Positions 1 to 64,000 of a stretch of 64,000 nucleotides of DNA are shown piece after piece. The DNA is from a virus (Duplodnaviria; Heunggongvirae; Uroviricota; Caudoviricetes). Within the stretch, counting starts at the first letter, position 1, and each line of letters opens with the position of its first letter. The translations under genes and the position numbers were made by a program. The stretch is taken from positions 1 to 64,000 of the IMG/VR virus record IMGVR_UViG_3300045963_000153, one strand, 5' to 3'. Below the pieces are notes generated by a model. It saw only the letters and a list, made by a program, of their open reading frames with translations, searched no databases and had not been told where the DNA came from.

Positions 1-446
1 GAAGCTGCTGCGACTTTTGCTGCTGGTGCAACATAAGTTTTTGCTGGAGCTTGGCGACCCATAGCACTTTCGCCATCATCATCGACTGCTCCAATGTTTA
101 AAAATGATTGAAGACCATAACGTCTAGCATAACTAATTCCGCTACCTTGCCCTTGTGGATCGTTAGCTTTTGCATATACAATCTCTGTTTGACTAGATAA
201 AAACTCTCCAGATGAATGTAATAGTGTTGTTTCAACAAAAGATTTTCCTTCATTAAAAATCGTTGGTTGTAATACTGTAATATTATTTTTATTTAAAACT
301 GGAATACAAGCTTCTCTAACAGAATTTAAATCAGCAAATTTTGATTTAAAAAAAGGATTTGCCGATCCTTTAACTGCATCTCCCATATCTGTTTGAGCTT
401 TCAATAAATCTAAAGCTAATTTACTAATTGTTTCACTTTTTTTCAT
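1..446 (-). CDS. ERF-family single-strand annealing protein (N-terminal part; C-terminus lies beyond the window edge)
   Basis: Minus-strand ATG at 446 preceded by a purine-rich RBS. The translation MKKSETISKLALDLLKAQTDMGDAVKGSANPFFKSKFADLNSVREA... matches the ERF N-terminal signature (KAQ..NP.F.SKYADL..V). The frame stays open to position 1. Confidence 0.5.
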   Translation of the reverse strand, partial: MKKSETISKLALDLLKAQTDMGDAVKGSANPFFKSKFADLNSVREACIPVLNKNNITVLQPTIFNEGKSFVETTLLHSSGEFLSSQTEIVYAKANDPQGQGSGISYARRYGLQSFLNIGAVDDDGESAMGRQAPAKTYVAPAAKVAAA

Positions 447-1008
447 TTTTCTTTCCTTTCACAATTTTACTAACAGTATTTCTGTCAGCATTAAAACTAC
501 GAGCAATTTCGTTAATTTTAAATCCTAATTTATACAATTCTTGCATATCTATACGAGATTGTAAATTAAATTTATAGTACCCATTAGATTTAAATAATTT
601 AATATCTCTGGCATGTTGTAGATTTTCTTGTCTAGTCATCCATTCTAAATTATATAAACTATTATCTTCTTTATTACCACTAATATGATTAACTTCAAAA
701 ATATAGTTAGAATTATCAAAATGTGATAAAAAGGTTTCGGCTACTAATCTATGATTAAAAACAGAACGTCTACCTCTTCCATCATTAAATTTAACATTTA
801 CCATATTATAATTATTACGATTTTTATAACTTTTAAAAATTGTTCCAGTTATTGAATTTTTAACATTACCATAATTAGAAACTAAAATATTATTACAATT
901 AGGATGAAAAATATATATTTCTTTTTCTTTTGGAAAAAGATTAATAATGTTATTTCTAACACTATTTCTATTATTTTTATCTAATGCGGTAATAGTAGAA
1001 TATTTCAT
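433..1008 (-). CDS. HNH homing endonuclease with C-terminal helix-turn-helix
   Basis: NHRLVAETF....EVNHISGNKEDNSLYNLEWMTRQEN is an HNH_3-like motif. The C-terminal IARSFNADRNTVSKIVKG is a DNA-binding HTH. Confidence 0.7.
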   Translation of the reverse strand: MKYSTITALDKNNRNSVRNNIINLFPKEKEIYIFHPNCNNILVSNYGNVKNSITGTIFKSYKNRNNYNMVNVKFNDGRGRRSVFNHRLVAETFLSHFDNSNYIFEVNHISGNKEDNSLYNLEWMTRQENLQHARDIKLFKSNGYYKFNLQSRIDMQELYKLGFKINEIARSFNADRNTVSKIVKGKKNEKK

Positions 1009-1011
1009 ATT

Positions 1012-1275
1012 TTATAGAACATCTAAACCATTAGACAAGAGAATTACATGTAATCTTTCTTGAATAATGAATTTATCTGTATTGCTTTCAATGATACGGA
1101 TCTCACCCGTTTCTTTTGAATCTTGATTAAATGGAATTTCAATAACATGCCATTTACCGTCAGCTTCATATAATGAATATGCATTATTATTATAAATTAC
1201 TGCTGGTTTTGATGATACTAGAGTTTCTTCTAGTGGTTGAGTTACTTTAAACGTTTTTACTTCTTTTTGTGCCAT
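1012..1275 (-). CDS. hypothetical protein (87 aa, starts MAQKEVKTF)
   Basis: The internal ATG has an AAGGAAAA RBS 5 nt upstream. The N-terminal extension of the listed 141-aa ORF looks like frame read-through. Confidence 0.4.
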   Translation of the reverse strand: MAQKEVKTFKVTQPLEETLVSSKPAVIYNNNAYSLYEADGKWHVIEIPFNQDSKETGEIRIIESNTDKFIIQERLHVILLSNGLDVL

Positions 1276-1288
1276 TTGATTTTCCTTA

Positions 1289-1468
1289 TTATTTAATAAA
1301 TTTAAAAACGCTAATTTTTTTAACCATAACATGTGTACCTTCAGCATCAACAAAAAAACTAGTTGCATCACCAAATTGCACACGTTCTTTAAACTCGTCT
1401 TCAGTTCCGTTAAAATTGATGATATATTTTTTTCCATTCTCTAATTCCAATTCTGCTTTAATATTCAT
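1289..1468 (-). CDS. hypothetical small protein (59 aa, MNIKAELELENGKKY...)
   Basis: Short ORF with an ATGA overlap onto the nadV stop. It was not in the ORF track because it is under 60 aa. Confidence 0.3.
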   Translation of the reverse strand: MNIKAELELENGKKYIINFNGTEDEFKERVQFGDATSFFVDAEGTHVMVKKISVFKFIK

Positions 1469-2934
1469 ACTAATTGTTCCTTTAATCGATTACGAATCGT
1501 ACTGAGAGATTCATCTACAAGTAGTTTACCATCTTTAAAGATTTCTACAAGTAAATTTCCTTCAATACTATCATTTTTTGTTAATCCATCTAAACATACG
1601 ATTTGATTGTTGTTTTTAACAACAGCAACACGACCACGTTTAGAATTTTTTGTTCCATCATCGGTTTTTGGTGCTTTAAAAATTGCTTTCTCATCTCCAT
1701 TAATAGTGACTGAAGTGGCTTTCATTGCAAAACCAAATGTATCCCTAGTATTAAATTGATAAGTAAAACTACCAACGCCAAAAACAATATTTGTACTACA
1801 AAATCCTTTTGACTTAAGACCTTCACAAATTTCTTGTGCTCTCTTAAGAGTAATACTATCGCCATAAATAGCACCAATATGAGAGTCAAGAAGTTTATAA
1901 CTTGAAGCATTTAATGTTCCTCCAAATGTATCATATAAACATTCAATAAGACCTTTTTTAGCAAATTCATTATCACTATTAACATCACCACAGACAATTT
2001 TTACTGGATCTCCACTGTCTGGACGAATAACAAGTTTACCATCTCTCGCCATAATAATATCTTTAATTTGTGGTAAAACATTACCAACAATATTCCAAAA
2101 ATCCCAAGTATCTGATACTACCGAAAGAATACCTTTTGGATGTACTTCTGTTAATAAACGAAGAAACGTTTGTTTCTCATCAGAACCACCAGCAGACATT
2201 ACAGAGTGTTCGGTGGCAAACACTGAAGTTCCAACAAGTTCCTTTTCAACATTAGCATTATAAAATTCTTCTGCTCCAAGGATAGCTGGAATTGTATCTG
2301 TTCCAGCAAATGAAACTAAATGTCCAAGACCACTATTGATTGAACTGTTTACTGAACTCATTCCTCGCATAGCAAAATCGTGTGCTTGAAAATCAATAAA
2401 TCCAAGATCTCCACCAGTTTGTTTTGCATAATTAGTGAGAAGTTTTCTGTATTGATGTGCAATAGTTGCTGATGTCGATGATTGCCAAAGCTCACAAGAA
2501 ATTAATGTTTCAAGAAAGTTTGTTAACCAAAAAAATCTAGAATCTGTATTTTCAATAGTCATCATAGGAACACGAATTGGGCATAGTGTCCCTTCTGGAA
2601 GTGCTTTAATTGATAGTGGTAAATAACCTAAATCATGTAACTCTTCAATATGTTTAGTTTCTGGGTTAGCATCAAAAAATGCATTCTTCATGATACGAAC
2701 ATAATTTGCAATTACTTGTTCTTTTGGTTGACTAAAAAAATTATTATTAAATTCACCAATCAAAAATTCTTTAATTAACTTTTGTTGACCAAAACTTACA
2801 ACACCATCCACGTTAGGAATTAGTGATTGTCTTGGAGTCCAAGTGGAATAAACAACTTCTGTTCCTGTTGGATATTGTTGACGATGATGAAGCTTATATG
2901 CATCTGCTAATAACATTACCTGTGTGTTTTTCAT
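1465..2934 (-). CDS. nadV: nicotinamide phosphoribosyltransferase family protein (NAMPT/NadV-like; Namat candidate)
   Basis: N-terminal LLADAYKLHHRQQYP matches NAMPT LLATDSYKVTHYKQYP. Further family matches are FWLTNFLETL, HDFAMRGMSS, GTDT, VVSDTWD, RPDSGDP and YGDSIT. Confidence 0.85.
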   Translation of the reverse strand: MKNTQVMLLADAYKLHHRQQYPTGTEVVYSTWTPRQSLIPNVDGVVSFGQQKLIKEFLIGEFNNNFFSQPKEQVIANYVRIMKNAFFDANPETKHIEELHDLGYLPLSIKALPEGTLCPIRVPMMTIENTDSRFFWLTNFLETLISCELWQSSTSATIAHQYRKLLTNYAKQTGGDLGFIDFQAHDFAMRGMSSVNSSINSGLGHLVSFAGTDTIPAILGAEEFYNANVEKELVGTSVFATEHSVMSAGGSDEKQTFLRLLTEVHPKGILSVVSDTWDFWNIVGNVLPQIKDIIMARDGKLVIRPDSGDPVKIVCGDVNSDNEFAKKGLIECLYDTFGGTLNASSYKLLDSHIGAIYGDSITLKRAQEICEGLKSKGFCSTNIVFGVGSFTYQFNTRDTFGFAMKATSVTINGDEKAIFKAPKTDDGTKNSKRGRVAVVKNNNQIVCLDGLTKNDSIEGNLLVEIFKDGKLLVDESLSTIRNRLKEQLV

Positions 2935-2935
2935 T

Positions 2936-3391
2936 CTATTCCTCTTTCATGTTTGGATCGCAAATAGTAATACTAATCATATACCTTTTACAAAGTAAAG
3001 TCAATAGTTTCTCTGTTTCTTCCCAATTTACTTTAAACCCACCACTATTAATTTTTGGCATATAAAAATTCTCTTTAAATATTATTGAGTTAAAGAAAGA
3101 ATTTAATGCCAAACCCGTATAAAAATTAATTGAATATGGATCGTCTGGATTTTGACTATCTCCGTTAGAAACATATAAGTTAACTAACCCAAACTCATCG
3201 TAATCATAATAATCATAGGTTCCAAGATCTGAGTATTTACAATATTCTTGATAATCAATAAACATTTTAGGATTAAATTCTTTCAAGGCTTTGGCAACAC
3301 CAGAATCCCATTTTCCCTCGATATTGCAAGATTGGATCAATATACCGTCAGAAGGTACATCCAATACTGACATTTTTTTATAGATTAACAT
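2936..3391 (-). CDS. mini-macro (Macro_2-like) ADP-ribose-binding or processing domain protein
   Basis: ILIQSCNIEGKWDSGVAKALKEFNP resembles the hhh(Q/H)xxNCxGxxGxGhAKxh start of phage mini-macro domains. The first ATG with a purine-rich RBS is at 3391 (MLIYKK); the longer track ORF begins with TTG. Confidence 0.4.
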   Translation of the reverse strand: MLIYKKMSVLDVPSDGILIQSCNIEGKWDSGVAKALKEFNPKMFIDYQEYCKYSDLGTYDYYDYDEFGLVNLYVSNGDSQNPDDPYSINFYTGLALNSFFNSIIFKENFYMPKINSGGFKVNWEETEKLLTLLCKRYMISITICDPNMKEE

Positions 3392-4155
3392 GGTACTTCT
3401 TGTCCTCGACAAATAATTCTATTATAACCAGTCTCTTTTACATCTTTTAATCTATTAGGTTGAATAATATGACTAATATGAAGGTCAATAGACTTACTAA
3501 TAGATTTTAAATCTTTAATAATATTAATAAATGTTGCTCCCCCATCAATAAGGTCATCGCATACAAGAACATTTCCTAACTCAAACTTTTCTGGTATATA
3601 TAACTTCATTTCTAATATCTTGCCAGTAGAAGGATCTCTATGCTTTTCAAAATATCCTTTATCAGCTTTATTAAAAGCAAAAGGAATATGCGTAAACATT
3701 TCAGAGTAGCGAGTTAACGCACCTTTATCTGGAAAAATAATTGTATCGTAGAAATGTTTATTATCTTCAAAATAAATAGCTAACTCATAAGGAAGAATAT
3801 TAATAACATGTGATCGGATTGCTTCAACATTATGAATATCATACGCACTTTTCTCACATTGCATTAATGATAAAACCGTTTTGAAAGTATTTAAAGCAAA
3901 TGTACTACCAGATAAAAACATTGGTTTATCCTGTCGTGCATATGGAAGTGTTGGCATATAAATTCTATGTTCAATATCATTTGCGGATAATACTTGTGAT
4001 AATTGTAATAAATGAAAAATTTCTGCATCATTTTCAAATTTAAAAATAATTTCATTCATTTCTTTATATTTAACAAAATTAGTTAATCCCCAAACTTGAT
4101 GAGTATTATCTGGAAATTTTGTTGGTTTAATTTCATGTCCATTAAGTGTAATCAT
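3385..4155 (-). CDS. ribose-phosphate pyrophosphokinase (Prs) family protein, shortened (Adps-like candidate)
   Basis: MPTLPYARQDK matches the Prs IPYFGYARQDR signature. VLVCDDLIDGGATF matches the PRTase/Prs VLVDDMIDTGGT motif. Length is 256 aa versus about 315 aa for cellular Prs. Confidence 0.8.
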   Translation of the reverse strand: MITLNGHEIKPTKFPDNTHQVWGLTNFVKYKEMNEIIFKFENDAEIFHLLQLSQVLSANDIEHRIYMPTLPYARQDKPMFLSGSTFALNTFKTVLSLMQCEKSAYDIHNVEAIRSHVINILPYELAIYFEDNKHFYDTIIFPDKGALTRYSEMFTHIPFAFNKADKGYFEKHRDPSTGKILEMKLYIPEKFELGNVLVCDDLIDGGATFINIIKDLKSISKSIDLHISHIIQPNRLKDVKETGYNRIICRGQEVPC

Positions 4156-5171
4156 TTTTTCTCCAATTTAATTAATCCGTCCATTGAATTTTTATGGCAT
4201 AAATCACGATACATACATGGTCTGTAATAACCATCATTGTCGCATTTAGTAAGATCTGGAGTGATTTCCCCACTATTAATCTTATCATTTACCATTCCAA
4301 TATTATCTATCACAGCATCAATAAATTCAATAGGAATTTCATCAATAATAATTTGCATTGAACATGTTGGATGTAAAGTCTCTTCCCACTCACCATTGCA
4401 TCGCACAGGTTTTGGTGGATTAGATAAAAGTTGTGCCACTTCATTATCACAAGTTTTAAATTTACCGCCACTACCATCTTTATTACATATTTTGCAGATT
4501 TTCTTTTTGTTCTTTTTAATATTCTTAGAAAATACTACATAACCTGCTAAATTGGTATTGTATTTATCTCCCAATGTATATAGGTATTGTGATAACTGAA
4601 TTGATTCTTTTACAGAGTTTGCTTCATAATCTTTACTAGCGGTTTTAAAATCAAGTACAATCGGTTTATCATAACCTTTAAGCTTAACTACAGCATCTGC
4701 ATAACCTACGTTAGAATCGTCACCGGAGGTTAATAATACTTCTTCCTCTGTGCTATAGACTTTTTCTAATAATGGAATAAAATTGGTAATAAACGAATCA
4801 ATCATTAAGTGTGCTTTAGTTCTTAATGATTCCCAAGGTGTCTCACCAAAATCAATGTCAAAATCTGATTTACTATAAACAACATTTATAGATTCTTTTA
4901 GATTTACTGTAACATTATTAAATTCTTGGAATGTCCATGCTTTATCAAAAAAATCTTTGGCAATAGAAATATCTACCTGATTGTTTGTAAATGCTTGTAG
5001 AATATGTTCAAAGGTTTTACCGATTGCACTACCAAAAATTAATGGACTAGCAATACTTGTTGGTCGAAGACGCTCAACATAGTGGTTATACCAAGCTCTT
5101 TCACAAAATTGAAATTTTTGAATCTGAGAATGCGAAAGACGGTTAGCCATTTTAAAAATCTCCCTTGGCAC
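4152..5171 (-). CDS. PD-(D/E)XK nuclease, Cas4/RecB-like, with C-terminal Cys cluster
   Basis: The N-terminus SHSQIQKFQFCERAWYNHYVERLRP is Cas4/YqaJ-like. GYADAVVKLKGYDKPIVLDFKT is a D...(D/E)xK core. C-terminal cysteines (C...C..C......C) suggest an Fe-S or Zn site. Confidence 0.5.
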   Translation of the reverse strand: MPREIFKMANRLSHSQIQKFQFCERAWYNHYVERLRPTSIASPLIFGSAIGKTFEHILQAFTNNQVDISIAKDFFDKAWTFQEFNNVTVNLKESINVVYSKSDFDIDFGETPWESLRTKAHLMIDSFITNFIPLLEKVYSTEEEVLLTSGDDSNVGYADAVVKLKGYDKPIVLDFKTASKDYEANSVKESIQLSQYLYTLGDKYNTNLAGYVVFSKNIKKNKKKICKICNKDGSGGKFKTCDNEVAQLLSNPPKPVRCNGEWEETLHPTCSMQIIIDEIPIEFIDAVIDNIGMVNDKINSGEITPDLTKCDNDGYYRPCMYRDLCHKNSMDGLIKLEKK

Positions 5172-6045
5172 AAGCTAATGTTACAATTCCACGACTTCTC
5201 CACATATCAACAACTCTCGCCCTATCATCAATAGCAAATTTAATATTTGCAAATCTTGTTTTTATTTCAAAATCTAAAATAATTTCTTTTACTAACTTAT
5301 CATCCCTATGATCTGCACGAGGACGCATCATAAGATAATCATAAAAGAATTTATTATCTTCCAACCATTTTTTAGTTTGTGGTTTTAATGAATCTGGTCT
5401 GCCAGAACAAAAAACAATGAGATTTTTATCTCTCATACTGTTAACAATTTCTCTACACCACTGATTCGGTGTATCTAAATGTATATTATCAAAAAAAGAT
5501 TTCCAATCTGCTTTTTTTCCATCTTTCTTATCAACAAAATATAGCCTGTGGTCTATATTTGCTGCTGTTCCATCGATATCAACCAAAATTGCAGAACTTC
5601 TATTTGTAATGTTTGGATAACGGTATTCAACCGTATCGGCTTCATCAAAAGTAGGACGTTCATATTTACTAAAAAACATATTTAATGCATTTTTAGCATG
5701 TTCTTCGGTTGTAATTGTTGGGTGATCAAGTCTAGCATTACATCTTTTAAGACAAGTCTCATAGTTTTCATGCATAACAATGATTTGTGTTTCGTATCCA
5801 GATTCTTTCGCTGGGTTTAGATAACGAGCACGTTGTTCTTTATTAAAATTAAGACGATCCATAACAATGTTACGTTTACATTCAATAGCAGCTTTAAACA
5901 TAGTCAAATGACCAGATTTAGTATGATCATCCTGATTGATACGAAGAAAATGATTTCCATCAGATTCTAATTGAGATGAAATTGAATGTGCTAATGAAGT
6001 TTTGCCAGCACCGCTTGGACCACAGAGGATAATTAATTTTGGCAT
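5152..6045 (-). CDS. pnk: polynucleotide 5'-kinase / 3'-phosphatase (T4 PseT/Pnk homolog)
   Basis: P-loop ILCGPSGAGKTS at the N-terminus. HAD phosphatase motif ILVDIDGTAAN. The C-terminal FAIDDRARVVDMWRSRGIVTLACAKGDF aligns with T4 Pnk [28 protein letters not shown]. Confidence 0.9.
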   Translation of the reverse strand: MPKLIILCGPSGAGKTSLAHSISSQLESDGNHFLRINQDDHTKSGHLTMFKAAIECKRNIVMDRLNFNKEQRARYLNPAKESGYETQIIVMHENYETCLKRCNARLDHPTITTEEHAKNALNMFFSKYERPTFDEADTVEYRYPNITNRSSAILVDIDGTAANIDHRLYFVDKKDGKKADWKSFFDNIHLDTPNQWCREIVNSMRDKNLIVFCSGRPDSLKPQTKKWLEDNKFFYDYLMMRPRADHRDDKLVKEIILDFEIKTRFANIKFAIDDRARVVDMWRSRGIVTLACAKGDF

Positions 6046-6046
6046 A

Positions 6047-6331
6047 TTATGCCTTACGTCTAAATGTAGGAGCCATATATTCTTCTACTTCATATGGAAC
6101 ACAGTATGAAAAATCAGTTCCATCATAACTATCATAATGACCATTAGCTTGAACAAAAAAAGTTTCTCCGTCTTTACATGTAATTTTATACACATAAGTA
6201 TAAGTTTCTCCCTCACCTTCTCCACCACTTTCAAGAGCATTATGAATTAATACTCCTTTAATTTCTGGCGTAGTATAATGATCATATTGTAATTGTTTTT
6301 GAATTTCATTAATAATTTCGATTTTAGTCAT
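6047..6331 (-). CDS. hypothetical small acidic protein, paralog A (GGEGEGE motif)
   Basis: 94 aa. Shares the GGEG(D/E)G, GxYxSxD and YEVEEY motifs with the adjacent ORF. Confidence 0.4.
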   Translation of the reverse strand: MTKIEIINEIQKQLQYDHYTTPEIKGVLIHNALESGGEGEGETYTYVYKITCKDGETFFVQANGHYDSYDGTDFSYCVPYEVEEYMAPTFRRKA

Positions 6332-6620
6332 GTTTTTTAACCTTTCTCCAATCTTTAACTTCTTTAATATATTCTTCTACTTCATATGCTTTATCATCAA
6401 ACTGGTTACTATCCCAACTACTATAATATCCATCAATACGAAACAAAGCTACTTCTTTTCCTTGAGAAATTTCAAAAATATAAGATAGAGGAGCACCGTC
6501 CCCTTCACCACCGACTTCAGCTTCAATTTGAACGTCATAACCTTCTAATTCAAATTCTTCATAATAACCACCGTCCATCATAAAATTTGATAATTCTTTG
6601 ACAATTAACTTTTTATCCAT
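6324..6620 (-). CDS. hypothetical small acidic protein, paralog B (GGEGDG motif)
   Basis: 98 aa. Tandem paralog of 6047-6331. Confidence 0.4.
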   Translation of the reverse strand: MDKKLIVKELSNFMMDGGYYEEFELEGYDVQIEAEVGGEGDGAPLSYIFEISQGKEVALFRIDGYYSSWDSNQFDDKAYEVEEYIKEVKDWRKVKKHD

Positions 6621-7353
6621 TTTTCATCCCCTTATGTATTTGAAAATAACGTTCGTTCATTTGATTAAATCTTAAATCAAAATAGTTGTCAATTAAAAAT
6701 AAATTAAACCATCCTGTAGTTGAAGAAGTAATTAATTGCTTTAACGCTTTAGCTAATGCAATTTTAGGTGGATATTCTAAATATCTTTCAATTCCAAATA
6801 CATAAGCTTCTTCTAACGCACATTTAAGTTTTTCTTCATGAGTAATTTTGTCCCAAAGTAATTTGCTACACTTTACACTATGTAAATTGGGGCGAATAGT
6901 TTCATGTAATGGTCTATCGCCAAATTTAACAAGTTCATGTAATTCATCGTGATTATATTTTCTAGTAATTTTTGAAGTAAAGAATGTATCTGTATCGCCT
7001 TCAAGTTTTACTTTTTTCTTGTGGTGGATTATAGACCAGTCTTCCAAAAGACTCTCATAAAGCTCATAATTGAGTTTACAGCCCTTATCTTTCATGAACT
7101 TGATATCATGCATAGTCTTATCGAAATTGATATCATAGCAAGCGTGAGAGATTTTAATAGTATATAGGAAGTTTGGATCTACATACCGAGTATCACTATT
7201 AAATTTTACAATATGTTTAAAAGATGGAGCAAAATGGTATTCTATTCCTTTTCCGCTTTTACCTTTACCAATATAGTCAAGATCTTTTGGGTTTCTTGGA
7301 AAATCAGGAAACCAATGTTTTAGTGCTGTGCTACCAAAAATTAAATTATCCAT
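6613..7353 (-). CDS. putative Pol-beta-superfamily nucleotidyltransferase
   Basis: The N-terminal LIFGSTALKHWFPDFPRNPKDLDY fits a GS...D.D nucleotidyltransferase motif. Weak. Confidence 0.35.
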   Translation of the reverse strand: MDNLIFGSTALKHWFPDFPRNPKDLDYIGKGKSGKGIEYHFAPSFKHIVKFNSDTRYVDPNFLYTIKISHACYDINFDKTMHDIKFMKDKGCKLNYELYESLLEDWSIIHHKKKVKLEGDTDTFFTSKITRKYNHDELHELVKFGDRPLHETIRPNLHSVKCSKLLWDKITHEEKLKCALEEAYVFGIERYLEYPPKIALAKALKQLITSSTTGWFNLFLIDNYFDLRFNQMNERYFQIHKGMKNG

Positions 7354-8326
7354 TTTTTACCACTTGAGAATATACATCATATACAAAATTGTCAATCCAA
7401 GTTTGATCTGGGGTTTCTCTAAGTGATGATGTCATTTGTGCTGCTTGAAGTTTTTCTAAACCATCAACAATAATATCGGCAACTTCATTATATTCCATTT
7501 TACCAATTTTAATATTTAAAAGTAATTCTCGATCTGGTCTTGGGAATGTAACAAATGAAGTTTTAAGTAATTCTAATCCTTGTGAATTAACTCTAACCGC
7601 ATGTGAAAGTGCTTTCCAGTCGATTCCTTCGTTTAATTCTGCTTTTAGTGCTCTCTGCCCATATTGATCAAAACGTCTTTGGACTTGATCTCTAGCCATT
7701 TTAACGGAACTATTAAAAGCATAGTGCTTATCACATACTTTTAAAAACATATCTTTAGTTCCAAACTTATTATCTAATTCCACAATAGAAATAAATTCAT
7801 TATTTGAATCTACAACAAAATTAATTAAAGCGATGTGATTTTCATGAAGTTTACTATGTAAATGTAATTTTTCTAAAAAAGAAATAGTATCTCGTAAAGC
7901 AGCAACACGAAATCCTTTTAAACCATATTTTGCTGCTTGCTGTCTTGCATAGCCAATAAATGCTGCAAGATTTTTAGAAATTAATTTTTCTCTATTATTG
8001 TAGATGTCAGAAAAGATATAGAAATCATCTTTATTTAAATATGTAAACATTCCAAGTGGAGCAAATAAAATATCAAGGGAAACAGTTTGACCTTCAGATA
8101 ATAATTTAAGATATCGATCTAAACTAAATATTTCAACGTCAACATCATCTTTGGTGTTACGTTCATTTACCGCTTTTGGTCTTTGTGTACTAATTGTTTT
8201 TTTATAATTACCTAAAACAATTTCACGAGCTTCTGGAATATATATTGATTTTAAATCTAGATCTGAGTTTGGCGTAGAGGTGCCGTAAAGGGCACTTCCA
8301 AATTTAAGTTCAAATAATTTATTCAT
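7346..8326 (-). CDS. Pol-beta-superfamily nucleotidyltransferase (minimal-NTase / RlaP-like)
   Basis: FGSALYGTSTPNSDLDLKSIYI is a canonical hG[GS]x9-13Dh[DE]h nucleotidyltransferase motif near the N-terminus. An alpha-helical C-terminal domain follows. Confidence 0.6.
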   Translation of the reverse strand: MNKLFELKFGSALYGTSTPNSDLDLKSIYIPEAREIVLGNYKKTISTQRPKAVNERNTKDDVDVEIFSLDRYLKLLSEGQTVSLDILFAPLGMFTYLNKDDFYIFSDIYNNREKLISKNLAAFIGYARQQAAKYGLKGFRVAALRDTISFLEKLHLHSKLHENHIALINFVVDSNNEFISIVELDNKFGTKDMFLKVCDKHYAFNSSVKMARDQVQRRFDQYGQRALKAELNEGIDWKALSHAVRVNSQGLELLKTSFVTFPRPDRELLLNIKIGKMEYNEVADIIVDGLEKLQAAQMTSSLRETPDQTWIDNFVYDVYSQVVKNG

Positions 8327-8610
8327 GATTTTAATTTACTACTAACAACTGTACATTCTGTAAAGACCTTTGGTGGTTTTTTATTAGCCATAGCCTTTTG
8401 AAATTCGTGTTCCATTATAGCATTATTATATTCTGAAGCACAAATATTTTGTAAATCTTCAAATATCATTCCATCTGGTATTAAATTTGCTTTTTTTAAT
8501 TCCGTCCAAATTGCTGGTAGATGATTAAAAACAAGCTGTGGGAGTATGTTTGGGTAACCAAGTTTAGTTAAATAATCTATAATTACTTTTTTTGTTTGTT
8601 CTTTATCCAT
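8323..8610 (-). CDS. hypothetical protein
   Basis: 95-aa ORF, operon-packed with ATGA-type overlaps. Confidence 0.35.
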   Translation of the reverse strand: MDKEQTKKVIIDYLTKLGYPNILPQLVFNHLPAIWTELKKANLIPDGMIFEDLQNICASEYNNAIMEHEFQKAMANKKPPKVFTECTVVSSKLKS

Positions 8611-9080
8611 TAAGGTTTTGATCCATATACTTTACTATCAATAACTAAAAAACCGTCTTTATGTAACCCATTATCCCGATTTCCCGGATTATAATGAACC
8701 CAATGGATAATTGCTCCCATTGGTGATGGTCTTTGTGCTCGTGAGCTTACTGTTATATAATCACCACAAGCTAGAATTCTCATACCAGACATCAATACTG
8801 GTAATTGACCAAACTCATTATTATAAATAATTTCAATATCTCCACCGAAGATTGAATCAATATCTAAAGAAAAATGTGTGTGCCCAGTTTGGTTTGGATA
8901 TACTGTAACTACTGTACCACTAACCAGTGCTCGTTTTAGTGTTTGGTCTGGAGTATTATGTTTCCAAAAAATAACTTGTTGATTTAAATTTGGTAAAATT
9001 CTATTGTCAATATCTAAACAATTTGGAACAAGGGCAAATGTTTTTGTTGTAAATAGTAAAATCAATAGATATTTTATCAT
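8610..9080 (-). CDS. secreted hypothetical protein (signal peptide)
   Basis: N-terminal MIKYLLILLFTTKTFALV hydrophobic signal. C-terminal HWVHYNPGNRDNGLHKDGF. Confidence 0.4.
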   Translation of the reverse strand: MIKYLLILLFTTKTFALVPNCLDIDNRILPNLNQQVIFWKHNTPDQTLKRALVSGTVVTVYPNQTGHTHFSLDIDSIFGGDIEIIYNNEFGQLPVLMSGMRILACGDYITVSSRAQRPSPMGAIIHWVHYNPGNRDNGLHKDGFLVIDSKVYGSKP

Positions 9081-9355
9081 CTCTTAAAATCCAATCTATA
9101 ATCTAAAATACCACTTATAGTATGTCCATCTAAAACTTTATTAGAATCTTTAAAATCTTTATGCGTATTACCACATTGACAATTTAAGTATTCATCTTCA
9201 ATTTTTGGTGGTGTATCAGTTAGCCCATAGTAACCACGAGTAGTTTGATCCATTTTTTCAAAATGACCAATCCAATCTTTTTCCCAAGTAATTATATATT
9301 CTAAGTCTACTGGGAAATAACACCAGCCACATTTATTACATTCTATTAAGTTCAT
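9077..9355 (-). CDS. Cys-rich small protein (Zn-finger-like)
   Basis: CNKCGWC ... CQCGNTH cysteine pairs. Confidence 0.35.
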   Translation of the reverse strand: MNLIECNKCGWCYFPVDLEYIITWEKDWIGHFEKMDQTTRGYYGLTDTPPKIEDEYLNCQCGNTHKDFKDSNKVLDGHTISGILDYRLDFKR

Positions 9356-9668
9356 TTAATTCTCTTTGAATTTGTTCATCGTCAACTAAAACATAACCAG
9401 AAATAATAGCATCTTGTAAATATTCATTAGCTCCTAAATTTAAAAAAAGATATGATTCGGCTTTTTTAATATGAAATGAACTAGTTCCTTTATTATATTT
9501 TTTTAATTGTTTTATATGATTATCTCTAACAGTTTTAATATCTGCTTTTGACATATATACAGAACCGGGAAAAGCTTGATTTGTTTTAGCATCAACAGCT
9601 TCTACTGCAGTTAAAATTTCATCCCATTGTTGTTTTAAAAGAGATTTTTTAATTTTAATTATTTTCAT
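9336..9668 (-). CDS. hypothetical protein
   Basis: 110-aa ORF. Confidence 0.3.
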   Translation of the reverse strand: MKIIKIKKSLLKQQWDEILTAVEAVDAKTNQAFPGSVYMSKADIKTVRDNHIKQLKKYNKGTSSFHIKKAESYLFLNLGANEYLQDAIISGYVLVDDEQIQRELNELNRM

Positions 9669-9818
9669 TTTTTAACCTTTTTATTATCGCATCCCATACA
9701 ATAAATTTTATCAGTTTTTTCATTCATAACACCAGCATAAATTTGAGCACCACAAATACTGCAAGTCAACAATTCATAATCTGATTGTTTCTTTTTGTGT
9801 TTTTTCTTTGGTTTTCGT

Positions 9819-10034
9819 TTAGCTTTGCTCATAATTATTTAGCCAAGTATTAACTTCTTCAGAGTCTGGAAGTTTTTTAATAATCAAATATGCTTTATTT
9901 AAAAGAAATTCATACTCCATGTTTTTTTTCATGGTTTGAACATTTAAATCGCCAATGAATAAAGCTTCTTCCGTTGGATCTGGAGCTTTAAACTTAACTA
10001 ATAAATTTTGCAATGATTTCGTTAACCGAAGCAT
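9819..10034 (-). CDS. hypothetical protein
   Basis: 71-aa ORF. Confidence 0.3.
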   Translation of the reverse strand: MLRLTKSLQNLLVKFKAPDPTEEALFIGDLNVQTMKKNMEYEFLLNKAYLIIKKLPDSEEVNTWLNNYEQS

Positions 10035-11550
10035 CGAATCCTACCACCCTTAAAATATTTGCATCGTTTTGAGGAAAATTAGTGACCCCATTGGCAACCA
10101 TTGCCACTTCTATAACTTTAACATTTTTATTAATAGTACGGCGATACTCATTTAAAAGATCAATTGAATGTCTACCACCAGCATATGTTTCACTATCAGT
10201 TAAAATTACAATAGCATCAAACTTGCGTTTAGTTTGTAATGCATACTGAATTGGAATAGAACAATCTGTGCCTCCTCCATGAGTAACGGCTTTCATAGCA
10301 TCAGTAATCGCTGTACGTTTACCCAAAGCAATCTGTTGTAGTTGTGTATCAAATGCAATTAATTCTGCATTAGGTTCAGTTTTAAGAGTTGTTAGAGCAA
10401 GCACAGCACCGAGTTGTGTTGCTGTAAAAGATGTACCGCCGACTTCGGTATTCATGCTTCCAGATACATCTAAACCAACAAGGATGTTTTTACCTGTCGC
10501 ATTAAAATCTTCTACAGAATTATGATAAGCATCTTCTAATGCATCTACAAGCTTTTGATTTACAGGCCAAGTTCCATTACCTTTAAATCCTTTACCACTA
10601 GCATATGTTTTCAAATAATTAACAATATTAACTGGATGAAGTTTTGAATATTTAATTGAAGATTTATTTAGTTTTGTTGTTATAATAGCTTTTGTTGTAT
10701 CACTTAAACCCTCGGTTAATTTAGCATTAGCAAATCTATTTAAATTTCTAATGGTAGCAGTAACAGGCATATTTGGAAGTAATGATTTTAAAACTGTAGC
10801 ATTATTTAATTGATCGGTAGGAATCATTTCCCAAGCTAACTTGTTTTTAACAACAGTATCAACTAGAAGTTCGCCTTCCAATGTTTTGGAAGCTTCAAAC
10901 CCTAAAATTAAACTATTTGTTGTTTCTGGAACTGTACCAGAAACAATATACTTTAAAATTTCATTAATTTGTGGATCTGCACATTTAACATGACAAAGAC
11001 GAAGAACATCTCTATGTGTAAACCCAGAACGATTGCGATATTTTAAAATTTGATAAGTAAGATCTTGTGGAGTTTTTGAAGTATACCAGCGTCCAACAGC
11101 TTTACGAAGTCCAGAAGACCAACCCTTTAAAGTATTTGCTTGAGACACAAATGTTAACAGATGTGTACCTGTACGACAAATTAAATTTAAATTAGTATAA
11201 ATACACTTACGAGTATAATCATCTCCATAAGTAACACAAAGGGCGGCTACAAACAATACCGTATCATATTTCGGAGCATTGTGTGCTTCAATTGTATCAA
11301 AAAGAATATCAACAACAGATTCGCCATGTTGCTTAATTAATTTAATAATTTCAGCAGATGTCTCAATTGTTAATTTTGCTTCCCCAACGTAATATGTTCC
11401 ACCAGTAGAACCAATCAGTAAAAATCTACGAAGTAGCTGTTCTCCAGTGATTGCAAATGAATACCCTTCGGCATTGTTTTTAATCATTTCTGGATAGGCA
11501 GGATGTTTTGTTTTTTGATTTACATTTGAAATTACTTGTGCGTAGTCCAT
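9994..11550 (-). CDS. rsr: Ro60 ortholog (TROVE domain + von Willebrand A domain; Rsr)
   Basis: The N-terminal ~350 aa has a TROVE-like helical repeat region (YYVGEAKLTIETSAEI..., LRKAVGRWY). The C-terminal vWA domain has the MIDAS motif LVGLDVSGSM...GGTD...TDSET. Confidence 0.75.
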   Translation of the reverse strand: MDYAQVISNVNQKTKHPAYPEMIKNNAEGYSFAITGEQLLRRFLLIGSTGGTYYVGEAKLTIETSAEIIKLIKQHGESVVDILFDTIEAHNAPKYDTVLFVAALCVTYGDDYTRKCIYTNLNLICRTGTHLLTFVSQANTLKGWSSGLRKAVGRWYTSKTPQDLTYQILKYRNRSGFTHRDVLRLCHVKCADPQINEILKYIVSGTVPETTNSLILGFEASKTLEGELLVDTVVKNKLAWEMIPTDQLNNATVLKSLLPNMPVTATIRNLNRFANAKLTEGLSDTTKAIITTKLNKSSIKYSKLHPVNIVNYLKTYASGKGFKGNGTWPVNQKLVDALEDAYHNSVEDFNATGKNILVGLDVSGSMNTEVGGTSFTATQLGAVLALTTLKTEPNAELIAFDTQLQQIALGKRTAITDAMKAVTHGGGTDCSIPIQYALQTKRKFDAIVILTDSETYAGGRHSIDLLNEYRRTINKNVKVIEVAMVANGVTNFPQNDANILRVVGFDASVNEIIAKFIS

Positions 11551-11574
11551 ACTTTCCCCTTTGTTAAAAAAATT

Positions 11575-11710
11575 GACTGATAAATGTCGTTTATTGGGTT
11601 TTTTCTATCGCTCTACCAACTGAGCTATCCCCCGTCAAAAATGTTCGGGGGAGCAAGAATCGAACTTGCGACATATAGTTCCCAGTATAACCAATAAACT
11701 ACGACCAGTC
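11575..11710 (-). ncRNA. yrlA: YrlA-like Y RNA: Ro60-binding bulged stem enclosing a permuted tRNA-like module
   Basis: On the minus strand: GACTGGTCGT(AG)TTTATTGG ... T-arm GCAAG-TTCGATT-CTTGC ... acceptor-like helix TCCCCCG/CGGGGGA closed by an 11-nt loop ... D-arm GCTC-AGTTGGTA-GAGC ... CCAATAAACGAC-ATTTAT-CAGTC. The 5' and 3' ends pair with an AG bulge, and a U-run follows. It lies immediately upstream of rsr on the same strand. Confidence 0.6.
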
Positions 11711-11797
11711 AAAAATATGGTAGATAAAGATTAAATAAAGGCATTTGGCTTCAAGATAGTTGAAAACCTTTATTTGACGACCTACCAGTAAAATTTT

Positions 11798-11928
11798 GCA
11801 AAGAAATAAATATTGAGATGGATATAGTGCGTTACCAATTACGCCACCAGAGGATTACTCCACCAGATGGGACTCGAACCCATAACACTTCATTAACAGT
11901 GAAAACCCATCTCTAACGACCTCTCTGC
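11798..11928 (-). ncRNA. second tRNA-like or Y-like RNA element (canonical T-arm GGTTCGAGTCC, anticodon-like arm with a GUU loop, D-arm-like GCG-TAATTGGTAA-CGC; no canonical acceptor pairing)
   Basis: The minus strand has TTTCA-CTGTTAA-TGAAG (a perfect 5-bp stem with a 7-nt loop, U33/A37, Asn-like GUU) and ATGGG-TTCGAGT-CCCAT. The termini GCAGAG/CTTTGC and GAGATGG/CCATCTC can pair. A hairpin plus U-tract (about 11713-11790) separates it from YrlA. Confidence 0.3.
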
Positions 11929-11972
11929 TTAATTAGTTTACGTCATACAAAATATGAAGTCAACAATTATTT

Positions 11973-13826
11973 TTAAGTAATTTCACACAACCCACCAGCA
12001 CAAGCTAAGTTATCAATACGATTGGTGTTATCATCGTTTTCTCTTACTTTAGTAAGATCAATATCTTTAACCATTGAATTATATTTATCGAAAGTTTCTT
12101 TATCACAAGTTTCAAATGGGGCTTGTTGATATGTTCCACCGTCAAATGGTAATAAACTAATGCCTGTATAACTTTCACGGAATTTCCACATAAGATCAAA
12201 TAGTTCTTCTATTTCAGAATCTTTGTAAGAAATAGTAACACTGACATTATGTTGATTCACACCTTGGTTATGTCCGGGTTTAATCCAGTTATCTTGATAC
12301 AAAGTTGTACGTTCAAACATAGATTTAACAGACTCTGCATCTCTAATAATTGCGCCATTTGGTGATTCTTGTGGAATAGTAACCACAACACCATTTGAAG
12401 AGAATACATCATCTTCTACCAATTCAGGAACAACACTCTTTAAATAAACACTAAGAGCATCATCTTTATTCATTCTAACTCGACGAAGATAATAATTGGC
12501 ATGGCGAGCATGGATACCAGAAGAACTACCCAAAACACAAGAAGCCGTACCTTCGGGTTTAATAGTTGTAATACGAGCAGCAGGATTAATCCCAAGTTTA
12601 CGAGCATATTTTTCATTGACTTCTTTTGCGAGTTTAGCTCCTTCATTTAACCATTCTGCAGTAATTAAACCGCTTGCGTCTGCAATACCAGTACAACTAA
12701 CTCCTAATAGTGCTTCTAATTCTGTTGTTTGTTTCCAACTTGGACGAAGATAAGGGAAGTCTGTGTATGCCGCTTGAAGTGTTCCAAGTAGTGTTGCTGC
12801 ATAAATACGATTCAACCAATCTTTTTTATCTTTAACGCCAGTTTGATTAATTGTTGTTAAATTACAAAATTGATTGCTATTCAAACTAATTTCGGCGCAT
12901 GGATTAGTTCCCAAATTTTCATCGTTAGTCCAGAAAAAGCCGGGTTCACCAGATTTACTGTTGATACACATATCAAAAATATGTCTGAACTCATCTTTCT
13001 TAACTGCACCCCTTGGAAGTACTGCGGAGTTATTTGCTCTAGCTCTGTATGGATGTTTCTCCCACCAAGTACCATGCTTAGATTTTAGCATTTCATCATC
13101 TGTGCGATCAAATAATGAAATAAGAGCGGCACGACGAATACCACCAGCAAGAACACAATCCGCAATAATACAAACTAGATCGTGAATTTCAATTGGTTTT
13201 AATCTGCGACCTTCAGCAGCTTTCAATCTAGCATCTACTTGTTCTAGCATGTATTTTAATGGTGCAGGGCCGGGGGCTTTTGCACCAGTCGTAACAAGAT
13301 AAGATCCTTTAGGACGAACATTTGAAAAATCATACACAGGACGCATACGACCATAAAAATAAGAGTCCATTAGAATATCTAGTGCTTGTGCCCACCCAGT
13401 AATGCTGTCGTGTACAACAAACAATCCTTCTTCCCTTGGACGTTGAATTACTGGAAGCTTATTAACATGTCTTTTTTGACAGCTAAATCCAACACCAGTT
13501 CCAGATAATAATAGGAATAGTGCTTCACCAAAAGATCTTGGATCATCAATATGTAAAAACGAACAATTGTATGAACGAATGTTATTCTTTAGAATTGCTT
13601 CTCCACCAAACTGTAATGCTCTCATTGATGGCATTACTTTATACTCATGTACACGCTGATATGCTTTTACAATGTCACGAGATAATTTTGGAAACTTATC
13701 TAAATGCATTTGCATATTACGATTTAATGTTTCTTCAAATACTTCTCGTCTACCAAAGTTTTGAAGATGCTTTGCGTATGTACGAAAACTTACGATGTCT
13801 GATAATAATTTATTACTTTGATTCAT
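11973..13826 (-). CDS. nrdJ: ribonucleotide reductase, class II (adenosylcobalamin-dependent, NrdJ-like), monomeric type
   Basis: Has the RNR active-site loop TNPCAEISL, NrdJ-like central segments and the C-terminal Cys pair ACAGGLCEIT. No separate small subunit is present. GAGAGAGG RBS. Confidence 0.75.
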   Translation of the reverse strand: MNQSNKLLSDIVSFRTYAKHLQNFGRREVFEETLNRNMQMHLDKFPKLSRDIVKAYQRVHEYKVMPSMRALQFGGEAILKNNIRSYNCSFLHIDDPRSFGEALFLLLSGTGVGFSCQKRHVNKLPVIQRPREEGLFVVHDSITGWAQALDILMDSYFYGRMRPVYDFSNVRPKGSYLVTTGAKAPGPAPLKYMLEQVDARLKAAEGRRLKPIEIHDLVCIIADCVLAGGIRRAALISLFDRTDDEMLKSKHGTWWEKHPYRARANNSAVLPRGAVKKDEFRHIFDMCINSKSGEPGFFWTNDENLGTNPCAEISLNSNQFCNLTTINQTGVKDKKDWLNRIYAATLLGTLQAAYTDFPYLRPSWKQTTELEALLGVSCTGIADASGLITAEWLNEGAKLAKEVNEKYARKLGINPAARITTIKPEGTASCVLGSSSGIHARHANYYLRRVRMNKDDALSVYLKSVVPELVEDDVFSSNGVVVTIPQESPNGAIIRDAESVKSMFERTTLYQDNWIKPGHNQGVNQHNVSVTISYKDSEIEELFDLMWKFRESYTGISLLPFDGGTYQQAPFETCDKETFDKYNSMVKDIDLTKVRENDDNTNRIDNLACAGGLCEIT

Positions 13827-14036
13827 GTGCCTCTCTCATGTTGTTAAAATGGTCAGGTAGCTGGTGACGCTCCAGATCCCTCGCTTCACAGGCGAGTACA
13901 TTGACTAACTATATGCTACTACCTGTATAAAATTATAGCCCTCTCGTGTGCGTTACACCAGCGTCATCGTGGGTAATCCAACCCAGTGAATACACAGTCA
14001 TTTCCCACTCCTACCAAGGGCACCGTAGGATTACAA
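13827..14036 (-). promoter_or_regulatory. GC-rich structured 5' leader of nrdJ (candidate riboswitch or cis-regulatory RNA; weak cobalamin-riboswitch-like motifs)
   Basis: A 210-nt ORF-free gap of about 50% GC inside a 30% GC genome. Perfect hairpin CTCGC-CTGTGAA-GCGAG and long-range pairing GACGCT/AGCGTC. The minus strand reads GGTGCC..GGGAA..GATGACGCTGGTGTAACGC, reminiscent of the GGTG / GGGAA / GCTGACGC..GGTAA blocks of B12 elements. Confidence 0.3.
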
Positions 14037-14330
14037 TTAAAATGGAACATCTTCGTGCTGAACTTCCATATAGGAAGAGTCTGCTACTAATGTAGCTGGT
14101 GCTACACTTGATTCTTCTTTTTTAGATACAGGAGGATTTTCCATATAAAATCCATAAATCTCTCTTAATGCATCTTCCATATCTTTCATTGCAACATTAA
14201 ACTTTGGGCTTGGTCCATTAACTGTAATGTTAATTTCACCAGTACTTGTTGTTTTTAATGATACAATGTCTAATTCTCCAGCCACAGCAGCTTCATCAAT
14301 ACTTACAATCAAATTCTTTTTAATTGCCAT
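14037..14330 (-). CDS. hypothetical protein with acidic C-terminal tip ...EDVPF (SSB-tail-like)
   Basis: 97 aa. The C-terminus HEDVPF resembles the SSB DDDIPF tail. Too short for an OB-fold SSB. Confidence 0.35.
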   Translation of the reverse strand: MAIKKNLIVSIDEAAVAGELDIVSLKTTSTGEINITVNGPSPKFNVAMKDMEDALREIYGFYMENPPVSKKEESSVAPATLVADSSYMEVQHEDVPF

Positions 14331-14339
14331 ATTCTCTCC

Positions 14340-14576
14340 TTAGTTAAATCGTTTATTAATTGTTAGCCTAACATTATTAAATGTGTCAACTGCTAATTGT
14401 TGATCTTTATTTAAATTTTTCTTGAATGGTGGTGGATTCATTCCTTTGAGATAACCAATAATTTCCATAGTCATATTTAGAAATTCTTTTTTTCTCTTTT
14501 TGGACTCAATATTATTATAAATATAATCGGCATGAGCACCAAACGAATTGAGTATTAAATCTTTCATTAGCACCAC
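14340..14576 (-). CDS. hypothetical protein
   Basis: 78-aa ORF. Confidence 0.3.
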   Translation of the reverse strand: MVLMKDLILNSFGAHADYIYNNIESKKRKKEFLNMTMEIIGYLKGMNPPPFKKNLNKDQQLAVDTFNNVRLTINKRFN

Positions 14577-15061
14577 CAGCGTCTACTAGCGTTTAGTAAA
14601 ATATCTCCAAGATCTCGTAAATCTTGTTGAGCATCTTCTTCTGCTTTTTTAATTATTTCTAAAAATTCTTTTCGTTCTTGTTCTTTTTGCTTCTTAGTTT
14701 TAACTTTAGAACGATCTAGATTTTTTCCATCAAAATTTAATTCACCCCATTTTTTATCATGCTTCTCTTTATAGGCATCACCATAATTATCTTCAACAAT
14801 ATTATCACATAGTTTAATAGCCAATAATAAAGCTTTGCGATCTTTTGGAGTAAAGGTATGATATGGATCTTTATCTAACGTATTGTAAAGTCTAGATAAC
14901 TTAAAAGATAACAGCTTATAAACAGAACTATAATCAAAATCATAGTTTGCCCATCCAAATTTAGCATAAGCAAACGATCTACAAATCTTTTCTTTATATT
15001 CTGTAAATTTGCTAATGATATCATAATAAAAAAATAAAATCTTTGCAGCATATTTTTTCAT
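14567..15061 (-). CDS. hypothetical protein (basic, coiled-coil C-terminus)
   Basis: 164-aa ORF. Confidence 0.35.
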   Translation of the reverse strand: MKKYAAKILFFYYDIISKFTEYKEKICRSFAYAKFGWANYDFDYSSVYKLLSFKLSRLYNTLDKDPYHTFTPKDRKALLLAIKLCDNIVEDNYGDAYKEKHDKKWGELNFDGKNLDRSKVKTKKQKEQERKEFLEIIKKAEEDAQQDLRDLGDILLNASRRWWC

Positions 15062-15300
15062 ACAGATTCCCCAGTTGTATTAGAAACTGTTCCACCAATA
15101 ATTCCAGTACCCCAAGGACCAAGAGGTTGAACAAAAGGATTAATATTTGGTGGATTATATGGTTGAATAAACGGTTGAGTGTTTGTTCTATTATAATCAA
15201 AATGTGTTCTTAAAGAATTATATAATTCACGAGCTTCTGTTTCTGTTAATTCAAAAGCTTTATTTCCAATTTCAATTTTAAAATTAACTTCCATCTTCAT
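15058..15300 (-). CDS. hypothetical protein (Pro/Gly-rich C-terminus)
   Basis: 80-aa ORF. Confidence 0.3.
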   Translation of the reverse strand: MKMEVNFKIEIGNKAFELTETEARELYNSLRTHFDYNRTNTQPFIQPYNPPNINPFVQPLGPWGTGIIGGTVSNTTGESV

Positions 15301-15301
15301 A

Positions 15302-15601
15302 TTAATACCCTCTACTTAAATTATATTCAGAAACTACAATATTATAATAGTAATAACCGTAACAAACAACAGGATTTAAAAGATATTGAAATCCATTATT
15401 ATATGTACGATTAATAATTCGACCATTACAAATAATACCATTTGGCATTCTAGTATAAACTAATTCACCAATATTAAATCGTGGTGGTATAGTGTATACT
15501 GTGGATGGTGTACTATATACTATAGTATCTATGCGATCACAATCACTTCCACATGCAGATAACATTACTAATCCTAAAATAACCCCTAAATATTTAAACA
15601 T
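15302..15601 (-). CDS. lipoprotein (lipobox LSAC)
   Basis: MFKYLGVILGLVMLSACGSD is a signal peptidase II-type signal. Confidence 0.5.
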   Translation of the reverse strand: MFKYLGVILGLVMLSACGSDCDRIDTIVYSTPSTVYTIPPRFNIGELVYTRMPNGIICNGRIINRTYNNGFQYLLNPVVCYGYYYYNIVVSEYNLSRGY

Positions 15602-15603
15602 AA

Positions 15604-16485
15604 TTACCCCTTACAACTTTCTAATTTAATTTTAATATCTTGTATACGTTTAGTCAAGTCTTTGTATTTGTTTTGATCAAATTCTTTATCAAACTTAACT
15701 TTTAATTTTGTATAATAAGAACATACACTTGTAGTATCAACAGTTAAGGTTTGGTTTAATCCCACTTTATCTGTATCATAAAACCCATATAACTTTAAAG
15801 ATAAACTACCTTTAAATGGTAGCTGAGTAATTGATACCAGTGAATCTAAATATTTAAGTACGGTTTCATATTGAATTGGTGATGTCATTGGTGTGGACAT
15901 AGATTGTTCAATCATATAATCTTTAATAAAACTATATCTCAATGTAACTAATCCATATACCGCAGATTCGTAATTACCGCCAATTTGCGTTTTATACATA
16001 TCAAGCATTTTAGTTTCTGGAATTAAACCAGAAATAACTTGAAGTGCATTTAGTTTAATGTACTTACCCAAATCTATAGCATCTTTTTGTTGTTTGTTAA
16101 TTCCATCAATTTGCGCCAAATTAATTTCAGAAATCCACAAAAAAGCAATACCAGCAAGTTCTTCTGGTGTAGCGGTTTCTGCTAATGCTTTAGCTACAGC
16201 AAGCATTGGAATGATATTAACAGATGTTAATGTTATATATTTAGTATTGTCTGGTTTAAGAAGCTCATTCATTGCAAGCATTAGTGCTTGTGAATGTAAA
16301 GCATCTTTTGTATCAGAAAGACTTTTATCCATTCCAGAAATAGATCCATGCATGTCATCTAGATTCTTTACCATCTTATCTAAACGTGTATTAAGACCTT
16401 CCATCTTAGCATCTACATTCTTTAATGAATCAGATATACCACAACCACTTAGCATTAATAACAATATGGGGAATATTGTTTTCAT
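15604..16485 (-). CDS. lipoprotein (lipobox LSGC), helical
   Basis: MKTIFPILLLMLSGCGISD. Confidence 0.5.
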   Translation of the reverse strand: MKTIFPILLLMLSGCGISDSLKNVDAKMEGLNTRLDKMVKNLDDMHGSISGMDKSLSDTKDALHSQALMLAMNELLKPDNTKYITLTSVNIIPMLAVAKALAETATPEELAGIAFLWISEINLAQIDGINKQQKDAIDLGKYIKLNALQVISGLIPETKMLDMYKTQIGGNYESAVYGLVTLRYSFIKDYMIEQSMSTPMTSPIQYETVLKYLDSLVSITQLPFKGSLSLKLYGFYDTDKVGLNQTLTVDTTSVCSYYTKLKVKFDKEFDQNKYKDLTKRIQDIKIKLESCKG

Positions 16486-16610
16486 GATGCAGCCTTATCT
16501 TTCTTTTTATCAACAAACTCTTTTTTAGGTTTATTATTTAATTGTTCATTAGTCATGGTAGCACATGCACTAAAACTTACTGCCATAATAATCAAAATAA
16601 ATACTTTCAT
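16482..16610 (-). CDS. small lipoprotein (MKVFILIIMAVSFSACATM..., about 42 aa)
   Basis: Unlisted short ORF with an FSAC lipobox. ATGA overlap with the downstream gene. Confidence 0.35.
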   Translation of the reverse strand: MKVFILIIMAVSFSACATMTNEQLNNKPKKEFVDKKKDKAAS

Positions 16611-16625
16611 TTCTCTCTCCTTTTT

Positions 16626-16762
16626 TAATCGTTACTGCTTGCTGTAGTTTCAATATCCCCGAACGTTTGAACTGGGCATACAGAAACTCCCTTCTCATTT
16701 ACCTTACACAAACTTGCACATCCAGACAAGTAAATTAAACTAATTAAGATAATGTATTTCAT
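16626..16762 (-). CDS. small lipoprotein (MKYIILISLIYLSGCASLCKV..., about 45 aa)
   Basis: Unlisted short ORF with an LSGC lipobox. Confidence 0.35.
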
Positions 16763-16763
16763 A

Positions 16764-17411
16764 TTAATATCCAAACGTTGTAGCAGGGTTTTGTAAAAGT
16801 TGTGCTTTTAATGATGCTCCATCACTATCAGTAACGGTTCCTAAAAACATTGAAAAGATTTTTGTTGTTAATCCTTGATTATTTGAATTGATTGGAAAAA
16901 CCCTACCAGCAGAATTTTCGTACTGCACTGAGTTTCCATTAGCTACGATAGTGATGTTATCATCGGCGTACATAGCATCTTGTGAATTAATAGCAGATAC
17001 AATTGCAGTAACATCAGATCTATATTGTGGCATTTCTGTAACTGAGATTGCATTTGAAAGATAAGTACTGATTGCATCTTGTACTGTAGCACTATCTAAT
17101 GATCTAAGGAATGTCATACGAATTGCGGTAGTTCCAACATTTGCAATGCTAGAAGCTGCGCCATTATCAGTACGAACAAAGTTTTGTGATTGTTCTGCAT
17201 AAGTTTGAAGAACAAACAATTTAACTTTGGCAATACCCATTTTCTTTGTCGCTGTGCCAGTTGATAACAATTGAAGTGTTTTACCATTAGCTACTGCAGT
17301 TTGACCTACAGGTACACCATTGATGTTATACCCACGACTTGTATCAATATTAAGAATACTAGCTTGGACATTCAAACAGAACATTAAACCTAAAGTAATT
17401 ATTGTTTTCAT
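16764..17411 (-). CDS. secreted protein (signal peptide MKTIITLGLMFCLNVQAS)
   Basis: Cleavable signal followed by a Ser/Thr/Asn-rich beta-rich body. Confidence 0.45.
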   Translation of the reverse strand: MKTIITLGLMFCLNVQASILNIDTSRGYNINGVPVGQTAVANGKTLQLLSTGTATKKMGIAKVKLFVLQTYAEQSQNFVRTDNGAASSIANVGTTAIRMTFLRSLDSATVQDAISTYLSNAISVTEMPQYRSDVTAIVSAINSQDAMYADDNITIVANGNSVQYENSAGRVFPINSNNQGLTTKIFSMFLGTVTDSDGASLKAQLLQNPATTFGY

Positions 17412-17412
17412 A

Positions 17413-17688
17413 TTATTTCTCCTTTTTTCTTATCTCGTCATAGAAAGTAGCGTTCAAAATGTCAACAAGATATTTTTTAGCATCAAGTTTTACATATTTA
17501 ATATCCGTGAATTGTTTTATCCCCTTGGAATTAAACAAGATTCTTTTACTAGTAAAGTCTTTAATCTTATATTCTAACTGGTAAGTATCAATAACAACAA
17601 ACACAATACAAGTTTTACAAACTATAGGTTCACTGTTCTCAATATATTTAGTTTTAGTATGTTTGTATTTGATTCTTGTTGAGTTCAC
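17413..17688 (-). CDS. hypothetical protein
   Basis: 91-aa ORF. Confidence 0.3.
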   Translation of the reverse strand: MNSTRIKYKHTKTKYIENSEPIVCKTCIVFVVIDTYQLEYKIKDFTSKRILFNSKGIKQFTDIKYVKLDAKKYLVDILNATFYDEIRKKEK

Positions 17689-18073
17689 ACATTTTCCTTT
17701 TGTAATGGCGCAAATTTTTATTGCACCGATTTACATACGATTGATTAATAAATTCACAATCCATGTATTGTGTGTGTCCAAGATTGTATGCTGCCATTGT
17801 CTTATCATTACTCTTATACTTTGATTTAAGAGACTTTAAGTATTTAGCTGCCACTTCGATATTAACTCTCGTTTGCTGTAATGCAAGAGAGTCTAAGAAG
17901 TTTCCACCGTATTGTTTGGCGGTATTTAATTTTAATTGACAAATACCATATGTTGTATTTGATTGATTGTTAATATTTCTTAAGTTTGTTTCTGTTGTGC
18001 AAACACTAAGAAGTATCATTGGCGATATTCCTACTTTAATTGCAATATGCAATAATGAAGGAATATAGTTCAT
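17654..18073 (-). CDS. lytic transglycosylase (SLT domain)
   Basis: TTETNL...NQSNTTYGICQL and AAYNLG match the SLT catalytic motifs (E-S / GLMQ / AYNAG). Confidence 0.65.
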   Translation of the reverse strand: MNYIPSLLHIAIKVGISPMILLSVCTTETNLRNINNQSNTTYGICQLKLNTAKQYGGNFLDSLALQQTRVNIEVAAKYLKSLKSKYKSNDKTMAAYNLGHTQYMDCEFINQSYVNRCNKNLRHYKRKMCELNKNQIQTY

Positions 18074-18294
18074 TAATCAAAGTCACATTCTCGGATTGCG
18101 GTCATTACTTTATTAAGATCCCAGTTAGATTCCCAGCGATCAAAACAAGCCTGAAATAGATCATCAAAGTCTTCCATATCACCCCAAGTTTCTTTGTGAA
18201 GTACTTCTTTTGTATTTTTATCAAGAGTAAGTTTAATTAAAACTTTAATACCATTCTTTTCTTCTAAAACAAAATCTGTAATTGTTTCTGGCAT
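18073..18294 (-). CDS. hypothetical protein (likely start MPETITDF)
   Basis: The ORF is trimmed to the internal ATG so that it does not overlap the upstream gene. Confidence 0.3.
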   Translation of the reverse strand: MPETITDFVLEEKNGIKVLIKLTLDKNTKEVLHKETWGDMEDFDDLFQACFDRWESNWDLNKVMTAIRECDFD

Positions 18295-18295
18295 A

Positions 18296-18745
18296 TTACT
18301 CCCTAACAAATATAGAGTAAACAATAAACGCCGCACCAAGAAGAAGTGTAATGATAACCAAATAACCAAAAAAACCAATACCTGTATCTGGTTGAGAGTA
18401 TACTGGTTGTTGATATACAGGAGCTTGTGTTTGTTGTTGTCCCATTGGAGCTACAATTACTGGCTGTTGATTATTCATCATATGACCCATAAGCATTCCA
18501 GTAAGAAAACCACCATTACTACTTGGTCTTTCGTAAGTATGAATTACGGTGCTTGTGGGAACAGAAGTATAACGTGGAACTGATCTTGTAATTGGCGCAC
18601 TATAAGAACGTGAAGGAGCAGAATAAGATCTTGATCCAGAATAACTAGAACGACCTCCACCAAACCCACCACCACGAGCAAAACAAGTAATTGAAATACA
18701 TAAACTTAATAACATTATTAACATTTTCATTCGCATTTTCTCCAT
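18296..18745 (-). CDS. secreted low-complexity protein (RGG/Ser-Tyr-rich, Q-rich) with C-terminal TM anchor
   Basis: Signal MEKMRMKMLIMLLSLCISITCFA, then GGGFGGGRSSYSGSRSYSAPSRSYS repeats and a C-terminal hydrophobic helix. Confidence 0.45.
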   Translation of the reverse strand: MEKMRMKMLIMLLSLCISITCFARGGGFGGGRSSYSGSRSYSAPSRSYSAPITRSVPRYTSVPTSTVIHTYERPSSNGGFLTGMLMGHMMNNQQPVIVAPMGQQQTQAPVYQQPVYSQPDTGIGFFGYLVIITLLLGAAFIVYSIFVRE

Positions 18746-18879
18746 TTTTTAATATTACATACAGTACAAACTTTAGTTTGCACTAAAGTATAATATGGTA
18801 TTCCATCTTCACTAACAAACTTAAACATGTATGGATCACACCATTTTGTATATCTGTGAAATAACCAACACATAATTTC

Positions 18880-19195
18880 TCCTATAAAAATTTGCATGGA
18901 ATCCGGTCAGTTCTCGTCAAGGGCCAATCTCTCGTTGTCTTTACCATGACCATGCTCCGCTATTGCGGAAAATTAATGAGAGTGCTAGTCGCTACTCTAG
19001 CTATTCGTGGGCGGTACGACTTAACCACGTTCCCCTGATTTCATCTTTCGATGTCTAGCGAGGATGACTAGATTTTGTGTCGTCTTTTTGCGTGTCTCCA
19101 GTGGTAACTTTCGTGGGTTCAAAGCCCATTACTCAATCACAGCGATACTTTGGCTATTTCTTCCCAAGCTTTCCACGCCGACTCTCAAATTTTAA
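18880..19195. other. GC-rich ORF-free island (about 48% GC): candidate structured ncRNA
   Basis: A 450-nt intergenic gap. Stable hairpins CCGC-TATT-GCGG and GCTAG-tcgcta-CTAGC. A T-arm-like GTGGG-TTCAAAG-CCCAT lies on the plus strand. The only ORF is a weak 64-aa one. Confidence 0.3.
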
Positions 19196-20017
19196 TTACT
19201 TCGATAAATTAATAAACGGAACAGATCCACCGTTAGTCATCATTGAAGGAAGCACACCATTCCACTTTTGAATAGCTTCGTATTGTAAAAGTTGTGGAGT
19301 AATTGATGCCATTTTTTGACGATTAGCTTCAGCTTCTCCCCTTGCAATTGCAATAGCTTTCTCTGCTTGCGCTTTAGCTTGTGCTACTTCGTTTTGAACT
19401 TTCATTGCATCTTGAGTTGCAGTGATTTTAGAATTAAGTGCTGCTACTACAGTCTCAGGAAGACGCATAGACCCAACAAGATAAAGTTTATCAATAATGA
19501 TACCAATATCTTTAGTTTGAGCTGCTACATCATTCTGTGCTGCTAGAAGAAGATCAGACTTTTTTGGTCCATAAACATCTTCAACACTCATGGTAGATGA
19601 AGCTTTGTTTAAAGAATCTCGTACCATGTTGCGAATAAACACATGGGTAATTTCATCAATTCCTTTGCGGTATTTTTGAAAGATTGTAGATACTTTAGTT
19701 GGATCAATTTCATAACTGATACCAATATCGGTATTGATTGATAATCCTTCTTTAGTTTGGAATGTAAACGATTCGTCTTCATTACGACCTTCTGTTGCAG
19801 ATTTAGTCCAGACGTAATTTTGCATAGAAGTTGGGAAAGTAAATAATTGTTCGTTCATACCAATCCAATAACGACCTACTGGAAGTACTTCATGATCAAC
19901 ACCTTTAGATCCACCAAGCATGTAAACTTTTACTCCCACAAAACCTGCAGGTACTTGGCTACATGCAGACAATCCTAACATCATAACTAAAGACAACAAC
20001 ATTAACATTTGTTTCAT
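19196..20017 (-). CDS. SPFH/band-7 (prohibitin/HflC-like) lipoprotein
   Basis: LSAC lipobox. An SPFH core, then the Ala/Gln/Glu-rich coiled coil VQNEVAQAKAQAEKAIAIARGEAEA typical of HflK/C-stomatin proteins. Confidence 0.65.
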   Translation of the reverse strand: MKQMLMLLSLVMMLGLSACSQVPAGFVGVKVYMLGGSKGVDHEVLPVGRYWIGMNEQLFTFPTSMQNYVWTKSATEGRNEDESFTFQTKEGLSINTDIGISYEIDPTKVSTIFQKYRKGIDEITHVFIRNMVRDSLNKASSTMSVEDVYGPKKSDLLLAAQNDVAAQTKDIGIIIDKLYLVGSMRLPETVVAALNSKITATQDAMKVQNEVAQAKAQAEKAIAIARGEAEANRQKMASITPQLLQYEAIQKWNGVLPSMMTNGGSVPFINLSK

Positions 20018-20250
20018 TTCTTTTTATCTCCTTTGATAAATTCAATTGCATTAGGTAAAAAATAAATACAGATTGCTGTAAGTAAAATGCCTAATGCTAC
20101 ACCAGTATCTGAAGCTGTACTAATTAAAAATGGTAATACAATTCCCAACAACAAGATTGCAACAAACATTACACCAACAATTCTTCTATACATATCTTTC
20201 CCCTTTAGATTTGTGACAGTAACAGCATATTTCATGCGAACAACAGTCAC
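20014..20250 (-). CDS. small membrane protein (2 TM)
   Basis: Hydrophobic 78-aa ORF. Confidence 0.35.
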   Translation of the reverse strand: MTVVRMKYAVTVTNLKGKDMYRRIVGVMFVAILLLGIVLPFLISTASDTGVALGILLTAICIYFLPNAIEFIKGDKKK

Positions 20251-20267
20251 AAGAATTATTTACTTTT

Positions 20268-20606
20268 TTAAAGATTATGTTTTTTAGCACAAACATAACA
20301 AACCCTTATACTTTCTGCACTGCGTAAAGTGTGCTGATTAACTACCCATTCTTCCATTTGTTTAAATCTTTTTTGCGCTTCATCAAAGTATCTGTAATTT
20401 CTTGCGTTATGCTTTTCATAACCATCAATAAGGATATTTAATCTTTCTACTTCTTTTTCTAATTCTTGAGTCTTTTTAAAATAATGATCTGCCCAACGTT
20501 CTTCACTTTGAGTTTCTAATTCTGATTCTAAAGTATGAATTTTACATTTCGGATGATAACCATATTTTTTAATGGCTTCTATTTCTCCACAAATACATTC
20601 ACTCAT
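20268..20606 (-). CDS. Cys-containing coiled-coil protein
   Basis: CxC...C at the N-terminus and CYVC at the C-terminus. Confidence 0.3.
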   Translation of the reverse strand: MSECICGEIEAIKKYGYHPKCKIHTLESELETQSEERWADHYFKKTQELEKEVERLNILIDGYEKHNARNYRYFDEAQKRFKQMEEWVVNQHTLRSAESIRVCYVCAKKHNL

Positions 20607-20785
20607 TTACGTTCTCTCCTATCATCTTCAATCAATTTAAAAATTCTATCTGTAGAATCTTTATTTAAAAGAATAATTGAATTGTAGTTAACAAAATCAA
20701 GAGATATTCCACCATCAGCAAGCATATATGCCTCACCAATTGGTCTGTCTTTATAATCAAATAGCGGTTCTTCTCTTTGACTCAT
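20603..20785 (-). CDS. hypothetical protein
   Basis: 60-aa ORF. Confidence 0.25.
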   Translation of the reverse strand: MSQREEPLFDYKDRPIGEAYMLADGGISLDFVNYNSIILLNKDSTDRIFKLIEDDRRERK

Positions 20786-20964
20786 TTAAACTTCCTTGCC
20801 CATTGATTAAACTCATCGATTGTAATTTTATATCCACAATAAAACATAATTCCAGAGTGTAGATTTTTAGGGAATTTATAATCATATTCAAAACATGCTA
20901 ATTTAATTGCTTCTTGTTTACTCATTCTCACCTTCTTTGAGTGCTTGTCTTGCAATTTCGCCAT
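20782..20964 (-). CDS. hypothetical protein
   Basis: 60-aa ORF. Confidence 0.25.
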   Translation of the reverse strand: MAKLQDKHSKKVRMSKQEAIKLACFEYDYKFPKNLHSGIMFYCGYKITIDEFNQWARKFK

Positions 20965-21313
20965 TTTCTAAATTAAATTTATCGTCTGAATCACAAACCC
21001 AGTTTGCAGGTTCTCCACTTGGATTTTCAAGATCATTTTTTAAGTCTTGAATGTGGCTACTGCTTGAATAAAACTCCAACGCCGCCCTGTATTTCTGATT
21101 CTCAGCTTTGAGAGATTGGATTTCATTTCTAAAATGCTCATTAAAAATATACATTTCTGCTATCTCATCTTTTGTCGGTCTCTCAGCTTCCAACTTCTCA
21201 TAAGCCTCGATAAGTGCGAGAATGTTTTTAGCGTCATAATCAGCAAACGTATCGTCAAAATCTTCAATGACTTTCTTGCTGTATTCCTTAATTTTAGTTA
21301 TTAGCTTAGTCAT
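20918..21313 (-). CDS. hypothetical coiled-coil protein
   Basis: 131-aa ORF. Confidence 0.3.
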   Translation of the reverse strand: MTKLITKIKEYSKKVIEDFDDTFADYDAKNILALIEAYEKLEAERPTKDEIAEMYIFNEHFRNEIQSLKAENQKYRAALEFYSSSSHIQDLKNDLENPSGEPANWVCDSDDKFNLENGEIARQALKEGENE

Positions 21314-21606
21314 CCCTTACCCCTCTTCTTCATTTCGGTTTCGATCCAATCGGCAAGCACTTCACCTGTTTGACCAAATAATCCATGAATAGTTTTATGG
21401 CAATGTCTTACTGCTTTGGCTTCATCACTCCTCAACAAATCCAATATCTCCTGCACCGTAATACTGTGGACAAAGGATGCGCCTTTTTTAAAGCCTTTAG
21501 ATTGTTCTGACATAAATTCACCGTTTCCAGCCCAGAATAATTTTCTTGCTTCTTCTTCAACCCTCTCCTCAAACGACTGTGGTTTTGGTTCACTCATCAC
21601 TTCCAC
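21310..21606 (-). CDS. hypothetical protein, paralog of 21590-21832
   Basis: Shares W..G..E......IT/VQEILDLLRSDEAK with EVIRMLRSEEFQ in the adjacent ORF. Confidence 0.35.
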   Translation of the reverse strand: MEVMSEPKPQSFEERVEEEARKLFWAGNGEFMSEQSKGFKKGASFVHSITVQEILDLLRSDEAKAVRHCHKTIHGLFGQTGEVLADWIETEMKKRGKG

Positions 21607-21832
21607 CCTTCACTTGCTGCTCAATCAACTCAGCATAATGCTCTCCCATGTAAGAACCAGTTTGAAACTCTTCACTTCTAAGCATCCTAATCACCTCATC
21701 AACTGCCCAATGCGATCCTGCTTGAAAGCCTTCAGCGTGTGACCTGTATATTGTTCTAATCCTACTTATTCGTTGATATGTTTGAGATTGCTTATCAGCT
21801 TCCTCACTCAGCTTGGTTTTGAATGAACTCAT
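21590..21832 (-). CDS. hypothetical protein, paralog of 21310-21606
   Basis: See above. Confidence 0.35.
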   Translation of the reverse strand: MSSFKTKLSEEADKQSQTYQRISRIRTIYRSHAEGFQAGSHWAVDEVIRMLRSEEFQTGSYMGEHYAELIEQQVKGGSDE

Positions 21833-22053
21833 TTTAGTCGCTCCAATATTTTATCAAACCAGTTCTTCTTACGAAGCTTAGTAAAGTATTTTTGACAAAT
21901 CCAGCAAGGTTGTAAAATTCCTAAGTGTGTATCTTGAACTGCTGAATTTTCTTTGCAAATAGCGCATAGGTAATTGTGTTCCATACACATGAAACCGATA
22001 CTATAAACAAACTCTGATTTTTCTATGTTGGTTCCAAATGGTACTTGTTTCAT
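21829..22053 (-). CDS. Cys-rich zinc-ribbon-like protein
   Basis: C..C...C.IC..........C.IC pattern. Confidence 0.3.
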   Translation of the reverse strand: MKQVPFGTNIEKSEFVYSIGFMCMEHNYLCAICKENSAVQDTHLGILQPCWICQKYFTKLRKKNWFDKILERLK

Positions 22054-22283
22054 GCTAAAATATCCTTGAAGTTTTCCATGAATACCTTTTGAAAATCTTC
22101 TGGCATGTCTTGCATATTTCTTTTTAAATGTTTAGCTTTATTATTAACTAACTCTGCACGAATATCTTCGTTTAATATTTGCAATCGTGCTTCAATAAAT
22201 CTAAATAAAGAATCGGGAAGTTCCCATTCTGTTGCTCTTGATGGACAACCACTTTCTGTTTTTAAACTTGTTGTAAATTTCAT
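22050..22283 (-). CDS. hypothetical protein
   Basis: 77-aa ORF. Confidence 0.3.
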   Translation of the reverse strand: MKFTTSLKTESGCPSRATEWELPDSLFRFIEARLQILNEDIRAELVNNKAKHLKRNMQDMPEDFQKVFMENFKDILA

Positions 22284-22390
22284 TTAAACCTTCTGTACAA
22301 TAACCAATTTATTACTGGGATTGAAATAATAGCTACAATTATTCCTCCGGTAATGCCACCAAGTGTAATTAATAATATATCTTTCATCAT
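22280..22390 (-). CDS. small single-pass membrane peptide (MMKDILLITLGGITGGIIVAIISIPVINWLLYRRFK)
   Basis: The track ORF 22280-22471 has no ATG at its 5' end (TTG only). The first ATG is at 22390. Upstream, 22391-22559 is a GC-richer structured leader with a 6-bp hairpin CTTACC/GGTAAG. Confidence 0.3.
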   Translation of the reverse strand: MMKDILLITLGGITGGIIVAIISIPVINWLLYRRFK

Positions 22391-22559
22391 AAAAATTTGG
22401 CCGATTCGTGGTGTCGCCACAAATGTCACAGTCATCGGCTCACTGACCGCTCGGATTAGTTCGGTTTGCAATTACCGAGTTTTGCAAATACGCTTACCTT
22501 TAGCTCAGGCGGTAAGACCTGTTTGTACAATCCCGATCCCTCTACCAGTATAAATCAAT

Positions 22560-23189
22560 TCAATTTACATTGTCAATAAATTTAAATGCATTAAGTGTAG
22601 GATGGTCTATGTCATAATAAGAACTCATCACTTCACCCATCTTAACTTTTTGTTTAAACTCTAATGCCAACTTAGGATTACCCATAAATGCTAAAGCTTG
22701 CCTTTGTAGCCATTGTAATTGAGTACCACTAGAATCACCAATGCTTACTGTTTGAAACCGTAGCATTGGATATAAAGCAGTTCTACACAGAAACCTAACC
22801 ACTTTGTTTGGGAAAGCTGCTGCCAACATAATAATCCAAACAATAGGAAATCTTAACAATTGACTTTTGAAGAAGTCTCCCTTTTCAAAACTATTTTGCA
22901 TGAATCCTACTTTCTTAATAAGATTCCACAAAATAACTCTAGCCCATCTTGGATTGTAGCACATACAATATACAGCAACCCCAAGGTAATTATCGTGTGA
23001 TTCTTGACCAAACGAATTGTATGGAGTACGCATAAGAACACCACGTTCAGCATTCCAAAGTGATGTCAAAGGAATATAATCACCAGTTAATAATGTATAG
23101 ATAATACTAAACAAAGCACCATTACCAGAATCTACACCAGCCAGCCTTGTTTTAATTAGTCCGTTCTTATCTTTCCACTGTTCGTTCAT
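22560..23189 (-). CDS. hypothetical protein
   Basis: 209-aa ORF with hydrophobic central segments. Confidence 0.35.
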   Translation of the reverse strand: MNEQWKDKNGLIKTRLAGVDSGNGALFSIIYTLLTGDYIPLTSLWNAERGVLMRTPYNSFGQESHDNYLGVAVYCMCYNPRWARVILWNLIKKVGFMQNSFEKGDFFKSQLLRFPIVWIIMLAAAFPNKVVRFLCRTALYPMLRFQTVSIGDSSGTQLQWLQRQALAFMGNPKLALEFKQKVKMGEVMSSYYDIDHPTLNAFKFIDNVN

Positions 23190-23343
23190 TGTAATGGTAA
23201 CCTTTCATACTCTGGATTAAACATAGCATTCATACGCTTAAAGTCTTCATGACCTTTAGCTGTCATGCTATACTTACCATCTCTATCTAATTCAAGATGA
23301 CCACTATCTACCATGCTGTCTAACAAAGTTTGCAATTCTTCAT

Positions 23344-23562
23344 TCATACTTTACTTCCTTCTTTATCTCTAATTTTAAGATATTGTTCGTATTCAATATC
23401 CATCCATTCATGAACATCCAATTCTAATCCACAATAACCACAAGCAATCATGTCTTGTTTACTTGGATTTTCTTTCCAAGTAACAACAAGTTTGCCTCCT
23501 CTATGCTTTACACAATGAACACATGGACATCTTTGTTTACCACCACATTTAGGACAATTCAT
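23344..23562 (-). CDS. zinc-ribbon protein
   Basis: CPKCGG..RCPCVHC and CGYCG. Confidence 0.35.
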   Translation of the reverse strand: MNCPKCGGKQRCPCVHCVKHRGGKLVVTWKENPSKQDMIACGYCGLELDVHEWMDIEYEQYLKIRDKEGSKV

Positions 23563-23870
23563 TTAAATCCCATCATCTTACAGGCATCATATAAATTTAA
23601 AGTATGATAACCAGAACCTTTCGTAAATTTTCTCCAAATTGCTTCAAACTCTGCTTTATTTAAAATCCTATCTCCTTCACACATCTCTATTGCCATATAT
23701 GAATTAACTCCCAAATCCTTATAATTAATACATCCAAGTTTTGGATCATATATTCCACCCATAGTTCCAGTTTTAATTATAACTTCTCTACGATTAACGG
23801 TTGCTTTTATTTCTGAATCTACTTTTTTATAAGTAATGCCATTGATTATTAATAAATCAGAATCATTCAT
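23559..23870 (-). CDS. hypothetical protein
   Basis: 103-aa ORF. Confidence 0.3.
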   Translation of the reverse strand: MNDSDLLIINGITYKKVDSEIKATVNRREVIIKTGTMGGIYDPKLGCINYKDLGVNSYMAIEMCEGDRILNKAEFEAIWRKFTKGSGYHTLNLYDACKMMGFK

Positions 23871-24014
23871 TTTAATATCCTTTCAAATTTATCATGATAT
23901 TCCCATAACCTTTTTAAATGAACTTTATCTTCATCATCTAAAAGACCAAACGGTTCAGATTCGTATACTAATATTCCAAACCTAATTAATTTTAATCCTA
24001 TGTATGCTTTAATC

Positions 24015-24464
24015 TTATTCATAATTCTTCTCCTGTATATTCTTAATCTCTCTATTGAGATACCAAATCGCTTTTTCTATGTCTTGAATGGTTTTGGTAG
24101 GATCTTTCTTTCCTGCTCTTAAAACGTATTTTATGCAGTTACCAAGATTAAACCCAAGCTTGTATGCTTCAATCACTTCGATCACTTCAAACTTATCGTT
24201 TTGATAATGATCGGGATTATTAACTTGTTCTTTTACTTTTTTTAATAATTTTGTATTTTGTTTTTCAATACTCTCAAATAATTGAAAACGATTTTCTAAA
24301 TAGTAATCAAAAACATCATCACCAATATAAATAAAATATTCGCCAGTTTCTTTAGATGTAGTTATTGCACGAACAGTATAAATATCTTTAGTATTTAAAT
24401 TTCCAGAAAAATCTGGATCAATACAAATAACGTTATCACCAATTTTAAATTTACTCTTGCTCAT
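24015..24464 (-). CDS. DUF3310-like phage protein
   Basis: C-terminal NPDHYQ..FEVIEVIEAYKLGFNLGNCIKYVLRAGKK...QDIEKAIWYLNREI matches the DUF3310 signature. Confidence 0.45.
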   Translation of the reverse strand: MSKSKFKIGDNVICIDPDFSGNLNTKDIYTVRAITTSKETGEYFIYIGDDVFDYYLENRFQLFESIEKQNTKLLKKVKEQVNNPDHYQNDKFEVIEVIEAYKLGFNLGNCIKYVLRAGKKDPTKTIQDIEKAIWYLNREIKNIQEKNYE

Positions 24465-24672
24465 ACCATTCTCTCCAATTCTTAATGTCTTGTTGTTTCA
24501 CTGTAATCACATCACCAGCTAATATCTTATGACTAGTAGCACCTACCCAATAACCTTGAATAAGAAATTTATCATCAAGTTTAGTAATATGCATTGGTCT
24601 AAAAGCTACATCTATGCAATCTTTATGCTTGTATAGATTATAAGGCTTGAAAGTATTTTCTAACGTACTCAT
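24451..24672 (-). CDS. hypothetical protein
   Basis: 73-aa ORF. Confidence 0.3.
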   Translation of the reverse strand: MSTLENTFKPYNLYKHKDCIDVAFRPMHITKLDDKFLIQGYWVGATSHKILAGDVITVKQQDIKNWREWYEQE

Positions 24673-24877
24673 CTAGTATTCTCTCCTCTATCAATTCTAA
24701 CAATGCATCTGCAAATGTGTCAACTGGTAAACCTTTATAGTCTATTACTCTATCTAATTCATAAGATACTAAAGTATAAGTTACATTTCTAAACTCTCTA
24801 TCAACAGATTCCTGTATATTAACATTACTAATAACTACACAGTAATTACATTTATTATATTCTACATAAAATTTCAT
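24638..24877 (-). CDS. hypothetical protein
   Basis: 79-aa ORF. Confidence 0.3.
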   Translation of the reverse strand: MKFYVEYNKCNYCVVISNVNIQESVDREFRNVTYTLVSYELDRVIDYKGLPVDTFADALLELIEERILDEYVRKYFQAL

Positions 24878-24879
24878 AT

Positions 24880-25231
24880 ATTCTCTTTCATGACATGGAC
24901 AGCGAAGCTGTCTAAGACATTCTATGTGTATGCCGTTCGTTCCGCTTATGCTCCACTGGCATACACGTTTAGCATACTAGGGGATTTGTGTTGCTGAATG
25001 TTTATTAGTTATTCTCCGCAATCGAGCGGAGAAAGGCTAACTTATCCTCCGCATGCTGAGATGTTATGTTGCATAACCGCAACATGCCTCTCGCTTGTCG
25101 CTTCGGCATTGGGGATATTAGTAAGAAGTTAAACATTAGCTTCTAGTCGAAGTTTAGTTACTCACTGGCGTTCGTTCTGTTTTTGTTGATATACTATCAA
25201 TAGCATAAAAAAGTTAATTTGTAAATAGTTT
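24880..25231. other. GC-rich ORF-free island: candidate structured ncRNA or leader
   Basis: About 350 nt with nested perfect hairpins: GACAGC-GAA-GCTGTC, GTGTATGCC...GGCATACAC, CTCCGC-AATCGA-GCGGAG, ATGTTGC-ATAACC-GCAACAT, and a GC-TTCG-GC tetraloop. Confidence 0.3.
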
Positions 25232-25438
25232 TTATTTTCTATTAGATTCAATATGTTGTCTTTTAAATTTACGTTTTTTCTTATATTTGTTTAACTTATA
25301 TCTAGCTAATTCTTCTTGTGTTAATGGATCTGGTTGTTTTATTAGTGAACTATCAATATTTTTAACTTTAGATGTATACACTAATCCGTTTAATAGATTA
25401 TTTTTATATTGCCATTTACCATTCAGTACTTTACTCAT
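25232..25438 (-). CDS. hypothetical basic protein
   Basis: 68-aa ORF. Confidence 0.3.
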   Translation of the reverse strand: MSKVLNGKWQYKNNLLNGLVYTSKVKNIDSSLIKQPDPLTQEELARYKLNKYKKKRKFKRQHIESNRK

Positions 25439-25499
25439 TATGTTCTCCTAATGTACATGTTTATTGAATGTGTTACAAATATTGCATTATTGTAACATA

Positions 25500-25742
25500 T
25501 TATTTAAGTGGAATGATTTGCTGTTCTGAGTATAGGAACTTCTTATTGTCACCAAATGTTGCTGTATCTGTTTGGCGTTCTGACATCTCTCGAATTGCTC
25601 GTAGAGTTTCTTCTTTTGGTATTCTAAATTGCCATACACCGTTAGCTATGGCTTCGGTAATGGTCTGAGGTTCTGGTGAAGCATATGTAGTACTTAGCCA
25701 TCCAAACTTGTCTTTAAATTTTAGTAAAGTGATGTTTCGCAT
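25500..25742 (-). CDS. hypothetical protein
   Basis: 80-aa ORF. Has the TCGATGGGGGGTC motif 25-40 nt upstream of its start. Confidence 0.35.
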   Translation of the reverse strand: MRNITLLKFKDKFGWLSTTYASPEPQTITEAIANGVWQFRIPKEETLRAIREMSERQTDTATFGDNKKFLYSEQQIIPLK

Positions 25743-25893
25743 TTTTAAAATTTCGTGGTTCGACTAAAGCCCCAATTTTTAAAAGAGACCCCCCATCGAA
25801 TATCCTATTCCTTATGCTAATATTATAATTAAGTAATTGAATTGTCAACTAAATTAGTTGATAAAGAAGATATAATTGTGCATTATAGGTTTA

Positions 25894-26100
25894 CTATAAT
25901 TTCACACCACTACAACATATGTAGGCAATAAACAACCAGACTGGTGACCACATGATGGCAATAACCAACAACCCCAAAAATAAATCTGCAAACGATAATA
26001 TGATAAACCCTAACACTAACCCCAGTAATAAACTCATTGATGTCTCTCTCAGGCAAAAAGTTTTATATATCTCAATACTATGTTGGGACAAGTACATCAT
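25894..26100 (-). CDS. small membrane protein
   Basis: Two hydrophobic helices. Confidence 0.3.
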   Translation of the reverse strand: MMYLSQHSIEIYKTFCLRETSMSLLLGLVLGFIILSFADLFLGLLVIAIMWSPVWLFIAYICCSGVKL

Positions 26101-26141
26101 GTACCCATCCCTCCATATCCCATCTCTACAAACTAAACGAA

Positions 26142-26366
26142 CTAGATTGTCTTCTCAACGTTTACAGCTTGAAGACCTTTAGCTCCAGTCATAACTTCAA
26201 ACGTTACTTCAGAATCTTCTGCAAGCGTTTTAAATCCTGCATCATTGATAGCAGAATAGTGTACGAATACATCACCCTTTACTTCTGAACTTGTAAGGAA
26301 CCCGAAGCCTTTAGTATCTGAAAAAAATTTAACTTTACCAGAAACTCTTTTATTTACATTACTCAT
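26142..26366 (-). CDS. csp: cold-shock domain protein (CspA family)
   Basis: [18 protein letters not shown]...DVFVHYSAI...[15 protein letters not shown] matches the RNP1/RNP2 cold-shock-domain consensus. Start taken at the internal MSNVNK. Confidence 0.8.
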
Positions 26367-26449
26367 TACAATACATCCCCATTGTTCACAATTAAATTTA
26401 TTATACACTGTGAACCTATGTATAATAAAAACATATACTTGTTATATGT

Positions 26450-26944
26450 TTAAACTTTAATATGTTTCCAAGTTTTACCTAATGATATTTTACCTATAGT
26501 ACTATAATTAACATTAAATTTAATTCCCAATTCTTTATGAGTATAACCAATTAATAATAATTTTTTAATTTCAATGACTTGAGCTTCTGTTAATATGCTA
26601 CTGTGACTATCTTCCCCACATTTTTTTTTATACAAACCGAGTTTCCACCCATGTCTTATATTTTCTTTTGTTGTAACATACTCTAAATTTTCTAATCTAT
26701 TATCAGTTTTTACGCCATTCTTATGATTTACTTCTAATTTACTTTCACCAATAAAAGAAAGCATAACTAATCTATGAATAAACATACCTCGCCGTTTACC
26801 ATTGTTTCTTAAATCTACAACGTGATATCCCTTTTTTGATGAAGTTGGTTTTAGTATTTTATTATATCTAACTGATAACACTTCTCCATTTGAGCTAATT
26901 TTATAAAGACCATCGAATATTGGGATATCTTTCCAAACAACCAT
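26450..26944 (-). CDS. HNH homing endonuclease (NUMOD4-like N-terminus + HNH_3)
   Basis: WKDIPIFDGLYKISSNGEV (NUMOD4-like) and FIHRLVMLSFIG...EVNHKNGVKTDNRLENLEYVTTKEN (HNH). Confidence 0.7.
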   Translation of the reverse strand: MVVWKDIPIFDGLYKISSNGEVLSVRYNKILKPTSSKKGYHVVDLRNNGKRRGMFIHRLVMLSFIGESKLEVNHKNGVKTDNRLENLEYVTTKENIRHGWKLGLYKKKCGEDSHSSILTEAQVIEIKKLLLIGYTHKELGIKFNVNYSTIGKISLGKTWKHIKV

Positions 26945-26958
26945 ACTTTTAGTTTATA

Positions 26959-27174
26959 CTAATTCTGTTTCTTTATCAACATTTTTAATTGATGTGCGCA
27001 TCTTTCCGCTTCACATTCATTATCCACACAAAAGTGCAGTAAATTTCCTGATGACATATCATAAGTTTTACTTATGTGTATTGTTCCTGTGTCGTCTTCA
27101 ATGACATAAAACTTCTCCATTAGGTTTCTTTTATTCTTCATATATTTATTTACCACTCTAATTGTTACCTTCAA
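26959..27174 (-). CDS. hypothetical protein
   Basis: 71-aa ORF. Confidence 0.3.
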   Translation of the reverse strand: MKVTIRVVNKYMKNKRNLMEKFYVIEDDTGTIHISKTYDMSSGNLLHFCVDNECEAERCAHQLKMLIKKQN

Positions 27175-27275
27175 TCTTATTGATTATGGTTTTAATTTCC
27201 TGCCAATCCAGATATTCTTGTGAGTCATTAATAATTTTATACATATGGTTAACTGCCAATATTTTTCTAATAAAT

Positions 27276-27491
27276 TTAAACATTTTTATCTTTCTTCTTT
27301 GATATTTTTTCTAAGATCTGTTCACCATTCTGATCGTAATCTATTTCATTATCGGTATCGATACAGCTACTGTATGCATCTTGATATGGCATATCACCAA
27401 TGGGATGTGTTTCTTCCCATCCTTTAATGTAATCCAACACTGCTATATGTTTTGCTTCTTTATTTAATTCTGAGAATTTATAAGTTTTCAT
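27276..27491 (-). CDS. hypothetical acidic protein
   Basis: 71-aa ORF. Confidence 0.3.
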   Translation of the reverse strand: MKTYKFSELNKEAKHIAVLDYIKGWEETHPIGDMPYQDAYSSCIDTDNEIDYDQNGEQILEKISKKKDKNV

Positions 27492-27736
27492 TTTAAAAAG
27501 TTATCTATTACATTCATTCTAGTTTCATACAAAGCATTATGAATTGGTTGATTGTAATCACTACTCAATTCATCAACATACAAACCATTAATTGAAATTT
27601 GAATGCCATTGTTTGTCATTTGAAGTTGTACTCTGTCGTTAATTTGATAACAATTTTCAGTTCCTTTAATTGTATTTTCTTTAATTAAGTTTACTATTTT
27701 TTCTGCTAGTTCTTTTCTTTTATTTTTTCTATACAT
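27488..27736 (-). CDS. hypothetical protein
   Basis: 82-aa ORF. Confidence 0.3.
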   Translation of the reverse strand: MYRKNKRKELAEKIVNLIKENTIKGTENCYQINDRVQLQMTNNGIQISINGLYVDELSSDYNQPIHNALYETRMNVIDNFLK

Positions 27737-27738
27737 AA

Positions 27739-28092
27739 CTATGCTCCATATAATTCTTCTGTCGATACAACATCTCCATTTGGAATGTCTGTCATTCTAA
27801 CTAAATATACTTCATACTCTGATGGATCTCCAATGTATTCAATATCATTTGGATCTTCACCAATCCTAAGCATGGTAGTATCATTATCAAACTCACTTAA
27901 TAGTTTTTCCATTGCATTTATACTTGGATATGATTCATACCACTTAATGTAATCCCATTTGAATACATAAATGTTATACTTAGGTACAAAATAAGTTTCA
28001 TCACAGTCTTCGATGATGTCTTTAATCTTATCTTTGTTTGCATCAAAACAATCTTTTTTAATTGTAACTACACATTGACTTCGATATCCCAT
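27739..28092 (-). CDS. hypothetical protein
   Basis: 117-aa ORF. Confidence 0.3.
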   Translation of the reverse strand: MGYRSQCVVTIKKDCFDANKDKIKDIIEDCDETYFVPKYNIYVFKWDYIKWYESYPSINAMEKLLSEFDNDTTMLRIGEDPNDIEYIGDPSEYEVYLVRMTDIPNGDVVSTEELYGA

Positions 28093-28093
28093 A

Positions 28094-28351
28094 TTACTTC
28101 CTTATTTTAATTCGATTAAATATTATTTTACCGCAAGCACAATTTGGATTGGTATGCTTTGTACATTTTTCCCATTCACTAAACGTGGTCATACAATAAA
28201 ATTTTTTGCGTAACGTTTCATTCATGCCGATTACATCATCACGATTTGGTTCATTGATTAACGCATTTTTTGATTTTCGGTCTTCGACTGAATCAGCCAT
28301 TTTAAAACGACCCCCCATCGAGTTTGTTGTCCATGTATTCTTGAAGTACAC
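28094..28351 (-). CDS. hypothetical protein (C-terminal CxxxxxxxCxC)
   Basis: 85-aa ORF. The same TCGATGGGGGGTC motif lies upstream. Confidence 0.3.
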   Translation of the reverse strand: MYFKNTWTTNSMGGRFKMADSVEDRKSKNALINEPNRDDVIGMNETLRKKFYCMTTFSEWEKCTKHTNPNCACGKIIFNRIKIRK

Positions 28352-28471
28352 TTATAACAGCAATACCTAATAGTGTAGATAATTCTTTAATCAAAGTACG
28401 TTCAGAATATGTTTGTTCATATCTTTCTACTTGAGCAATTAGTTGTTTAGCTCTTTCAATTTGTGCGTTTG

Positions 28472-28654
28472 TCATCGCTTACTCCTTTCGGGTAGAGTAG
28501 CCCGCATTGAATCGCATACTCTTATTGCATCTTCATTAATACAGAGTACAACATACTCAGGCTTATCCTCAATGTCGTATCCTTTAAGTACTGTGATTGT
28601 ATCTGGTGTTGATGCACATCCAGTTAGTGTTAATAATATTAAAAATGTTTTCAT
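28472..28654 (-). CDS. small lipoprotein (LTGCAS)
   Basis: MKTFLILLTLTGCASTPD. Confidence 0.4.
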   Translation of the reverse strand: MKTFLILLTLTGCASTPDTITVLKGYDIEDKPEYVVLCINEDAIRVCDSMRATLPERSKR

Positions 28655-28906
28655 GATGTCGCTCTCTCTTTGTTATATCTATATTCTGCGCTGTGATGAA
28701 ACCCATGCAAAGCTTCATTATAAATTTCAAATCCTGTGATGGCTAAAGTAAATCCATACTCACCTTCATACACCCAGTTACCCCAGTACCATGTCTTATA
28801 TCTTATCTTAATCATTTGATTCCTTAAAGGGAATCCCTACCTACCCAGACCATCTAAGTAGATAGGGATAATGTTAGCCAAGCGAGGGTCTTACCTAACA
28901 AAGTTA

Positions 28907-29677
28907 TTAAGCTGCTGCTAGTTCATATGCCATGTCGAACAATTGCATATTGATTGACTTATCTTTATCAATCGAAGTAATCGCTCGTGATTGTCTACGT
29001 CTATTGTTAGTTGATGTAGTACTTGATCCACGAATCAAAGCTTCTTGTACACGATTGTATACTGTGAATAGATCTGTAGGTTTGTCTGCTTCACGATTGA
29101 TAGGTACTGATACATCAAGCATACCTTTGTTTGGATATCGAACCTTCACAGCATTGTGAAAGAATAAAAAGATTTCTGCATTAGTCATTGTCTTCATCTT
29201 CATGCGGTCGATAGCATTGTCTAGGTGTTCAAGCTGTGCAATCATACGTTCAACTGCTGGCTCAATCTGTTCGATGATGTTACCTGAATGGCGCAATCGG
29301 ATTGTCTCAAAGGTATTACCTACCACTAACCCATTGCTGCAGACCAAGCGATAGATGCCAAGCTGCAATTGAAAACTGGATGAACCGTCGTGACTGTTCG
29401 TGAGTAGAAGCTGTAGCTTTACATCACTATGTTTACTACTCAACATACTAGGATGTGAAAGGCGTGTGAAATGTTTCTGGTATCCACGACGAGAATGATC
29501 TTTCACTCGTACTGATTTGTAATCATCGACTACGAATCCCAATGATGTAAACTTATTGATTACATCTTTAGTGGGAACTAACTTGTAAGCTTCACTTACT
29601 CGTGAGTGTTTGGTGTCGAGTGTATCGATCTCAATATTGTTTGCGTGGTTTACGTTATATACTAATGGACTAATCAT
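28907..29677 (-). CDS. DUF932/DUF945 (phage/plasmid-like, TIGR03299-type) protein
   Basis: YQKHFTRL....LQLLLTNSHDGSSSFQLQLGIYRLVCSNGLV motif block. Start set at the internal MISPLVY to avoid a 220-nt overlap. Confidence 0.5.
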   Translation of the reverse strand: MISPLVYNVNHANNIEIDTLDTKHSRVSEAYKLVPTKDVINKFTSLGFVVDDYKSVRVKDHSRRGYQKHFTRLSHPSMLSSKHSDVKLQLLLTNSHDGSSSFQLQLGIYRLVCSNGLVVGNTFETIRLRHSGNIIEQIEPAVERMIAQLEHLDNAIDRMKMKTMTNAEIFLFFHNAVKVRYPNKGMLDVSVPINREADKPTDLFTVYNRVQEALIRGSSTTSTNNRRRQSRAITSIDKDKSINMQLFDMAYELAAA

Positions 29678-29990
29678 GGTCTGTGTCTGCTTTCTGTTTG
29701 TTACGCTCAATGATATACTGAGCCTGTTGTTTATTGTATGATGGGTAACTTCTAATAGCCGATCTATCAGAGTACTTCTCATTGAATAAAAATTGATTCC
29801 CTTGTGCTTTCCATGCTGATACGAATACTTCTGCATCGCAATCTTCTTCAAGGTAAACGGTCTTACCTTTGATGTATGAGCAACCACTAATCTTATCGAT
29901 TAGTTTTAAGTCTGCTAATAATTTGAGAGGCACTGCAACCCATCCATGACCTGCATCGCTGTGGAAATTAAATACTTTCATTTGCTTCAC
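29670..29990 (-). CDS. hypothetical protein
   Basis: 106-aa ORF. GC-richer codon usage. Confidence 0.35.
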   Translation of the reverse strand: MKQMKVFNFHSDAGHGWVAVPLKLLADLKLIDKISGCSYIKGKTVYLEEDCDAEVFVSAWKAQGNQFLFNEKYSDRSAIRSYPSYNKQQAQYIIERNKQKADTDHD

Positions 29991-30237
29991 GTTCTTTCTT
30001 TGTTTCTTCTTTGAGTTGATATCGTTTTACTGACGTTGTCGTAAAACTCACGTTCTTCTCTTTGAAGTTATCAATGATCTTGTATCCTAAGCCTTGCTTG
30101 AATCGTAGCTTGCGTAGCTGTTCAATCACTTCTTCTTGTTCTTGATATGCTACCTTAAGCATTGCAATCTTTGTGTTGATCTCAATGTTACGGGCTAATA
30201 ATTGTTTTACTTTACCTAAGTTTCTTACTCTGCTCAT
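29968..30237 (-). CDS. hypothetical coiled-coil protein
   Basis: 89-aa ORF. Confidence 0.3.
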   Translation of the reverse strand: MSRVRNLGKVKQLLARNIEINTKIAMLKVAYQEQEEVIEQLRKLRFKQGLGYKIIDNFKEKNVSFTTTSVKRYQLKEETKKEREANESI

Positions 30238-30605
30238 GTGTTTAGTTCTTTCTTTAATTGTGTTGCTGTTAATGACTTCCCTGTACTTGTGTTGATAACA
30301 CCTACTGTGCCATCAAGTTTTAAAATGTATTGAAACTCTGCGCCGTAGTCTGACTTGTCTTCACTGCAAGCGACTACTCCCCAGCCTGTAAACTCGCTGT
30401 CATCAAGATCATACTTCTTTGCATCTCGTGCCGATGATCTGAGAAGCTGTGCAAATTTATATTGAACATCATCACCACGTTCTTTTTTAAATTCTATATT
30501 GAAGTCTCTAAGCCAAGGATACACTGCTTTGGGATACCCATCCCAATGCTTGTACACCATGTAATCATTGTTACCTTCAATCTTAATCGTGCATCTCGTA
30601 CTCAT
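30234..30605 (-). CDS. hypothetical protein
   Basis: 123-aa ORF. Confidence 0.35.
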   Translation of the reverse strand: MSTRCTIKIEGNNDYMVYKHWDGYPKAVYPWLRDFNIEFKKERGDDVQYKFAQLLRSSARDAKKYDLDDSEFTGWGVVACSEDKSDYGAEFQYILKLDGTVGVINTSTGKSLTATQLKKELNT

Positions 30606-30607
30606 AT

Positions 30608-31249
30608 TTACTTACTCCATTCTGTGTTATCGAATCGTTTGTTCCCATGATAAACCAATGCTACACGTTTGTTTTTAGTGATAGCAAATAGATCATTATC
30701 ATTAGCTTTGATGTACGTTTCAGGGATATCATTGTCATTCTCATACACCTTAACGTGCCTATCATTATCAGTGTCAATCAAGTGATCTTGCTTGCCACCG
30801 AATGAATAGATTACTTCAAAGTTTTTAGGATGCTTGATAGACTTGAGTACACTAATCATCTTAGTGTATGCGTAGAACTTTACATGAGGATTATCATTGA
30901 TGATGTCTAACCACTTGTTTAGATATGCTGTGCTGTAGAAGTCTCCGCTATCGTGGATACGAACATACAATTGTTTATCAATATGCTTTGCTCTCAGGTA
31001 TTGAATTTCCGCATTCATCTGGTAAACAAAGTTAGCACTCATGGTAGCTGAAAGGCGCATCTCATATGCATTCTTTACTTTAGGAAAAGTATAGGTGTAC
31101 ATCTGAGCGTAACATCCTGACTTGCATACTCCAGCCATTGGGCAAGTGACCTTACCTGTCACTGACTTGTATGCTGGTATACCGAAGTTATACACTGCAA
31201 TCTTTGCGCTGTTTGATTTCTGAATCTTAGTATTCTGTTTCAACATCAT
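30608..31249 (-). CDS. GP88-like phage protein (motif VRIHDSGDFYS)
   Basis: hDSGDF plus downstream W..I...NPHVKFYAYTK. Start trimmed to MMLKQ. The family assignment is tentative. Confidence 0.35.
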   Translation of the reverse strand: MMLKQNTKIQKSNSAKIAVYNFGIPAYKSVTGKVTCPMAGVCKSGCYAQMYTYTFPKVKNAYEMRLSATMSANFVYQMNAEIQYLRAKHIDKQLYVRIHDSGDFYSTAYLNKWLDIINDNPHVKFYAYTKMISVLKSIKHPKNFEVIYSFGGKQDHLIDTDNDRHVKVYENDNDIPETYIKANDNDLFAITKNKRVALVYHGNKRFDNTEWSK

Positions 31250-31556
31250 CCGATTCGTTCTCCTCTTCTCTGTCGTAATAATCATTGTCTCTGTTCTCAC
31301 TCTCATACTCTGCTCGTGCAATTGAATGTGCCATGCCATTCATTTGACCTTCCATATCTTTGTACGCTTTGCATTCTTCATTGTCACAACCACTATCAAA
31401 GTCATCGATGAAAGGATTCTTCACACTCACTTCGACAAGTAAATGATTACATAACTTACATGGTTGATCTAATAATTTTCTATGCGTTGCCATTGTCTTG
31501 CTCCTCAATAATGCATTCAACTTCTGCCTGTGTTTCCATCCAAATTCTTGCACCAC
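31227..31556 (-). CDS. hypothetical protein with Cys pairs and a strongly acidic C-terminus
   Basis: CKLC...C..EEC, then ENRDNDYYDREEENESDDVETEY. Confidence 0.3.
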   Translation of the reverse strand: MVQEFGWKHRQKLNALLRSKTMATHRKLLDQPCKLCNHLLVEVSVKNPFIDDFDSGCDNEECKAYKDMEGQMNGMAHSIARAEYESENRDNDYYDREEENESDDVETEY

Positions 31557-31731
31557 ACGACAAGGGATTGTGCGGTCTGTGAATCACTCTTGATTCACCC
31601 TTAATAATAACCTCATGGCAATTGACTAATGACTTGTATGTCTTCACTGTCAATGCTGGTAGGTTAGTACCATTCTTTGTGTTAGCTTTGATGATGTGCT
31701 GGTTAACATGAATGATGGTCTTCATGGGCAC
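31480..31731 (-). CDS. hypothetical protein
   Basis: 83-aa ORF. Confidence 0.3.
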   Translation of the reverse strand: MPMKTIIHVNQHIIKANTKNGTNLPALTVKTYKSLVNCHEVIIKGESRVIHRPHNPLSCGARIWMETQAEVECIIEEQDNGNA

Positions 31732-31958
31732 ACTCTACGTTTCAATTCTGATTCAATTTGTTTGATGCAAACCATTAGAGATTCATGTGCTTTCTTATGG
31801 TTTAACTTTAATTGTATTACCCATGCGTGACGCAATGCTTTAATCTCACTGCGTAGCGTTGCGGTATCCACTGTCTCGACTGGAACTTGTATGCTATACA
31901 CTTGATTGGGAAATTCTTTTTTCATTGTACTCCTAATATGTGATGTCAATTTCTTCAA
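31722..31958 (-). CDS. hypothetical protein
   Basis: 78-aa ORF. Confidence 0.3.
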   Translation of the reverse strand: MKKLTSHIRSTMKKEFPNQVYSIQVPVETVDTATLRSEIKALRHAWVIQLKLNHKKAHESLMVCIKQIESELKRRVCP

Positions 31959-32271
31959 ACTTACTGGTCAAACTTGTTTTGATAAATTCTATTTGAGCGT
32001 CTGTAAACATACCCTCATATTCAAAGTCACTAACCAATTCTTTAACTATTCTGGTTGACTTATCATTCAGGTTACTTTGCGCCTCATTCAATCCTGATTC
32101 CCTACCTTCATCATAACCTTCTGATTCTTTGTTGCTCACTTCATCACGAAGCAAGTCAATCAATTGAACTTGTTGAGTATGATTTAAAACTTCCTTATAC
32201 ATAAGTATTCTATTCCTTATGTACTCAAGTTCACTCACTACAATGTCAGTCTGAACTTCATTTAAAGTCAT
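31933..32271 (-). CDS. hypothetical acidic protein (first sizeable gene of the leftward operon)
   Basis: 112-aa ORF. Confidence 0.3.
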   Translation of the reverse strand: MTLNEVQTDIVVSELEYIRNRILMYKEVLNHTQQVQLIDLLRDEVSNKESEGYDEGRESGLNEAQSNLNDKSTRIVKELVSDFEYEGMFTDAQIEFIKTSLTSKFEEIDITY

Positions 32272-32587
32272 ATTATTTCCTTATTGATTTGATCAACTCA
32301 AACAGTATAAAGCCTAAGCCTACACTTGCAATCAATGCGCTTGTGTCAATCAATATTGTTAATACTCTCAAATCTGCCTTACTCATGTGCTCCCCTTAAA
32401 ATAAACAACAAATAAAAAACACTGCAATTGCTGGAAATAATCCGAATTGAGCGAATGTCAATGCTGTCAAAATGATACCGATCATAAAAGTCTCCTATTC
32501 TTATTTGAACAATTAAGACAACGAATCAAGTTGACTCGCTGCCTTATTGAACTAATAAAATTTAATAAGTCTAAACTATAGTTGCCA

Positions 32588-32616
32588 ATTATAGTCTGAC
32601 TAATTTAAAGCGTCAA
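32588..32616 (-). promoter_or_regulatory. sigma70-like promoter for leftward (minus-strand) transcription
   Basis: Minus strand reads TTGACG - 17 nt - TATAAT. Confidence 0.45.
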
Positions 32617-32837
32617 AGCGGTATCCTGATAGTGGCGTTCATTGACGCTACTTGTCTATCAAGCTTGCACGTGTTTAAATGTTAACGTTCCTTAACTCAC
32701 CAATTTACTTATGGGTATCTATAAGGCATAACATTACTTTAAATCTAATTAGTTTACCGATTAAACTATAACTCTGGTCAAGTAAAGCCTGACCGCATCG
32801 CTTAAATTTATTTTACTTCATTTTTATTTTGAAGTCA

Positions 32838-32965
32838 ATCTTTTTTTTTATTTATTTTAAATATTTTTTTTATTTAAAACTTATATCAGTGTTTTGAATC
32901 ACTGCCTTGACTCATTATGCTATAGTTTTAAAATTAAGTCAATACTTTTTTTTATTTATTATTCT
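32838..32965. repeat. direct repeat AAGTCAAT(C/A)TTTTTTTTTATTTATT x2 inside an extreme AT/T-tract region
   Basis: Two copies about 97 nt apart in the divergent control region. Confidence 0.5.
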
Positions 32966-33153
32966 TTTTTTTTATTTTCTATTCTTAAGATATCCTAACA
33001 ATTTAATAGCGATTTTAGAGCATATATAGGAACGTGCGTGCGTTGCATAATTTGAGTTTAAAGTCAAGGGTAAAATTGAGTTTTTTATAATTATTTTTTG
33101 TCAAGTTAAATCTCCATTATTCCTACTTATACCTTGTCATTATTTTAAATAAT

Positions 33154-33183
33154 TTGACAGGCTGCCTATCATGATAGTATACT
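33154..33183 (+). promoter_or_regulatory. sigma70-like rightward promoter (TTGACA - 18 nt - TATACT)
   Basis: Consensus -35 with a near-consensus -10. The downstream TATACTATAAGGTTA block is shared with the next promoter. Confidence 0.5.
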
Positions 33184-33313
33184 ATAAGGTTAACCTGCTC
33201 CCATGCTACTAATAAAAAAAGAATCACATTACAGTATATCATATTAATTTTTTAAAGTCAAGCAAAATAATTTCCCAGATTTTAATTGTTAATAATAATT
33301 ATTTATTTTCCTG

Positions 33314-33342
33314 TTGACTATATTTAATAGCTGTGGTATACT
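33314..33342 (+). promoter_or_regulatory. sigma70-like rightward promoter (TTGACT - 17 nt - TATACT)
   Basis: Shares the extended GTATACTATAGGGTTA with the promoter at 33154. Confidence 0.5.
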
Positions 33343-33400
33343 ATAGGGTTATGCTAGAGCTGGTATGTTTATTAGAGCTGGTGGTATGCTAGGGTAGGGG
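33343..33400. repeat. short direct repeats (TATGCTAG x2, AGAGCTGGT x2, GGTAGGG x2), iteron-like
   Basis: tatgctAGAGCTGGTatgtttattAGAGCTGGTggtatgctagGGTAGGGGTAGGGtac. Confidence 0.4.
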
Positions 33401-33602
33401 TAGGGTACTTTAGAGAGGCAAGAACGCCTTCTACCATTCATCTGTGCTATTCCAGTTAACTAAATAGAAACGTTTTCTTTACATGGCTTTACAATGTTGT
33501 ATATTACAATGCAAATTTGTATAGTGATAAACAATAGAAACTAATTCTTATTTAACAACTAGAAATAATTAGAGTTGATTTGTAGCATGTAATATAATTA
33601 AG

Positions 33603-34172
33603 ATGGGATGCAATATGGAAGAGATGAAGTGGGATATGCTGAAGTTAAACAGTTGGTTACATTTGAATAGAAGTGGAGTGTTGCTGCTAGTTAATGAAGA
33701 GAAGAAGAAGTTTTGGATTACTGCAGCTAATAATATGGTAACTAGTATGTATGTCTTTATGAGTAAGATTGACACTAAAGTTAACAAAGATTTTCTTACA
33801 GATGTAAACAATATAGAAATTAAGATATTAGATAGGGATATTAGTGGACTATCTAAGTCAGAGAAACTATTGATCACTACCAACATAGCTAAAGAAATGT
33901 TAGCTAGTGGATATACAGAATATAAGAAGATATATACAGTCAACTATAAAGTTAAAAAGAGAATAGCATTTTATAAGAATAAAGCATACTGGAGGGTACA
34001 TGTCATTAATGGACAGAAGACTAAAACTCTAGTGGGAGTATTTTATGAGGAAGATGAATGTGATGCATTCCTAGCTAAACACTATCCTAATAGTCAAGTA
34101 ATTAGTTTAGTGTACTCGGATAATCAGGTAACTAAGAAGTGGATAGCTGAAGGTATATTTGGACATAGTTAG
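33603..34172 (+). CDS. putative DNA-binding protein (AP2-like C-terminal domain)
   Basis: AYWRVHVINGQKTKTLVGVFYEEDECDAFLAKHY resembles the AP2 fold (W...I..NGK...LG.F.TEEEA) seen in phage HNH-AP2 endonucleases. No nuclease motif is seen. Confidence 0.3.
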   Translation: MGCNMEEMKWDMLKLNSWLHLNRSGVLLLVNEEKKKFWITAANNMVTSMYVFMSKIDTKVNKDFLTDVNNIEIKILDRDISGLSKSEKLLITTNIAKEMLASGYTEYKKIYTVNYKVKKRIAFYKNKAYWRVHVINGQKTKTLVGVFYEEDECDAFLAKHYPNSQVISLVYSDNQVTKKWIAEGIFGHS

Positions 34173-34507
34173 TCGGATATAGAATATCGGAATTTTAACA
34201 ACTAGTATTGAGCAGACTTTTGCATTGATAAACCACTTGTGCATTATCCTTCTGTGAATAGTTTAAAAGCTATTCGGTTACTAGCTTCCGAGATAACTAG
34301 GCCATCTTAATAGTTTTAAATTATCAACGCAAGCAGCGTAGAAGTGGTAAAACTTATTCTAAAATCGGATAGGATATCACTACTCGTTGCACTCGCCCTT
34401 ACGTTTTCGCTTGTCGCTGCACTACAGGGGGTATGTTATTCGGATTGGATATGTTGTTGGTATATAGCGAGTGTTATTAATATATTATTAAGAACGGACG
34501 GATAGTT
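34173..34507 (+). repeat. ORF-free GC-richer region with a CGGATAnGATAT-type direct repeat (3 copies)
   Basis: tcggatatagaatatcgg at 34176, aatcggataggatatcac at 34365, ttcggattggatatgttg at 34440. Begins with a late-promoter motif at 34194. Confidence 0.35.
34194..34206 (+). promoter_or_regulatory. conserved phage motif TTTTAACAACTAG (copy 1)
   Basis: ggaaTTTTAACAACTAGtattg. Confidence 0.4.
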
Positions 34508-34897
34508 ATGGTTATTAATACAAATAAAAGAATTACTAAAAGAAACTACAGGGCTGAGAAAAAAAAGAATGGTTTAATTACTCTTAATGATACAGCAAAA
34601 CAATTTGTAAAAGAAATACAAATTAAGTTGGGTATTGAAGATATTAAGGTAAGTAGAAAGTACAACAGTTTATTTTTAATTAGTGAAGGTAGTAAATTTG
34701 TTATCATTATGAATTGTAAACATAATAACTTTGTTTGTTTTAAAGATTATTACCCAGAATATAGAATTATAAATTTTAAATTAAGAGAGCATACAAAAGA
34801 TAACCTGTTTCAAATGTTAGATGGGTTTAAAATGATTAAAGCCCCGAAGGTTATTTTAAAAAGAAACTATGAAGAAAAAGAAGAAGCAAGTAGTTAA
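34508..34897 (+). CDS. hypothetical basic protein
   Basis: 129-aa ORF. Confidence 0.35.
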   Translation: MVINTNKRITKRNYRAEKKKNGLITLNDTAKQFVKEIQIKLGIEDIKVSRKYNSLFLISEGSKFVIIMNCKHNNFVCFKDYYPEYRIINFKLREHTKDNLFQMLDGFKMIKAPKVILKRNYEEKEEASS

Positions 34898-35041
34898 AGC
34901 TCCAGTAAAAAAGGTTAATCCCTTTTCATTGGCATTTAAAGAGAGATCCTTACAAAGACGTAAGGATGTTGTAATTAGTTATACAGGTAACAATTTACTT
35001 AAGGATGAGATAGAACGTTTAACTATGGAAGGTAAGAAGTT

Positions 35042-35341
35042 ATGGTAAATAATGACGAGCATATAGAAATTGAGAAGCACAGTACTCTCACAGAATATTC
35101 TTTTGTGAAGTGTAAAGTGTGCAAGCAGGAAAAAGTAAGATGGTTGGCTGGATACTATCCAAATGGTAGAGATAAGAAGTGGGTGGATACACAAGACCGT
35201 ATGTTTAATGGTAAACAATGCCCCGACTGTCATGCGTTAAAAGTTAATGTAGAGCAAAAGAAAAAACGTAACAATGTCCTAGAGCAACGTAAAAGAGATA
35301 GGATGAAAAGTTATTTAGCAAAGCAAGACAAAGGAGAATAA
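35042..35341 (+). CDS. zinc-ribbon protein
   Basis: CKVCKQEK ... CPDCH. Confidence 0.35.
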   Translation: MVNNDEHIEIEKHSTLTEYSFVKCKVCKQEKVRWLAGYYPNGRDKKWVDTQDRMFNGKQCPDCHALKVNVEQKKKRNNVLEQRKRDRMKSYLAKQDKGE

Positions 35342-35600
35342 CATGTACACCAGTGATGAAACTCTATTGAAAGTATTTGATGCCTCGCAGGATGATGAGT
35401 ATGTACAGAAGTTATTAAGAGAATGGAATGAAGAGACTGATTGGGGTCAAAAAGATATGTTGATGAGTAAATTAGTCAACTATGTAGATTCATTGTCCAA
35501 TATGCCCTCAAATCTTCCATAAATGCCATTTAACGGCATTTGTTTAAAATGATACAGAGTATGCCTCGCGGGGTAACAACACAAATTTGGAGTATATACA

Positions 35601-36011
35601 GTGATTACATTAAGAGATTTTTTAACAGCTTCAGGAAAATATCCAGATAGAGAAAGTTCGGAGGAACTCACCGAAGAACTGCTGGGGAATGCCAGCATAC
35701 TATTGGATAAAGTAAATAAGTTTTTGCAGGATATAGAAATACAGGGCGGGACGCTAAAGGTTAGCAGTGGGTTTAGACCTGCGGCAGTGAACGCTGCTAT
35801 CCCGAATGCTGCAAAAAAGAGTAACCATATGATATGTAAGGCTATTGATCTAGAAGACCATGACGGTTCTTTGGATGCTTTAGTAGCTAAACATCCAGAT
35901 TTATTGAGAAAATATGAATTGTTTCAAGAAGATCCTGAGAGCACCAAGGGATGGTGTCATCTTGACTTTGGAACTAGGGGAGATAGACCTAGTAGGCAAT
36001 TTAAGGTCTAA
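35601..36011 (+). CDS. peptidase M15 family endolysin (L-alanyl-D-glutamate peptidase, T5 Lys-like)
   Basis: SGFRPAAVNAAIPNAAKKSNHMICKAIDLEDHDG ... GWCHLD parallels T5 Lys GIRTVAQSAQNIANGTSFLKDPSKSKHITGDAIDF...GGHVEL (the H..G.AID...H.D zinc ligands). 136 aa. GTG start with a GGAG RBS. Confidence 0.6.
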   Translation: MITLRDFLTASGKYPDRESSEELTEELLGNASILLDKVNKFLQDIEIQGGTLKVSSGFRPAAVNAAIPNAAKKSNHMICKAIDLEDHDGSLDALVAKHPDLLRKYELFQEDPESTKGWCHLDFGTRGDRPSRQFKV

Positions 36012-36022
36012 ATAAACGTAAT

Positions 36023-36050
36023 TTTAACAACTAGGTTTGTATATATAAAT
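36023..36050 (+). promoter_or_regulatory. late-promoter-like element TTTTAACAACTAG + TATATATAAAT (copy 2)
   Basis: Upstream of the acidic/holin/terminase block. Confidence 0.45.
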
Positions 36051-36119
36051 ACATCAGACAAAGACTCACCACCGTTCTTACGGTAAAAAATAATACAAGA
36101 GGAGTCAAGTTCTATCAAT

Positions 36120-36449
36120 GTGTTTTTTGTACATAAAATTAGGAGAATCATGCTACGCAATATAATTAATAAAGATAATGCAGTATTAGTAATCTTTTTG
36201 CTTTTTGTAGGAAAGATTGGATTTAATGGAAATGCAGATATTGCTGAAGCTATTATTGCTTTGGGATTGGCAGGAATCTTAGGATTCATGGCTCATATTG
36301 AAAAACATCCTTCAATAAAAGAAATGAAAGAAGTTATCAATAAACAAAATCAAGCTTTAGAATTAATGGCTAAAGAAGTTGATGGTGTTAAATCACATAT
36401 TAGTGGAATGAAACTTCAACAAAATATGAAATCTTTTAGTTCAAAATAA
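36120..36449 (+). CDS. membrane protein (holin candidate)
   Basis: Two or three TM helices (VLVIFLLFVGKIGF / AIIALGLAGILGFMA), immediately downstream of the endolysin. Confidence 0.35.
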   Translation: MFFVHKIRRIMLRNIINKDNAVLVIFLLFVGKIGFNGNADIAEAIIALGLAGILGFMAHIEKHPSIKEMKEVINKQNQALELMAKEVDGVKSHISGMKLQQNMKSFSSK

Positions 36450-36452
36450 TTT

Positions 36453-36848
36453 ATGGATATTAAAGAATTAGAAACAAATTTCTTTGAATTGCAAAAAGCA
36501 AATGATGATCAATTTAAAAGTATTATTGATCTCAAAAAGAAATTAAAACTTTTAGAAGAAGAAAACAAATCTTTAAAAAATAATTCTTTAACTATGCAAC
36601 CTTTGAGTACTGATCTTGGGATTAGTAACGAAGAAATTATTTGTAGAACTCAAATTGCAATTCTTAAAACTAGAGCATTACAACAAGAATTAACATTTGA
36701 AGAATCTAAAAAATTACAAATTTATGTAGATGTATTAGATATACTATCAAGTAAAGAAAAAACAGAAGATGAATCTGTTAAATTTGAAAAATTATCTAAT
36801 GATGAATTACTACAGGTTTTAAATGGAACAATCGAAACAGAACAATAA
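36453..36848 (+). CDS. coiled-coil protein
   Basis: 131 aa, heptad-rich. Overlaps the terminase start. Confidence 0.3.
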   Translation: MDIKELETNFFELQKANDDQFKSIIDLKKKLKLLEEENKSLKNNSLTMQPLSTDLGISNEEIICRTQIAILKTRALQQELTFEESKKLQIYVDVLDILSSKEKTEDESVKFEKLSNDELLQVLNGTIETEQ

Positions 36849-38307
36849 ACTAAACCCAAAGTTAGCAAAAGAAATTGCTTGGCGTAGGGGAATGTTAAGT
36901 TGGTTATTAGATAAAAGTCAACAAGACCTTTATCAATTGTTTCATAATAATGATAAAAGAATTCATACATGGTTACTTGCACGACGTTCTGGGAAAACAC
37001 ACTCACTAGCAGTACTTTCCATTGAATATTGCATTAAACATAAGAATAGCATTATTAAATTTGTTGCACCTACCAAGATGCAAGTGGAACGTTTTATTAG
37101 ACCACTTATCAGACAAATTTTAGAAACTTGTCCCGAAGACCTAAAGCCTGAATTCAGAGTAAAAGATAGTACATACTTTTTCCCCAACGGCTCTGAATTA
37201 CAACTTTGTGGTGCAGAGGGTGGTAACATCGAATCAATCCGTGGAGGCTTTGCCCATATTGCAATTATTGATGAGGCACAGGACGTATCGGATTTGAGCT
37301 ATTCAGTTAATAGCGTTTTGTTACCAACAACGCTCACTACGGGTGGTAAAATCCTGTTATCAGGAACCCCACCTAAAGACATGGATGGAGAATTTATTGA
37401 CTTTGTTGAGATGTGTGAAGCACAAGGCACATTGATTAGGAAGACAATCTATGAAAATCCAAGACTTACTCCTAAAGATATTCAAGATCTAAAAGATGCA
37501 ATGGGTGGAGAACAGTCTGAAAGTTTTCAACGTGAGTGTTTAGTAAAAATTATTAAAGATAGTAGCCGAAGCGTTATCCCAGAATTTGATGAAGAAAAGA
37601 TTAAAACAATTGTTCGTGAAGTAAAACGTCCACCATTTTTTGATGCGTATGTTGGTATGGATTTTGGATATAAAGATTTAACTGCAGTATTATTTGGTTA
37701 TTATGATTTTCAAAACCATGCTGTGGTATTTGAAGATGAAATAACTATTAATGGCGATAAACTTTATTTAGAAAAATTAGGATATGATATTCTAAGTAAA
37801 GAAAGACAACTTTGGACTAATGAATTTAGTGGTGAGATTCAAAAACCAAAGAAAAGGGTTGCAGATAATAATTTAATTGCAATTAATGAGATTAGACGAT
37901 CTACAAAATATCAATGTTTATTTGATCCTGTAGATAAAACAATGAAACACGCAGCATTAAACTTGGTGCGAAGTCTTATTAATAATAATCAAATCATTAT
38001 TCATCCACGTTGTACTACATTAATTCAACATTTAAAGAATGCAAGATGGGCTTCTACAACAAATAAAGATACGTTTGCCAGATCTTTAGAAAATCATCAC
38101 TACGATTTAGTAGATTGTTGTGCGTACATTGTAAAGTCTATAGATTTTTCTCGAAATCCATTCCCAAAAAATTATGGAAGTGATGTTAATCCAGATGATA
38201 TTTTTGATTTAAAAAGAGAAAAAGAAGAGTTTAAAATAAAAACTATGAATAAATCTGATAACGATATTTATAGAAAATTATTAAATATTAGAAAAGGTAA
38301 CAAGTAA
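36823..38307 (+). CDS. terL: terminase large subunit
   Basis: Walker A LLARRSGKTHS. The ATPase segment IAIIDEAQDV contains the Walker B acidic residues. The C-terminal RNaseH-like nuclease has conserved acidic residues. It lies directly upstream of the portal. Confidence 0.85.
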   Translation: MEQSKQNNKLNPKLAKEIAWRRGMLSWLLDKSQQDLYQLFHNNDKRIHTWLLARRSGKTHSLAVLSIEYCIKHKNSIIKFVAPTKMQVERFIRPLIRQILETCPEDLKPEFRVKDSTYFFPNGSELQLCGAEGGNIESIRGGFAHIAIIDEAQDVSDLSYSVNSVLLPTTLTTGGKILLSGTPPKDMDGEFIDFVEMCEAQGTLIRKTIYENPRLTPKDIQDLKDAMGGEQSESFQRECLVKIIKDSSRSVIPEFDEEKIKTIVREVKRPPFFDAYVGMDFGYKDLTAVLFGYYDFQNHAVVFEDEITINGDKLYLEKLGYDILSKERQLWTNEFSGEIQKPKKRVADNNLIAINEIRRSTKYQCLFDPVDKTMKHAALNLVRSLINNNQIIIHPRCTTLIQHLKNARWASTTNKDTFARSLENHHYDLVDCCAYIVKSIDFSRNPFPKNYGSDVNPDDIFDLKREKEEFKIKTMNKSDNDIYRKLLNIRKGNK

Positions 38308-38309
38308 TT

Positions 38310-40451
38310 ATGATGCAACCAGATCCAAATAATGACAAAAGTAATTTAGATACATACTTTGCAGCCGAGAGTCCAGAAAAATTAGCGTCCACTTGTTTAT
38401 CAAAATCTTCAAGTTTTTATCAAACATTAAATGTAAACTATTATTTAGATACTTTAATTCAAATGTGGTTATATTACCACGGTCAGTATAATGCAAGTAT
38501 TGCTGGTGATAGTCATCGTATTTCTTTTACTGGAGAAGAAGGTGAATTAGTTGGATTAGCAGTAAACCATTTTAGAAATATTGGACAACATATGTTAAAT
38601 ATGATTACTGCCAATCGTCCTACGATGGAAGCTCGTGCAATTAATACAGATTATAAATCATTATCTCAAACTTATCTCGCTAATGGTATCTTAGACTATT
38701 ACATGAGAGAAAAGAAACTTGAAGATGTTATTCGTCGTGCAACAGAAATGGCGATTGTTCTTGGAACTGGATTTGTTCGTTTAGAATGGAATGCTACTGC
38801 TGGTAATTTATACGATTTTGATCCAGAAACTGGAGAAAAAAATTATGAGGGTGAGCTTGAATTTAGTAATCTATCTCCTTTTGATGTTGTGTTTGATGGT
38901 ACTAAAGAAACTTGGAATCATGAATGGGTAATTGTTCGTTCATTCCAAAATAAATTTAATTTAATGGCAAAATATCCAGAACTTGCTGAACGTATTTCTC
39001 AAATGCGTACAAAAAATGATGGATCTACATACCGTCTTTCAGTATTTTCTAATGATAGTACTGATGATATTCCTGTATATGAATTTTTTCATGATCGTAC
39101 AGAAGCACTTCCAGATGGACGTTATCTTCTTTATTTAGATGATGATCTTATTCTTTTAGATCTTCCACTTCCATATCGTCAAATCCCAATTTTCCGTGTT
39201 AGTGCTGGTGAATATATGGGAACTAGTTATGGTTATAGCCCAATGTTTGATTTATTCCCACTCCAAGAAGGTGCAAACTCTCTTTATAGTGCGATTATGA
39301 CAAACCAATCTGCATTTGCAGTACAAAACATTTTCATTCAAAATGATAGTGATTTGGACATTAATAGTTTAGAAGGAGCATTGAACATTCTTCGTGGTAA
39401 TTCTAAACCGGAAGTTCTTCAATTAACTGGTTCATCTCCCGAGACATTTAAATTCTTAGAAATGTTAGTACAAGCAATGGAAACTATTTCTGGAATTAAT
39501 TCTGTTACTCGTGGTAATCCAGAAGCTTCACTTAAATCTGGTACTGCATTAGCACTAGTTCAATCAATGTCTTTACAATTTATTTCTGGTCTTCAAAATA
39601 GTTATGTTCGACTTATTGAAGATATTGGAACAGGTCTTATTAATATTCTTAAAGACTATTCTAAAACACCAAAAACAATTGCTCTAGTTGGAAAAAATCA
39701 ACGTCCATTACTTAAAGAATTTACTGCAGACGATATCGGTGCAATTAATCGAGTTATTGTTACTGTTGGTAATCCACTTGCTCGTACTACTGCAGGTCGT
39801 GTTCAAATGGCAGAACAAATGCTTCAAATGGGTCTTATTAAAAATCCAAATGAATACTTTCAAGTCATTAACACTGGTTCTATTGACACCATGTATGAAG
39901 GTGAAATGAATGGTGTTCTTCTTATTAAAAAAGAAAATGAATATTTAATGGAAGGTAGACAAGTAAAAGCCAATCTATTAGATGCTCACAGAGCACATAT
40001 TATTGAGCATAGAAATGTTATTTCAGATCCAGATCTTCGTGATGATGAAGTTTTAGTTCAAAACGTAGAAGCACATATTCAACAACATATTAATTATTTG
40101 CGTACTGCAGATATTGATTTATTACAATTAATTCAAGAACAACCACTTAATAGTCCAGTTCCACCACCTGATGCGCCGCTTCTAGAACGTGCTCCTCCCC
40201 CTCCTCCAATGCCTATGCTACCACAAGGGCCAATGGGCGGCCCTCCTCCTAATGGAATGCCTCAAATGGGTGGTCCTCCCCCAAATATGTCGGCAATGAT
40301 GACTCCTCCTAGCGAAATGCCACTTCCTCCAAATCAATTAATTAAAGGACAGGGTAACGCAGGTGGTCAACCAGAGCCTCAACCAGCAAAACCACCTAAA
40401 CCTTTTCAACATAATCCAGTAAATGCTCACGATTTGTTACCTCAAAGCTAA
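38310..40451 (+). CDS. portal protein with Pro/Gly-rich low-complexity C-terminus
   Basis: 713 aa, immediately after terL. C-terminal PPPPPMPMLPQGPMGGPPPNGMPQMGGPPPN. Confidence 0.55.
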   Translation: MMQPDPNNDKSNLDTYFAAESPEKLASTCLSKSSSFYQTLNVNYYLDTLIQMWLYYHGQYNASIAGDSHRISFTGEEGELVGLAVNHFRNIGQHMLNMITANRPTMEARAINTDYKSLSQTYLANGILDYYMREKKLEDVIRRATEMAIVLGTGFVRLEWNATAGNLYDFDPETGEKNYEGELEFSNLSPFDVVFDGTKETWNHEWVIVRSFQNKFNLMAKYPELAERISQMRTKNDGSTYRLSVFSNDSTDDIPVYEFFHDRTEALPDGRYLLYLDDDLILLDLPLPYRQIPIFRVSAGEYMGTSYGYSPMFDLFPLQEGANSLYSAIMTNQSAFAVQNIFIQNDSDLDINSLEGALNILRGNSKPEVLQLTGSSPETFKFLEMLVQAMETISGINSVTRGNPEASLKSGTALALVQSMSLQFISGLQNSYVRLIEDIGTGLINILKDYSKTPKTIALVGKNQRPLLKEFTADDIGAINRVIVTVGNPLARTTAGRVQMAEQMLQMGLIKNPNEYFQVINTGSIDTMYEGEMNGVLLIKKENEYLMEGRQVKANLLDAHRAHIIEHRNVISDPDLRDDEVLVQNVEAHIQQHINYLRTADIDLLQLIQEQPLNSPVPPPDAPLLERAPPPPPMPMLPQGPMGGPPPNGMPQMGGPPPNMSAMMTPPSEMPLPPNQLIKGQGNAGGQPEPQPAKPPKPFQHNPVNAHDLLPQS

Positions 40452-40488
40452 CATTTTGCATTTATTGATTATTTTGATATTTAATCAA

Positions 40489-40512
40489 TTTTAACAACTA
40501 CAGGTATAAATT
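40489..40512 (+). promoter_or_regulatory. late-promoter-like element TTTTAACAACTA + TATAAATT (copy 3)
   Basis: Immediately upstream of 40513. Confidence 0.45.
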
Positions 40513-40875
40513 ATGAGCGATTTCGTTGTCCATAGACAAAATAATAAGGTTTTTATTGATGTAGGGTTAACTGATAATCCTATTTCTTCCCCTCTTAATA
40601 TTAATAGTTTTTCTTTATATGCATTTCAAATTTGGTGGGAAGATTATGTTGCTGGTACAGCAGATAAAATTATTATTGAAGCAACAAATGATATTTCCGA
40701 TAAAGCTGATTCATCAAAAGTTTATACTCAAGTTACTGCTTTTGCTCCAGTAGGAACTACTGGGTCTGTTCTTCTTAATGTTGAAAAAGCAGCATATGCA
40801 ATTTTAAGATTTAGATTAGTTACAGATACTGGAACTGGTACTTTTAATGCAATTTTAAATGGTAAAATAATGTAA
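40513..40875 (+). CDS. virion structural protein (small)
   Basis: 120 aa, in the structural operon, preceded by a late-promoter motif. Confidence 0.35.
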   Translation: MSDFVVHRQNNKVFIDVGLTDNPISSPLNINSFSLYAFQIWWEDYVAGTADKIIIEATNDISDKADSSKVYTQVTAFAPVGTTGSVLLNVEKAAYAILRFRLVTDTGTGTFNAILNGKIM

Positions 40876-41837
40876 TGGATATTTTTCGCAATATACGAGA
40901 AGATGGAGTTGTCCTTGTTCTAAATGCTGCGGAAAGAAATTTACTTTTTCCTAGTGATGGAACTCTCGTAGAACAATTAGATGATAATAGTCTTTGGGCT
41001 TGGAATGCATCTTCACAAACTTGGGTTGCTATTAATGGTGGCGGTGGGGGTGGGACATATACTGGTGCCTCTCCAACAACTATTACTGTTGGTGGTTTAC
41101 CAGCAGGTTCTGGTATTTCTGGACAAACATACACACAAATTTTTCAATCTATTTTAGTTCCGTATGTAAGTCCAACATTTTCAAGTTTTAATATTTCAGG
41201 GCAAACAAATCCAATTGAAGTAGGAACAACAATTTCTGGTGTTCAATCTTTTGTATTTGGATTTACTAATATTGGTAACGTACAAGCAAATACATTAACT
41301 ATTAGAGATATAACTGCAGCAACAAACTTAGTAACTGGTGCTCCAATTACTTCTCCACAATCTGCTAACGTTGGGTCAATTTTAAATAATTCTCCAGCTA
41401 CCCATTCATGGCAAGGAATCGCAACAAATACAAATTCTGTAGTATTTAATAGTGCTTCATATACGGTTAGTTGGTTATTTAGAAGATTTTCTGGAACTAG
41501 TACAAATACGACATTAACTGGTGCTCAAGTTTTGGCATTAGCAAATAGTCAATTAAATGCAAATATTTTACAAACAACAACATTTGCTCCCGGTGGTTAT
41601 AAATATTTTGTTTGGTCGGATACATTTGCACCACCTACAGCTTCTACAGGATTTAAAGACACATCAAATAACCTTCCAGTATCTATGGCCGGATCAGCAG
41701 AAGGATTTACATCTGTAGATGCCAATGGATGGCATTATACAACAATCTCAATTACAAGTAATGGTGTTACATATCCATGTAAAATGTATAGAACACTAAA
41801 TCAACTTGGTTCAACAGTTACGGTACAGGTGAGTTAA
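40875..41837 (+). CDS. fibre or structural protein (poly-Gly hinge NGGGGGGTYTG)
   Basis: Ser/Thr/Asn-rich beta protein with an ATGG overlap with the upstream gene. Confidence 0.4.
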   Translation: MDIFRNIREDGVVLVLNAAERNLLFPSDGTLVEQLDDNSLWAWNASSQTWVAINGGGGGGTYTGASPTTITVGGLPAGSGISGQTYTQIFQSILVPYVSPTFSSFNISGQTNPIEVGTTISGVQSFVFGFTNIGNVQANTLTIRDITAATNLVTGAPITSPQSANVGSILNNSPATHSWQGIATNTNSVVFNSASYTVSWLFRRFSGTSTNTTLTGAQVLALANSQLNANILQTTTFAPGGYKYFVWSDTFAPPTASTGFKDTSNNLPVSMAGSAEGFTSVDANGWHYTTISITSNGVTYPCKMYRTLNQLGSTVTVQVS

Positions 41838-41838
41838 T

Positions 41839-44800
41839 ATGGCATATCCTACAGGAAGTATCCCATTTACGGGTATAGTTGGAACAACAAATATTTCTGA
41901 TACATACCCAGTTACTACTGACGAATTAAATCTTGGTGGTCATCGGGCTGTTGCAGATAATACAGCTCGTGATGCAATTACTACTGATCGTCGTCGTTTT
42001 GGTATGCTTGTTACCACACAAGATCAAAATCCACCAGTAACATATATTCTTTGTGATATTACAATGGGTGGAACATCAAATACTCTTTCTGATAATACTA
42101 ACTGGATTCCATTGCCTACAGGATCTTCATTATCATTAACAACAACTGGTTCTGGGGCTGCTACCTATGTTAGTGGTATATTAAATATTCCAACAATGCT
42201 TCTTGAATCAAATCTTGATGCTTATTACGGCGATCGTTTAATTCCTGCAAATACTGCTTTAAATGGTTACAAGATTGCAAAATCAATCAACGGAGCAGTT
42301 GGCTATCACGCCGAAAACTCGGATGATTCTGGTAATGGTGCAATTGCAAGTTTTGTTGCAAAGGGTTCAGGAACTCTTTACCAAAACGGAATTTCGATGA
42401 GCTATTTTAATAATAGTTATTTTATTCCATACCTTCGTGGATCAGGCGCACTTTATGCAAACAAAGATTTTTATCAAGTTGGTTTAACTAAAATTGATTT
42501 CAGAACAGGAACAACATTAGTAAACGCGACAACAAAATTTCTAATTGCAAATGATGGAACTTTGACCGCACCAGCCTTTACTATTCCAATGATCAACACG
42601 GCTGGAAACCCCGCCTTAATTACTCTTGAGTATTTGAATGATGCGCTTGCATCGCTTCCAGTTCTTCACACACTTCTTTATCCGAATAGCACCATCGCAT
42701 TTGATGCCTCAACAAACGAACAAGCGGCAATGCAATATTTGACTGGGTATGGTCAATTAAAGTTTGATGGTGTAGGATCTTTATTCCTTCAAACAGATAC
42801 TTCAAATACTTCGGTTTTCAATCAATTTATAATTAAAGACAAATCTGATACGGGCGTTGGCACAAACTCTGCGGGCGTTGGGATTGGGCAAAGAAATATT
42901 GTTTTTGGTGTAACTGATAACGCTCTTGGTTCTTACATTGGAAGTGCATCAAGTAACAATCTAGTGTTTGGTGATGTGTCGGGTGGTTCTCAAATTGTAA
43001 GTTACTCTGACAACTCAATTACTTTTGGTTTAGCTCAAACTGGAAGCCAAATTACAAACTATGGAATGGGTCTTGCTTTTGGTATAGCAATTAATGGCTC
43101 TGGAATTACCAATTATGGAGTCGGTGGTTATGCTGCAGGATATGTTGGAATTGCTGCAACTTCTAGTTCTGGAATTTTTAACGGTGGTGCAGGTGGTTTT
43201 GCTTCTGGTTTAGTTATTGACGGCGGAAACTACATTGGTTCAAACAGTGACGGAACTTTTGCATTTGGTATTGTTCGGGGATCTGGCGGTTCTAATAGTA
43301 TTCAATCAAACAATGGCGGATCGTTTGCAATGGGCTACATCAGTAGCATGACCGCTTCAAATTCTCAGATTCTTTCTAATGGTCAAGCTTCGCATACATT
43401 CGGGTATATCTCGGCAGATTCATCGGTTATTAAATCCGATGGATATGGTGCTTTAACTTTTGGAACAATTGTTGGTGATTCATCAAATATTTGGGGTATT
43501 GGTCAAGCTTCTCTTGCGAGAGGATACGTTGAAGGCAATACAGCTTTGATTTATGCGGGCGGTGTTGGTTCGGAAGCTTCTGGTTATATTGCAAATTCAA
43601 ATGGATCAATTAGTGCAAATGCAAATGCTTCTTATGCAAGTGGTGTATCTCTAAATGGCGGTCAATTTATTGCTGACTTTGCTGGTTCAAGGGTTTGGGG
43701 TGTTGCTGATGGGGCAAGCTCTAGCATTAAAACTGCAACCGATGGTCGCGCTGCAATGGCAAACGGATACGCTGAAAACGGCGGTACAATTTTAGCGCAA
43801 AATATTTCATCTCATGGCGAAGGTTACGTTAACGGAGCAGGTACAATTTCTGGTTCTGGAGTAGCTTCATGGGCGCGTGGTTGGGTTGAGGGCGCAGGTG
43901 GAGTAAGTGCAGGTGACATTGGATTGGCTTTTGGTCACACTACCGATGGGTATATCTCTTCTTCACACGTTGGGGTTGCATGGGGTTGGGTTGATGTTGG
44001 TTCAATCAATTCTAATCAAGGCGGATTGGCTTACGGAAATATTTCTGGCGCAGGTGATATTACAAACAGGGGTAATTGCAGTACCGTATGGGGTAACTCT
44101 CTCAACGGCGGTCAAATTTATGCTTCAGGATTTTACGACCTTGGTTCAGAATCTCCTATTGGTGGTGGAAATTTAGCTTTTGGTGATGTTGATGGCGGAG
44201 ACATTTGGAGTTACTTCTCAAGAGGTTCTTTGACTTATGGTTCTGCACAAGGTCATGGAGTAATTCAAAATGGTTATGATGATTTTGCAGGAACAGCTTA
44301 TCAATCTTCTGGTTCTTTTGTTGGTGGTTTTGCAAACAATAGTTCATTGATTTACGCATTCAACAATGGGATGGATATTTTTTCAGCATTTATTCATGGC
44401 TATGCAGACAATACAAGCACAATTTCTGTATCAAATAGCGGTGGTAAAATTTTTGGTATGGCAAATGATTCGAGCGATATTTCAGTTCGTTCACTTGCAG
44501 GTTTTATTACTGGTATTGCAGATAGTGGTTCAACAATTAGAGTTGGTTCTGGTAACGGCGGTTTTGCAGGTGGTTACGCAACCTTTGCATCAAATTATGA
44601 TTCTTCTGGTTTAGGAATTACAACGCTTGGGGATGGCGCATTTTCTTACGGATATGTAAGTTCTGGTAGAATTTCTTCAAGTTATCAAGGTTCTTTTGCG
44701 ATGGGTAGCGCAGAAAGCGGAGGAATTATCGCAAGCTCAGGTAAAGGAAGCCTTGCGATGGGTAGTGCAACCGACGCTTCTTACATTCAAGCTTCTGGTA

Positions 44801-45723
44801 ACGGATCGCTTGCAATGGGTGACAATGCTCTTGGCGGAGTTTATGTTTTTGGTAACGGTTCAATTTCAGTAGGAACTGGAAACTATATCGGTTCTGCTTA
44901 TAGTTCTGGATTTGGTAATTTAATTTCAACTTATGATTTTAATGCTCATGGAATTGGTTCAAGCATTACTCTTTCTGGTAACAATTCTTTTGGTATCGGA
45001 TACAATTTAAATTCTTCTTCAAATAGTTCTTGGTTACTTGGTGAAGGGTACACAAATACTCTTTCAGATAATTTATCAATTGGTTTTGGGGCGCAACAAT
45101 TTAGATTCGATGCAAATGGATTTGGTATTCTAACCGACACTACACTTGCAATTCCATTTGCTTTTACAATGGGTAAAACAGCAAATGCGTTTGTTTACTA
45201 TAACACAACCGACCAATCTACAAACTATGAGTATGTAAAACATTTTTGGAACTCAAACGTATATACCACTTCATCAATTCGAGGTGGTACTGGTACGGTT
45301 AGAAGTATGCAGCATGATTTCCAAGTAACTGGAACGACTGCATCAAGCTCACCAGAATTTATTATTAAAGATGGTCACATCACACATAAACAAACAACTG
45401 CGCCGACAACTACTGTTTACGCTGCTGCAGGAACAGGGGCAACTTGTACTGTGGTAGGAACAGACGTTGCTGGTGTTGTTACTTTGACCTCTGGTTCTGG
45501 AAGTTTTTCAACTTTTGGAGTCGCTGACATTAATTTTAATAGGGGTTATGCCAATGGTTGCGTTGTTGTATTTACGCCATCAAATGCAAACGCTGCAGCA
45601 GATATGGCTGCAAAACAAATTTATGCCGCATCGTTTGCGGGTAATTTCACAATTAACTTTGGGGTCGCAATGACTGTGGCAGGAAGAGTGTATCAATTTA
45701 ATTACCATGTAATTGGTAAGTAA
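41839..45723 (+). CDS. large fibre or tailspike-like structural protein (1294 aa) with a long run of degenerate GxxG/SxS beta-repeat units
   Basis: Dozens of about 20-aa repeats of the type G(N/S)xSx(A/F)xG(Y/F)(V/I)xxxS. Confidence 0.5.
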   Translation: MAYPTGSIPFTGIVGTTNISDTYPVTTDELNLGGHRAVADNTARDAITTDRRRFGMLVTTQDQNPPVTYILCDITMGGTSNTLSDNTNWIPLPTGSSLSLTTTGSGAATYVSGILNIPTMLLESNLDAYYGDRLIPANTALNGYKIAKSINGAVGYHAENSDDSGNGAIASFVAKGSGTLYQNGISMSYFNNSYFIPYLRGSGALYANKDFYQVGLTKIDFRTGTTLVNATTKFLIANDGTLTAPAFTIPMINTAGNPALITLEYLNDALASLPVLHTLLYPNSTIAFDASTNEQAAMQYLTGYGQLKFDGVGSLFLQTDTSNTSVFNQFIIKDKSDTGVGTNSAGVGIGQRNIVFGVTDNALGSYIGSASSNNLVFGDVSGGSQIVSYSDNSITFGLAQTGSQITNYGMGLAFGIAINGSGITNYGVGGYAAGYVGIAATSSSGIFNGGAGGFASGLVIDGGNYIGSNSDGTFAFGIVRGSGGSNSIQSNNGGSFAMGYISSMTASNSQILSNGQASHTFGYISADSSVIKSDGYGALTFGTIVGDSSNIWGIGQASLARGYVEGNTALIYAGGVGSEASGYIANSNGSISANANASYASGVSLNGGQFIADFAGSRVWGVADGASSSIKTATDGRAAMANGYAENGGTILAQNISSHGEGYVNGAGTISGSGVASWARGWVEGAGGVSAGDIGLAFGHTTDGYISSSHVGVAWGWVDVGSINSNQGGLAYGNISGAGDITNRGNCSTVWGNSLNGGQIYASGFYDLGSESPIGGGNLAFGDVDGGDIWSYFSRGSLTYGSAQGHGVIQNGYDDFAGTAYQSSGSFVGGFANNSSLIYAFNNGMDIFSAFIHGYADNTSTISVSNSGGKIFGMANDSSDISVRSLAGFITGIADSGSTIRVGSGNGGFAGGYATFASNYDSSGLGITTLGDGAFSYGYVSSGRISSSYQGSFAMGSAESGGIIASSGKGSLAMGSATDASYIQASGNGSLAMGDNALGGVYVFGNGSISVGTGNYIGSAYSSGFGNLISTYDFNAHGIGSSITLSGNNSFGIGYNLNSSSNSSWLLGEGYTNTLSDNLSIGFGAQQFRFDANGFGILTDTTLAIPFAFTMGKTANAFVYYNTTDQSTNYEYVKHFWNSNVYTTSSIRGGTGTVRSMQHDFQVTGTTASSSPEFIIKDGHITHKQTTAPTTTVYAAAGTGATCTVVGTDVAGVVTLTSGSGSFSTFGVADINFNRGYANGCVVVFTPSNANAAADMAAKQIYAASFAGNFTINFGVAMTVAGRVYQFNYHVIGK

Positions 45724-45744
45724 TAACAAACAAGGAGAAATAAA

Positions 45745-45951
45745 ATGTCAGTAACATTAACACAAGCACAAACGGATGAATTAAATATTTTAAAGGCTGC
45801 GGTATTCGATGCGCAAGAAGCATTAATGGCTGCCGATAAAGCACAAATGGAAGCGGTAAAAACATTCCAAACTGCTCGCCAAGCTTTGGTTGCCACAAAA
45901 ACGGCTGCTGATGCTGCGGTTAAAGCAAAAAAACTTGAATTAGGAGTTTAA
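45745..45951 (+). CDS. small Ala-rich helical protein
   Basis: 68 aa. AAGGAGA RBS. Confidence 0.35.
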   Translation: MSVTLTQAQTDELNILKAAVFDAQEALMAADKAQMEAVKTFQTARQALVATKTAADAAVKAKKLELGV

Positions 45952-45956
45952 TTTAA

Positions 45957-46373
45957 ATGAAAGAATTACTTTATTTACTAAGAGCAATGCAATTGTATGC
46001 ACATTCTGCACATCATTTAGTGAAAGGTAATTCTTTCTTTTCTGATCATGAGTTTTTTAGTGAAGTTTATTCTGAACTAGAAGATGAGTATGATGCAGTA
46101 GCAGAACGTATTATAGGATTATTTGGGGAGCAACATTTGAAACTTCAAGATGTTCTCCAAAATTCTTTTAATAAAATTGCCGATGCGCCAAGTATTGGTA
46201 TTCCAGATAATAAATTATTTTTTGAATATCAATTTGGATTAGAACATAGACTTTGTGATTTAATTCAACAAGTACTTAAAGCTGGAGTTTCTGCTGGTAT
46301 TGAACAACTTATTGGTGAATTTTGTAATAAATCTGAAATGCGTCAATATAAAATTAAACAAAGGTTAAAGTAA
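45957..46373 (+). CDS. Dps-like / ferritin-fold protein
   Basis: LLYLLRAMQLYAHSAHHLVKGNSFFSDHEFFSEVYSELEDEYDAVAERIIGLFGE parallels the Dps signature L..L.A....Y.K...FHWNVKG..F..LH..FEE.Y.EL....D..AERI..LG. Confidence 0.5.
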   Translation: MKELLYLLRAMQLYAHSAHHLVKGNSFFSDHEFFSEVYSELEDEYDAVAERIIGLFGEQHLKLQDVLQNSFNKIADAPSIGIPDNKLFFEYQFGLEHRLCDLIQQVLKAGVSAGIEQLIGEFCNKSEMRQYKIKQRLK

Positions 46374-47155
46374 TGATTAAATCTGATGTAAAAGATGAAG
46401 ATTTAAATATACCAGAAAATGAATATGCGTATGATACACCATCTCCATATATTGGTAAATTTCCAAAACTTACTTCTGTTTTAAATGCAGACCCTACATC
46501 AATTGATAGACCAGAAACAATTAAAAGATTAAACACATATTTTAATACAATACCAGATCCAATTTCAAATAACGAACGTAAATATGTGGGTGCTTCTGAA
46601 GATTTTAGAAAATTAAGAAGAACCCAAAATGATGTTATTAATGGTTATTTAGATGATACAACTCATACAAGAAATTTAAAAGAACTAACACCAAAAATTA
46701 TACAAGATTTTGGAGTAAATCCCGTTTCTGTTGATGATTATAATACTCAATTTACTAATAATATAGGTAAACCTTTAAATGGTGGTGAATCTATACTAAA
46801 AGATGGTGATATTAAAACAAATGTTAATATGAATATGGATAAATACAATTCAAAAATTGCAAATCCAGAATTAGCATTATTTCATGAATTAAGACACGCT
46901 TATGATTTTGATCAACAGTTAAATAAATATAAAGTAAATCATGAATATCCAAGTTCACATATTTCAAAAGAAACACCAGAAGATCAAAGATTATTTTTAG
47001 CATCAAATCGTATTGGTAGTACAAATCACCATGTTCCAATGACAGATGAAAATGGTAATAATTTACCAACAATGCTTATGTATCCATTTGAAAAACTTGG
47101 ATATAGGCAAGAACCATCAATGTTTAGTAAAATAAAAGATTATTTAAAAAAATAG
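46373..47155 (+). CDS. HExxH-motif protein (putative zinc metallopeptidase)
   Basis: LALFHELRHAYDFD is a single HExxH. Confidence 0.35.
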   Translation: MIKSDVKDEDLNIPENEYAYDTPSPYIGKFPKLTSVLNADPTSIDRPETIKRLNTYFNTIPDPISNNERKYVGASEDFRKLRRTQNDVINGYLDDTTHTRNLKELTPKIIQDFGVNPVSVDDYNTQFTNNIGKPLNGGESILKDGDIKTNVNMNMDKYNSKIANPELALFHELRHAYDFDQQLNKYKVNHEYPSSHISKETPEDQRLFLASNRIGSTNHHVPMTDENGNNLPTMLMYPFEKLGYRQEPSMFSKIKDYLKK

Positions 47156-47158
47156 TAA

Positions 47159-47172
47159 ATTTAACAACTATA
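47159..47172 (+). promoter_or_regulatory. late-promoter-like element TTTAACAACTATAAT (copy 4)
   Basis: Immediately upstream of 47173. Confidence 0.4.
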
Positions 47173-47403
47173 ATGAAAGAAGTTATGAAACCATTTAAAT
47201 TTCCAAAACTGGGCGCAACAATAAAACAACATATGAATCAAAAATTTGGCGGTAATACGCAATTTAAAACTTTAGATCATATGAATGGTGAAAATAATCC
47301 AGCAAAGTTTGTTAAACCAGTTAATGATACATTTAAAGAAACTTCCGCAGAAAATAATTTAAGAAAATTTGGAAACGTGATGAGATTTCTAAAAAGTAAG
47401 TAA
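47173..47403 (+). CDS. hypothetical protein
   Basis: 76 aa. Confidence 0.3.
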   Translation: MKEVMKPFKFPKLGATIKQHMNQKFGGNTQFKTLDHMNGENNPAKFVKPVNDTFKETSAENNLRKFGNVMRFLKSK

Positions 47404-47493
47404 GCTATTTTACTTTAACAAACTCGCTCTACCGTAATAGCACGATGAGTAAACATTCGCCTACCTTTAAAAAGATGGCATTATGGAGAATAT

Positions 47494-48429
47494 ATGGAAA
47501 ACGTAGGAGCACCAACAAGTGCGGCTCCGGCAGCATTAGATGTCGGATCACAAGTAGTAGATAATAGTCAAGTAGATAGTGGTGGAGTAGAAGGTGTAGA
47601 AGCACCACAAGCTCAAGCAGCTAAAGCACAAGCAGAACAAAAGAAATATTTAAATTCTTTGAAATTAAAAGTTAATGGTCAAGAATATGATGAAGAACTT
47701 CCATTTCAAATTGAAGAAAATCCAGAAGCTGTAGAATATCTTACAAAACAACTACAACTTTCTAAAGCTGCACAAGCAGCAATGCAAGAAAATAGTAGTT
47801 ATAAAAAACAAGTAAATGCGTTTCTTGGTCAATTAAAAGGTAATACTCGTCAAGCTCTTATTGATATGGGTATTGATCCAAAAGAATTTGCAGCTTCAGT
47901 AATTGAAGATGAAATTAAAAAAGCTCAAATGTCTCCAGAACAACGTAGACAACAAGAACTTGAAACAGAATTAAATACGTTAAAAGAAGAAGCAAAACGT
48001 AAAGACGATGAGTTTAAATCTAAAGAGATGGAACGTCTTCAACAAATGGAATTCAACAAAATTGAATCTCAAATGATGAATGCAATTGAAAAAACTGATC
48101 TTCCAAAAGAACCATATATTATTCGTCGTGTAGCTGAGTATATGTATACTGCAGCAAAACATGGTGTAGAAATTACTCCAGATGAAGCAATGCCATTGGT
48201 TCGTAACGAATTACTTGCTGATCTTCAACGTATTATTAAAGTTCTTCCAGATGATAAAGCTGAAGAATTTATCGGAAAAGAAGTATTAGATCGTTTCCGT
48301 AAAAAGAATTTGGCAAAAGCTAAACAAACTCCGGGTTCAGTTAAATCTTCAATTAAAGATGTAGCAAAAACTGCTAAACCTGAAGCTCCAGTTCAAAAAC
48401 AACTAGCTAAAGATTTTTTTGGATTTTAG
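47494..48429 (+). CDS. scaffolding protein (candidate)
   Basis: Helical, Q/E/K/A-rich, 311 aa, directly upstream of the capsid-associated genes. Confidence 0.45.
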   Translation: MENVGAPTSAAPAALDVGSQVVDNSQVDSGGVEGVEAPQAQAAKAQAEQKKYLNSLKLKVNGQEYDEELPFQIEENPEAVEYLTKQLQLSKAAQAAMQENSSYKKQVNAFLGQLKGNTRQALIDMGIDPKEFAASVIEDEIKKAQMSPEQRRQQELETELNTLKEEAKRKDDEFKSKEMERLQQMEFNKIESQMMNAIEKTDLPKEPYIIRRVAEYMYTAAKHGVEITPDEAMPLVRNELLADLQRIIKVLPDDKAEEFIGKEVLDRFRKKNLAKAKQTPGSVKSSIKDVAKTAKPEAPVQKQLAKDFFGF

Positions 48430-48505
48430 TTAAATTATTGAAATTATTCACATTTTGGCCTCGGTGTAATAATGTTACATCGGGGTCGGATAAAAATTAA
48501 CGAAT

Positions 48506-48530
48506 TTTAACAACTATATATGTAAAAATT
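48506..48530 (+). promoter_or_regulatory. late-promoter-like element TTTTAACAACTATATATGTAAAAA (copy 5)
   Basis: Upstream of the 48657/capsid operon, after the hairpin at 48460-48492. Confidence 0.45.
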
Positions 48531-48656
48531 TTTTGAAGTAATCGAATTAGACGCTCTAATACCCAATTGGATTTAAAGCTATCTCTAGATGAAAAGAAGT
48601 AAGTCGGGAATTTTTCCCATAACAAATCAACAAACAATTAAATAAGGAGACATAAA

Positions 48657-48980
48657 ATGTCTATTAGTTATCAACCAAAAGACAGTTCTACACAATCTGT
48701 TGCATTGAAAGTGCAAGAGCTAACAGTAAAACTTTCTGATTCAGCAATCGTATCTCAAAGTGGTGCAGCAGTTACCATTAACGTAAATGAAGCAATTAGC
48801 GAAGTTCGTTCTGCTAGTATCTTTATCGGTTCAACTTTCGCAGCAGGAACAGTTTCTGCTATTGCAATCGTTGATCCATCAACAGGTTCAGTTACCACTA
48901 ACGGTAAAGGAATTAAAGTAACCCTCTCAACCGCAATGTTAGCAGCAGATGCTCTTACTTGCCGTTACGTTGTAGTTTAA
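48657..48980 (+). CDS. abundant small virion protein (decoration-like)
   Basis: Strong AAGGAGA RBS. Codon usage matches the capsid gene (GCT/GTT/CGT/TTC). Confidence 0.4.
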   Translation: MSISYQPKDSSTQSVALKVQELTVKLSDSAIVSQSGAAVTINVNEAISEVRSASIFIGSTFAAGTVSAIAIVDPSTGSVTTNGKGIKVTLSTAMLAADALTCRYVVV

Positions 48981-49002
48981 TAAGAAGGAGAATAAATAAT
49001 AT

Positions 49003-50262
49003 ATGTCAGCACCTAGCGCAAATACGTTTGGAACACCAAACAATACAGTAGGAACACTTAACGGTCTATTCAAAGAAGTTTATGCAGATAAACTTAAAGA
49101 ATTGATTCCAGATGGTGTTAAATTAGTAAACATGATTAAATTCATGTCAAAAGATAAACAACCGGGTAACCTTTATCACCAACCAGTAGTTCTTGGTTTG
49201 GAACACGGGATTACTTTCGCAGCTTCAGATGATGATGCATTCAGTTTGTTACCAGCTATCGCTGGAGCAATTCGTGATGCACAAGTTCGTGGTAGCCCAG
49301 CAGTACTAAGATCAGTTCTTGGTTACTCTGCAGCTTCTCGTGCAGCTCAAGGTGGAGCACAAGCGTTCATGGATGCAACTAAATTCGTAGTTGGAAACAT
49401 GCTTCGTTCTATGGCTAAGAAAATCGAAATCGAAATGTTCTACGGTCAAGTTGGTTATGCAACCATCAATACCGCTTCTGGAACTTTGCTTACAATTAAC
49501 GCTGCTGAATGGGCACCGGGAATTTGGGCAGGAGCAGAAAAAATGCCAATCGAAGTTCGTGATTCTACTGGTGCAACCGTTCGTGGTTCTGCTAACGTAC
49601 AATCAGTTGATCTTAACGCTCAAACTGTTACTACCGATTCAGCTATTGCTGGTGTAGTTAACGGCGACGTTATTTGGCACAAAGGAGCATACGGTAACGA
49701 GTTTATTGGTCTTCATAAGATCATTCAACAAACTGGTATCACTACTTTGTTCAACATCGATACTTCTACTTATAACCTTTTCAAAGGTAATACTTACGAT
49801 GCTCAATCTGGTGCTCTTAGCTTTGCTAAATTGAACCAAGCTGTTGCTCGTGCAGTAGAAAAAGGTCTTGAAACTAAAGTAACTGCTTTCGTTAACCCTC
49901 GTGGTTGGGCGAACATGCTTAATGACCAAGCTGCACTTCGTAAATATGATGGTTCTTACAGCCGTAAGAAACTTGACAATGGATCTGAAGCTCTTTCTTT
50001 CTTCTCTCAAAACGGAGAAATTGAAATCATCCCTTCAATCTACGTTAAACAAGGTTATGCTTACCTTATCCCAGTTGAAGATTTTGCTCGTGTAGGATCT
50101 ACCGACATTACCTTCAAACGTCCGGGCCAAGTTGACGGAAATTTCTTCCGTGACCTTGAAAATGCTGCTGGTTATGAACTTCGTTGTTATACTGACCAAG
50201 CTCTCTTTAACGCAGCTCCGGGCCGTTCTACTCTTGTTTACAACATTGTAAACCAAGCTTAG
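49003..50262 (+). CDS. major capsid protein
   Basis: 419 aa, AAGGAG RBS, strongly biased highly-expressed codon usage. It sits after the scaffold, and a strong rho-independent terminator follows. Confidence 0.7.
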   Translation: MSAPSANTFGTPNNTVGTLNGLFKEVYADKLKELIPDGVKLVNMIKFMSKDKQPGNLYHQPVVLGLEHGITFAASDDDAFSLLPAIAGAIRDAQVRGSPAVLRSVLGYSAASRAAQGGAQAFMDATKFVVGNMLRSMAKKIEIEMFYGQVGYATINTASGTLLTINAAEWAPGIWAGAEKMPIEVRDSTGATVRGSANVQSVDLNAQTVTTDSAIAGVVNGDVIWHKGAYGNEFIGLHKIIQQTGITTLFNIDTSTYNLFKGNTYDAQSGALSFAKLNQAVARAVEKGLETKVTAFVNPRGWANMLNDQAALRKYDGSYSRKKLDNGSEALSFFSQNGEIEIIPSIYVKQGYAYLIPVEDFARVGSTDITFKRPGQVDGNFFRDLENAAGYELRCYTDQALFNAAPGRSTLVYNIVNQA

Positions 50263-50287
50263 TAATTAATTGAAATAATTAAATTAA

Positions 50288-50324
50288 GGCTCGGGGGGAG
50301 ATTCCCTTCGGGCCTTTTTTGTTT
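50288..50324 (+). terminator. rho-independent terminator after the capsid gene
   Basis: GGCTCGGGGGGAG-ATT-CCCTTCGGGCC followed by TTTTTTGTTT. Confidence 0.7.
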
Positions 50325-50345
50325 ATTTAACAACTAATATTAGTA
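50324..50345 (+). promoter_or_regulatory. late-promoter-like element TATTTAACAACTAATATTAG (copy 6)
   Basis: Just after the capsid terminator, upstream of 50410. Confidence 0.4.
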
Positions 50346-50409
50346 GTTGGTTTTTTATTTTTATCCTCCGAGTTAATAACCCCCTTGGAGTATAAATGGA
50401 GGAAATCAA

Positions 50410-51246
50410 ATGAAAAGTATGTTGTTAGTTTTAGTTTCTTTATTTTTACCTATCAATATTTGTGCTACTCAAATGTGTACAATTCTTGATAATGCTAATG
50501 GTTTAGAAATTTCCGTTAATTCTCAAACTGGCTTAAGTGAAACCCAATTCAATTCTGTTCTTTCAGAATTTAATACTATCTATGCCCCTATTGTTCGTTC
50601 ACACGGCTTTAATTTGGTTTTAAAGAACAAATGGAAAGATGCTACCGTAAACTCAGATACCACTGTAAGTGGTTCAGATTGGGTTATTAATGCTTATGGT
50701 GGGCTTGCTAGATATTCTATCATGACTCCAGATGCATATATGTTAGTTCTTTGTCACGAGATGGGTCATCATTTAGGTGGTTATCCTAATATGGGGTGGG
50801 CTTCAAATGAAGGTCAATCTGATTATTATGCTACAGCTAAATGTTTTCCAAGAACAAGTTTTGGTAAAAAAAGTTCATTAAGAATGGTTCCAGAAGTAGT
50901 TACAGAACATTGCAGTTTACAACATGTTGCATCAAATGAAGTTAATGTTTGTAAAAATTCAGCAATGGCTGGTCTTACTTTAGCTCAGGTTCTTAGAGGA
51001 TTAAGTAATAGTCCAAATCAAGTTGATTTTATTACTCCAGATCCGACTAAAGTATCTAGAACAGATAATTCACATCCAGAAGCACAATGTCGTTTAGATA
51101 CATATTTTGCTGGGGCTGTTTGTGGTAAACCCTATACACAAGATTTTTCATCAAATAGTCCAATTCAAGGTGCTTGTTCAGAAGAAGCAAATGAAAGCAT
51201 AGGCATTCGTCCTCGTTGTTGGTATAAACCCAATAATTTCCGTTAG
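50410..51246 (+). CDS. secreted HExxH zinc metallopeptidase-like protein
   Basis: Signal peptide MKSMLLVLVSLFLPINICAT. Zincin motif LVLCHEMGHHLGG. Several Cys pairs. Confidence 0.5.
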   Translation: MKSMLLVLVSLFLPINICATQMCTILDNANGLEISVNSQTGLSETQFNSVLSEFNTIYAPIVRSHGFNLVLKNKWKDATVNSDTTVSGSDWVINAYGGLARYSIMTPDAYMLVLCHEMGHHLGGYPNMGWASNEGQSDYYATAKCFPRTSFGKKSSLRMVPEVVTEHCSLQHVASNEVNVCKNSAMAGLTLAQVLRGLSNSPNQVDFITPDPTKVSRTDNSHPEAQCRLDTYFAGAVCGKPYTQDFSSNSPIQGACSEEANESIGIRPRCWYKPNNFR

Positions 51247-51263
51247 TTATAATAATTACTAAA

Positions 51264-51289
51264 TTTTAACAACTAGGGATGTATATAAT
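51264..51289 (+). promoter_or_regulatory. late-promoter-like element TTTTAACAACTAGGGATGTATATAAT (copy 7)
   Basis: Upstream of 51293. Confidence 0.5.
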
Positions 51290-51292
51290 CCT

Positions 51293-51550
51293 ATGTTAAA
51301 TTCATTAATAAATTTCTTTCTTTTAATTAATAAGAAAACTGGAAAACCTTCGTATTCTACTACGATGGTTGTTTTTGGTTTTTTTATTATTAATTTAAAA
51401 TTATTATTTTCAGGTATTACATATAAAGGCATTAAATGTTCTGATTTTTCTGGTGTAGATTATTCAGCATGTCTTGCTGCAATAAGTGGTCTTCATATTG
51501 GAAATAAAATAGTGAATAAAAAATCAACTGATAAAGAGGCACAAGAATAA
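51293..51550 (+). CDS. small membrane protein
   Basis: TM helix TMVVFGFFIINLKLLF. Confidence 0.3.
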   Translation: MLNSLINFFLLINKKTGKPSYSTTMVVFGFFIINLKLLFSGITYKGIKCSDFSGVDYSACLAAISGLHIGNKIVNKKSTDKEAQE

Positions 51551-52059
51551 TGTCACAAAGAGTGCAAATTGGTTCTACCATTATTAATTTTCCTACATCT
51601 GGAACCGATGCAAACTGGGCAGATGCAGTCGATTTATTTGTAACCGCAGTAGAACAACAACTTTCTACAATCTCCAATGTTAATGATATTCCAAATATTG
51701 TTACTCAACTTCCTGATGGTTCAAGTGGATTTATTCTTACTCAAGCAATATTTGATCACACTTTAGTACGTTCTTTTAATTTTGATTATGGTATTTACAG
51801 AAATACAAAAATATCTACATTACCAGATGTTTATTTTAATTTAGCAGAAGTTGGTAAAGTTTATGGTGTATATAATACACAAGAGGCAACTTGGACTTTA
51901 CAACACGAATTTTCTGGACCTAGACAAGCAGACGGAACTCCATATCATGAATTTAGTATTTCAAATGATACTTTGCAAATGAAAATTGTTGCAATTAATG
52001 GTTCTGCTCCTACTGGACAAATAACTTACTCTGCAAGAACAGAAGCAATAACGAGCTAA
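51550..52059 (+). CDS. structural protein (tail or baseplate-associated)
   Basis: 169 aa. ATGA overlap chain with the neighbours. Confidence 0.35.
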   Translation: MSQRVQIGSTIINFPTSGTDANWADAVDLFVTAVEQQLSTISNVNDIPNIVTQLPDGSSGFILTQAIFDHTLVRSFNFDYGIYRNTKISTLPDVYFNLAEVGKVYGVYNTQEATWTLQHEFSGPRQADGTPYHEFSISNDTLQMKIVAINGSAPTGQITYSARTEAITS

Positions 52060-52061
52060 TA

Positions 52062-54134
52062 ATGTCAAATAAAAATTATAAAAATTTTGTAAACGGAATT
52101 GCAATAGTACCAAAAACTGGTTCTACTAGTTCTAATGCTATTCTTGGTGATATTGATTTAATTTCTTCAGATAAAAAACTTAGATTTCATAATGGTACTA
52201 TTAATGATCCAATTGTACAAGAAAATGTAGCTGCTACACTTACAAATAAATCAATTGATGCAAATACAAATACTATTACAAATCTTTCAAATATAAATTT
52301 AAACGGTTCTGCTGCTATTTCTAATAATAATTTAGCACCAATGCCAGCAAATACATTAAAAGCAAATATTGGAAGCGTTTCTTCAGTTCCTTCCGATATT
52401 ACCTTTGTATCTACAAATACACCTTCAAGTGGTGTATTAAGAGATGCTTCTGGTAATTTTTCTGCAAATGACATTACTGCAAATAATATCATTGCAAATA
52501 AAGTAACTGGAGCAACGATTGAAGCAACTGCAGTAATTGAACTAGACCAAACTATTGATACATCAATAATTGGTGATAATGTAAATTTACCATTACCAGC
52601 AACTAGTTCTTTAATTTTTGGTATTACTAGCCCGGCAAGTGGGCTTATTGGTATTCAAAATATTGGTGTTGGTGAAATTGGACAACTTTTATTTATTAAA
52701 AATGATAGTGGTGCTAGTATTAAATTTTATAATAATACTTCTGGTACTGGTGCTAAAATTATTACTGGTACTCAAAATACATTAGTTCTTACAAATGAAT
52801 CATCATTATTACTTGAATTTAATTCTAATAATTCTTGTTGGAATGTTATTGGTGGAAGTGGTTCTGCAGTTTCTACTGGTGATATGAAAAAAGATGATTT
52901 TAGTGGCACTGGTTCTCAAACTATTTTTACATTAAGTTCAGACCCTGTAACACAAAATAATACTTTTGTTTTTATTAATGGTGTTTATCAACAAAAATCT
53001 ACTTATACTATTGCTAGTACAACTTTAACTTTTAGTTCTGCTCCTCCGGTTGGAACAAATAATATTGAAGTAATGTATCCAATTATTTATGCTATTGGAA
53101 CTCCTTCAGATAATACAATATCAAACGCTAAACTTCAAATAAATTCAGTAAGTACATCAAATATTGTTGATGGAAATATTACTTTATCAAAAATGGCAGT
53201 AAATTCAGTAAGTACTTCCAATATTATTAATAATAGTATTACTAATGCAAAATTAGCTAATGTACCAGCATTAACAATTAAAGGTAATAATACTGGAAGT
53301 TCTGCTACACCAACAGATCTTACGGTTGCACAAGTTAATACAATGCTTAATGCAACAATACCACCAGTACGAATGACTTCAATACTAAATAATACTTTAT
53401 TTTATTCTGGTTATTCTTTTGTATTAAGTGGATCTGTTACTGTATCCGTTGGAGATACATATACAAATAATGGACAAACTTTTACTGTATCTTATTTAGA
53501 TAATATTTTTGGATTTTTAGTTTGTACTGGAACAGGTTCTCCAACATCTTCTGGTAATTTGGTTGTTGCTACTGGTTCAGGAACTACACCAATTCCATTT
53601 GTTGCAGTTACTCCAGTTTTTATTCCAAGATCAACTACTAAATATTTAAAAATTAGAATGGTCGGTGGTGGTGGTGGAACTAATGGATTAAGCGTTGTTG
53701 CTGGTAATGATACAACATTTGGTTACGGTTTATCTATTGCAACAGCATATGGTGCAGATTCAAGTTCTAATGGTGGTAGTTATAATTTAAATGGTGTGGG
53801 TGAAGGATTTGGTATTAATGGTGGTTGTGGAAGTACTGCACATGCTGGTGGTGGTGCTCCTCAACCCGGTGATGCTGGTGGAAATAGCCCTTTTGGTGGT
53901 GCGGGGGGTGGTGGTGGTTCTCCTACTAATGCTGCTGCAAATACTGGAAGTGGTGCTGGTGGTGCTCCGGGTGGTGGTGGATTTAATGGTGCATCAGGAG
54001 GTGCTGGCGGTTATTTAGAATTTTACGTTTTTAGTCCACTTAATCCATATTATACATATTCTGTTGCTCCTGCTGTTGGATCTTCTAACCTTGGTGGTTC
54101 TGGAATTATTATTATTGAGGAGCATTCAATCTAA
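52062..54134 (+). CDS. tail fibre protein with a Gly-rich C-terminal region
   Basis: 690 aa, Asn/Thr/Ser-rich. C-terminal GGGGTNG...GGGAPQPGDAGGNSPFGGAGGGGGSP...GGAPGGGGFNGASGGAGGY. Confidence 0.5.
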   Translation: MSNKNYKNFVNGIAIVPKTGSTSSNAILGDIDLISSDKKLRFHNGTINDPIVQENVAATLTNKSIDANTNTITNLSNINLNGSAAISNNNLAPMPANTLKANIGSVSSVPSDITFVSTNTPSSGVLRDASGNFSANDITANNIIANKVTGATIEATAVIELDQTIDTSIIGDNVNLPLPATSSLIFGITSPASGLIGIQNIGVGEIGQLLFIKNDSGASIKFYNNTSGTGAKIITGTQNTLVLTNESSLLLEFNSNNSCWNVIGGSGSAVSTGDMKKDDFSGTGSQTIFTLSSDPVTQNNTFVFINGVYQQKSTYTIASTTLTFSSAPPVGTNNIEVMYPIIYAIGTPSDNTISNAKLQINSVSTSNIVDGNITLSKMAVNSVSTSNIINNSITNAKLANVPALTIKGNNTGSSATPTDLTVAQVNTMLNATIPPVRMTSILNNTLFYSGYSFVLSGSVTVSVGDTYTNNGQTFTVSYLDNIFGFLVCTGTGSPTSSGNLVVATGSGTTPIPFVAVTPVFIPRSTTKYLKIRMVGGGGGTNGLSVVAGNDTTFGYGLSIATAYGADSSSNGGSYNLNGVGEGFGINGGCGSTAHAGGGAPQPGDAGGNSPFGGAGGGGGSPTNAAANTGSGAGGAPGGGGFNGASGGAGGYLEFYVFSPLNPYYTYSVAPAVGSSNLGGSGIIIIEEHSI

Positions 54135-54658
54135 TGAGCTTAACACAAATTACTTTACCATTATTAGATCCAAGTATTTTAAATGCAATAATGCCAACAG
54201 GAGCAGTTATTCCATTTGCTGGATCAAGTTCTCCTAGTGGATTTTTATTATGCGATGGTTCAGCAATATCTAGAACTACATACGCAACATTATTTTCTAC
54301 CATTGGAACAACTTTTGGATCTGGTGATGGATCAACAACATTTAATATTCCAAATACACAAGGTATATTTGTAAGAGGAGCAGGGTCACAATCTATTGGT
54401 GGCCTTACTTATACTGGAACTTTGGGAACATCTCAAAATGATGCAACTAAGAAAAATGGATTAGGTATAAATGATTCCCATACACATAGTTATGTACAAC
54501 CATTAGTTGGTGGTGGAAGTCAAGGTGTTGGTGGAAATACAAGTTTACCACTTACTACTGGTGGAACTACAGGTGCAAATACTGCAATTACTTTAACATC
54601 TGGTGATTCTGAAACTCGTCCAGCAAATATTAGTTTAAATTATATTATTAAAACGTAA
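54134..54658 (+). CDS. phage tail collar domain protein (T4 gp36/gp12-type receptor-binding tip)
   Basis: VIPFAGSSSPSGFLLCDGSAISRTTYATLFSTIGTTFGSGDGSTTFNIPNTQGIFVRGAG matches the Collar consensus (FAG...P.GWL.CDG...S...Y..LF..IG..YG.GDGSTTF.LPD.RGRF). Confidence 0.7.
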   Translation: MSLTQITLPLLDPSILNAIMPTGAVIPFAGSSSPSGFLLCDGSAISRTTYATLFSTIGTTFGSGDGSTTFNIPNTQGIFVRGAGSQSIGGLTYTGTLGTSQNDATKKNGLGINDSHTHSYVQPLVGGGSQGVGGNTSLPLTTGGTTGANTAITLTSGDSETRPANISLNYIIKT

Positions 54659-54667
54659 GGAAATAAC

Positions 54668-54940
54668 ATGTCAAATACAAGTAAAAATTTAGGTGAAGTA
54701 GATGCAAATCAAACATTAATGTTGTGTTATAATCCATCTGATGCATCTTTTTCTATGGCAGATCAATGGGTTCAAGCAGTTATTGGTCGTACAATTACAA
54801 ACGTAATTACTACAACGACAGCAACTGGTGATACTGTAACTTCAACATATACAGAAGGTAGTAATACTCTTTTTGTAATTAAAACTATTTATACTGATAA
54901 TACATATAAAATGAAATTGAGTCAAACAAGGTTGTCATAA
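54668..54940 (+). CDS. hypothetical structural protein
   Basis: 90 aa. Confidence 0.3.
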   Translation: MSNTSKNLGEVDANQTLMLCYNPSDASFSMADQWVQAVIGRTITNVITTTTATGDTVTSTYTEGSNTLFVIKTIYTDNTYKMKLSQTRLS

Positions 54941-55170
54941 TGTCTCGTAAATACACTCTGTATGATCCACATCAAATTACAGTAAAAACTTTTAACGAAG
55001 AAAATGAAAGTGTTCGAGTTACAATTGTTAACCCAGAACATTTACCAAAAGATAAAGAAATTGTTAAAGAGATAGTAACAAAAGTAGAATATAAAGAATT
55101 ACCAATTTGGATAAGAATTTGCTTAGTGATGCAATTCATATCTATACTAATTTTATCACTAAAAAAATAG
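54940..55170 (+). CDS. small protein with a C-terminal TM helix
   Basis: IRICLVMQFISILILSL. Confidence 0.3.
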   Translation: MSRKYTLYDPHQITVKTFNEENESVRVTIVNPEHLPKDKEIVKEIVTKVEYKELPIWIRICLVMQFISILILSLKK

Positions 55171-55179
55171 GAGAAAAAA

Positions 55180-55419
55180 ATGGCATATTTAGCATTAAAG
55201 ATTTACGCACCAAATTATTCGGTAAACGATATGAACGTTAAAGTTGAAGGTGGAGATGCAACTAAACCACAAGAAGTTATTAACGAACTTTCAAAATTAT
55301 TGGATGGAATTAAAGCTGGAGCAATTGAAGCTTCTGTAGCATTTGCAACTAGCCCTGCAGATATTTCTATCGGAGCAGCAGGTTCTGGTGGAGTTTCTGG
55401 AACAGCTAATCTTCTTTAA
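55180..55419 (+). CDS. hypothetical protein
   Basis: 79 aa. AGGAGAAAAAA RBS. Confidence 0.35.
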   Translation: MAYLALKIYAPNYSVNDMNVKVEGGDATKPQEVINELSKLLDGIKAGAIEASVAFATSPADISIGAAGSGGVSGTANLL

Positions 55420-55440
55420 TAAATAGTAAAGGAAAATAAT

Positions 55441-55884
55441 ATGAACGCATTACATAAATTAATTATGAAGAAAAAAGGAGAAGGTAAAGATCTTTCTCCA
55501 GAACATGCTGAAGCAAAATCTAGTATGTTAGAAAAATTAATGGGTGATATGGATTCTATGGGTGCTGATAAGCTTAAAGGGCTTAAAAAAGTAACTGTAG
55601 CTTCTAATTCTCCAAAAGGTCTTGAAATGGGACTTAGCAAAGCTAAAGATCTTGTTAAAAAACCAGAAATGATGGATGAACACGAAACTGACGAAATTGA
55701 TCCAGAATTTCACAAAGACGGTGAAGAAGAAATGTCTGAAGATGAAGAATCTCCAGAACATGAAAGTATGGAATCTCCAGCACTAGAAGCATCTGAACAT
55801 GAAATGGGTGAAGATATGTCTGAAGATGAATTAAGAGCAAAAATTAGAGAACTTGAAGCTAAATTAAATCACATGAAAGCGTAG
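55441..55884 (+). CDS. highly acidic protein (E/D/M/S-rich)
   Basis: EDEESPEHESMESPALEASEHEMGEDMSEDELRAKIRELEAKL. Could be an internal or ejected protein, a chaperone, or a DNA mimic. Confidence 0.4.
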   Translation: MNALHKLIMKKKGEGKDLSPEHAEAKSSMLEKLMGDMDSMGADKLKGLKKVTVASNSPKGLEMGLSKAKDLVKKPEMMDEHETDEIDPEFHKDGEEEMSEDEESPEHESMESPALEASEHEMGEDMSEDELRAKIRELEAKLNHMKA

Positions 55885-55891
55885 GTTTATT

Positions 55892-57229
55892 GTGGCTAAC
55901 GCAAAACCTTACTATACAAGTGATGATCTAGTTGCGTCTATTCAAAGACGTATTAGTTATCCCTTGTCTGCAAATACTTTTTTATATGATGATCTTATGG
56001 CGTTTCTTAATGAGGAATTGCAGCTTAGTGCTGTACCTACCGTTAAAGAAACACATGAAGAGTACTTTGTATTTAAAGTAGAAACACCATTGGTAAATGG
56101 AATTAGTCGTTACGAGATTCCAAATCGTGCTATTGGTATGGCTTTGCGTGATGTTAAATATTCTGATACATATGGTAATTTTTACGATATGACCAGAATT
56201 GCTCCAGATGATAAAGCATTCTTTCAACAAAGTAATGGTTCAAATCAAACTGTTGCTAAATATTATTTGGAAGGTAATGAATTAGTTCTTACCCCATCAA
56301 TTGTATCAGGTGCCAGTGGTTTTTTAAATCAATTTATATTTTTAAGACCAAACAATCTTGTAAGAAATACAAGAGCTGCAACTATTGTTAGATATCATAA
56401 AAATATTACAATAAGTAATTTTGGTGCTTTAGCTGCTGGGGATGTAATTACTATTTCTGTAAATAATCAATCTCAAAATCCTTTAATTTATTATTTTACA
56501 GCAATTAGTGGTGGTACTCCTGTTGAAAATCAATTTTTAATTGGTACTGATAGTATTACTACCGCAATTAATTTAACTACAGCAATTAATAATGCTAACA
56601 TTGGGGTTGTTATTGCAAATAGTGCTACTAACGTTGTTGATTGTTCATATAATGAAATTTCAGCATCGTTTATTGCATCAAATACTACAGCATTTACTAT
56701 TGATAATGTAAATTTGGATATTGAATTTAATCAATTACCAAACACATACACCGATCCAGATACAGATCAAACTTCAACATTATATCAAGCTGGAGTATTA
56801 GTTGACTTTCTCCAAACTAATCCCGGCCATAGAACATATAATTTTGATGTTCCTTTAATTAGTATTAGTGCTGGTAATAGGGCAAAATTTCCAGTTATAT
56901 ATTTACAAACACATGCAAATAATAGTAGTGGTGGAGCTTTAACGTATTATAATATTAAAATTGGAGATTATATTTGTTTACAAAATGAATGTATTATTCC
57001 ACAAATTCCACCAGAACTTCATAATGCATTAGCTGAACGTGCCGCATCTAGAATTTTGGCAGCGATTGGTGATGTCCAAGGTTACCAAGTAAGTCAAGCA
57101 AAAATTGCTGAAATGGATAAAAAAACTGATATTCTTATTGGTTCTCGTATTGAATCTAGTGTTCCAAAAGTATTTAATCGATATTCTCTTTTAAGAATGG
57201 GAAAATCTCGTTTCCGAAGAAGGTACTAA
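55892..57229 (+). CDS. structural protein (445 aa)
   Basis: Asn/Thr-rich beta protein in the tail gene chain. Confidence 0.4.
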   Translation: MANAKPYYTSDDLVASIQRRISYPLSANTFLYDDLMAFLNEELQLSAVPTVKETHEEYFVFKVETPLVNGISRYEIPNRAIGMALRDVKYSDTYGNFYDMTRIAPDDKAFFQQSNGSNQTVAKYYLEGNELVLTPSIVSGASGFLNQFIFLRPNNLVRNTRAATIVRYHKNITISNFGALAAGDVITISVNNQSQNPLIYYFTAISGGTPVENQFLIGTDSITTAINLTTAINNANIGVVIANSATNVVDCSYNEISASFIASNTTAFTIDNVNLDIEFNQLPNTYTDPDTDQTSTLYQAGVLVDFLQTNPGHRTYNFDVPLISISAGNRAKFPVIYLQTHANNSSGGALTYYNIKIGDYICLQNECIIPQIPPELHNALAERAASRILAAIGDVQGYQVSQAKIAEMDKKTDILIGSRIESSVPKVFNRYSLLRMGKSRFRRRY

Positions 57230-60200
57230 ATGTCTTCCAGCGTAACATTAAAAGCATTAGGACTTAATTATAGTCCAAATAATTTATCTTTACCAGAAGG
57301 TTCACTTGTTCAAGCTAATGATGTTATTGTTAGACGAGACAATGTTGTAGAATCTCGCCGTGGTATTTTTGACTACTCAGAAAATTTTACAGGAAATACT
57401 GTACCACCAAAACAACTTTTAACATATAAAGATAGAATTTTATCTCATTATGCTTCTACTTTAAATTTTGATACTACAGTTTTAGATTCAACAGGTAAAT
57501 CAATTTTTAATAATTTTGATGGAACATATTCTGAAGTTGCTGCCGGATTAAGAATTAAATTTATTGAAGCTAATAAAAATTTATATTTTACTACTTCAGA
57601 TGGTATTAAAAAGATTTGTGCAAGAACAGCTAAAGATTTTAATACAGCACCAAATTATATTGTTCCAAGTGGTGGAATTAAAGCATTAGATTTTACTGCA
57701 ACATTAGAAATAAATCAAGGTCAAAATTCTGGATTTTTACCAGTTGATAGTGTAACTGCGTATCGCCATCTTTGGGGTTATAAAGATTTAAATGATAATT
57801 TAATTCTTGGTACTCCTTCAAATTCAATTCCAGTTTATAATTATCTTTCAGATACTATTCCATTAGATATTAATACTCTTTGTTTAGCATTAGATAACGT
57901 TACTCAAAACTCCGCGACATATCATTCAGTAATTAATAATAGCGTAACTCTTCCTCCTGCTGGAGCATTTACTTTTTCAAATTTATTTAAATCAAATATT
58001 ACAGATCTTGGTAGTACATTTGCAACAAATGTAATTGATATTGCAACATATATTGATAAATATTCTACTCTTGCTGATATAAATGTAACAACACTAACAA
58101 AACCACTACAAATTGGAACTTTTGAGTTAACTAATAATGTTGCAAAAATTATCTTTTCTGCTGGTGATGCTACTAAAGTATTTAAATTTGGTGATGTTAT
58201 TGAGATTAACGGCACTGCAGATGTTGGTATCGTACCGTATAGTGTTTTTAATAATCCAAATGGTACAAGTCTTTATTGGCAAATTACATCAGTAACTTCT
58301 ACAGCAATTACATTTAATTTAACACATGCGGATATTACAGTTGGTACTCCCGGTGGTGCTCCAAAAATATTTCCATACACATATCGAAATATTGTAAACA
58401 CTTCTAGTCCAAATGTTAGTTCAAATGGTAGTAATTATCCAGCACTAACTAGTCCAAATTTTACAGTGGAAACTCCAGCTACTGATTTTGAATTAAGAAC
58501 AATTCAAGATGCAATTGGTAGAATTATTACAACACTACAATCCAGTTTAAATGATTTTATTTCTTCAGCATTAGTAACTGCATATTTAACAAATTTATCC
58601 TTAACACAATCTGGTAATGTAAAACTTGCAATTAAAATTCCAAAATATATTATTGATACAAATAATACAAATTATTTTGTTCAAGTATATAGAACTAGAA
58701 CTTTTACCGCAAATGGAATTGAAATTCTTGGTGATACTGTAACTCCAGATGATGAAATGCGTTTAGTATTTGAAGGATTTCCAAGCAGTGTTGATTTTTC
58801 AACTGGGTTTATTAATTATTTTGATGAATATCCAGAAGAATTAAGAAATACAAATGCAAATTTATATACTAATCCAACAACTGGTGAAGGTATTAATCAA
58901 GCAAATGATATTCCCCCAATTGCTGAAGATATTAATCGTTTTAAAAACGTTTTATTTTTTGCTAATACTAAAACTCGTCATCGTATTAATCCTTTTCAAT
59001 TACTTGGAACTACAAATATTGGTAGTTTAAATAATAATGATAAAATTACTTTTAGTAATGGAACTACAAATATTACATTAAAATTTAATCCCGGTGTTCA
59101 ACAAATAACTAGTGTAAAATATACCTCTGGTAGTACTCCAGCAAATTATTTAAATAAATACTGGTTAATTGATAGTGGAACTAATTTTAATAAATACTAT
59201 GTTTGGTATCGTGTAGATAATGTTGGAACTGATCCAGCAATTGCAAATAGAATTCCAATTCAAGTTAATTTACTTACTGGTGATAGTATTACTTTAATTC
59301 AACAAAAAACAATTGCGGCATTTGATTCTTTTCTTTTAGATTTTACAGCAATAGCCAGCGGAACTGATACTGTACTTATTACAAATCAAACTGAAGGTAT
59401 TACTACTTTAGCTTCCGATGGAAACGTTGGTGCTCCTATTACAATTACAACACCAACTATTGGTGCTGGGCAAGATATTTTAAATAAAACCGTATTGCTT
59501 TCGACTGTAGGAACTAGAGCACAACAAATTGATGTTACTGCGAGATCTTTAGTTCAAGTATTAAATGGACAATTAAACACGTTTGTTAATGCATATTATG
59601 TTTCTGGTTCAAACTCTTCTCCCGGAATTATTAATTTAGAATCAATTTCTTTATTAAATACTGCTTTTTATATTTTAGGTTCTAACACTGGAATTGGAAC
59701 TTCGTTTAATCCAGATATTTCTCCTACTAATTTAATTACTGGAATTACTACCGCAGCAAATGCTGTAGTAACTTCAGTTGGGCATGGATTAACAAATTTA
59801 GAAGAAATTATGATAAGTGGAACTGATAGTACTCCATCTATTGATGGTATTTGGCCTGTTACTATTATTGATGCAGATCATTTTAGTGTTCCAGTTTTAA
59901 CTTCTGGAACTGGTACTGTTGGGGCTTGGGCAACACTTGAAAATACAAACGTTTCTAATAATGAAACAAAGCCTAATCGTATTTATTATAGTAAATTATC
60001 ACAACCAGAAGCCGTTCCTTTATTAAATTATTTTGATGTAGGATCTCAAGATGCGGCAATTAAACGTATTTTTCCTCTTCGTGATAGTTTATTTGTATTT
60101 AAAGAAGATGGACTATATCGTATTTCTGGAGAAACCGCACCGTTTGTAGTTACATTATTTGATAGTTCTATTGTTCTTACTGCTCCAGATAGTGTTGCTG

Positions 60201-61948
60201 TTGCAAATAATATTATCTATGGTTGGACAACTAAAGGTATTTCAAATGTAACTGAAGCTGGTGCAAATGAAATTACTAGACCAATTGATACTCAAATTTT
60301 AAAATTATCATCGGCAAATTATCCAAATTTTTCAACATTAACTTGGGGATTTGGATATGATAGTGATAATTCATATACTGTTTATACTAATGCAAATATT
60401 GATGATACTGTACCCACAATTGGATTTAGATATTCAAATCTTACTAATACTTGGACTAATTTTATTAGAAGTCAAAATTGTGGAATTGTTTTACCAAAAC
60501 AAGATGTAATGTATCTTGGTTCTGGTACAGATGGATTAATTCAAAAAGAACGCAAAACATTAACACGTTTAGATTATGCCGATAAAGATTTTACTGTAGC
60601 TTTACCAACAGATTCTGTATTTAATAATGGGACACTATTATCTTTACCTAGTGTTTCTGGAATTTCAATTGGTGACGTTGTTACACAAGAACAATATCTA
60701 ACAACGTTTGTTTTTAATTCATTATTAGAAAAATTAGATTTTGATCCTTTTGTTGGATTTAATACTATTTCTAGTACTACTGGTTCTGGAACTACAATTA
60801 CAGTAAACATGACTTCAAATCATGGATTAAACACTGGCGATTATGTTGTTCTTTCACAAACAAATTCTGCTCCAGTAATTGATGGAAAATATCAAATTGT
60901 TTATAACAGTCCAACTTCCTTTAATGTTCAAGTAGAAACTCCATTATTAATTCAAGCAACTTTTGGTAAATCAAAACGTTCTTATTATTTATCTATTCCA
61001 GCAAAAACTGGAGATAGTTTAAGAGACAATATTGTAAAATTGGCATCGTATTTAGATACAGATCCAGTATTAACGCCAATTACTCCGTCTTATTCTTCTT
61101 TAATTGCTAATAAATTTGGAAATATTATTAGTAATGCTATTGGTGTTAATACAGCAATTTATGCGCCAGCACATGGTCTTATTAATGGTCGTGTTGTTAG
61201 TATCTTTGGAACAAACTCTTCTATTCTTCCAATTACTGGAGTATTTTCTAGTACATTTATTGACGCAGATCATTTTAGTGTTCCAGTAAATGTTAGTACT
61301 CCCGGTGGAAGTGGATTAACATATACAACATCTAGCACATTAAATAGCATTGATGATATTGTAATATGTTATAATGCTATAATTAATGAATTAAATTTAA
61401 CTAGTAGTGGAACTAGATTTAAAAATTATGTTCTTTTAGATAATCAAACTGCAAGTTTATTTGAAGCTGTAGTTTTAGATGTAAGTGTTAAAAACAAACA
61501 AATTACAGTTAATCTTCCTTTACAATGGGTTGTTGGTGATCTTAGAGTTTATAAAGCAATTCCTTGTAAACTAGTTTATGCACCAATTACATTTGGTGAT
61601 CCTTTACAATTAAAACAAGTTTATGAATCAACTTTAATGTTTAATGATAAAGCATTTACAAAAGCTACAGCATCTTTTAGTAGCGATTTAAAACCAGAAT
61701 TTTCTCCTATTGATTTTTATGGTCAAGGTAATGGTATTTTTGGACATTATTCTAATCCGGGATTCGGGTTTGGATTTTTTGGTGGTTCTTCTAATAGTGC
61801 TCCATTTAGAACAATCATTCCAAGAGACAATCAACGTTGTCGTTTTATGAATGTTGCATTTGAACATAAAATTGCTCGTGAAAAATGGTCATTATATGGA
61901 ATTACATTAACTAAAACTAATAGTGATAGTACTAGAGCATATAGGTAA
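57230..61948 (+). CDS. giant structural protein (1572 aa) with at least 4 internal copies of an about 35-aa repeat (G[DE].[IV].[IL]SGT....IDG...V..IDADHFSVPV)
   Basis: IDADHFSVPV occurs twice verbatim (near aa 870 and 1340). Related copies lie near aa 320 and 1200. Confidence 0.5.
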   Translation: MSSSVTLKALGLNYSPNNLSLPEGSLVQANDVIVRRDNVVESRRGIFDYSENFTGNTVPPKQLLTYKDRILSHYASTLNFDTTVLDSTGKSIFNNFDGTYSEVAAGLRIKFIEANKNLYFTTSDGIKKICARTAKDFNTAPNYIVPSGGIKALDFTATLEINQGQNSGFLPVDSVTAYRHLWGYKDLNDNLILGTPSNSIPVYNYLSDTIPLDINTLCLALDNVTQNSATYHSVINNSVTLPPAGAFTFSNLFKSNITDLGSTFATNVIDIATYIDKYSTLADINVTTLTKPLQIGTFELTNNVAKIIFSAGDATKVFKFGDVIEINGTADVGIVPYSVFNNPNGTSLYWQITSVTSTAITFNLTHADITVGTPGGAPKIFPYTYRNIVNTSSPNVSSNGSNYPALTSPNFTVETPATDFELRTIQDAIGRIITTLQSSLNDFISSALVTAYLTNLSLTQSGNVKLAIKIPKYIIDTNNTNYFVQVYRTRTFTANGIEILGDTVTPDDEMRLVFEGFPSSVDFSTGFINYFDEYPEELRNTNANLYTNPTTGEGINQANDIPPIAEDINRFKNVLFFANTKTRHRINPFQLLGTTNIGSLNNNDKITFSNGTTNITLKFNPGVQQITSVKYTSGSTPANYLNKYWLIDSGTNFNKYYVWYRVDNVGTDPAIANRIPIQVNLLTGDSITLIQQKTIAAFDSFLLDFTAIASGTDTVLITNQTEGITTLASDGNVGAPITITTPTIGAGQDILNKTVLLSTVGTRAQQIDVTARSLVQVLNGQLNTFVNAYYVSGSNSSPGIINLESISLLNTAFYILGSNTGIGTSFNPDISPTNLITGITTAANAVVTSVGHGLTNLEEIMISGTDSTPSIDGIWPVTIIDADHFSVPVLTSGTGTVGAWATLENTNVSNNETKPNRIYYSKLSQPEAVPLLNYFDVGSQDAAIKRIFPLRDSLFVFKEDGLYRISGETAPFVVTLFDSSIVLTAPDSVAVANNIIYGWTTKGISNVTEAGANEITRPIDTQILKLSSANYPNFSTLTWGFGYDSDNSYTVYTNANIDDTVPTIGFRYSNLTNTWTNFIRSQNCGIVLPKQDVMYLGSGTDGLIQKERKTLTRLDYADKDFTVALPTDSVFNNGTLLSLPSVSGISIGDVVTQEQYLTTFVFNSLLEKLDFDPFVGFNTISSTTGSGTTITVNMTSNHGLNTGDYVVLSQTNSAPVIDGKYQIVYNSPTSFNVQVETPLLIQATFGKSKRSYYLSIPAKTGDSLRDNIVKLASYLDTDPVLTPITPSYSSLIANKFGNIISNAIGVNTAIYAPAHGLINGRVVSIFGTNSSILPITGVFSSTFIDADHFSVPVNVSTPGGSGLTYTTSSTLNSIDDIVICYNAIINELNLTSSGTRFKNYVLLDNQTASLFEAVVLDVSVKNKQITVNLPLQWVVGDLRVYKAIPCKLVYAPITFGDPLQLKQVYESTLMFNDKAFTKATASFSSDLKPEFSPIDFYGQGNGIFGHYSNPGFGFGFFGGSSNSAPFRTIIPRDNQRCRFMNVAFEHKIAREKWSLYGITLTKTNSDSTRAYR

Positions 61949-61956
61949 ACTATTAT

Positions 61957-62370
61957 ATGAAAATACCTTCATACCGAAGACTATTTAAAACTGATTATAA
62001 AGAAGAATGGCAACCGTTAGTTGACAAACTAGCTACTTCCATTAATAACGCTTTTGACACCATTTATAACGCTTTAAACAAGAATTTAACGTTTGTTGAT
62101 AATATTAATTCTACAATTGCAACATTTACAGTTAGTGTAGATGGTAATGGAATACCAAAGCAAACTACTCAATTTAAGTTAGACAGCGCACAAACAACAG
62201 TTCAAGGTCTTATTGTAATTGATTGTTTTGCCTCAAACGACACTAGTAAATACCCAAATTCTGGTATTTTTATAAATTTTACTAAAAACGATACATTAAT
62301 TAATGTTAATAGAATCAAGGGGTTACCACAAGATGTTCAGTTTAGTGTTAAAGTCCTTATGATTTCTTAA
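61957..62370 (+). CDS. structural protein (137 aa)
   Basis: ORF in the tail operon. Confidence 0.35.
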   Translation: MKIPSYRRLFKTDYKEEWQPLVDKLATSINNAFDTIYNALNKNLTFVDNINSTIATFTVSVDGNGIPKQTTQFKLDSAQTTVQGLIVIDCFASNDTSKYPNSGIFINFTKNDTLINVNRIKGLPQDVQFSVKVLMIS

Positions 62371-62372
62371 AT

Positions 62373-62396
62373 TTTAACAACTAGGAGTATATAATA
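62373..62396 (+). promoter_or_regulatory. late-promoter-like element TTTTAACAACTAGGAGTATATAAT (copy 8)
   Basis: Upstream of 62401. Confidence 0.5.
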
Positions 62397-62400
62397 TTCT

Positions 62401-64000
62401 ATGCCAATTATAAATCAACCAGCAAATCCGACTCAACCAACGTCACAAGTTAATCCGCAGGAACAAAACGATCCTGTTGGAAAGAGAGATATTGGCTCTG
62501 GATTCACTAATATTCGTAATATTCTAAATGCAAATCAAGGTGCTGGTGCTCAAATAGGTAATAATATTGCAAATAGCGTTTCTAATCAAGCTGGACGATT
62601 ACAAGGTTCAGTAGATGCAAATCAAGCAGATTTTACTAATCAAGCACAACAAAATTTTAATACGAATCAAGGTAATATTACTAACGCTAATAATGCAGTT
62701 AATACAACAAATTCTGATGATACATATTATACAAATATTGGTAAAGCACTATCTACTTCTCAATATACTGGGCCTCAAGGATTAACAAACGCACAAAATT
62801 TACAAAACCAAGCATCTAATTTAAATAATGTTGGTGGCTTATTAAATACAACAAACGGCCAAGGAAGTTTAATTCGCTCTTATGCTGCTACTCCGGGAAA
62901 TTATACCAGAGGGCAACAAGCATTAGATTCTATGTTTTTAGGACAAGATAAAGGTGCTCAACAAAATTTAAAATCACAACAAAAAAATGTTTTTAATATT
63001 GCACAAAATGTTCAAAATGCAAATGCATTAGATCAACAAACTGCAAATACATATAAAACAGCAATTGATAATAATAAAGCAAATACTCTTACAGATTTTA
63101 CAAATAAAGCTAATACTATTGATCAATCAGCATTAACTCAAGGTACAGATTATAATTCAAATATTTCTCGTCTTAAACAATTAATGTCTGGTGTTGATGC
63201 TAACGGTCAAGCTGTTCATTATAATACTTTAACTGATGCTGATCAACAATTATTACAAAATTTAAATAAATATGGTATTAATAATGAAAACATTTATCTT
63301 GGTCGTGATGATGCCAGAAACAATGTATTAGATAGCATTGCTGGGACCGCAACAATTGCTCAAGGTGGTAAACAATATACTGATGAACAAAAAAACCAAG
63401 CAAAAAATCTAGCATTATTAATGCAAAATACAGATTTAGCTAATACTATTAGAAATAATCAATTTAATTCTACATTTACTGGTGGTAAAGATTCAACATT
63501 ATATAATCCAGCAACACAAGCACACGATACCGATGTTTCTGATCAACAAAAAGTACAAAACTATATTAATTTTGTAAATCAACACGATTTGAGTTCTTTA
63601 TATGATAATAGACCAGAAAATAGACAAATAGATTTGGGTATGTTAGGAGCAGCATTAAATCAACAAGTAGGAGATACTGGATTTAATTTAGGACATGCAC
63701 TCAATACTAGAGATTATGGTTCTAGTATGCAAAATAAAATTATTGATTTTTTTACTAATAATACCCTAACACAAGAACAACAAAACCAAGTACATCAATT
63801 TCAAAATTCTCCCGGAAGAACTACTGGGCAAGTTATGGATTTAATTAAAGGGTTATATAGTGGTCGATATTCTGATTTAAATTCTCGTATTCCTAAATAT
63901 GGAAGTATTCAAGAAGCAATTTTACAAAGACTTGGTAAATCTCCAGATCAACAATATGCTTCAAATGCACTTTCTTCAGCAGAAACTGGACCTTTAAATA
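62401..64000 (+). CDS. large Asn/Gln-rich structural protein, N-terminal part (continues past the window; tape-measure or tail candidate)
   Basis: ATG at 62401 right after the late-promoter motif at 62373. The frame is open to the window end. Confidence 0.45.
   Translation, partial: MPIINQPANPTQPTSQVNPQEQNDPVGKRDIGSGFTNIRNILNANQGAGAQIGNNIANSVSNQAGRLQGSVDANQADFTNQAQQNFNTNQGNITNANNAVNTTNSDDTYYTNIGKALSTSQYTGPQGLTNAQNLQNQASNLNNVGGLLNTTNGQGSLIRSYAATPGNYTRGQQALDSMFLGQDKGAQQNLKSQQKNVFNIAQNVQNANALDQQTANTYKTAIDNNKANTLTDFTNKANTIDQSALTQGTDYNSNISRLKQLMSGVDANGQAVHYNTLTDADQQLLQNLNKYGINNENIYLGRDDARNNVLDSIAGTATIAQGGKQYTDEQKNQAKNLALLMQNTDLANTIRNNQFNSTFTGGKDSTLYNPATQAHDTDVSDQQKVQNYINFVNQHDLSSLYDNRPENRQIDLGMLGAALNQQVGDTGFNLGHALNTRDYGSSMQNKIIDFFTNNTLTQEQQNQVHQFQNSPGRTTGQVMDLIKGLYSGRYSDLNSRIPKYGSIQEAILQRLGKSPDQQYASNALSSAETGPLN

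Follow-up and report, generated by a model that had tools for sequence, protein, structure and literature searches.

The three genes at positions 1465-4155 of the analysed window, a 64,000-nucleotide stretch of DNA from an uncultured phage of ~85 kb, very likely form an anti-defence operon of the NARP1-AP type. NARP1-AP consists of Adps-Macro(Adpp)-Namat and occurs in 15% of NARP1-carrying phages; through its macro protein, an ADPR-1''-phosphate phosphatase, NARP1 can overcome the RES-domain defence aRES (Osterman et al., bioRxiv 10.64898/2026.01.28.702374). Because the identical operon was reported in January 2026, the NARP1 call made in the first-pass annotation holds. Its further statements, that a macrodomain is not a standard NARP component and that the arrangement is unusual, fall with the same report, since the Adps-macro-Namat arrangement is already described as NARP1-AP and is not new. 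The locus is a divergent, uncultured-phage example of this counter-defence and leaves the current picture of the pathway unchanged.

All three ORFs are present at the coordinates first annotated, on the minus strand, and are transcribed in the direction 4155 to 1465 in the order Adps-like gene of the Prs superfamily (3385..4155), macrodomain gene (2936..3391) and Namat gene (1465..2934). The packing is tight: the stop of the Adps-like gene and the start of the macro gene overlap in the sequence ATGTTAA at 3385..3391 (minus strand), indicative of translational coupling, and the macro stop and the Namat ATG are one base apart. SD-like sequences precede both the Adps-like gene (GGAG, 7 nt before its ATG) and the Namat gene (GAGGA). 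The start of the Adps-like gene overlaps an upstream PD-(D/E)XK gene in an ATGA. Two related contigs, L003 and L009, keep the identical trio, which is therefore no chance juxtaposition. A scan of positions 1-9500 gave promoter and terminator counts not above those of shuffled sequence, and operon boundaries can therefore not be drawn. The phage is without a close cultured relative: megablast of positions 1000-6100 against 50,697 phage records returned no match, and its terminase is at most 23% identical to that of any cultured phage. Genes of RNA-repair type, encoding PNKP, RlaP and Ro60/TROVE, adjoin the operon.

The 489-residue product of 1465..2934 belongs, as originally proposed, to the NAMPT/NadV family, with matches to PF04095 (1.7e-44), PF18127 (4.3e-9), phrog_448 (2e-199) and NCBIfam PRK09198 (560 bits; cut-off 405). 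Within that family it is, judged by its sequence, a Namat (nicotinamide ADP-ribose transferase). It is 57-58% identical to the validated Namat of SPbetaL1 and FADO and 47% identical to that of Vibrio phage Gary, and a search of the PDB gave 646 bits to SPbetaL1 Namat (9W5X/9W5W) and 517 bits to 9KE8, as against about 222 bits to human Nampt and 213 bits to 7YQO, within a Nampt-type range of 213-224 bits. The Namat motif GSFTYQFNTRD occupies residues 388-398, with F390 and F394 aromatic. Moreover, with Gary H243 and SPbetaL1 R306, Asp215, Phe189 and Asp13/Tyr15 as core reference residues, the catalytic residues and NAD+ contacts are kept (D11, Y13, F187, R190, D213, H243, R304, D306, G358, D359, F390, F394, T396, R397 and D398). 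In the selectivity-clamp loop, Leu38 occupies the position of Arg40, a residue that stacks on adenine; variability has been described for this loop, and Lys and Asn stand at that position in the validated enzymes of FADO and Gary, respectively.

The product of 3385..4155 is a shortened member of the Prs family, in agreement with the earlier assignment: the strings PYARQDK and VLVCDDLIDGGAT are both present, and its length is 256 residues versus 315 for E. coli Prs and 272-290 for validated Adps. It matches phrog_619 (1.4e-43), and a Pfam scan of the protein gave no hit. At issue is whether such a protein is an Adps or a Prs. The curated NCBIfam Prs cut-offs are reached neither by this protein, all of whose NCBIfam Prs matches are sub-threshold, nor by validated Adps. 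On TIGR01251 (cut-off 113 bits) it scores 44.5 bits, validated Adps 96.5-106 and E. coli Prs 423, and on PRK00934 it scores 52.4 bits against a cut-off of 296; the E. coli Prs control reaches 423 and 533 bits on its best NCBIfam models. By BLASTP the protein gives 43-54 bits to the Adps of SPbetaL1, FADO and Gary versus 24.6 bits to E. coli Prs, which makes it about twice as similar to Adps, although at 26-28% identity to validated Adps it is very divergent. The catalytic lysine of SPbetaL1 (K162) and Gary (K192) has its aligned counterpart in K171 of the motif EKHRD, and the Adps-type N-terminal deletion and the motifs FK[FY]EN and KxRxxxTGxI are shared.

Profile comparisons differ in how well they make this distinction. 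An HMM based on three Adps alone gives E. coli Prs a higher score (83 bits) than the phage protein (75 bits) and was rejected as a classifier, and phrog_619 was dropped as a stand-alone marker since E. coli Prs reaches 193 bits with it. Only the difference between phrog_619 and TIGR01251 discriminates, with +105 bits for the phage protein, +142 to +178 for Adps and -230 for E. coli Prs. An HMM of the window clade gives 64-72 bits to Adps versus 33 to Prs. A scan of genome contigs with E. coli Prs recovered only Gammaproteobacterial Prs at least 80% identical, and no diverse outgroup; the PDB search returned no Adps structure. Both Osterman papers define Adps operationally as a gene of the Prs superfamily that lies close beside Namat, and 97% of Adps-clade genes, but very few cellular prs genes, are reported to have a Namat neighbour. 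Here the gene is on the same strand, overlaps its neighbour, and has only the 151-residue macro gene before Namat. In these comparisons the protein behaves like an Adps and is a candidate ADP-ribose pyrophosphokinase homologue. The similarity to Namat, the Namat motif and the failure at the Prs cut-offs together favour the earlier reading of the pair as NARP1 (Adps and Namat) over a classical Prs and NadV.

The middle gene was first described as a 158-residue "mini-macro". The 158-residue count begins at a TTG at 3412 (ORF 2936-3412); the ATG at 3391 is backed by independent gene calls on four assemblies and by homologue alignment and gives 151 residues. As a single sequence the protein is sub-threshold for Pfam Macro (19.2 versus 22 bits). 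A profile of 11 published Adpps, which come from Gram-negative phages, retrieved the macro ORF alone among all 328 window ORFs, and weakly (17 bits); profile-profile and PDB searches were therefore needed. A comparison of profiles supports a macrodomain, with hhalign reporting full-length homology to the 11 published Adpps at 99.6% and E=2.7e-24. Yeast Poa1p (6LFQ) is matched by phmmer at E=7.8e-10, and the family profile against the PDB finds Poa1p at 5e-39 and next OARD1/TARG1 at 1.5e-15. The AlphaFold2 model (pLDDT 96.7) superimposes on Poa1p across its whole length with a TM-score of 0.84; the best six Foldseek matches are all Poa1p, at 30-32% identity, and DarG and TARG1 are the next structural neighbours. 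Among homologues with known function, Poa1p is the closest on all three counts of sequence, profile and fold. The profile and fold matches are decisive: the protein is a full-size macrodomain of the Poa1p (ADP-ribose-1''-phosphate phosphatase) type, so that the proposed macrodomain in ADP-ribose chemistry stands and the term "mini" does not, the domain being complete. The NARP1-AP paper recognises an Adpp as a macro-domain protein at most two genes from the NARP1 pair, and this gene lies between the Adps-like and Namat genes.

Does this macrodomain still have the residues required for catalysis? The catalytic Asn is kept as N23, as are Phe119, Trp123, Thr126 and Glu127. Codon 20 (CAA, 3332..3334, minus strand) encodes Gln at the position of Poa1p H23 and Gary Adpp H24; in the hhalign alignment Q20 corresponds to Gary H24 and N23 to Gary N27 (Poa1p N26). 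The first-pass annotation had missed this replacement. Two further deviations are an Asn where the xVPW motif usually has Pro, and an Asp for a conserved Gly. The window protein is the sole exception among 95 homologues, 94 of which have His at this position, as do all 32 readable IMG/VR loci and the nearest relative, which is 72% identical. In Gary Adpp, H24A and N27A are each inactivating, and H24A abolishes the anti-aRES phenotype (bioRxiv 10.64898/2026.01.28.702374). Poa1p His23 is listed as catalytic, a role known through a secondary citation. A sequencing error was rejected as the source of Gln20, as four assemblies encode the identical protein and no His variant occurs in its 90% cluster. 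Because the catalytic His is absent, we file the protein as a Poa1p-type macrodomain at the Adpp position and not as a proven Adpp. A reduced or lost phosphatase activity in this phage is somewhat more probable than its retention. In that case the phage would act as a plain NARP1 phage, and its His-bearing relatives (L003, L009 and others) would represent complete NARP1-AP. The natural His-to-Gln allele lends itself to testing the role of an otherwise invariant residue, and it may mark a phage population with a lost or changed answer to aRES-like defences.

An alternative hypothesis, which we regard as less likely, is that the operon is a fully functional NARP1-AP in which Gln20 replaces His adequately and RES-type NAD+ phosphorylases are still countered, for example if the side chain merely hydrogen-bonds the 1''-phosphate or water. 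The rest of the protein would agree with this, given its confidently predicted fold, the retained residues named above and a dN/dS of 0.25 against the L003 orthologue. The presence of the allele in four assemblies indicates that it persists in a population, and the mutant tested in Gary was Ala and not Gln. However, the near-invariance of His, even in the nearest relative and throughout the viral loci, speaks against a tolerance of other residues for normal activity, and the loss of the anti-aRES phenotype in Gary H24A points the same way. A more speculative hypothesis, for which we see little likelihood, is that the change from His20 to Gln is adaptive and has produced a sponge or substrate trap, a protein that binds ADPR-1''-phosphate or some other defence signal derived from ADPR without hydrolysing it, or else a protein retuned to a different ADPR derivative. 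If true, this would be a natural switch from enzyme to sequestering protein within an NAD+ reconstitution operon. In a milder version, the Poa1p-proper macro lineage and the Gary-type Adpp lineage would have joined NARP1 in separate recruitments, as a convergent extension.

Under the preferred NARP1-AP reading, a host defence would cleave NAD+ and the operon would rebuild it in three steps. In the first, the Poa1p-type macro protein would strip the 1''-phosphate from ADP-ribose-1''-phosphate, produced by RES-type NAD+ phosphorylases such as aRES, to give ADP-ribose. In the second, Adps with ATP would turn ADP-ribose, derived from the first step or directly from TIR, SIR2 or SEFIR NADases, into ADPR-pyrophosphate, and the third would fall to Namat. 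The evidence from this locus consists of homology, catalytic-residue conservation, gene order and recurrent linkage, and for the three chemical steps we extrapolate from what has been published on SPbetaL1, FADO and Gary. The second and third steps are well supported, and the first is the role expected of the macro gene family.

The closest precedent is the NARP1-AP of Vibrio phage Gary, with the same three families, likewise arranged and encoded on a single strand, an overlap of Adps stop and Adpp start (L014 coordinates 3001/3001), the macro Asn, Adps Lys and Namat His kept, and macro proteins homologous over their full length. The two differ in macro type: the window family matches Poa1p at 137 bits, while the Gary-type family does so at 38-48 bits and is closest to BT1257, and the loop reads PKINSGxFxVxW in the window versus PKIGCGLAGGDW in the Gary type. 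They differ also in the Gln found at Gary's essential His24 and in their enzymes (47% identity for Namat, about 28% for Adps), and the window phage is unrelated to Thalassavirus. The NARP1 of Bacillus phages SPbetaL1 and FADO and of coliphage Bas63 likewise has adjacent same-strand Adps and Namat genes (Osterman et al. 2024; PMC12774641), but as two-gene operons without a macro gene. The SPbetaL1 and FADO systems share with the window the GSX..TRD clamp motif and intact catalytic core of Namat and an Adps shortened relative to Prs with the catalytic Lys kept; they differ in the length of Adps (256 residues here versus 272-277, at 26-28% identity) and in the change of Namat Arg40 to Leu. An accessory gene inserted in a NARP1 operon is also known from the RyDEP-extended system of mycobacteriophage DyoEdafos (bioRxiv 10.64898/2026.05.28.727677), where a defence-derived ADPR derivative is converted to linear ADPR that feeds Adps and Namat; the added enzyme there is an RyR-domain glycosidase acting on 2'/3'-cADPR and not a macrodomain. 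Poa1p itself shares the motifs CN..G.W..G[IV]A and PxINSGxFxVxWxxTE with the window protein, yet it clears a tRNA-splicing by-product in a eukaryote, has an insertion of roughly 25 residues and carries His23 where the window has Gln20. Its Ser30 and Gly33 correspond to Lys27 and Ser30 of the window protein, at two positions that the family overall does not keep.

The Poa1p-type macro gene is linked to Adps and Namat in L003, L009 and 11 of 37 IMG/VR loci. L010 was rejected as a full trio, as the third gene there, which follows Namat and macro genes, is not Prs-like. The loop motif of the Poa1p type occurs in no protein of Table S1 of the NARP1-AP paper (bioRxiv 10.64898/2026.01.28.702374), and the macro protein is assigned by sequence to the Poa1p-proper lineage, outside the published NARP1-AP catalogue. 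Macro phosphatases of this lineage thus sit in NARP1 operons of metagenomic phages, and the arms race of phages with RES-type NAD+ phosphorylases thereby appears to reach further. The linkage is not universal: 24 of the 37 viral loci have no Namat/Nampt-like and no Adps-like gene within 5 kb, and the same is true of L011 and of Myxococcus phage Mx1, the one match of a tblastn search of phages with the macro protein.

These unlinked loci are consistent with a second alternative, which we consider unlikely, in which the macro protein acts on another ADP-ribose derivative, releasing ADP-ribose or only binding its ligand. Candidates would be O-acetyl-ADP-ribose, ADP-ribosylated DNA, RNA or protein (as for DarG and TARG1, the next structural neighbours after Poa1p) and Appr-1''-p from RNA repair of the Tpt1 type, an origin considered because the PNKP, RlaP and Ro60 genes lie beside the operon. 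The PDB contains the Poa1p H23A mutant with ADP-ribose, and a protein lacking the His could therefore still bind ligand. Against this, the profile match to Poa1p (5e-39) far exceeds those to DarG and TARG1 (about 1e-15), and both the translational coupling between Adps and Namat and the recurrent linkage to NARP1 (30% of the loci, where ~4% of all phages carry NARP1) point to the NAD+ pathway. The RNA-repair origin was rejected, as no Tpt1/KptA or RNA ligase Pfam hit was found in the scanned window ORFs or the annotated contig flanks.

A classical salvage route resembling NARP2, in which PRPP comes from the Prs-like protein and NMN from the NAMPT-like protein, and NAD+ is completed by an NMNAT of the host or by an undetected one of the phage, is highly improbable: both proteins do lie within the Prs and NAMPT superfamilies, the NAMPT-like protein bears the PRK09198 label at 560 bits, Namat also yields NMN from PRPP in vitro and phrog_619 is compatible with Prs, but the NAMPT-like protein scores nearly three times as many bits against Namat as against Nampt and has the adenine-clamp motif, the Prs-like protein is far below all curated Prs cut-offs, and the homologous SPbetaL1 enzyme is reported not to act as a Prs. 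NMNAT is likewise missing from the places searched, as had been stated for the window at first pass: no CTP_transf_like/NMNAT Pfam match was found in the scanned window ORFs of at least 120 residues up to about 48 kb or in the precomputed annotation of L005 and L052, which reach past both window ends; together these cover the contig but for about 5 kb and a few ORFs of the structural module. NARP2 of Vibrio phage KVP40 (NadV with the bifunctional NMNAT NatV) also rebuilds NAD+ via a NAMPT-family enzyme, but it needs an NMNAT and uses PRPP, whereas the window enzyme is of the Namat type.

At the distal end of the operon, a 59-residue ORF (1289..1468, minus strand) overlaps the Namat stop by 4 nt and may be a fourth cistron. 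A family search with it gave no match; a gene for it is also called, immediately behind the NAMPT-like gene, in L005 and in the P0002 contig.

The window covers most of the genome of an uncultured phage (~85 kb, roughly 32% G+C), in which the minus strand carries replication and nucleotide metabolism genes and the plus strand the structural genes (terminase, portal), with a terminase at most 23% identical to that of any cultured phage. The first-pass annotation named three genes, and all three open reading frames were found on the minus strand, reading from 4155 to 1465: a Prs-like gene (3385-4155, 256 aa, first in transcription order), a macrodomain gene (2936-3391) and a NAMPT-like gene (1465-2934, 489 aa, last in transcription order). 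The length of 158 aa given for the middle gene was revised. The mechanical open reading frame starts from a TTG (2936-3412), and gene calls on four independent assemblies together with the homologue alignment locate the start at the ATG at 3391, resulting in a protein of 151 aa. This ATG overlaps the stop codon of the Prs-like gene (ATGTTAA), the macro stop is separated from the NAMPT-like ATG by one base, and the Prs-like start is itself overlapped by an upstream PD-(D/E)XK nuclease gene. This close spacing places the trio within a single compact transcription unit. Scanning for consensus promoters and terminators yielded no excess over shuffled sequence.

The middle protein had been described as a mini-macro domain, of which the macrodomain assignment holds and the qualifier does not. 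A single-sequence match to Poa1p, the Saccharomyces cerevisiae ADP-ribose 1''-phosphate phosphatase (PDB 6LFQ), is nearly full length (E=7.8e-10), and the aligned stretch includes MPKINSGGFKVNWEETEKLL. An exhaustive search retrieved 422 homologues, and a 95-sequence profile searched against the PDB matches Poa1p at 5e-39, with OARD1/TARG1 and DarG far behind at ~1e-15. Moreover, the six best PDB fold matches of the AlphaFold2 model (pLDDT 96.7) are all Poa1p (TM 0.84, 30-32% identity). Based on the profile match and this confident full model with the Poa1p fold, the protein is a complete Poa1p-type macrodomain. Taken as a whole, its gene has been under evolutionary constraint, with a dN/dS of 0.25 relative to the related metagenomic contig L003 and values of 0.14-0.42 for neighbouring genes.

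How does a macrodomain fit between these two enzymes? NARP1 is a phage pathway that rebuilds NAD+ through Adps and Namat, and NARP1-AP adds the macro phosphatase Adpp. The RES-domain defence protein aRES phosphorolyses NAD+, and of the two products, nicotinamide and ADPR-1''-phosphate, the latter is no substrate for Adps; a macro-domain gene whose closest characterised homologue is Poa1p lies in the operon of 15% of NARP1-carrying phages, and purified Adpp from Vibrio phage Gary converts ADPR-1''-P to ADPR (Osterman et al., bioRxiv 10.64898/2026.01.28.702374). The Gary NARP1-AP locus and the window trio are alike in gene order and in the start-stop overlap of the Adps and macro genes, and the window macro family and 11 published Adpps, compared profile to profile, match over their full length at 99.6% probability (E=2.7e-24). 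For these reasons the first-pass assignment of the pair to NARP1 was right, and the three-gene arrangement is not the unusual one it was taken to be, having already been described as NARP1-AP in January 2026. NARP1-AP is the best-supported reading, and what the sequences show for it is homology, conserved residues, a shared gene order and linkage that recurs. By analogy with the published enzymes, the macro protein would convert ADPR-1''-P to ADPR, Adps would use ATP to convert ADPR to ADPR-PP, and Namat would join ADPR-PP with nicotinamide to give NAD+.

The nearest PDB entry to a Gary-type Adpp profile is the uncharacterised Bacteroides protein BT1257 (2FG1, 84 bits), with Poa1p at just 38-48 bits and a Streptomyces macrodomain also closer than Poa1p, whereas the window macro family scores ~137 bits against Poa1p. 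The phosphate-loop motif differs as well, being PKINSGxFxVxW in the window family and PKIGCGLAGGDW in the Gary type, and the [IFL]NSG motif is absent from every protein in Table S1 of bioRxiv 10.64898/2026.01.28.702374. Since the Gary type is nearer to BT1257 and the Streptomyces macrodomain than to Poa1p, sequence comparison indicates that the window lineage is distinct from it and that at least two macro lineages occupy the Adpp position of NARP1 operons. The Poa1p-proper lineage is repeatedly linked to NARP1 in uncultured phages. The order is Adps-macro-Namat in L003 (macro 72% identical to that of the window) and in a second related contig, L009 (50% identical), where an endonuclease VII gene is inserted, and Namat-macro in a third, L010 (47% identical). 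Adps-like and Namat-like genes both lie within 5 kb of the macro gene in 11 of the 37 IMG/VR loci that carry a macro of this lineage, ordered either Adps-macro-Namat or Adps-Namat-macro. The window trio is a divergent new representative of NARP1-AP with a Poa1p-proper macro and a singular His-to-Gln change.

In L009, the endonuclease VII gene (4456-4854) splits the trio between the macro gene and Namat. At two further loci (L015:5001-7352 and L023:5001-7406), a Poa1p-type macro adjoins a NAMPT-family gene whose identity to Namat is only 33-34%, the surrounding 5 kb contain no Adps-like gene, and these may represent a macro and NadV pairing of a different kind.

The His-to-Gln change falls in the macro active site. 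H24A and N27A inactivate Gary Adpp (bioRxiv 10.64898/2026.01.28.702374), deposited Poa1p structures include the mutants H23A, S30A and F152A (PDB), and a phage-genome paper names His23, Asn26, Ser30 and Gly33 as key catalytic residues of Poa1p. In the alignment, window Q20 lies opposite Gary H24 and window N23 opposite Gary N27. His occupies the Q20 column in 94 of 95 homologues, the window protein being the sole exception; it is present in the nearest relative (72% identical) and in every one of the 32 IMG/VR loci that could be read, the 11 NARP1-linked ones among them. The Gln20 codon is CAA (3332-3334, minus strand), which a single substitution at its third position would turn into a His codon. 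Gln20 is a real allele, because four assemblies encode the identical protein and its 90% cluster contains no His variant. In this allele the phosphatase step is somewhat more likely to be impaired or lost than to be intact, in which case the phage would be reduced to plain NARP1. The other conserved residues (N23, F119, W123, T126, E127) are intact, and the Pro position of the VPW motif is Asn in the window macro and Lys in L003. That Gln20 suffices for the phosphatase step is conceivable, if somewhat doubtful.

There is weak support for the possibility that the macro protein acts on other ADPR derivatives or takes part in RNA repair: PNKP, RlaP and Ro60/TROVE genes are found in the neighbourhood, but Tpt1 and RNA ligase were not found in the scanned window ORFs or the annotated contig flanks. 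The RNA-repair-looking genes directly precede the operon on the minus strand (5152-13925) and comprise a polynucleotide kinase/HAD phosphatase (5152-6045), DUF7275/DUF7277 (6613-7353), an RlaP nucleotidyltransferase (7346-8326), Ro60/TROVE with vWA (9994-11550), a class II ribonucleotide reductase (11973-13826) and a tRNA-His(GTG) gene (13850-13925). In L009, PNKP likewise lies near the NARP1-AP genes.

The enzymes on either side of the macro protein also accord with NARP1-AP. The NAMPT-like protein matches PF04095, PF18127 and phrog_448 (2e-199) and scores 560 bits on PRK09198 (NCBIfam; cut-off 405). Its closest relatives among 50,697 phage genomes are from Bacillus phages (57-60% identity), including SPbetaL1, whose purified enzymes made ADPR-PP and then NAD+, and FADO, whose operon deletion rendered the phage sensitive to DSR2 (Osterman et al. 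2024). In a search of solved structures, it reaches 646 bits with SPbetaL1 Namat (9W5X/9W5W) and 517 bits with 9KE8, versus ~222 with human/rodent Nampt and 213 with 7YQO, whose deposited name is 'Pre-B cell enhancing factor related protein'. It carries the Namat motif GSFTYQFNTRD and the conserved catalytic or NAD+-contact residues D11, Y13, F187, R190, D213, H243, R304, D306, G358, D359, F390, F394, T396, R397 and D398. Of the residues listed, only Arg40 in the variable loop is changed: the window protein has Leu at this position, as FADO has Lys and Gary has Asn. The protein is therefore assigned, from its sequence, as Namat.

The Prs-like protein matches phrog_619 (1.4e-43), has no Pfam match, and falls below threshold on all NCBIfam Prs models. 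Scores on TIGR01251, a broad Prs model with a cut-off of 113 bits, are 423 bits for E. coli Prs, 106, 96.5 and 99.9 for the validated Adps of SPbetaL1, FADO and Gary, and 44.5, 77 and 23 for the window protein and its L009 and L003 relatives. By BLASTP, the window protein scores 43-54 bits (26-28% identity) against the three validated Adps versus 24.6 against E. coli Prs, and a window-clade HMM gives 64-72 bits for Adps versus 33 for Prs. An HMM from the three Adps only does not discriminate (E. coli Prs 83 bits, window protein 75), nor does phrog_619 alone, on which E. coli Prs reaches 193 bits; the phrog_619 score minus the TIGR01251 score separates the groups (Prs -230, Adps +142 to +178, window clade +95 to +105). 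K171 corresponds to the Lys whose mutation inactivates Adps (SPbetaL1 K162, Gary K192), and the window clade resembles Adps and differs from Prs in lacking the N-terminal helix (MIxLNG start) and in carrying the motifs FK[FY]EN[DN] and K-x-R-x-x-x-T-G-x-I. In published work, Adps is defined operationally as a Prs-family gene neighbouring Namat, a definition that covers the window gene; 97% of Adps-clade genes have a Namat neighbour, which is very rare for cellular prs (Osterman et al. 2024). The protein thus appears to behave like Adps, though divergent, and its Adps-clade placement is supported rather than proven. A classical route from PRPP to NMN is unlikely given the Namat signature, the missed Prs cut-offs and, as the first-pass annotation had noted for the window, the failure to find an NMNAT in the scanned window ORFs or annotated contig flanks. 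Both proteins match a single profile of 547 positions, phrog_12872 (Prs-like at ~75-222, NAMPT-like at ~376-536), which suggests that some phages have fused Adps-Namat proteins.

The genes bordering the operon include the PD-(D/E)XK nuclease (4152-5171, minus strand), which has a Cys-rich C-terminal part and whose gene overlaps the Adps start (ATGA), coupling the translation of the two. The nuclease gene is likewise conserved ahead of the trio in L003, is also present in L009, and probably forms a recombination module with the downstream ERF gene. A 59-aa open reading frame without a family match (1289-1468, minus strand) overlaps the Namat stop by 4 nt and is called at the matching position in two related contigs. 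An HNH endonuclease gene (433-1008, minus strand; compared with L005 and L053) is missing from an 84.8-kb contig of the same sample that matches in other respects, and there the ERF recombinase gene comes directly next. The HNH gene is also found on another contig, of 1.2 kb, a pattern resembling insertion polymorphism of a homing endonuclease. The window has a second HNH/NUMOD4 gene, at 26450-26944.

What the first reader, a model, noticed from the sequence alone, without database searches (positions are those of the whole stretch)
1465..13826. A 12-kb contiguous anti-defence, nucleotide and RNA-maintenance island
In one unbroken leftward operon the phage carries, in order:
- NAD+ reconstitution candidates (NAMPT-like, macro, Prs-like);
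- a nuclease, Pnk, and two nucleotidyltransferases;
- Ro60 with its Y RNA, plus a second tRNA-like RNA;
- class II RNR.
Each element individually is known, or plausibly known, to counter a host abortive-infection strategy: NAD depletion, tRNA cleavage, dNTP limitation. Finding them packed together, with the Rsr/Y-RNA pair adjacent to kinase and nucleotidyltransferase genes, may indicate a coordinated counter-defence and repair system that has not been described as a unit.
Basis: inference. Interest (0 to 1): 0.6.

Follow-up and report, generated by a model that had tools for sequence, protein, structure and literature searches.

The report
Known phage counter-defence modules, side by side
An uncultured ~85-kb phage carries a published NAD+-rebuilding operon, RNA-end repair enzymes, a Ro60 protein with two Y RNAs and a ribonucleotide reductase next to each other, but comparison with other phages shows these are separate, already-described modules sitting in the phage's replication arm rather than one new system.

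Summary
The region holds four recognisable modules.

1. Adps–Adpp(macro)–Namat (1465-4155) is the published NARP1-AP NAD+ reconstitution operon. Namat is 58% identical to the crystallised SPβL1 enzyme and keeps its signature motif. The macro protein matches yeast Poa1p.
2. Pnkp, a MenT-like nucleotidyltransferase (DUF7275) and RlaP are RNA-end healing enzymes.
3. Ro60/Rsr is preceded by two tandem YrlA-class Y RNAs, and the fold is supported by covariation.
4. A class II RNR.

The 12-kb "island" is not a bounded unit. It lies inside a co-directional gene block of more than 43 kb. The phage's RNA ligase lies about 9.5 kb beyond Namat, past the ERF, DnaB and PolB genes.

Gene order is kept in a clade of ~80-93-kb phages (Ro60 at least ~50% identical), but unrelated genes (Band_7, ERF) are kept there too.

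Across IMG/VR loci, links within a module are strong: Adps lies near Namat in 71/80 loci, and a Y RNA near Ro60 in 39/82. Links between modules are at background level (1-10% for every pair tested).

Best reading: independently acting, known accessory modules that have accumulated in a replication and nucleotide-metabolism arm. Interest is low to moderate.

The parts
1465..2934 (-). Namat (nicotinamide ADP-ribose transferase, NAMPT-like), the last gene of NARP1-AP
   Evidence: PF04095 1.7e-44 plus NAMPT_N. NCBIfam PRK09198 560 bits, above its cutoff. 58% identity over 480 aa to the crystallised Bacillus phage SPbetaL1 Namat, with the selectivity-clamp helix motif GSFTYQFNTRD (motif defined in PMC12774641).
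2936..3412 (-). Adpp-like macro-domain ADPR-1''-phosphate phosphatase. The JGI gene call starts at 3391.
   Evidence: phmmer to yeast Poa1p 6LFQ, E 7.8e-10. Weak Pfam Macro, 1.2e-3. phrog_335 'phosphatase' 6e-10. Its position between Adps and Namat matches Vibrio phage Gary (bioRxiv 10.64898/2026.01.28.702374).
3385..4155 (-). Adps (Prs-like ADP-ribose pyrophosphokinase)
   Evidence: phrog_619 1.4e-43. 28% identity, E 1e-9, to the gene directly upstream of SPbetaL1 Namat. NCBIfam Prs models score far below cutoff. A homologue lies within 10 kb of Namat in 71/80 IMG/VR loci.
4152..5171 (-). PD-(D/E)XK (Cas4-like) nuclease, probably the recombination exonuclease paired with the downstream ERF
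   Evidence: PF12705 5e-12. cas4 7.5e-8, below cutoff. An ERF gene lies ~1.5 kb downstream of Namat in the source contig. The role is an inference.
5152..6045 (-). Bifunctional polynucleotide kinase-phosphatase (Pnkp)
   Evidence: AAA_33 plus HAD_PNKP. P-loop GPSGAGKT and HAD motif DIDGT. PDB Pnkp1 4xrp 2e-14 and T4 Pnk 1ltq 1.2e-10.
6047..6620 (-). Two small ORFs (94 and 98 aa) of unknown function, between Pnkp and the DUF7275 NTase
   Evidence: Only phrog_8206 and phrog_18295, both of unknown function. Homologues sit at the same position in L167.
6613..7353 (-). DUF7277/DUF7275 protein: a Pol-beta-superfamily nucleotidyltransferase with a MenT/AbiEii-like fold; substrate unknown
7346..8326 (-). 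RlaP-family nucleotidyltransferase (adds 1-2 NMP to damaged RNA 3' ends)
   Evidence: PF10127 5.7e-14. phrog_388 3.8e-77. GS...DLD motif. Family biochemistry is in PMC12776372.
8323..10034 (-). Six small overlapping ORFs (95, 156, 92, 110, 55 and 71 aa), unknown function
   Evidence: No Pfam or PHROG hit. Mostly not conserved in relatives; 8323-8610 and 8610-9080 have relocated homologues in L080 and L334.
9994..11550 (-). Ro60/Rsr (TROVE ring plus vWA domain)
   Evidence: vWA_Ro60 3.4e-42 and TROVE 1e-26. NCBIfam Rsr 3.4e-97, 326 bits, below its 900-bit cutoff. MIDAS D361-S363-S365 is invariant in 24 homologues.
11565..11715 (-). Y RNA 1 (YrlA class): bipartite 5'/3' stem carrying GGUCGUAG, plus a tRNA-like T-arm, variable stem and D-arm
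   Evidence: Rfam YrlA 40.3 bits, E 8.7e-7, below GA 69. In an alignment with 14 phage Ro60-adjacent sequences, 16 of 20 pairs show compensatory changes. CM R1 scores 117 bits, but this sequence was used to build the model.
11790..11930 (-).
   Evidence: CM R1 57.7 bits, E 1.7e-11; this sequence was not in the model. Rfam tRNA 25 bits and YrlA 23 bits, both partial. It shows the same architecture by eye: GCAGAGA/UCUUUGC and GAGAUGG/CCAUCUC stems flanking GGUCGUUAG.
11973..13826 (-). Class II (adenosylcobalamin, RTPR-like) ribonucleotide reductase
   Evidence: TIGR02505 RTPR 2.8e-79, 267 bits, below its 340 cutoff. RNR-II_ins_dom 28.4 bits against cutoff 27.
13850..13925 (-). tRNA-His(GUG)-like gene just outside the finding; the D and T loops are non-canonical
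   Evidence: Called by ARAGORN. Not reported by the Rfam tRNA model even at E<=10. The T loop reads AGCGUCA.

Best explanation
The region is a run of at least four separate accessory modules. Each is already known in kind. They sit in the long co-directional early/middle (replication and nucleotide-metabolism) arm of an uncultured ~85-kb low-GC phage. They most likely act independently.

(1) Adps-Adpp-Namat is a NARP1-AP operon.
- Adpp removes the 1''-phosphate from ADPR-1''P, the product of RES-type NADases.
- Adps pyrophosphorylates ADPR to ADPR-PP.
- Namat joins nicotinamide to it, rebuilding NAD+ and cancelling NAD+-depleting abortive infection.

(2) Pnkp heals the 5'-OH and 2',3'-cyclic or 3'-phosphate ends of cleaved tRNA. 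RlaP, and perhaps the MenT-like DUF7275 NTase, restore missing 3' nucleotides. A PF09414 RNA ligase encoded ~13 kb away seals the break.

(3) Ro60/Rsr binds the two YrlA-type Y RNAs encoded just upstream. This would form an RNP that either directs a host exoribonuclease such as PNPase to structured RNA, or offers a tRNA decoy.

(4) The class II RNR raises dNTP supply.

Status of the steps:
- Shown here: the identities, motifs, RNA structure and comparative distribution.
- Inferred from family knowledge: all the activities.
- Inferred from the distribution: that the modules act independently of one another.
For: Module identities:
-.
- The Namat motif GSFTYQFNTRD fits the signature in PMC12774641.
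- The gene order Adps-macro-Namat equals the validated Vibrio phage Gary operon.

Y RNAs:
- Covariation in 16 of 20 pairs.
- The second copy is detected independently.
- YrlA-class hits lie beside Ro60, on the same strand, in 39/82 viral loci, and 14 of these have two or more copies. In a 1.48-Mb control set of RlaP loci, full-length hits fall in only four loci, two of which themselves carry Ro60.

Modularity:
- Namat-anchored loci: Adps 71/80 and macro 18/80, but RlaP 3/80 and Ro60 1/80.
- Ro60-anchored loci: RlaP 5/80, Namat 4/80, Pnk 2/80, RNR 6/80.
- RlaP-anchored loci: Ro60 2/77, Namat 6/77.
- Rearrangements inside the clade: Adps-Namat lies directly upstream of Ro60 in L084 and L086. Ro60, a Y RNA and an EndoVII gene sit between Adps and Namat in L335. 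RlaP, Pnk and NARP are absent around Ro60 in L081, L165 and L166.

The block extends well beyond the finding, and the RNA ligase lies outside it, behind ERF, DnaB and PolB.

Unrelated genes (Band_7, DUF3310, ERF, PD-(D/E)XK) are as syntenic as the 'island' genes.
Against: - In five of eight sampled clade members with good flanks (the window, the P0001 contig, L080, L334, L167), Ro60 is followed within 3-8 kb by RlaP and Pnkp in the same order. That could reflect selection for linkage.
- Ro60 and RlaP also lie within 7 kb of each other in a few unrelated contigs: L003, L051 and L102/L103/L108/L109/L136.
- In bacteria, rsr and the Y RNAs are part of an RNA-repair operon (PMC7790460).
- No random-anchor null was available, so 'background' is judged only by comparing the anchored sets with one another.
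- Homologue detection of divergent Pnk or macro genes by ad hoc HMMs may under- or over-count.
Confidence: 0.7

Rival explanations
1. Ro60 with its two Y RNAs, RlaP, the DUF7275 NTase, Pnkp and the distal RNA ligase form one phage tRNA-repair or quality-control pathway. This would be a phage analogue of the bacterial rsr-yrlBA-rtcBA operon. The Y RNA/Ro60 RNP would recognise or protect damaged tRNAs, or act as a decoy for anticodon nucleases, while the enzymes heal and seal them. NARP1-AP and RNR would be merely neighbours.
For: - The order Y RNA-Ro60-...-RlaP-(DUF7275)-Pnkp is kept in the window, the P0001 contig, L080, L334 and L167, at 49-76% Ro60 identity.
- Ro60 and RlaP lie within 7 kb of each other in other lineages too: L003, L051 and L102/103/108/109/136.
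- Precedent exists for Rsr and Y RNA inside an RNA-repair operon, and for a proposed decoy role of YrlA (PMC7790460).
- TROVE is listed among jumbo-phage RNA-repair components (PMC7824862).
Against: - RlaP lies near Ro60 in only 5/80 viral loci, no more often than near Namat (3/80).
- Ro60 plus Y RNA occurs without any repair enzyme within 9-10 kb in L081, L165, L166, L082 and mycobacteriophage Colt.
- The ligase is ~13 kb away from Pnkp.
- Six unrelated small ORFs separate Ro60 from RlaP.
Confidence: 0.17
2. The whole 12-kb stretch is, one co-regulated counter-defence island. NAD+ rebuilding, tRNA repair, Ro60/Y RNA and RNR would be selected to stay together and be expressed together against abortive-infection systems.
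For: - The genes are tightly packed and co-directional, with overlapping stops and starts from 11550 to 1012.
- The complete order is kept in the 76%-identity relative.
- Adps-Namat is adjacent to Ro60 in L083, L084, L086 and L335.
Against: - The same packing continues for more than 43 kb and includes replication genes.
- Inter-module co-occurrence is at background level in three anchored samples.
- NARP1 is not within 10 kb in L080 or L334.
- The RNR at this position is replaced by a different RNR type in L080, L167 and L335.
Confidence: 0.06
3. The RNR-Ro60 neighbourhood is a nucleotide-scavenging unit. Ro60/Y RNA would direct host PNPase to structured host RNA such as rRNA, and the released ribonucleotides would feed the adjacent RNR for phage DNA synthesis. 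This is metabolism rather than counter-defence.
For: - RNR-Y RNA-Ro60 is the most constant adjacency in the clade: the window, the P0001 contig, L080, L085, L167 and L334, with L089 nearby.
- An RNR stays at that position even when its class changes.
- A Ro60-Y RNA-PNPase machine is known in Deinococcus (PMC4201824).
Against: - Outside the clade, RNR lies near Ro60 in 6/80 loci, the same as near Namat (8/80) or RlaP (4/77), and only one is within 1.5 kb.
- No PNPase gene was seen in the annotated regions.
- An RTPR-type enzyme would use NTPs, not the NDPs that PNPase releases (family knowledge).
Confidence: 0.05

Closest known systems
NARP1-AP (Adps-Adpp-Namat) of Vibrio phage Gary; NARP1 of Bacillus phage SPbetaL1 (Osterman et al. 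2024 bioRxiv 10.1101/2024.02.11.579819; 2026 bioRxiv 10.64898/2026.01.28.702374; Namat structure PMC12774641)
   Same: - Same three genes in the same order.
- Namat is 58% identical to the SPbetaL1 enzyme and carries the GSxΦxΦxΦTRD motif.
- The macro protein's best solved homologue is Poa1p, as reported for Adpp.
- The Prs-like gene is adjacent, which is the published operational definition.
   Different: - Adps (28% identity) and Adpp are very divergent from the studied examples. Adpp has only one tblastn hit in 50,697 phage records.
- The residue aligned with the clamp-loop Arg40 is Leu.
- The host and activity are untested.
Bacterial and mycobacteriophage Rsr (Ro60) with YrlA/YrlB Y RNAs (Chen et al. 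2014, PMC4201824); Salmonella rsr-yrlBA-rtcBA RNA-repair operon (PMC7790460)
   Same: - A TROVE plus vWA protein.
- Two Y RNAs immediately upstream on the same strand, as in M. smegmatis.
- A tRNA-like T/D-arm domain and a long terminal stem.
- Proximity to RNA-repair enzymes.
   Different: - The Rfam YrlA score is below gathering.
- The 5' motif is GGUCGUAG rather than GNCGAAN0-1G.
- The neighbouring repair enzymes are Pnkp and RlaP (the 5'-P ligase route), not RtcB and RtcA.
- Both phage Y RNAs carry the tRNA-like domain. In the described bacteria the second Y RNA (YrlB/Yrn2) is a simpler hairpin.
T4-type tRNA repair (Pnkp + Rnl) with the RlaP nucleotidyltransferase (T4 NrdC.11; PMC12776372; jumbo-phage survey PMC7824862)
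   Same: - A bifunctional kinase-phosphatase with both catalytic motifs.
- An RlaP-family NTase.
- A PF09414 RNA ligase in the same genome.
   Different: - The ligase is not adjacent: it is ~13 kb from Pnkp, across NARP1-AP and the replication genes.
- There is an extra MenT-like NTase (DUF7275) between RlaP and Pnkp.
MenT/AbiEii (DUF1814-type) nucleotidyltransferase toxins
   Same: - It has the G-S...DxD catalytic motif.
   Different: - There is no sequence-level match (Pfam, NCBIfam and PDB phmmer were all negative).
- It is phage-encoded with no antitoxin-like partner.
- It has conserved His/Asp/Glu residues in the C-terminal domain.
- Its function is unknown.

Membership tests
NARP1 / NARP1-AP | A Namat homologue with the selectivity-clamp helix signature GS-X-Φ-X-Φ-X-Φ-TRD, aromatic at positions 3 and 7 | tested here: met
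   The window protein reads GSFTYQFNTRD, aligned to SPbetaL1 GSFTYQYNTRD. Identity is 58% overall. The motif definition comes from PMC12774641.
NARP1 / NARP1-AP | A selectivity-clamp loop that provides a stacking residue (Arg, Lys or Tyr at the third or fourth loop position) | tested here: inconclusive
   The residue aligned with SPbetaL1 Arg40 is Leu (TPRQSLIPN against TPRTSRVED). The paper itself describes the loop as variable, and no structure was modelled here.
NARP1 / NARP1-AP | An Adps (Prs-like) gene in close proximity to Namat | tested here: met
   3385-4155 lies one gene upstream of Namat. phrog_619 1.4e-43. 28% identity, E 1e-9, to the SPbetaL1 gene upstream of Namat. The same pairing is seen in 71/80 Namat loci.
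NARP1 / NARP1-AP | A macro-domain, Poa1p-like phosphatase (Adpp) within the operon | tested here: met
   2936-3412 lies between Adps and Namat. phmmer to Poa1p 6LFQ gives 7.8e-10. Pfam Macro itself is below its cutoff, 19.2 against 22 bits.
NARP1 / NARP1-AP | Reconstitution of NAD+ from ADPR(-1''P) plus nicotinamide, and rescue from NADase defences | not testable with these tools
   Needs enzymology, or co-expression with aRES, Thoeris or other NADase systems.
Rsr (Ro60) / YrlA RNP | A TROVE ring plus a vWA domain with a MIDAS motif | tested here: met
   TROVE 1e-26 and vWA_Ro60 3.4e-42. D361/S363/S365 are invariant. The NCBIfam Rsr equivalog scores 326 bits, below its 900 cutoff, so this is a divergent member.
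Rsr (Ro60) / YrlA RNP | A YrlA-like RNA close to rsr on the same strand | tested here: met
   Two copies lie 15 and 240 nt upstream of the Ro60 start codon, on the same strand. The same pattern is seen in 39/82 viral Ro60 loci.
Rsr (Ro60) / YrlA RNP | Reaches the Rfam RF02553 (YrlA) gathering score | tested here: not met
   40.3 bits and 23 bits against a gathering score of 69. No hit at gathering over the whole window.
Rsr (Ro60) / YrlA RNP | A tRNA-like domain (T-arm, D-arm, variable stem) supported by covariation | tested here: met
   RNAalifold on 15 phage sequences predicts 20 pairs, 16 of them with double compensatory changes.
Rsr (Ro60) / YrlA RNP | The 5' Ro-binding motif GNCGAAN0-1G | tested here: inconclusive
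   The phage family consensus is GGGUCGUAG; the window has GGUCGUAG and GGUCGUUAG. This resembles the vertebrate GGUCCGA but does not match the bacterial motif literally.
Rsr (Ro60) / YrlA RNP | Physical binding of the Y RNA to Ro60, and of PNPase | not testable with these tools
   Needs RIP or co-IP from infected cells.
T4-type Pnkp/Rnl RNA repair with RlaP | A bifunctional 5'-kinase / 3'-phosphatase with a P-loop and a DxDxT motif | tested here: met
   GPSGAGKT and DIDGT. HAD_PNKP 1.2e-28. Pnkp1 and T4 Pnk are the PDB hits.
T4-type Pnkp/Rnl RNA repair with RlaP | An RNA ligase encoded next to Pnkp or RlaP | tested here: not met
   No ligase domain was found among the annotated genes of window 1-34 kb. 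A PF09414 ligase lies ~9.5 kb past Namat in the source contig, outside the window.
T4-type Pnkp/Rnl RNA repair with RlaP | RlaP (PF10127) with the Pol-beta GS...DxD motif | tested here: met
   PF10127 52.8 bits against cutoff 23. FGSALYG...DLDL.
Class II (B12-dependent) RNR | The RNR barrel plus the B12-RNR insertion domain; match to RTPR or NrdJ models | tested here: met
   RNR-II_ins_dom 28.4 bits against cutoff 27, and Ribonuc_red_lgC 32.6 against 23.9. TIGR02505 RTPR 2.8e-79, at 267 bits below its 340-bit equivalog cutoff.
MenT/AbiEii nucleotidyltransferases (for DUF7275) | A sequence-family match (DUF1814/AbiEii) and a toxin-antitoxin context | tested here: not met
   [not shown]

The most novel reading that the evidence does not exclude
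In this phage clade the Ro60-Y RNA particle may work together with RlaP, the uncharacterised MenT-like DUF7275 nucleotidyltransferase, Pnkp and the distal Rnl as a phage tRNA repair or decoy pathway. This would be a 5'-phosphate-ligase counterpart of the bacterial rsr-yrlBA-rtcBA operon. It would give Ro60/Y RNA its first defined role in a virus-host conflict.
Probability: 0.15. Interest if true: 0.6.

Novelty: new member of a known kind. Interest (0 to 1): 0.3.

Why it matters
If the modules are independent, as the evidence suggests, the value is mostly as annotation.
- It is a divergent, uncultured example of the recently described NARP1-AP anti-defence operon.
- It extends Ro60 plus tandem YrlA RNAs to a phage clade of ~80-93 kb outside the actinophages.
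- It shows that DUF7275 is a MenT-like nucleotidyltransferase that recurs beside RlaP and Pnkp.

The function of Ro60/Y RNA in bacteria and phages is still open. This clade keeps Ro60, Y RNAs, RlaP and Pnkp in a fixed order, so it would be a reasonable place to test a link to tRNA repair. The present data do not show such a link.

Tried and rejected
- Megablast of the 12-kb region against 50,697 phage records found no match. The terminase is only 23% identical to Vibrio phage proteins. Cultured relatives therefore cannot be used for synteny.
- A single-protein Ro60 scan of IMG/VR found nothing. An alignment-based scan was needed.
It added nothing to the clade sample.
- Rfam at gathering thresholds found no RNA at all in the window. 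The Y RNAs emerged only with E-value thresholds and a home-built covariance model.
- The idea that RNR-Ro60 adjacency is a general scavenging unit was rejected. Outside the clade, RNR is no more frequent near Ro60 (6/80) than near Namat (8/80) or RlaP (4/77).
- The apparent Pnk enrichment near Namat (16/80) was rejected. All but one hit are ORFs of 370-530 nt, against 894 nt for the window Pnkp gene, so they can cover only one of its two domains.
- The sigma-70-like TTGACT-17-TATACT at 11712-11684 was rejected as a promoter. Its TTGAC is the conserved 5' strand of the Y RNA terminal stem. Promoter-like sites overall are not enriched over shuffles: 76 against 88.8±9.8.
- An attempt to read Burroughs & Aravind 2016 failed because the paper is not held.

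Full report
**What the window is.** The window is the reverse complement of a JGI metagenome contig (3300046018, Ga0485832_0000008, 84,758 bp). It is 100% identical from window position 1012 to beyond 33 kb. It is a phage.
- A terminase-like gene and other large + strand ORFs lie from ~34 kb onward.
- Some 73 genes, nearly all small, run on the - strand from ~33.9 kb to position 1.
- GC content is ~31%.
- It has no close cultured relative. Megablast found nothing, and TerL is 23% identical to Vibrio phage proteins.

| Coordinates (- strand) | Element | Main evidence |
|---|---|---|
| 1465-2934 | NAMPT-like | PF04095 1.7e-44 |
| 2936-3412 | Macro-like | Weak Pfam Macro; direct hit on yeast Poa1p, an ADPR-1''-phosphate phosphatase, E 7.8e-10 |
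| 3385-4155 | Prs-like | phrog_619 1.4e-43 |
| 4152-5171 | PD-(D/E)XK/Cas4-like nuclease | |
| 5152-6045 | Bifunctional Pnkp | P-loop GPSGAGKT and HAD motif DIDGT |
| 6613-7353 | DUF7275 | See below |
| 7346-8326 | RlaP | |
| 9994-11550 | Ro60/Rsr | |
| 11973-13826 | Class II, RTPR-like RNR | |

- G-S...DxD is invariant across 34 homologues.

**The RNAs.** Rfam finds nothing at gathering thresholds. At E-value thresholds it reports a YrlA match at 11583-11695 (40.3 bits, E 8.7e-7) and weaker tRNA and YrlA matches at 11829-11919.

I collected similar sequences lying beside Ro60 in IMG/VR phage contigs and aligned 15 of them.
- RNAalifold predicts the T-arm, a variable stem, the D-arm and an anticodon-stem-like helix.
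- Sixteen of the 20 pairs show double compensatory changes.

A covariance model built from that alignment finds exactly two sites in the 64-kb window.
- 11565-11715. This sequence is a training member.
- 11790-11930, at 57.7 bits and E 1.7e-11. This sequence is independent of the model.

The "second tRNA-like RNA" is therefore a second YrlA-class Y RNA. Both have a bipartite terminal stem enclosing GGUCGU(U)AG.

The model hits 39 of 82 viral Ro60 loci, always on the Ro60 strand and mostly within a few hundred nt. Fourteen of these loci carry two to six copies. In 1.48 Mb of RlaP-anchored control loci, full-length hits fall in only four loci, two of which themselves carry Ro60.

This matches the literature. 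Chen et al. 2014 found YrlA RNAs next to Ro60 in 254 bacteria and 22 phages, and two Y RNAs upstream of rsr in M. smegmatis (PMC4201824).

**The NAD+ trio is a published system.**
- The NAMPT-like protein is 58% identical over 480 residues to the Namat of Bacillus phage SPbetaL1, the crystallised and validated enzyme.
- It carries the Namat-specific clamp-helix signature (GSFTYQFNTRD; PMC12774641).
- The Prs-like protein aligns with the SPbetaL1 gene immediately upstream of Namat (28% identity, E 1e-9).
- The order Adps-macro-Namat is that of the three-gene NARP1-AP operon of Vibrio phage Gary. There the Poa1p-like Adpp converts ADPR-1''P, the product of aRES NADases, to ADPR for NARP1. About 15% of NARP1 operons carry such a macro gene (bioRxiv 10.64898/2026.01.28.702374).
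- In my Namat-anchored IMG/VR sample, Adps is present in 71/80 loci and the macro gene in 18/80. This is consistent with the published figure.

**Is the 12 kb a unit? Boundaries.**
- From the Ro60 start to position 1012, genes overlap or abut, with no gap above 3 nt.
- The same packing characterises the whole - strand arm.
- In the source contig the arm continues past Namat with ERF, DnaB, a split PolB, a glycosyltransferase and a methyltransferase.
- Only then, ~9.5 kb beyond Namat, comes a PF09414 RNA ligase.
- The ligase needed to complete Pnkp/RlaP repair is therefore outside the "island", separated from it by NARP1-AP and the replication genes.
- The PD-(D/E)XK nuclease sits naturally with ERF as an exonuclease/annealase pair. 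This is an inference.

**Is the 12 kb a unit? Comparative evidence.** Ro60 homologues at 46-76% identity lie on many ~80-93-kb contigs. I examined these loci:

| Relative (Ro60 identity) | Arrangement |
|---|---|
| P0001 contig (76%) | Full order kept, with insertions |
| L080 (54%), L334 (52%), L167 (~50%) | Band_7-RNR-Y RNA(s)-Ro60-...-RlaP-(DUF7275)-Pnkp kept; different intervening genes |
| L335 (50%) | Adps-Ro60-Y RNA-EndoVII-Namat; no RlaP |
| L084, L086 | Adps-Namat directly upstream of Ro60 |
| L081, L165, L166, L082 | None of the other modules within 10 kb |

Genes with no connection to the hypothesis (Band_7, DUF3310, ERF, PD-(D/E)XK and several small ORFs) are conserved and collinear to the same degree. 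The clade-level synteny therefore looks like inheritance of a genome arm.

**Anchored samples outside the clade.** Co-occurrence within ±10 kb:

| Anchor (number of loci) | Ro60 | RlaP | Namat | Pnk | RNR |
|---|---|---|---|---|---|
| Ro60 (80) | - | 5 | 4 | 2 | 6 |
| RlaP (77) | 2 | - | 6 | 5 | 4 |
| Namat (80) | 1 | 3 | - | ~1 full length | 8 |

Mycobacteriophage Colt has Ro60 and a Y RNA but no Pnk, RlaP or NARP within 9 kb.

Within-module links (89% and 48%) are an order of magnitude stronger than any between-module link.

**Mechanism.** I conclude that the modules most likely act separately.
- NARP1-AP rebuilds NAD+ from ADPR(-1''P) and nicotinamide.
- Pnkp heals tRNA ends. RlaP, and possibly DUF7275, add back 3' nucleotides (family biochemistry: PMC12776372). 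The distal Rnl seals the break.
- Ro60 with its two Y RNAs forms an RNP. By analogy it either recruits a host 3'-5' exonuclease to structured RNA or presents a tRNA-like decoy (PMC4201824; PMC7790460).
- RNR boosts dNTP supply.

The identities, motifs and RNA structure are shown here. All activities are inferred from family membership.

**Rivals.** The most credible alternative is a functional Ro60/Y RNA-RlaP-NTase-Pnkp pathway. It would be a phage analogue of rsr-yrlBA-rtcBA, and it is supported by the fixed order in five clade members and a few unrelated Ro60-RlaP neighbourhoods. I give it ~0.15-0.2. The full-island hypothesis and an RNR-Ro60 scavenging unit are each about 0.05.

**Novelty.**
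- Phage repertoires combining RNA repair (Pnk, RlaP, ligases, TROVE plus a tRNA-like RNA), NAD+ supply and ADPr-processing macro domains were catalogued as conflict adaptations in jumbo phages (PMC7824862).
- NARP1-AP, phage Ro60/YrlA and RlaP each have their own literature.
- New here is a divergent, uncultured clade that carries them all, the fold assignment of DUF7275, and two tRNA-like Y RNAs in tandem.
- I rate this a new member of known kinds, with interest about 0.3.

Noticed in passing
window 1-1011 (HNH ORF 433-1008): The window diverges from the otherwise identical JGI contig exactly here. An HNH_3 endonuclease gene, found on a separate 1.2-kb contig of the same metagenome, replaces the start of the ERF region. 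This looks like a homing-endonuclease presence/absence polymorphism between co-occurring strains.
   Followed up: partly
window 13850-13925 (- strand): ARAGORN calls a tRNA-His(GUG). The Rfam tRNA model does not report it even at E<=10. The T loop is AGCGUCA, not the canonical one, the D arm is odd, and ACCA is encoded at the 3' end. It may be a divergent phage tRNA or a tRNA-like element.
   Followed up: partly
L169 19547-20180 (source contig, ~9.5 kb beyond the window's left end): A PF09414/PHA02142 RNA ligase (375 aa) is encoded on the same strand after ERF, DnaB, PolB, a glycosyltransferase and a methyltransferase. It is the missing partner of Pnkp and RlaP, but it is far from them.
   Followed up: partly
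window 11973-13826 compared with L080 7584-9485, L167 7642-9411 and L335 6452-8227: The RNR upstream of Ro60 is RTPR-like here and in L334 (80% identity) and L089 (69%). In L080, L167 and L335 it is only 24-28% identical; L167 and L335 carry Ribonuc_red_lgN, while L080 still carries the class II insertion domain. This suggests displacement of the RNR gene at a conserved position.
   Followed up: partly
L335 9118-13797: In this clade member, Ro60, a Y RNA and an Endonuclease VII gene sit between Adps and Namat, splitting the NARP1 pair. A YAcAr (SLOG) gene follows Namat. HNH or EndoVII genes flank Ro60 or RlaP in several relatives, which hints at homing-endonuclease-driven shuffling.
   Followed up: no
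L090 11710-12933: Six tandem YrlA-class Y RNA copies lie downstream of a single Ro60 gene in one IMG/VR contig. L128 has four and L083, L140, L141 and L161 have three each.
   Followed up: no
window 6613-7353 and homologues P0121-P0215: DUF7275 is a small family: 95 clusters at E<=1e-5 in 5.8 billion proteins. It occurs on ~85-90-kb and T4-like ~160-175-kb phage contigs. In T4-like contigs it lies ~9 kb from RlaP with a NAMPT-like gene between them (L040, L041, L057). It has invariant H70, H135 and H139 and E181/E182/E189/R190 in its helical domain. Its function is unknown.
   Followed up: partly
window 19196-20017: A Band_7/SPFH-domain gene is conserved upstream of the RNR-Ro60 region across the clade (76% identity in L080, 61% in L089). 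Its role in a phage is unclear.
   Followed up: no
L023-L077 (T4-like contigs): A homologue of the Poa1p-like macro protein lies 3-6 kb upstream of the T4 NrdC.11-type RlaP in about 20 T4-like contigs, without an adjacent Adps or Namat. This macro family therefore also occurs outside NARP1 operons.
   Followed up: no
L168 (Mycobacterium phage Colt) 14953-15186: A PnuC-like nicotinamide riboside transporter is annotated 4.3 kb downstream of Ro60 in this cluster C mycobacteriophage. This is a second, unrelated instance of an NAD-related gene near Ro60 and is probably coincidental.
   Followed up: no
L169 15066-17554: The family B DNA polymerase of the source phage is split into 509-aa and 229-aa ORFs, with a 96-aa ORF between them.
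   Followed up: no

What the first reader, a model, noticed from the sequence alone, without database searches (positions are those of the whole stretch)
9994..11935. Phage-borne Ro60 (TROVE+vWA) gene followed directly by a YrlA-type Y RNA with a permuted tRNA-like module
The 518-aa protein has a TROVE-like N-terminal region and a vWA domain with the DVSGSM MIDAS motif. Sixteen nt upstream of its start, on the same strand, the sequence folds unambiguously into the YrlA architecture. The termini pair as GACTGGTCGT(AG)TTTATTGG with CCAATAAACGAC..CAGTC, leaving the bulged helix typical of Ro60-binding sites. That helix encloses, in order:
- a T-arm GCAAG-TTCGATT-CTTGC;
- an acceptor-like helix TCCCCCG/CGGGGGA closed by a loop;
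- a D-arm GCTC-AGTTGGTA-GAGC.
This is a circularly permuted tRNA, as described for bacterial YrlA. A U-tract follows the closing stem. The tRNA module would be missed by tRNA finders because it is permuted. Ro60/Y-RNA pairs are rare in phages and their role there (RNA quality control, tRNA mimicry, anti-defence) is not settled.
Basis: partly seen in the sequence, partly recalled or inferred. Interest (0 to 1): 0.8.

Follow-up and report, generated by a model that had tools for sequence, protein, structure and literature searches.

The report
Phage Ro60 gene with three Y RNAs
An uncultivated tailed phage carries a Ro60 RNA-binding protein gene preceded by three tandem Y RNA genes, two of which mimic tRNA; this gene and RNA pairing has been known in bacteria and phages since 2014, so it is a well-supported but ordinary new example.

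Summary
ORF 9994-11550(-) is a full-length Ro60 with TROVE and Ro60-type vWA domains and an intact MIDAS motif. It aligns end to end with human, Xenopus and Deinococcus Ro60 (E 1e-71 to 1e-80). The RNA at 11572-11713(-) folds as described and matches Rfam YrlA (40 bits, E 1e-6, below the gathering score of 69). It scores 121 bits against a model I built from phage homologues. In 140 homologues found next to Ro60 genes, all on the Ro60 strand, every helix covaries and tRNA tertiary pairs are kept.

One is a second tRNA-like RNA (11798-11928) with an extra anticodon-loop-like hairpin. The other is a short YrlB-like hairpin RNA (11716-11789). All three share a bulged-C helix (5' GGUCG, 3' UUAUC), which is probably the Ro60 binding site. 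A conserved promoter lies upstream. The closest relative (76% identical Ro60) has the same three RNAs with compensatory changes.

Ro60 with YrlA was reported in 254 bacteria and 22 phages (Chen 2014), and 374 GenBank phage records carry a Ro-like gene. This is a new member of a known kind. Its function is unproven, most likely RNA quality control or repair alongside the nearby PNKP and RlaP genes.

The parts
11935..11963 (-). Sigma-70-type promoter-like site, TTGACT-17 nt-TAAACT. It ends about 7 nt before the 5' end of Y RNA A.
   Evidence: Found by the pattern scan (9 of 12 matches). Both hexamers align with TTGACA/TATACT in the closest relative L065. Promoter function is inferred, not shown.
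11798..11928 (-). Y RNA A, a tRNA-like Y RNA of class 1. It has the Ro-type outer and inner stem. It also has an extra 5-bp hairpin with a 7-nt anticodon-like loop CUGUUAA (11888-11904). The tRNA-like module comprises a T arm (11867-11883), a closed acceptor-like stem (11847-11866) and a D arm (11829-11844).
   Evidence: Model R1 scores it 79.6 bits, E 1.9e-14. Rfam gives partial matches to YrlA (23 bits) and tRNA (25 bits). L065 keeps the element with compensatory changes in the inner stem, T stem and D stem. The position 15:48 pair is A:U here. The cloverleaf-like fold is -37.3 kcal/mol against a minimum of -41.0.
11716..11789 (-). Y RNA B, a short YrlB-like hairpin Y RNA. It has the same outer stem, GGUCGU...UUUAUC helix and inner stem, but a 21-nt loop in place of the tRNA-like module.
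   Evidence: Model R1 with filters off scores it 37.5 bits, E 1e-7 in the 1.5-kb search, with 80 model positions replaced by 21 nt. The fold has z = -4.37. The L065 counterpart (1641-1707) has fully compensated stems.
11572..11713 (-). It is a canonical YrlA type (class 2).
- 5' motif GGUCGU: 11701-11706
- T arm: 11653-11669
- Closed acceptor-like stem: 11628-11652
- D arm: 11610-11625
- 3' motif UUUAUC: 11579-11584
   Evidence: Rfam YrlA scores it 40.3 bits, E 1.2e-6, and model R1 scores it 121 bits. The minimum-energy fold matches the proposed architecture with z about -4. All five helices covary across the family.
11566..11572 (-). U7 tract directly after the closing stem of Y RNA C.
   Evidence: Read from the sequence. 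It is present in L004 but absent in L065. The terminator scan did not flag it. Any role as a 3'-end or attenuator signal is inferred only.
9994..11550 (-). Ro60 (Rsr-like) gene, 518 aa. It encodes a TROVE HEAT-repeat ring domain and a Ro60-type vWA domain with the MIDAS residues D361, S363, S365, T428 and D452. A ribosome-binding site, AAGGGG, lies at 11556-11561.
   Evidence: - Pfam: vWA_Ro60 3.4e-42 and TROVE 1e-26.
- PHROG 850, annotated RNA-binding protein: 1.7e-60.
- Solved structures: human Ro60 9nen 3.9e-80, Xenopus 1yvp 1.3e-72, Deinococcus Rsr 2nvo 3.3e-71, each covering residues 16-516.
- Invariant residues are listed.
- 5819 homologues have E <= 1e-10.
7346..8326 (-). RlaP-family Pol-beta nucleotidyltransferase (RNA-ligase-associated NTase). 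It lies in the same co-directional gene block and is a probable functional neighbour.
   Evidence: Pfam RlaP 5.7e-14 and PHROG 388 at 3.8e-77. The gene order is the same in the 76%-identical relative. A functional link to Ro60 is inferred from co-location only.
6613..7353 (-). DUF7277/DUF7275 protein, overlapping the RlaP stop codon. Its N-terminus carries a GS...DxD signature typical of Pol-beta nucleotidyltransferases.
   Evidence: Pfam DUF7275 6.2e-43. There is no match in the PDB or NCBIfam. It is conserved next to RlaP in the relative.
5152..6045 (-). Polynucleotide kinase-phosphatase (T4 Pnk-like), an RNA end-healing enzyme in the same gene block.
   Evidence: Pfam HAD_PNKP 1.2e-28 and AAA_33 2.6e-13. 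PHROG 505, polynucleotide kinase, 9.1e-48. It is conserved in the relative.

Best explanation
**What it is.** The locus is the Ro60/Y-RNA ribonucleoprotein module of an uncultivated tailed phage of about 85 kb. Three Y RNA genes lie head to tail (A, 8 nt, B, 2 nt, C), directly upstream of the Ro60 gene and on the same strand.

**Expression (inferred).** The three RNAs are most likely transcribed as one precursor, either from the promoter at 11935-11963 or by read-through from the upstream ribonucleotide reductase gene. The precursor would then be cut into RNAs of about 130, 74 and 140 nt. Mycobacterium smegmatis processes YrlA and YrlB from one precursor in this way.

**Binding to Ro60 (inferred from Xenopus and Deinococcus work).** Each RNA carries the same scaffold:
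- a 6-7 bp outer stem;
- a short helix with a bulged C, made of 5' GGUCG and 3' UUAUC;
- an internal loop;
- a 7-9 bp inner stem ending in GG followed by UUAU.

This scaffold is the probable docking site for the outer surface of the Ro60 ring.

**Variable distal modules.**
- C has a tRNA-like L-shape built from a T arm, a closed acceptor stem and a D arm.
- A has the same module plus an anticodon-loop-like hairpin.
- B has a plain loop.

These modules would act as adaptors. They would gate Ro60's RNA-binding cavity and tether it to partners that recognise tRNA shape.

**Proposed role (inferred from gene context).** PNKP and two Pol-beta nucleotidyltransferases, one of them RlaP, lie in the same gene block. 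The most likely role is therefore surveillance, decay or repair of RNA, especially tRNA, damaged during infection.

**What is shown and what is not.** Shown here: sequence, fold, homology, covariation and conserved synteny. Not shown here: co-transcription, processing, Ro60 binding and the cellular role.
For: **Ro60 identity.**
- Pfam and PHROG matches.
- Full-length alignment to three solved Ro60 structures.
- MIDAS residues and the K170, R174 and H187 positions are invariant in 34 homologues and identical in Xenopus and human Ro60.

**Y RNA identity.**
- Rfam YrlA, E 1.2e-6.
- Stable folds, z from -3.5 to -4.4.
- Model R1 hits of 121, 79.6 and 37.5 bits.
- 64 of 64 viral hits and 76 of 76 bacterial hits lie on the Ro60 strand, next to Ro60.
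- 93.8% of cells are paired, against 36-49% for slid controls. There are 595 double-change cells against 99-147 in the controls. All five helices covary.
- tRNA tertiary signature: the 15:48 pair is G:C in 32 and A:U in 10 of 47, U8:A14 holds in 46 of 47, and the T loop reads UUCRANY.

**Bulged-C helix.** The U-A pair changes to C-G in 18 sequences.

**Conservation of the three-RNA array.** The closest relative keeps all three RNAs with compensatory changes and an aligned promoter. Another phage, L004 (about 50% identical Ro60), also has a hairpin, a class 1 and a class 2 RNA upstream of Ro60.

**Gene context.** PNKP, RlaP and DUF7275 are conserved in the relative.

**Literature.**
- Chen 2014 (PMC4201824): YrlA next to Ro60 in 254 bacteria and 22 phages, several Y RNAs per locus, and processing from a single precursor.
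- Hughes 2020 (PMC7790460): rsr-yrlBA-rtcBA operon.
- Iyer 2021 (PMC7824862): TROVE protein with a tRNA-like partner described as an RNA repair platform in phages.
Against: - There are no expression, processing or binding data for this phage.
- The Rfam score (40.3) is below the curated gathering score (69), and the NCBIfam Rsr equivalog score (326) is far below its cut-off of 900. The phage RNA and protein are therefore divergent from the curated bacterial sets.
- No RNA ligase was found among the ORFs scanned in the window. A complete repair pathway is therefore not demonstrated.
- In 22 of 62 viral hits the Y RNAs lie downstream of Ro60 rather than upstream, so the operon layout is not fixed.
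- For element A the minimum-energy fold is not the cloverleaf-like one: -41.0 against -37.3 kcal/mol.
- The covariation counts were made on an alignment fitted to the model, which favours the model's structure.
Confidence: 0.85

Rival explanations
1. **tRNA decoy (anti-defence).** The tRNA-like Y RNAs mainly act as competitive inhibitors or sponges. Their targets would be host tRNA-directed nucleases, such as anticodon nucleases, or other tRNA-binding defence proteins. Ro60 would serve only to stabilise or present the RNAs. This overlaps with the best explanation and does not exclude it.
For: - Hughes 2020 (PMC7790460) proposes that YrlA's tRNA-like domain could act as a competitive inhibitor of the anticodon nuclease.
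- Element A, and about a third of family members, carry a 3-5 bp hairpin with a 7-nt loop [C/U/A]U-NN-UAA. Its two middle positions are hypervariable, as in anticodon loops. The pattern occurs 13 times against 0.24 expected, and in 0 of 1000 shuffles.
- The same gene block has the tRNA-repair-type enzymes PNKP and RlaP.
Against: - The same hairpin occurs in chromosomal Ro60 loci of free-living bacteria, so it is not a phage-specific adaptation.
- In Salmonella, YrlA was not cleaved by the damage-induced nuclease (PMC7790460). That fits a decoy role but does not prove it.
- No defence system or nuclease target is identified here.
- The shuffle test ignores the relatedness of the sequences.
Confidence: 0.2
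2. **Cis-acting leader.** The structured region is a regulatory leader of the Ro60 mRNA. It would act as an autoregulatory Ro60 binding site and/or an attenuator formed by the closing stem plus the U7 tract, rather than as a source of stable trans-acting RNAs.
For: - Element C ends 22 nt before the Ro60 start codon and is followed by U7.
- The RNAs and the gene are on one strand with only one promoter-like site upstream.
Against: - In related phages the same RNAs often lie downstream of Ro60: 22 of 62 hits.
- The U-tract is missing, and 46 nt are inserted, in the closest relative.
- Conserved tRNA tertiary nucleotides have no obvious role in a leader.
- Homologous RNAs in Salmonella, M. smegmatis and Deinococcus accumulate as discrete Ro60-bound RNAs (PMC4201824).
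Confidence: 0.07
3. **tRNA genes, tRNA remnants or chance.** The elements are circularly permuted or degenerate tRNA genes or tRNA remnants, or chance structures, with no link to Ro60.
For: - There is a weak Rfam tRNA match at 11859-11919 (25 bits, below the gathering score of 29).
- The T and D arm sequences are tRNA-like.
- True tRNA genes sit next to the Y RNAs in several related loci.
Against: - The acceptor stem is closed by a loop, and no CCA or free end is encoded.
- ARAGORN finds no tRNA there.
- The non-tRNA scaffold (GGUCG/UUAUC helix and inner stem) covaries and is shared with element B, which has no tRNA part.
- Location next to Ro60 on the same strand holds for 140 of 140 hits.
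Confidence: 0.02

Closest known systems
YrlA (Rfam RF02553), the tRNA-like Y RNAs of Salmonella Typhimurium, Mycobacterium smegmatis and mycobacteriophages (Chen et al. 2014, PMC4201824)
   Same: - It is encoded within a few hundred nt of Ro60 on the same strand.
- It has a 5' GNCG-type motif.
- It has the order stem, (V), T arm, closed acceptor-like stem, D arm, stem.
- The YUAY sequence follows the stem (here GGUUAU).
- The 15:48 pair covaries as G:C or A:U.
- Element C shares the GGGAACUA sequence of the Rfam consensus.
- My model also finds such RNAs upstream of the Ro-like genes of Gordonia phage BearBQ and Mycobacterium phage ScoobyDoobyDoo.
   Different: - It scores 40 bits against the gathering score of 69. 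However, none of 20 other Ro60 loci, actinophages included, reached that score either.
- The motif reads GUCGUA rather than GNCGAA.
- Both strands of the Ro-type helix are recognisable, and the C is bulged. In the Rfam consensus the GNCGA is fully paired.
- The phage lineage is new: there is no DNA match to GenBank phages, Ro60 is at most 34% identical, and the terminase is 23% identical.
YrlB (Salmonella, M. smegmatis) and Yrn2 (Deinococcus), the short hairpin Y RNAs encoded beside YrlA or Yrn1
   Same: Element B is a long hairpin with the Ro-type motif and no tRNA-like module. It is encoded in tandem with the tRNA-like Y RNAs and is probably cut from the same precursor (PMC4201824).
   Different: - There is no sequence homology to the published YrlB RNAs, which Chen 2014 found only within Salmonella enterica.
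- The loop is 21 nt and mixed in sequence, rather than a small pyrimidine-rich loop.
Metazoan Y RNAs (hY1, hY3-5, Xenopus Y3) bound to Ro60
   Same: - The terminal stem carries a conserved helix in which a C is bulged: 5' GGUCG with 3' UUAUC here, and 5' GGUCCGA in vertebrates.
- The stem is followed by a U-rich 3' tail.
- The protein partner aligns over its full length with human and Xenopus Ro60.

The vertebrate motif is quoted from PMC4201824. Its pairing is from my own knowledge.
   Different: - Metazoan Y RNAs have no tRNA-like module.
- They are made by RNA polymerase III.
- The phage helix is one C shorter.
Deinococcus radiodurans Rsr, Yrn1 and PNPase RNA degradation machine (Chen et al. 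2013, cited in PMC4201824 and PMC7790460)
   Same: It combines a Ro60 orthologue (2nvo, E 3.3e-71) with an adjacent Y RNA that has tRNA-like features. It gives the only worked-out mechanism, in which the Y RNA tethers Ro60 to an exoribonuclease.
   Different: - Yrn1 has the opposite arm orientation and a separate evolutionary origin (PMC4201824).
- No PNPase gene was seen in the window, so any partner would be a host enzyme.
rsr-yrlBA-rtcBA RNA repair operon of Salmonella, and the phage RNA repair cassettes with TROVE, RlaP, PNKP and RNA ligases (PMC7790460, PMC7824862)
   Same: Ro60 and the Y RNAs sit in a block with RNA end-healing and nucleotide-adding enzymes: PNKP and RlaP.
   Different: - No RtcB, RtcA or ATP-dependent RNA ligase was found in the window.
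- The RtcR regulator is absent.

Membership tests
Ro60 / Rsr protein family (TROVE + Ro60-type vWA) | N-terminal TROVE (HEAT-repeat ring) domain | tested here: met
   Pfam TROVE 1e-26. The protein aligns with solved Ro60 rings over residues 16-516.
Ro60 / Rsr protein family (TROVE + Ro60-type vWA) | C-terminal Ro60-type vWA domain with the MIDAS motif (DxSxS...T...D) | tested here: met
   Pfam vWA_Ro60 3.4e-42. D361, S363, S365, T428 and D452 are invariant in 34 homologues.
Ro60 / Rsr protein family (TROVE + Ro60-type vWA) | Conserved basic and histidine residues of the KYxxR...H motif. I recall these as Y-RNA-binding and cavity residues in Xenopus and mouse Ro60. That recollection is a lead, not a test. 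| tested here: met
   K170, R174 and H187 are invariant in alignment A1. They align with the identical residues of human and Xenopus Ro60. Their function was not tested.
Ro60 / Rsr protein family (TROVE + Ro60-type vWA) | NCBIfam equivalog 'RNA-binding protein Rsr' (NF041674), curated cut-off 900 bits | tested here: not met
   326 bits, E 3.4e-97. The protein is a clear homologue but lies outside the curated bacterial Rsr equivalog. I file it as a Ro60-family protein, not as that equivalog.
YrlA-type bacterial or phage Y RNA (Chen 2014; Rfam RF02553) | Encoded within about 4 kb of a Ro60 gene, on the same strand | tested here: met
   Elements A, B and C lie 22-378 nt upstream of the Ro60 start on the same strand.
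YrlA-type bacterial or phage Y RNA (Chen 2014; Rfam RF02553) | 5' motif GNCGAA(N0-1)G | tested here: inconclusive
   The core GNCG is present in all three elements (GUCG). The next two bases are UA, UU or UC instead of AA in the window. Across the family the commonest form is GGGUCGAA.
YrlA-type bacterial or phage Y RNA (Chen 2014; Rfam RF02553) | T-arm and D-arm stem-loops with tRNA-invariant nucleotides, separated by a closed acceptor-like stem-loop | tested here: met
   Elements C and A meet this. The family keeps the T loop UUCRANY, the D loop with GG, and U8:A14 in 46 of 47. These helices are paired in 97-99.6% of cells and show compensatory changes.
YrlA-type bacterial or phage Y RNA (Chen 2014; Rfam RF02553) | Levitt pair 15:48 kept by covariation (G:C or A:U) | tested here: met
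   Element C has G15:C48 and element A has A15:U48. In the family the pair is G:C in 32 and A:U in 10 of 47.
YrlA-type bacterial or phage Y RNA (Chen 2014; Rfam RF02553) | Rfam gathering score (69 bits) | tested here: not met
   40.3 bits, E 1.2e-6. This is an operational cut-off, not a biological feature. At that cut-off none of 20 other Ro60 loci gave a YrlA match, including an actinophage of the kind in which phage YrlA was first reported.
YrlA-type bacterial or phage Y RNA (Chen 2014; Rfam RF02553) | Physical association with Ro60, and the tRNA-type modifications pseudouridine 55 and dihydrouridine | not testable with these tools
   This needs immunoprecipitation and modification mapping.
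Transfer RNA (including circularly permuted tRNA genes) | Free acceptor end able to carry CCA, and an anticodon arm | tested here: not met
   The acceptor-like stem is closed by a 6-11 nt loop and no CCA is encoded. ARAGORN makes no call. Rfam tRNA gives 25 bits, below 29. Element A has an anticodon-loop-like hairpin, but element C has none.
Metazoan Y RNA | Terminal stem with a conserved bulged-C helix bound by Ro60 | tested here: inconclusive
   A helix with a bulged C is supported by one covarying pair (U-A changing to C-G in 18 sequences) and two pairs that vary on one side only. Binding was not tested. The resemblance is functional and does not show common descent.

The most novel reading that the evidence does not exclude
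The phage keeps a fixed set of three specialised Y RNAs on one Ro60-binding scaffold: a full cloverleaf mimic with an anticodon-like loop, a canonical YrlA, and a plain hairpin. Loaded on Ro60, the tRNA mimics would act as decoys or sensors for host tRNA-cleaving defences. They would work together with the neighbouring PNKP and RlaP-type nucleotidyltransferases to keep the tRNA pool usable during infection. That would give the tRNA-like domain of bacterial Y RNAs, whose purpose is still unknown, a concrete anti-defence function.
Probability: 0.15. Interest if true: 0.7.

Novelty: new member of a known kind. Interest (0 to 1): 0.3.

Why it matters
**For annotation.** The locus shows that the Ro60/Y-RNA module extends into an uncultivated, AT-rich phage lineage of about 85 kb with no cultured relatives. 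The curated Rfam threshold misses essentially all such RNAs, including those of cultured actinophages. A family-specific model recovers 140 of them.

**For biology.** The purpose of the tRNA-like domain of bacterial Y RNAs is an open question. Three observations here could guide experiments in a tractable Ro60-carrying phage, for example a Gordonia or Mycobacterium phage:
- phages repeatedly keep one RNA of each subclass;
- they keep a two-stranded bulged-C helix like that of animal Y RNAs;
- they place the module beside RNA end-healing enzymes.

None of this changes the known picture. It adds one well-documented example and a few testable details.

Tried and rejected
- **DNA search against GenBank phages.** A blastn search with the locus gave no match.
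- **IMG/VR scan with the single protein.** It found nothing. An alignment query was needed.
- **Rfam at gathering thresholds.**
  - The whole window gave zero matches, not even the ARAGORN tRNA-His.
  - The 20 other Ro60 loci gave no YrlA match, only five tRNA matches.
  - Gathering-level Rfam is therefore uninformative for this family.
- **MAFFT alignments.** They put the inner stem out of register and misplaced the 5' end of L065 element C. I built the model from a 10-sequence subset and re-aligned everything to it.
- **GUCGU/ACGAC pairing.** I considered it part of the conserved helix. I rejected this because relatives such as L005 have no complementary 3' sequence.
- **Closing stem plus U7 as an intrinsic terminator.** It was not flagged by the scan and is not conserved in L065.
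- **Promoter-like site inside element C.** TTGACT-17-TATACT at 11684-11712 matches 10 of 12 positions. It is not conserved in L065, and the number of promoter-like sites equals the shuffle expectation. I treat it as chance.
- **RNA ligase or RtcB.** I searched ORFs across 0.4-34 kb and found none.
- **DUF7275 protein.** It has no PDB or NCBIfam match, and I did not model its structure.
- **Host inference from bacterial Ro60 relatives.** It failed.
  - The best cellular hits are only about 37% identical (Armatimonadota, Obscuribacterales).
  - The one 49% hit is a 4.8-kb contig, probably of phage origin.
- **Literature.**
  - The 2020 Annual Review on bacterial Ro60 is not held.
  - I found no open paper documenting the K170A/R174A mutants, so that point rests on my own recollection.

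Full report
**1. The observation**

*Protein.*
- On the minus strand, ORF 9994-11550 encodes 518 aa.
- It matches Pfam vWA_Ro60 (3.4e-42, residues 356-517) and TROVE (1e-26).
- It also matches PHROG 850, 'RNA-binding protein' (1.7e-60).
- It aligns over residues 16-516 with three solved structures:
  - human Ro60 (9nen, E 3.9e-80);
  - Xenopus Ro60 (1yvp, 1.3e-72);
  - Deinococcus Rsr (2nvo, 3.3e-71).
- DVSGSM sits at 361-366. D361, S363, S365, T428 and D452 are invariant in 34 homologues, as are K170, R174 and H187.

*RNA.*
- Its minimum-energy fold has a long interrupted closing stem around a T arm, a closed 7-bp acceptor-like stem and a D arm.
- The fold energy is -44.2 kcal/mol, z = -4.07, and 0 of 200 shuffles fold as well.
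- Rfam YrlA matches the full model at 40.3 bits, E 1.2e-6, below the gathering score of 69.
- ARAGORN sees no tRNA there.
- A U7 tract (11566-11572) ends 16 nt from the ATG.

**2. What else is in the gap**

The 422 nt between the ribonucleotide reductase stop codon (11973) and the Ro60 start hold three elements, not one.
- **Element A (11798-11928).** Rfam gave partial YrlA and tRNA matches here. It has a T arm AUGGG-UUCGAGU-CCCAU, a closed acceptor-like stem and a D arm GCG-UAAUUGGUAA-CGC. It also has an extra hairpin, UUUCA-CUGUUAA-UGAAG.
- **Element B (11716-11789).** It is a plain hairpin.
- **Element C (11572-11713).**

All three share an outer stem, a 5' GGUCGU, an inner stem ending in GG followed by UU(A/U)U, and a 3' UUUAU(C/U). 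They are separated by only 8 and 2 nt.

A promoter-like TTGACT-17-TAAACT (11935-11963) ends just before element A.

The window is part of an 84.8-kb metagenomic contig. The RNA region is identical in a second sample, and public gene calls leave the gap empty.

**3. Relatives**

*Closest relative.*
- The Ro60 protein has 5819 homologues at E <= 1e-10.
- The closest is 76% identical and lies on contigs of 76-89 kb.
- Its gene order is the same: ribonucleotide reductase, RNAs, Ro60, small ORFs, RlaP, DUF7275, PNKP, HNH, PD-(D/E)XK nuclease.
- Its intergenic region aligns with the window.
- All three elements are present there.
  - The GGUCG and AUUUAUC blocks are invariant.
  - There are compensatory changes in the inner stem of A (A-U to G-C), the T stem of A (G-C to A-U), the D stem of A (G-C to U-A), both stems of B, and the outer stem of C.
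- The promoter hexamers align.
- The U-tract is not conserved.

*Family-wide search.*
- An alignment-based scan of IMG/VR gave 64 viral loci with Ro60 relatives.
- In nine of the ten closest, Rfam finds sub-threshold YrlA matches next to Ro60, often two per locus and often beside true tRNA genes.
- I built covariance model R1 from ten phage sequences and searched 467 kb on both strands.
- There were 64 hits at E <= 0.01, all on the Ro60 strand.
- They fall in 31 sources, and 21 of those sources have two to five hits.
- 40 hits lie upstream of Ro60 and 22 downstream.
- In the 64-kb window only elements C (121 bits) and A (79.6 bits) were hit.
- With filters off, B scores 37.5 bits, with the tRNA module replaced by a 21-nt loop.

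*Covariation.*

| Measure | Observed | Slid controls |
|---|---|---|
| Cells paired | 93.8% | 36-49% |
| Cells changed on both sides | 595 | 99-147 |

- All five helices covary. The alignment is fitted to the model, which favours the model's structure.
- tRNA tertiary features hold:
  - the 15:48 pair is G:C in 32 and A:U in 10 of 47 (C has G:C, A has A:U);
  - U8:A14 holds in 46 of 47;
  - the T loop reads UUCRANY.

*Cellular genomes and cultured phages.*
- The same model finds 76 RNAs, again all on the Ro60 strand and 2-4 per locus, next to chromosomal Ro60 genes.
- These genomes belong to Armatimonadota, Obscuribacterales, Planctomycetota and Actinomycetota.
- It also finds unannotated RNAs upstream of the 'Ro-like RNA binding protein' genes of Gordonia phage BearBQ and Mycobacterium phage ScoobyDoobyDoo.
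- At Rfam's gathering score, none of 20 such loci gives a YrlA match.
- The sub-threshold Rfam score therefore reflects a narrow curated model, not an unusual RNA.

**4. Anatomy of the probable Ro60 binding site**

These pairs were not part of the model, so the test is independent of it.
- The outer stem extends by G·U/G-C and by U-A, which changes to C-G in 18 sequences.
- A nearly invariant unpaired C follows, and then G·U/G-C.
- This gives 5' GG(G)U-C-G over 3' CCUA-U, a short helix with a bulged C followed by an internal loop.
- In the Rfam (proteobacterial) consensus the GNCGA is fully paired.
- Chen 2014 notes that only the 5' strand is recognisable in Salmonella and M. smegmatis, whereas Deinococcus and animal Y RNAs keep both strands (PMC4201824).
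- In this respect the phage family resembles the animal and Deinococcus arrangement.
- The GUCGU/ACGAC pairing seen in element C is not conserved.

**5. Two subclasses of tRNA-like Y RNA**

This is an observation. I do not claim it is new.
- **Class 2** includes element C. It has a single-stranded stretch before the T arm containing (C)UGGGAACUAU, the same GGGAACUA as the Rfam consensus.
- **Class 1** includes element A. It has a 3-5 bp hairpin with a 7-nt loop [C/U/A]U-NN-UAA, followed by a variable-loop-like xGGUC.
  - 13 sequences match YUNNUAR against 0.24 expected, and 0 of 1000 shuffles reach that number. The shuffles ignore relatedness.
  - The two middle loop positions are hypervariable.
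  - The loop therefore looks like the anticodon loop of tRNAs that read ANN codons.
- Many loci carry one RNA of each class plus a hairpin-only RNA, for example the window, L002, L003, L004, L005, L019 and L040.
- This hairpin corresponds to the 'V' stem-loop of Chen 2014. It also occurs in bacterial loci, so it is not phage-specific.
- For element A the cloverleaf-like fold is 3.7 kcal/mol above the minimum-energy fold.

**6. How it most likely works**

*Shown:* a Ro60 gene and three conserved structured RNAs with a shared scaffold, in conserved synteny.

*Inferred:*
- The RNAs are transcribed together and processed, as M. smegmatis YrlA and YrlB are (PMC4201824).
- Each binds the outer surface of the Ro60 ring through the bulged-C helix.
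- The variable modules tether Ro60 to partners or gate its cavity.

*Known precedents:*
- In Deinococcus the Y RNA tethers Ro60 to PNPase for decay of structured RNA.
- In Salmonella the genes sit in the rtcBA RNA repair operon, which is induced by damaged tRNAs (PMC7790460).
- Phage TROVE proteins with a tRNA-like partner have been described as an RNA repair platform alongside RlaP, PNKP and ligases (PMC7824862).

*Context here:*
- PNKP (5152-6045), RlaP (7346-8326) and a second putative Pol-beta nucleotidyltransferase (6613-7353) share the gene block.
- I found no RNA ligase.
- I therefore favour a role in surveillance, decay or repair of damaged RNA, especially tRNA, during infection.
- My confidence is about 0.85 that this is a Ro60/Y-RNA module. 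It is about 0.4 for that specific role.
- The decoy idea (rival 1) is compatible with this and remains untested.

**7. Comparison with what is known, and novelty**

- Chen 2014 reported YrlA-like RNAs next to Ro60 in 254 bacteria and 22 phages. That paper also described several Y RNAs per locus, hairpin YrlB-type RNAs, the V, T, AS and D layout, the YUAY motif and the Levitt-pair covariation.
- 374 of 50,697 GenBank phage records carry a Ro60 relative, mostly actinophages annotated 'Ro-like RNA binding protein'.
- The window's phage has no close cultured relative.

The finding is a new member of a known kind. The minor variations are:
- a two-stranded bulged-C helix;
- a fixed trio of RNAs;
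- neighbouring PNKP and RlaP genes;
- an AT-rich uncultivated lineage.

**8. Verdict**

Interest is modest at 0.3. The example is clean and well supported and offers some testable details, but a specialist would not find it surprising.

Noticed in passing
window 13850-13925 (-): ARAGORN calls a tRNA-His (GTG) with an encoded CCA. Rfam's tRNA model does not match it at the gathering score or at E <= 1. The T loop reads AGCGUCA instead of UUCRANY, and the D loop lacks GG. It may be an atypical or degenerate tRNA, just upstream of the ribonucleotide reductase gene.
   Followed up: partly
window 1465-4155 (-): There is a cluster of NAD-salvage-type genes. These are a NAMPT-like phosphoribosyltransferase (1465-2934), a phosphatase-like ORF (2936-3412) and a ribose-phosphate pyrophosphokinase-like ORF (3385-4155). 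Phage NAD-regeneration pathways are known counter-defences, but this was not examined further.
   Followed up: no
window 6613-8326 (-): RlaP and the adjacent DUF7277/DUF7275 protein overlap by 8 nt. Both begin with a GS...DxD signature typical of Pol-beta nucleotidyltransferases. The pair is conserved in the 76%-identical relative. The DUF7275 protein has no PDB or NCBIfam match. No RNA ligase was found in the window, although RlaP is described as ligase-associated.
   Followed up: partly
L037 1540-2390 (IMGVR_UViG_3300035674_000009): Seven Y-RNA-like scaffolds lie in tandem upstream of Ro60, each with the GGGUCG...UUAUCC helix. Their distal modules differ: three full tRNA-like modules, two with only a T arm, and two plain hairpins.
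   Followed up: partly
L041 4040-4182, L002 3926-4066, L001 2175-2320, L014 2037-2185, L004 2337-2479: Some family members carry an extra small hairpin between the D arm and the 3' strand of the inner stem. It is often closed by a GAAA tetraloop (for example CCCGAAAGGGG). The window's RNAs lack it.
   Followed up: no
L002, L005, L006, L007, L020, L041 (downstream of Ro60): Canonical tRNA genes (Rfam 43-71 bits) sit directly beside the Y RNA genes in several related phages. This suggests shared transcription or processing with tRNAs.
   Followed up: no
L149 2067-2385 (Mycobacterium phage ScoobyDoobyDoo) and L150 2248-2383 (Gordonia phage BearBQ): Model R1 finds YrlA-like RNAs (61, 38 and 77 bits) in the unannotated gaps upstream of the 'Ro-like RNA binding protein' genes of cultured actinophages. 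GenBank lists no RNA feature there, and Rfam at the gathering score misses them.
   Followed up: yes
window 11684-11712 (-): A good promoter-like match, TTGACT-17-TATACT (10 of 12), lies inside Y RNA C. It is not conserved in the closest relative, and the number of such sites equals the shuffle expectation, so it is probably chance.
   Followed up: yes
L067 (PLEQ01000114.1, 'Deltaproteobacteria MAG', 4.8-kb contig): This is the only 'cellular' contig with a Ro60 49% identical to the query, and it also carries two R1 hits. It is short and probably a phage fragment binned into a MAG. The next cellular relatives are about 37% identical.
   Followed up: no
window 433-1008 (-) and 26450-26944 (-): Two HNH homing-endonuclease-like ORFs, HNH_3 and NUMOD4 + HNH_3, are scattered in the early-gene block.
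   Followed up: no
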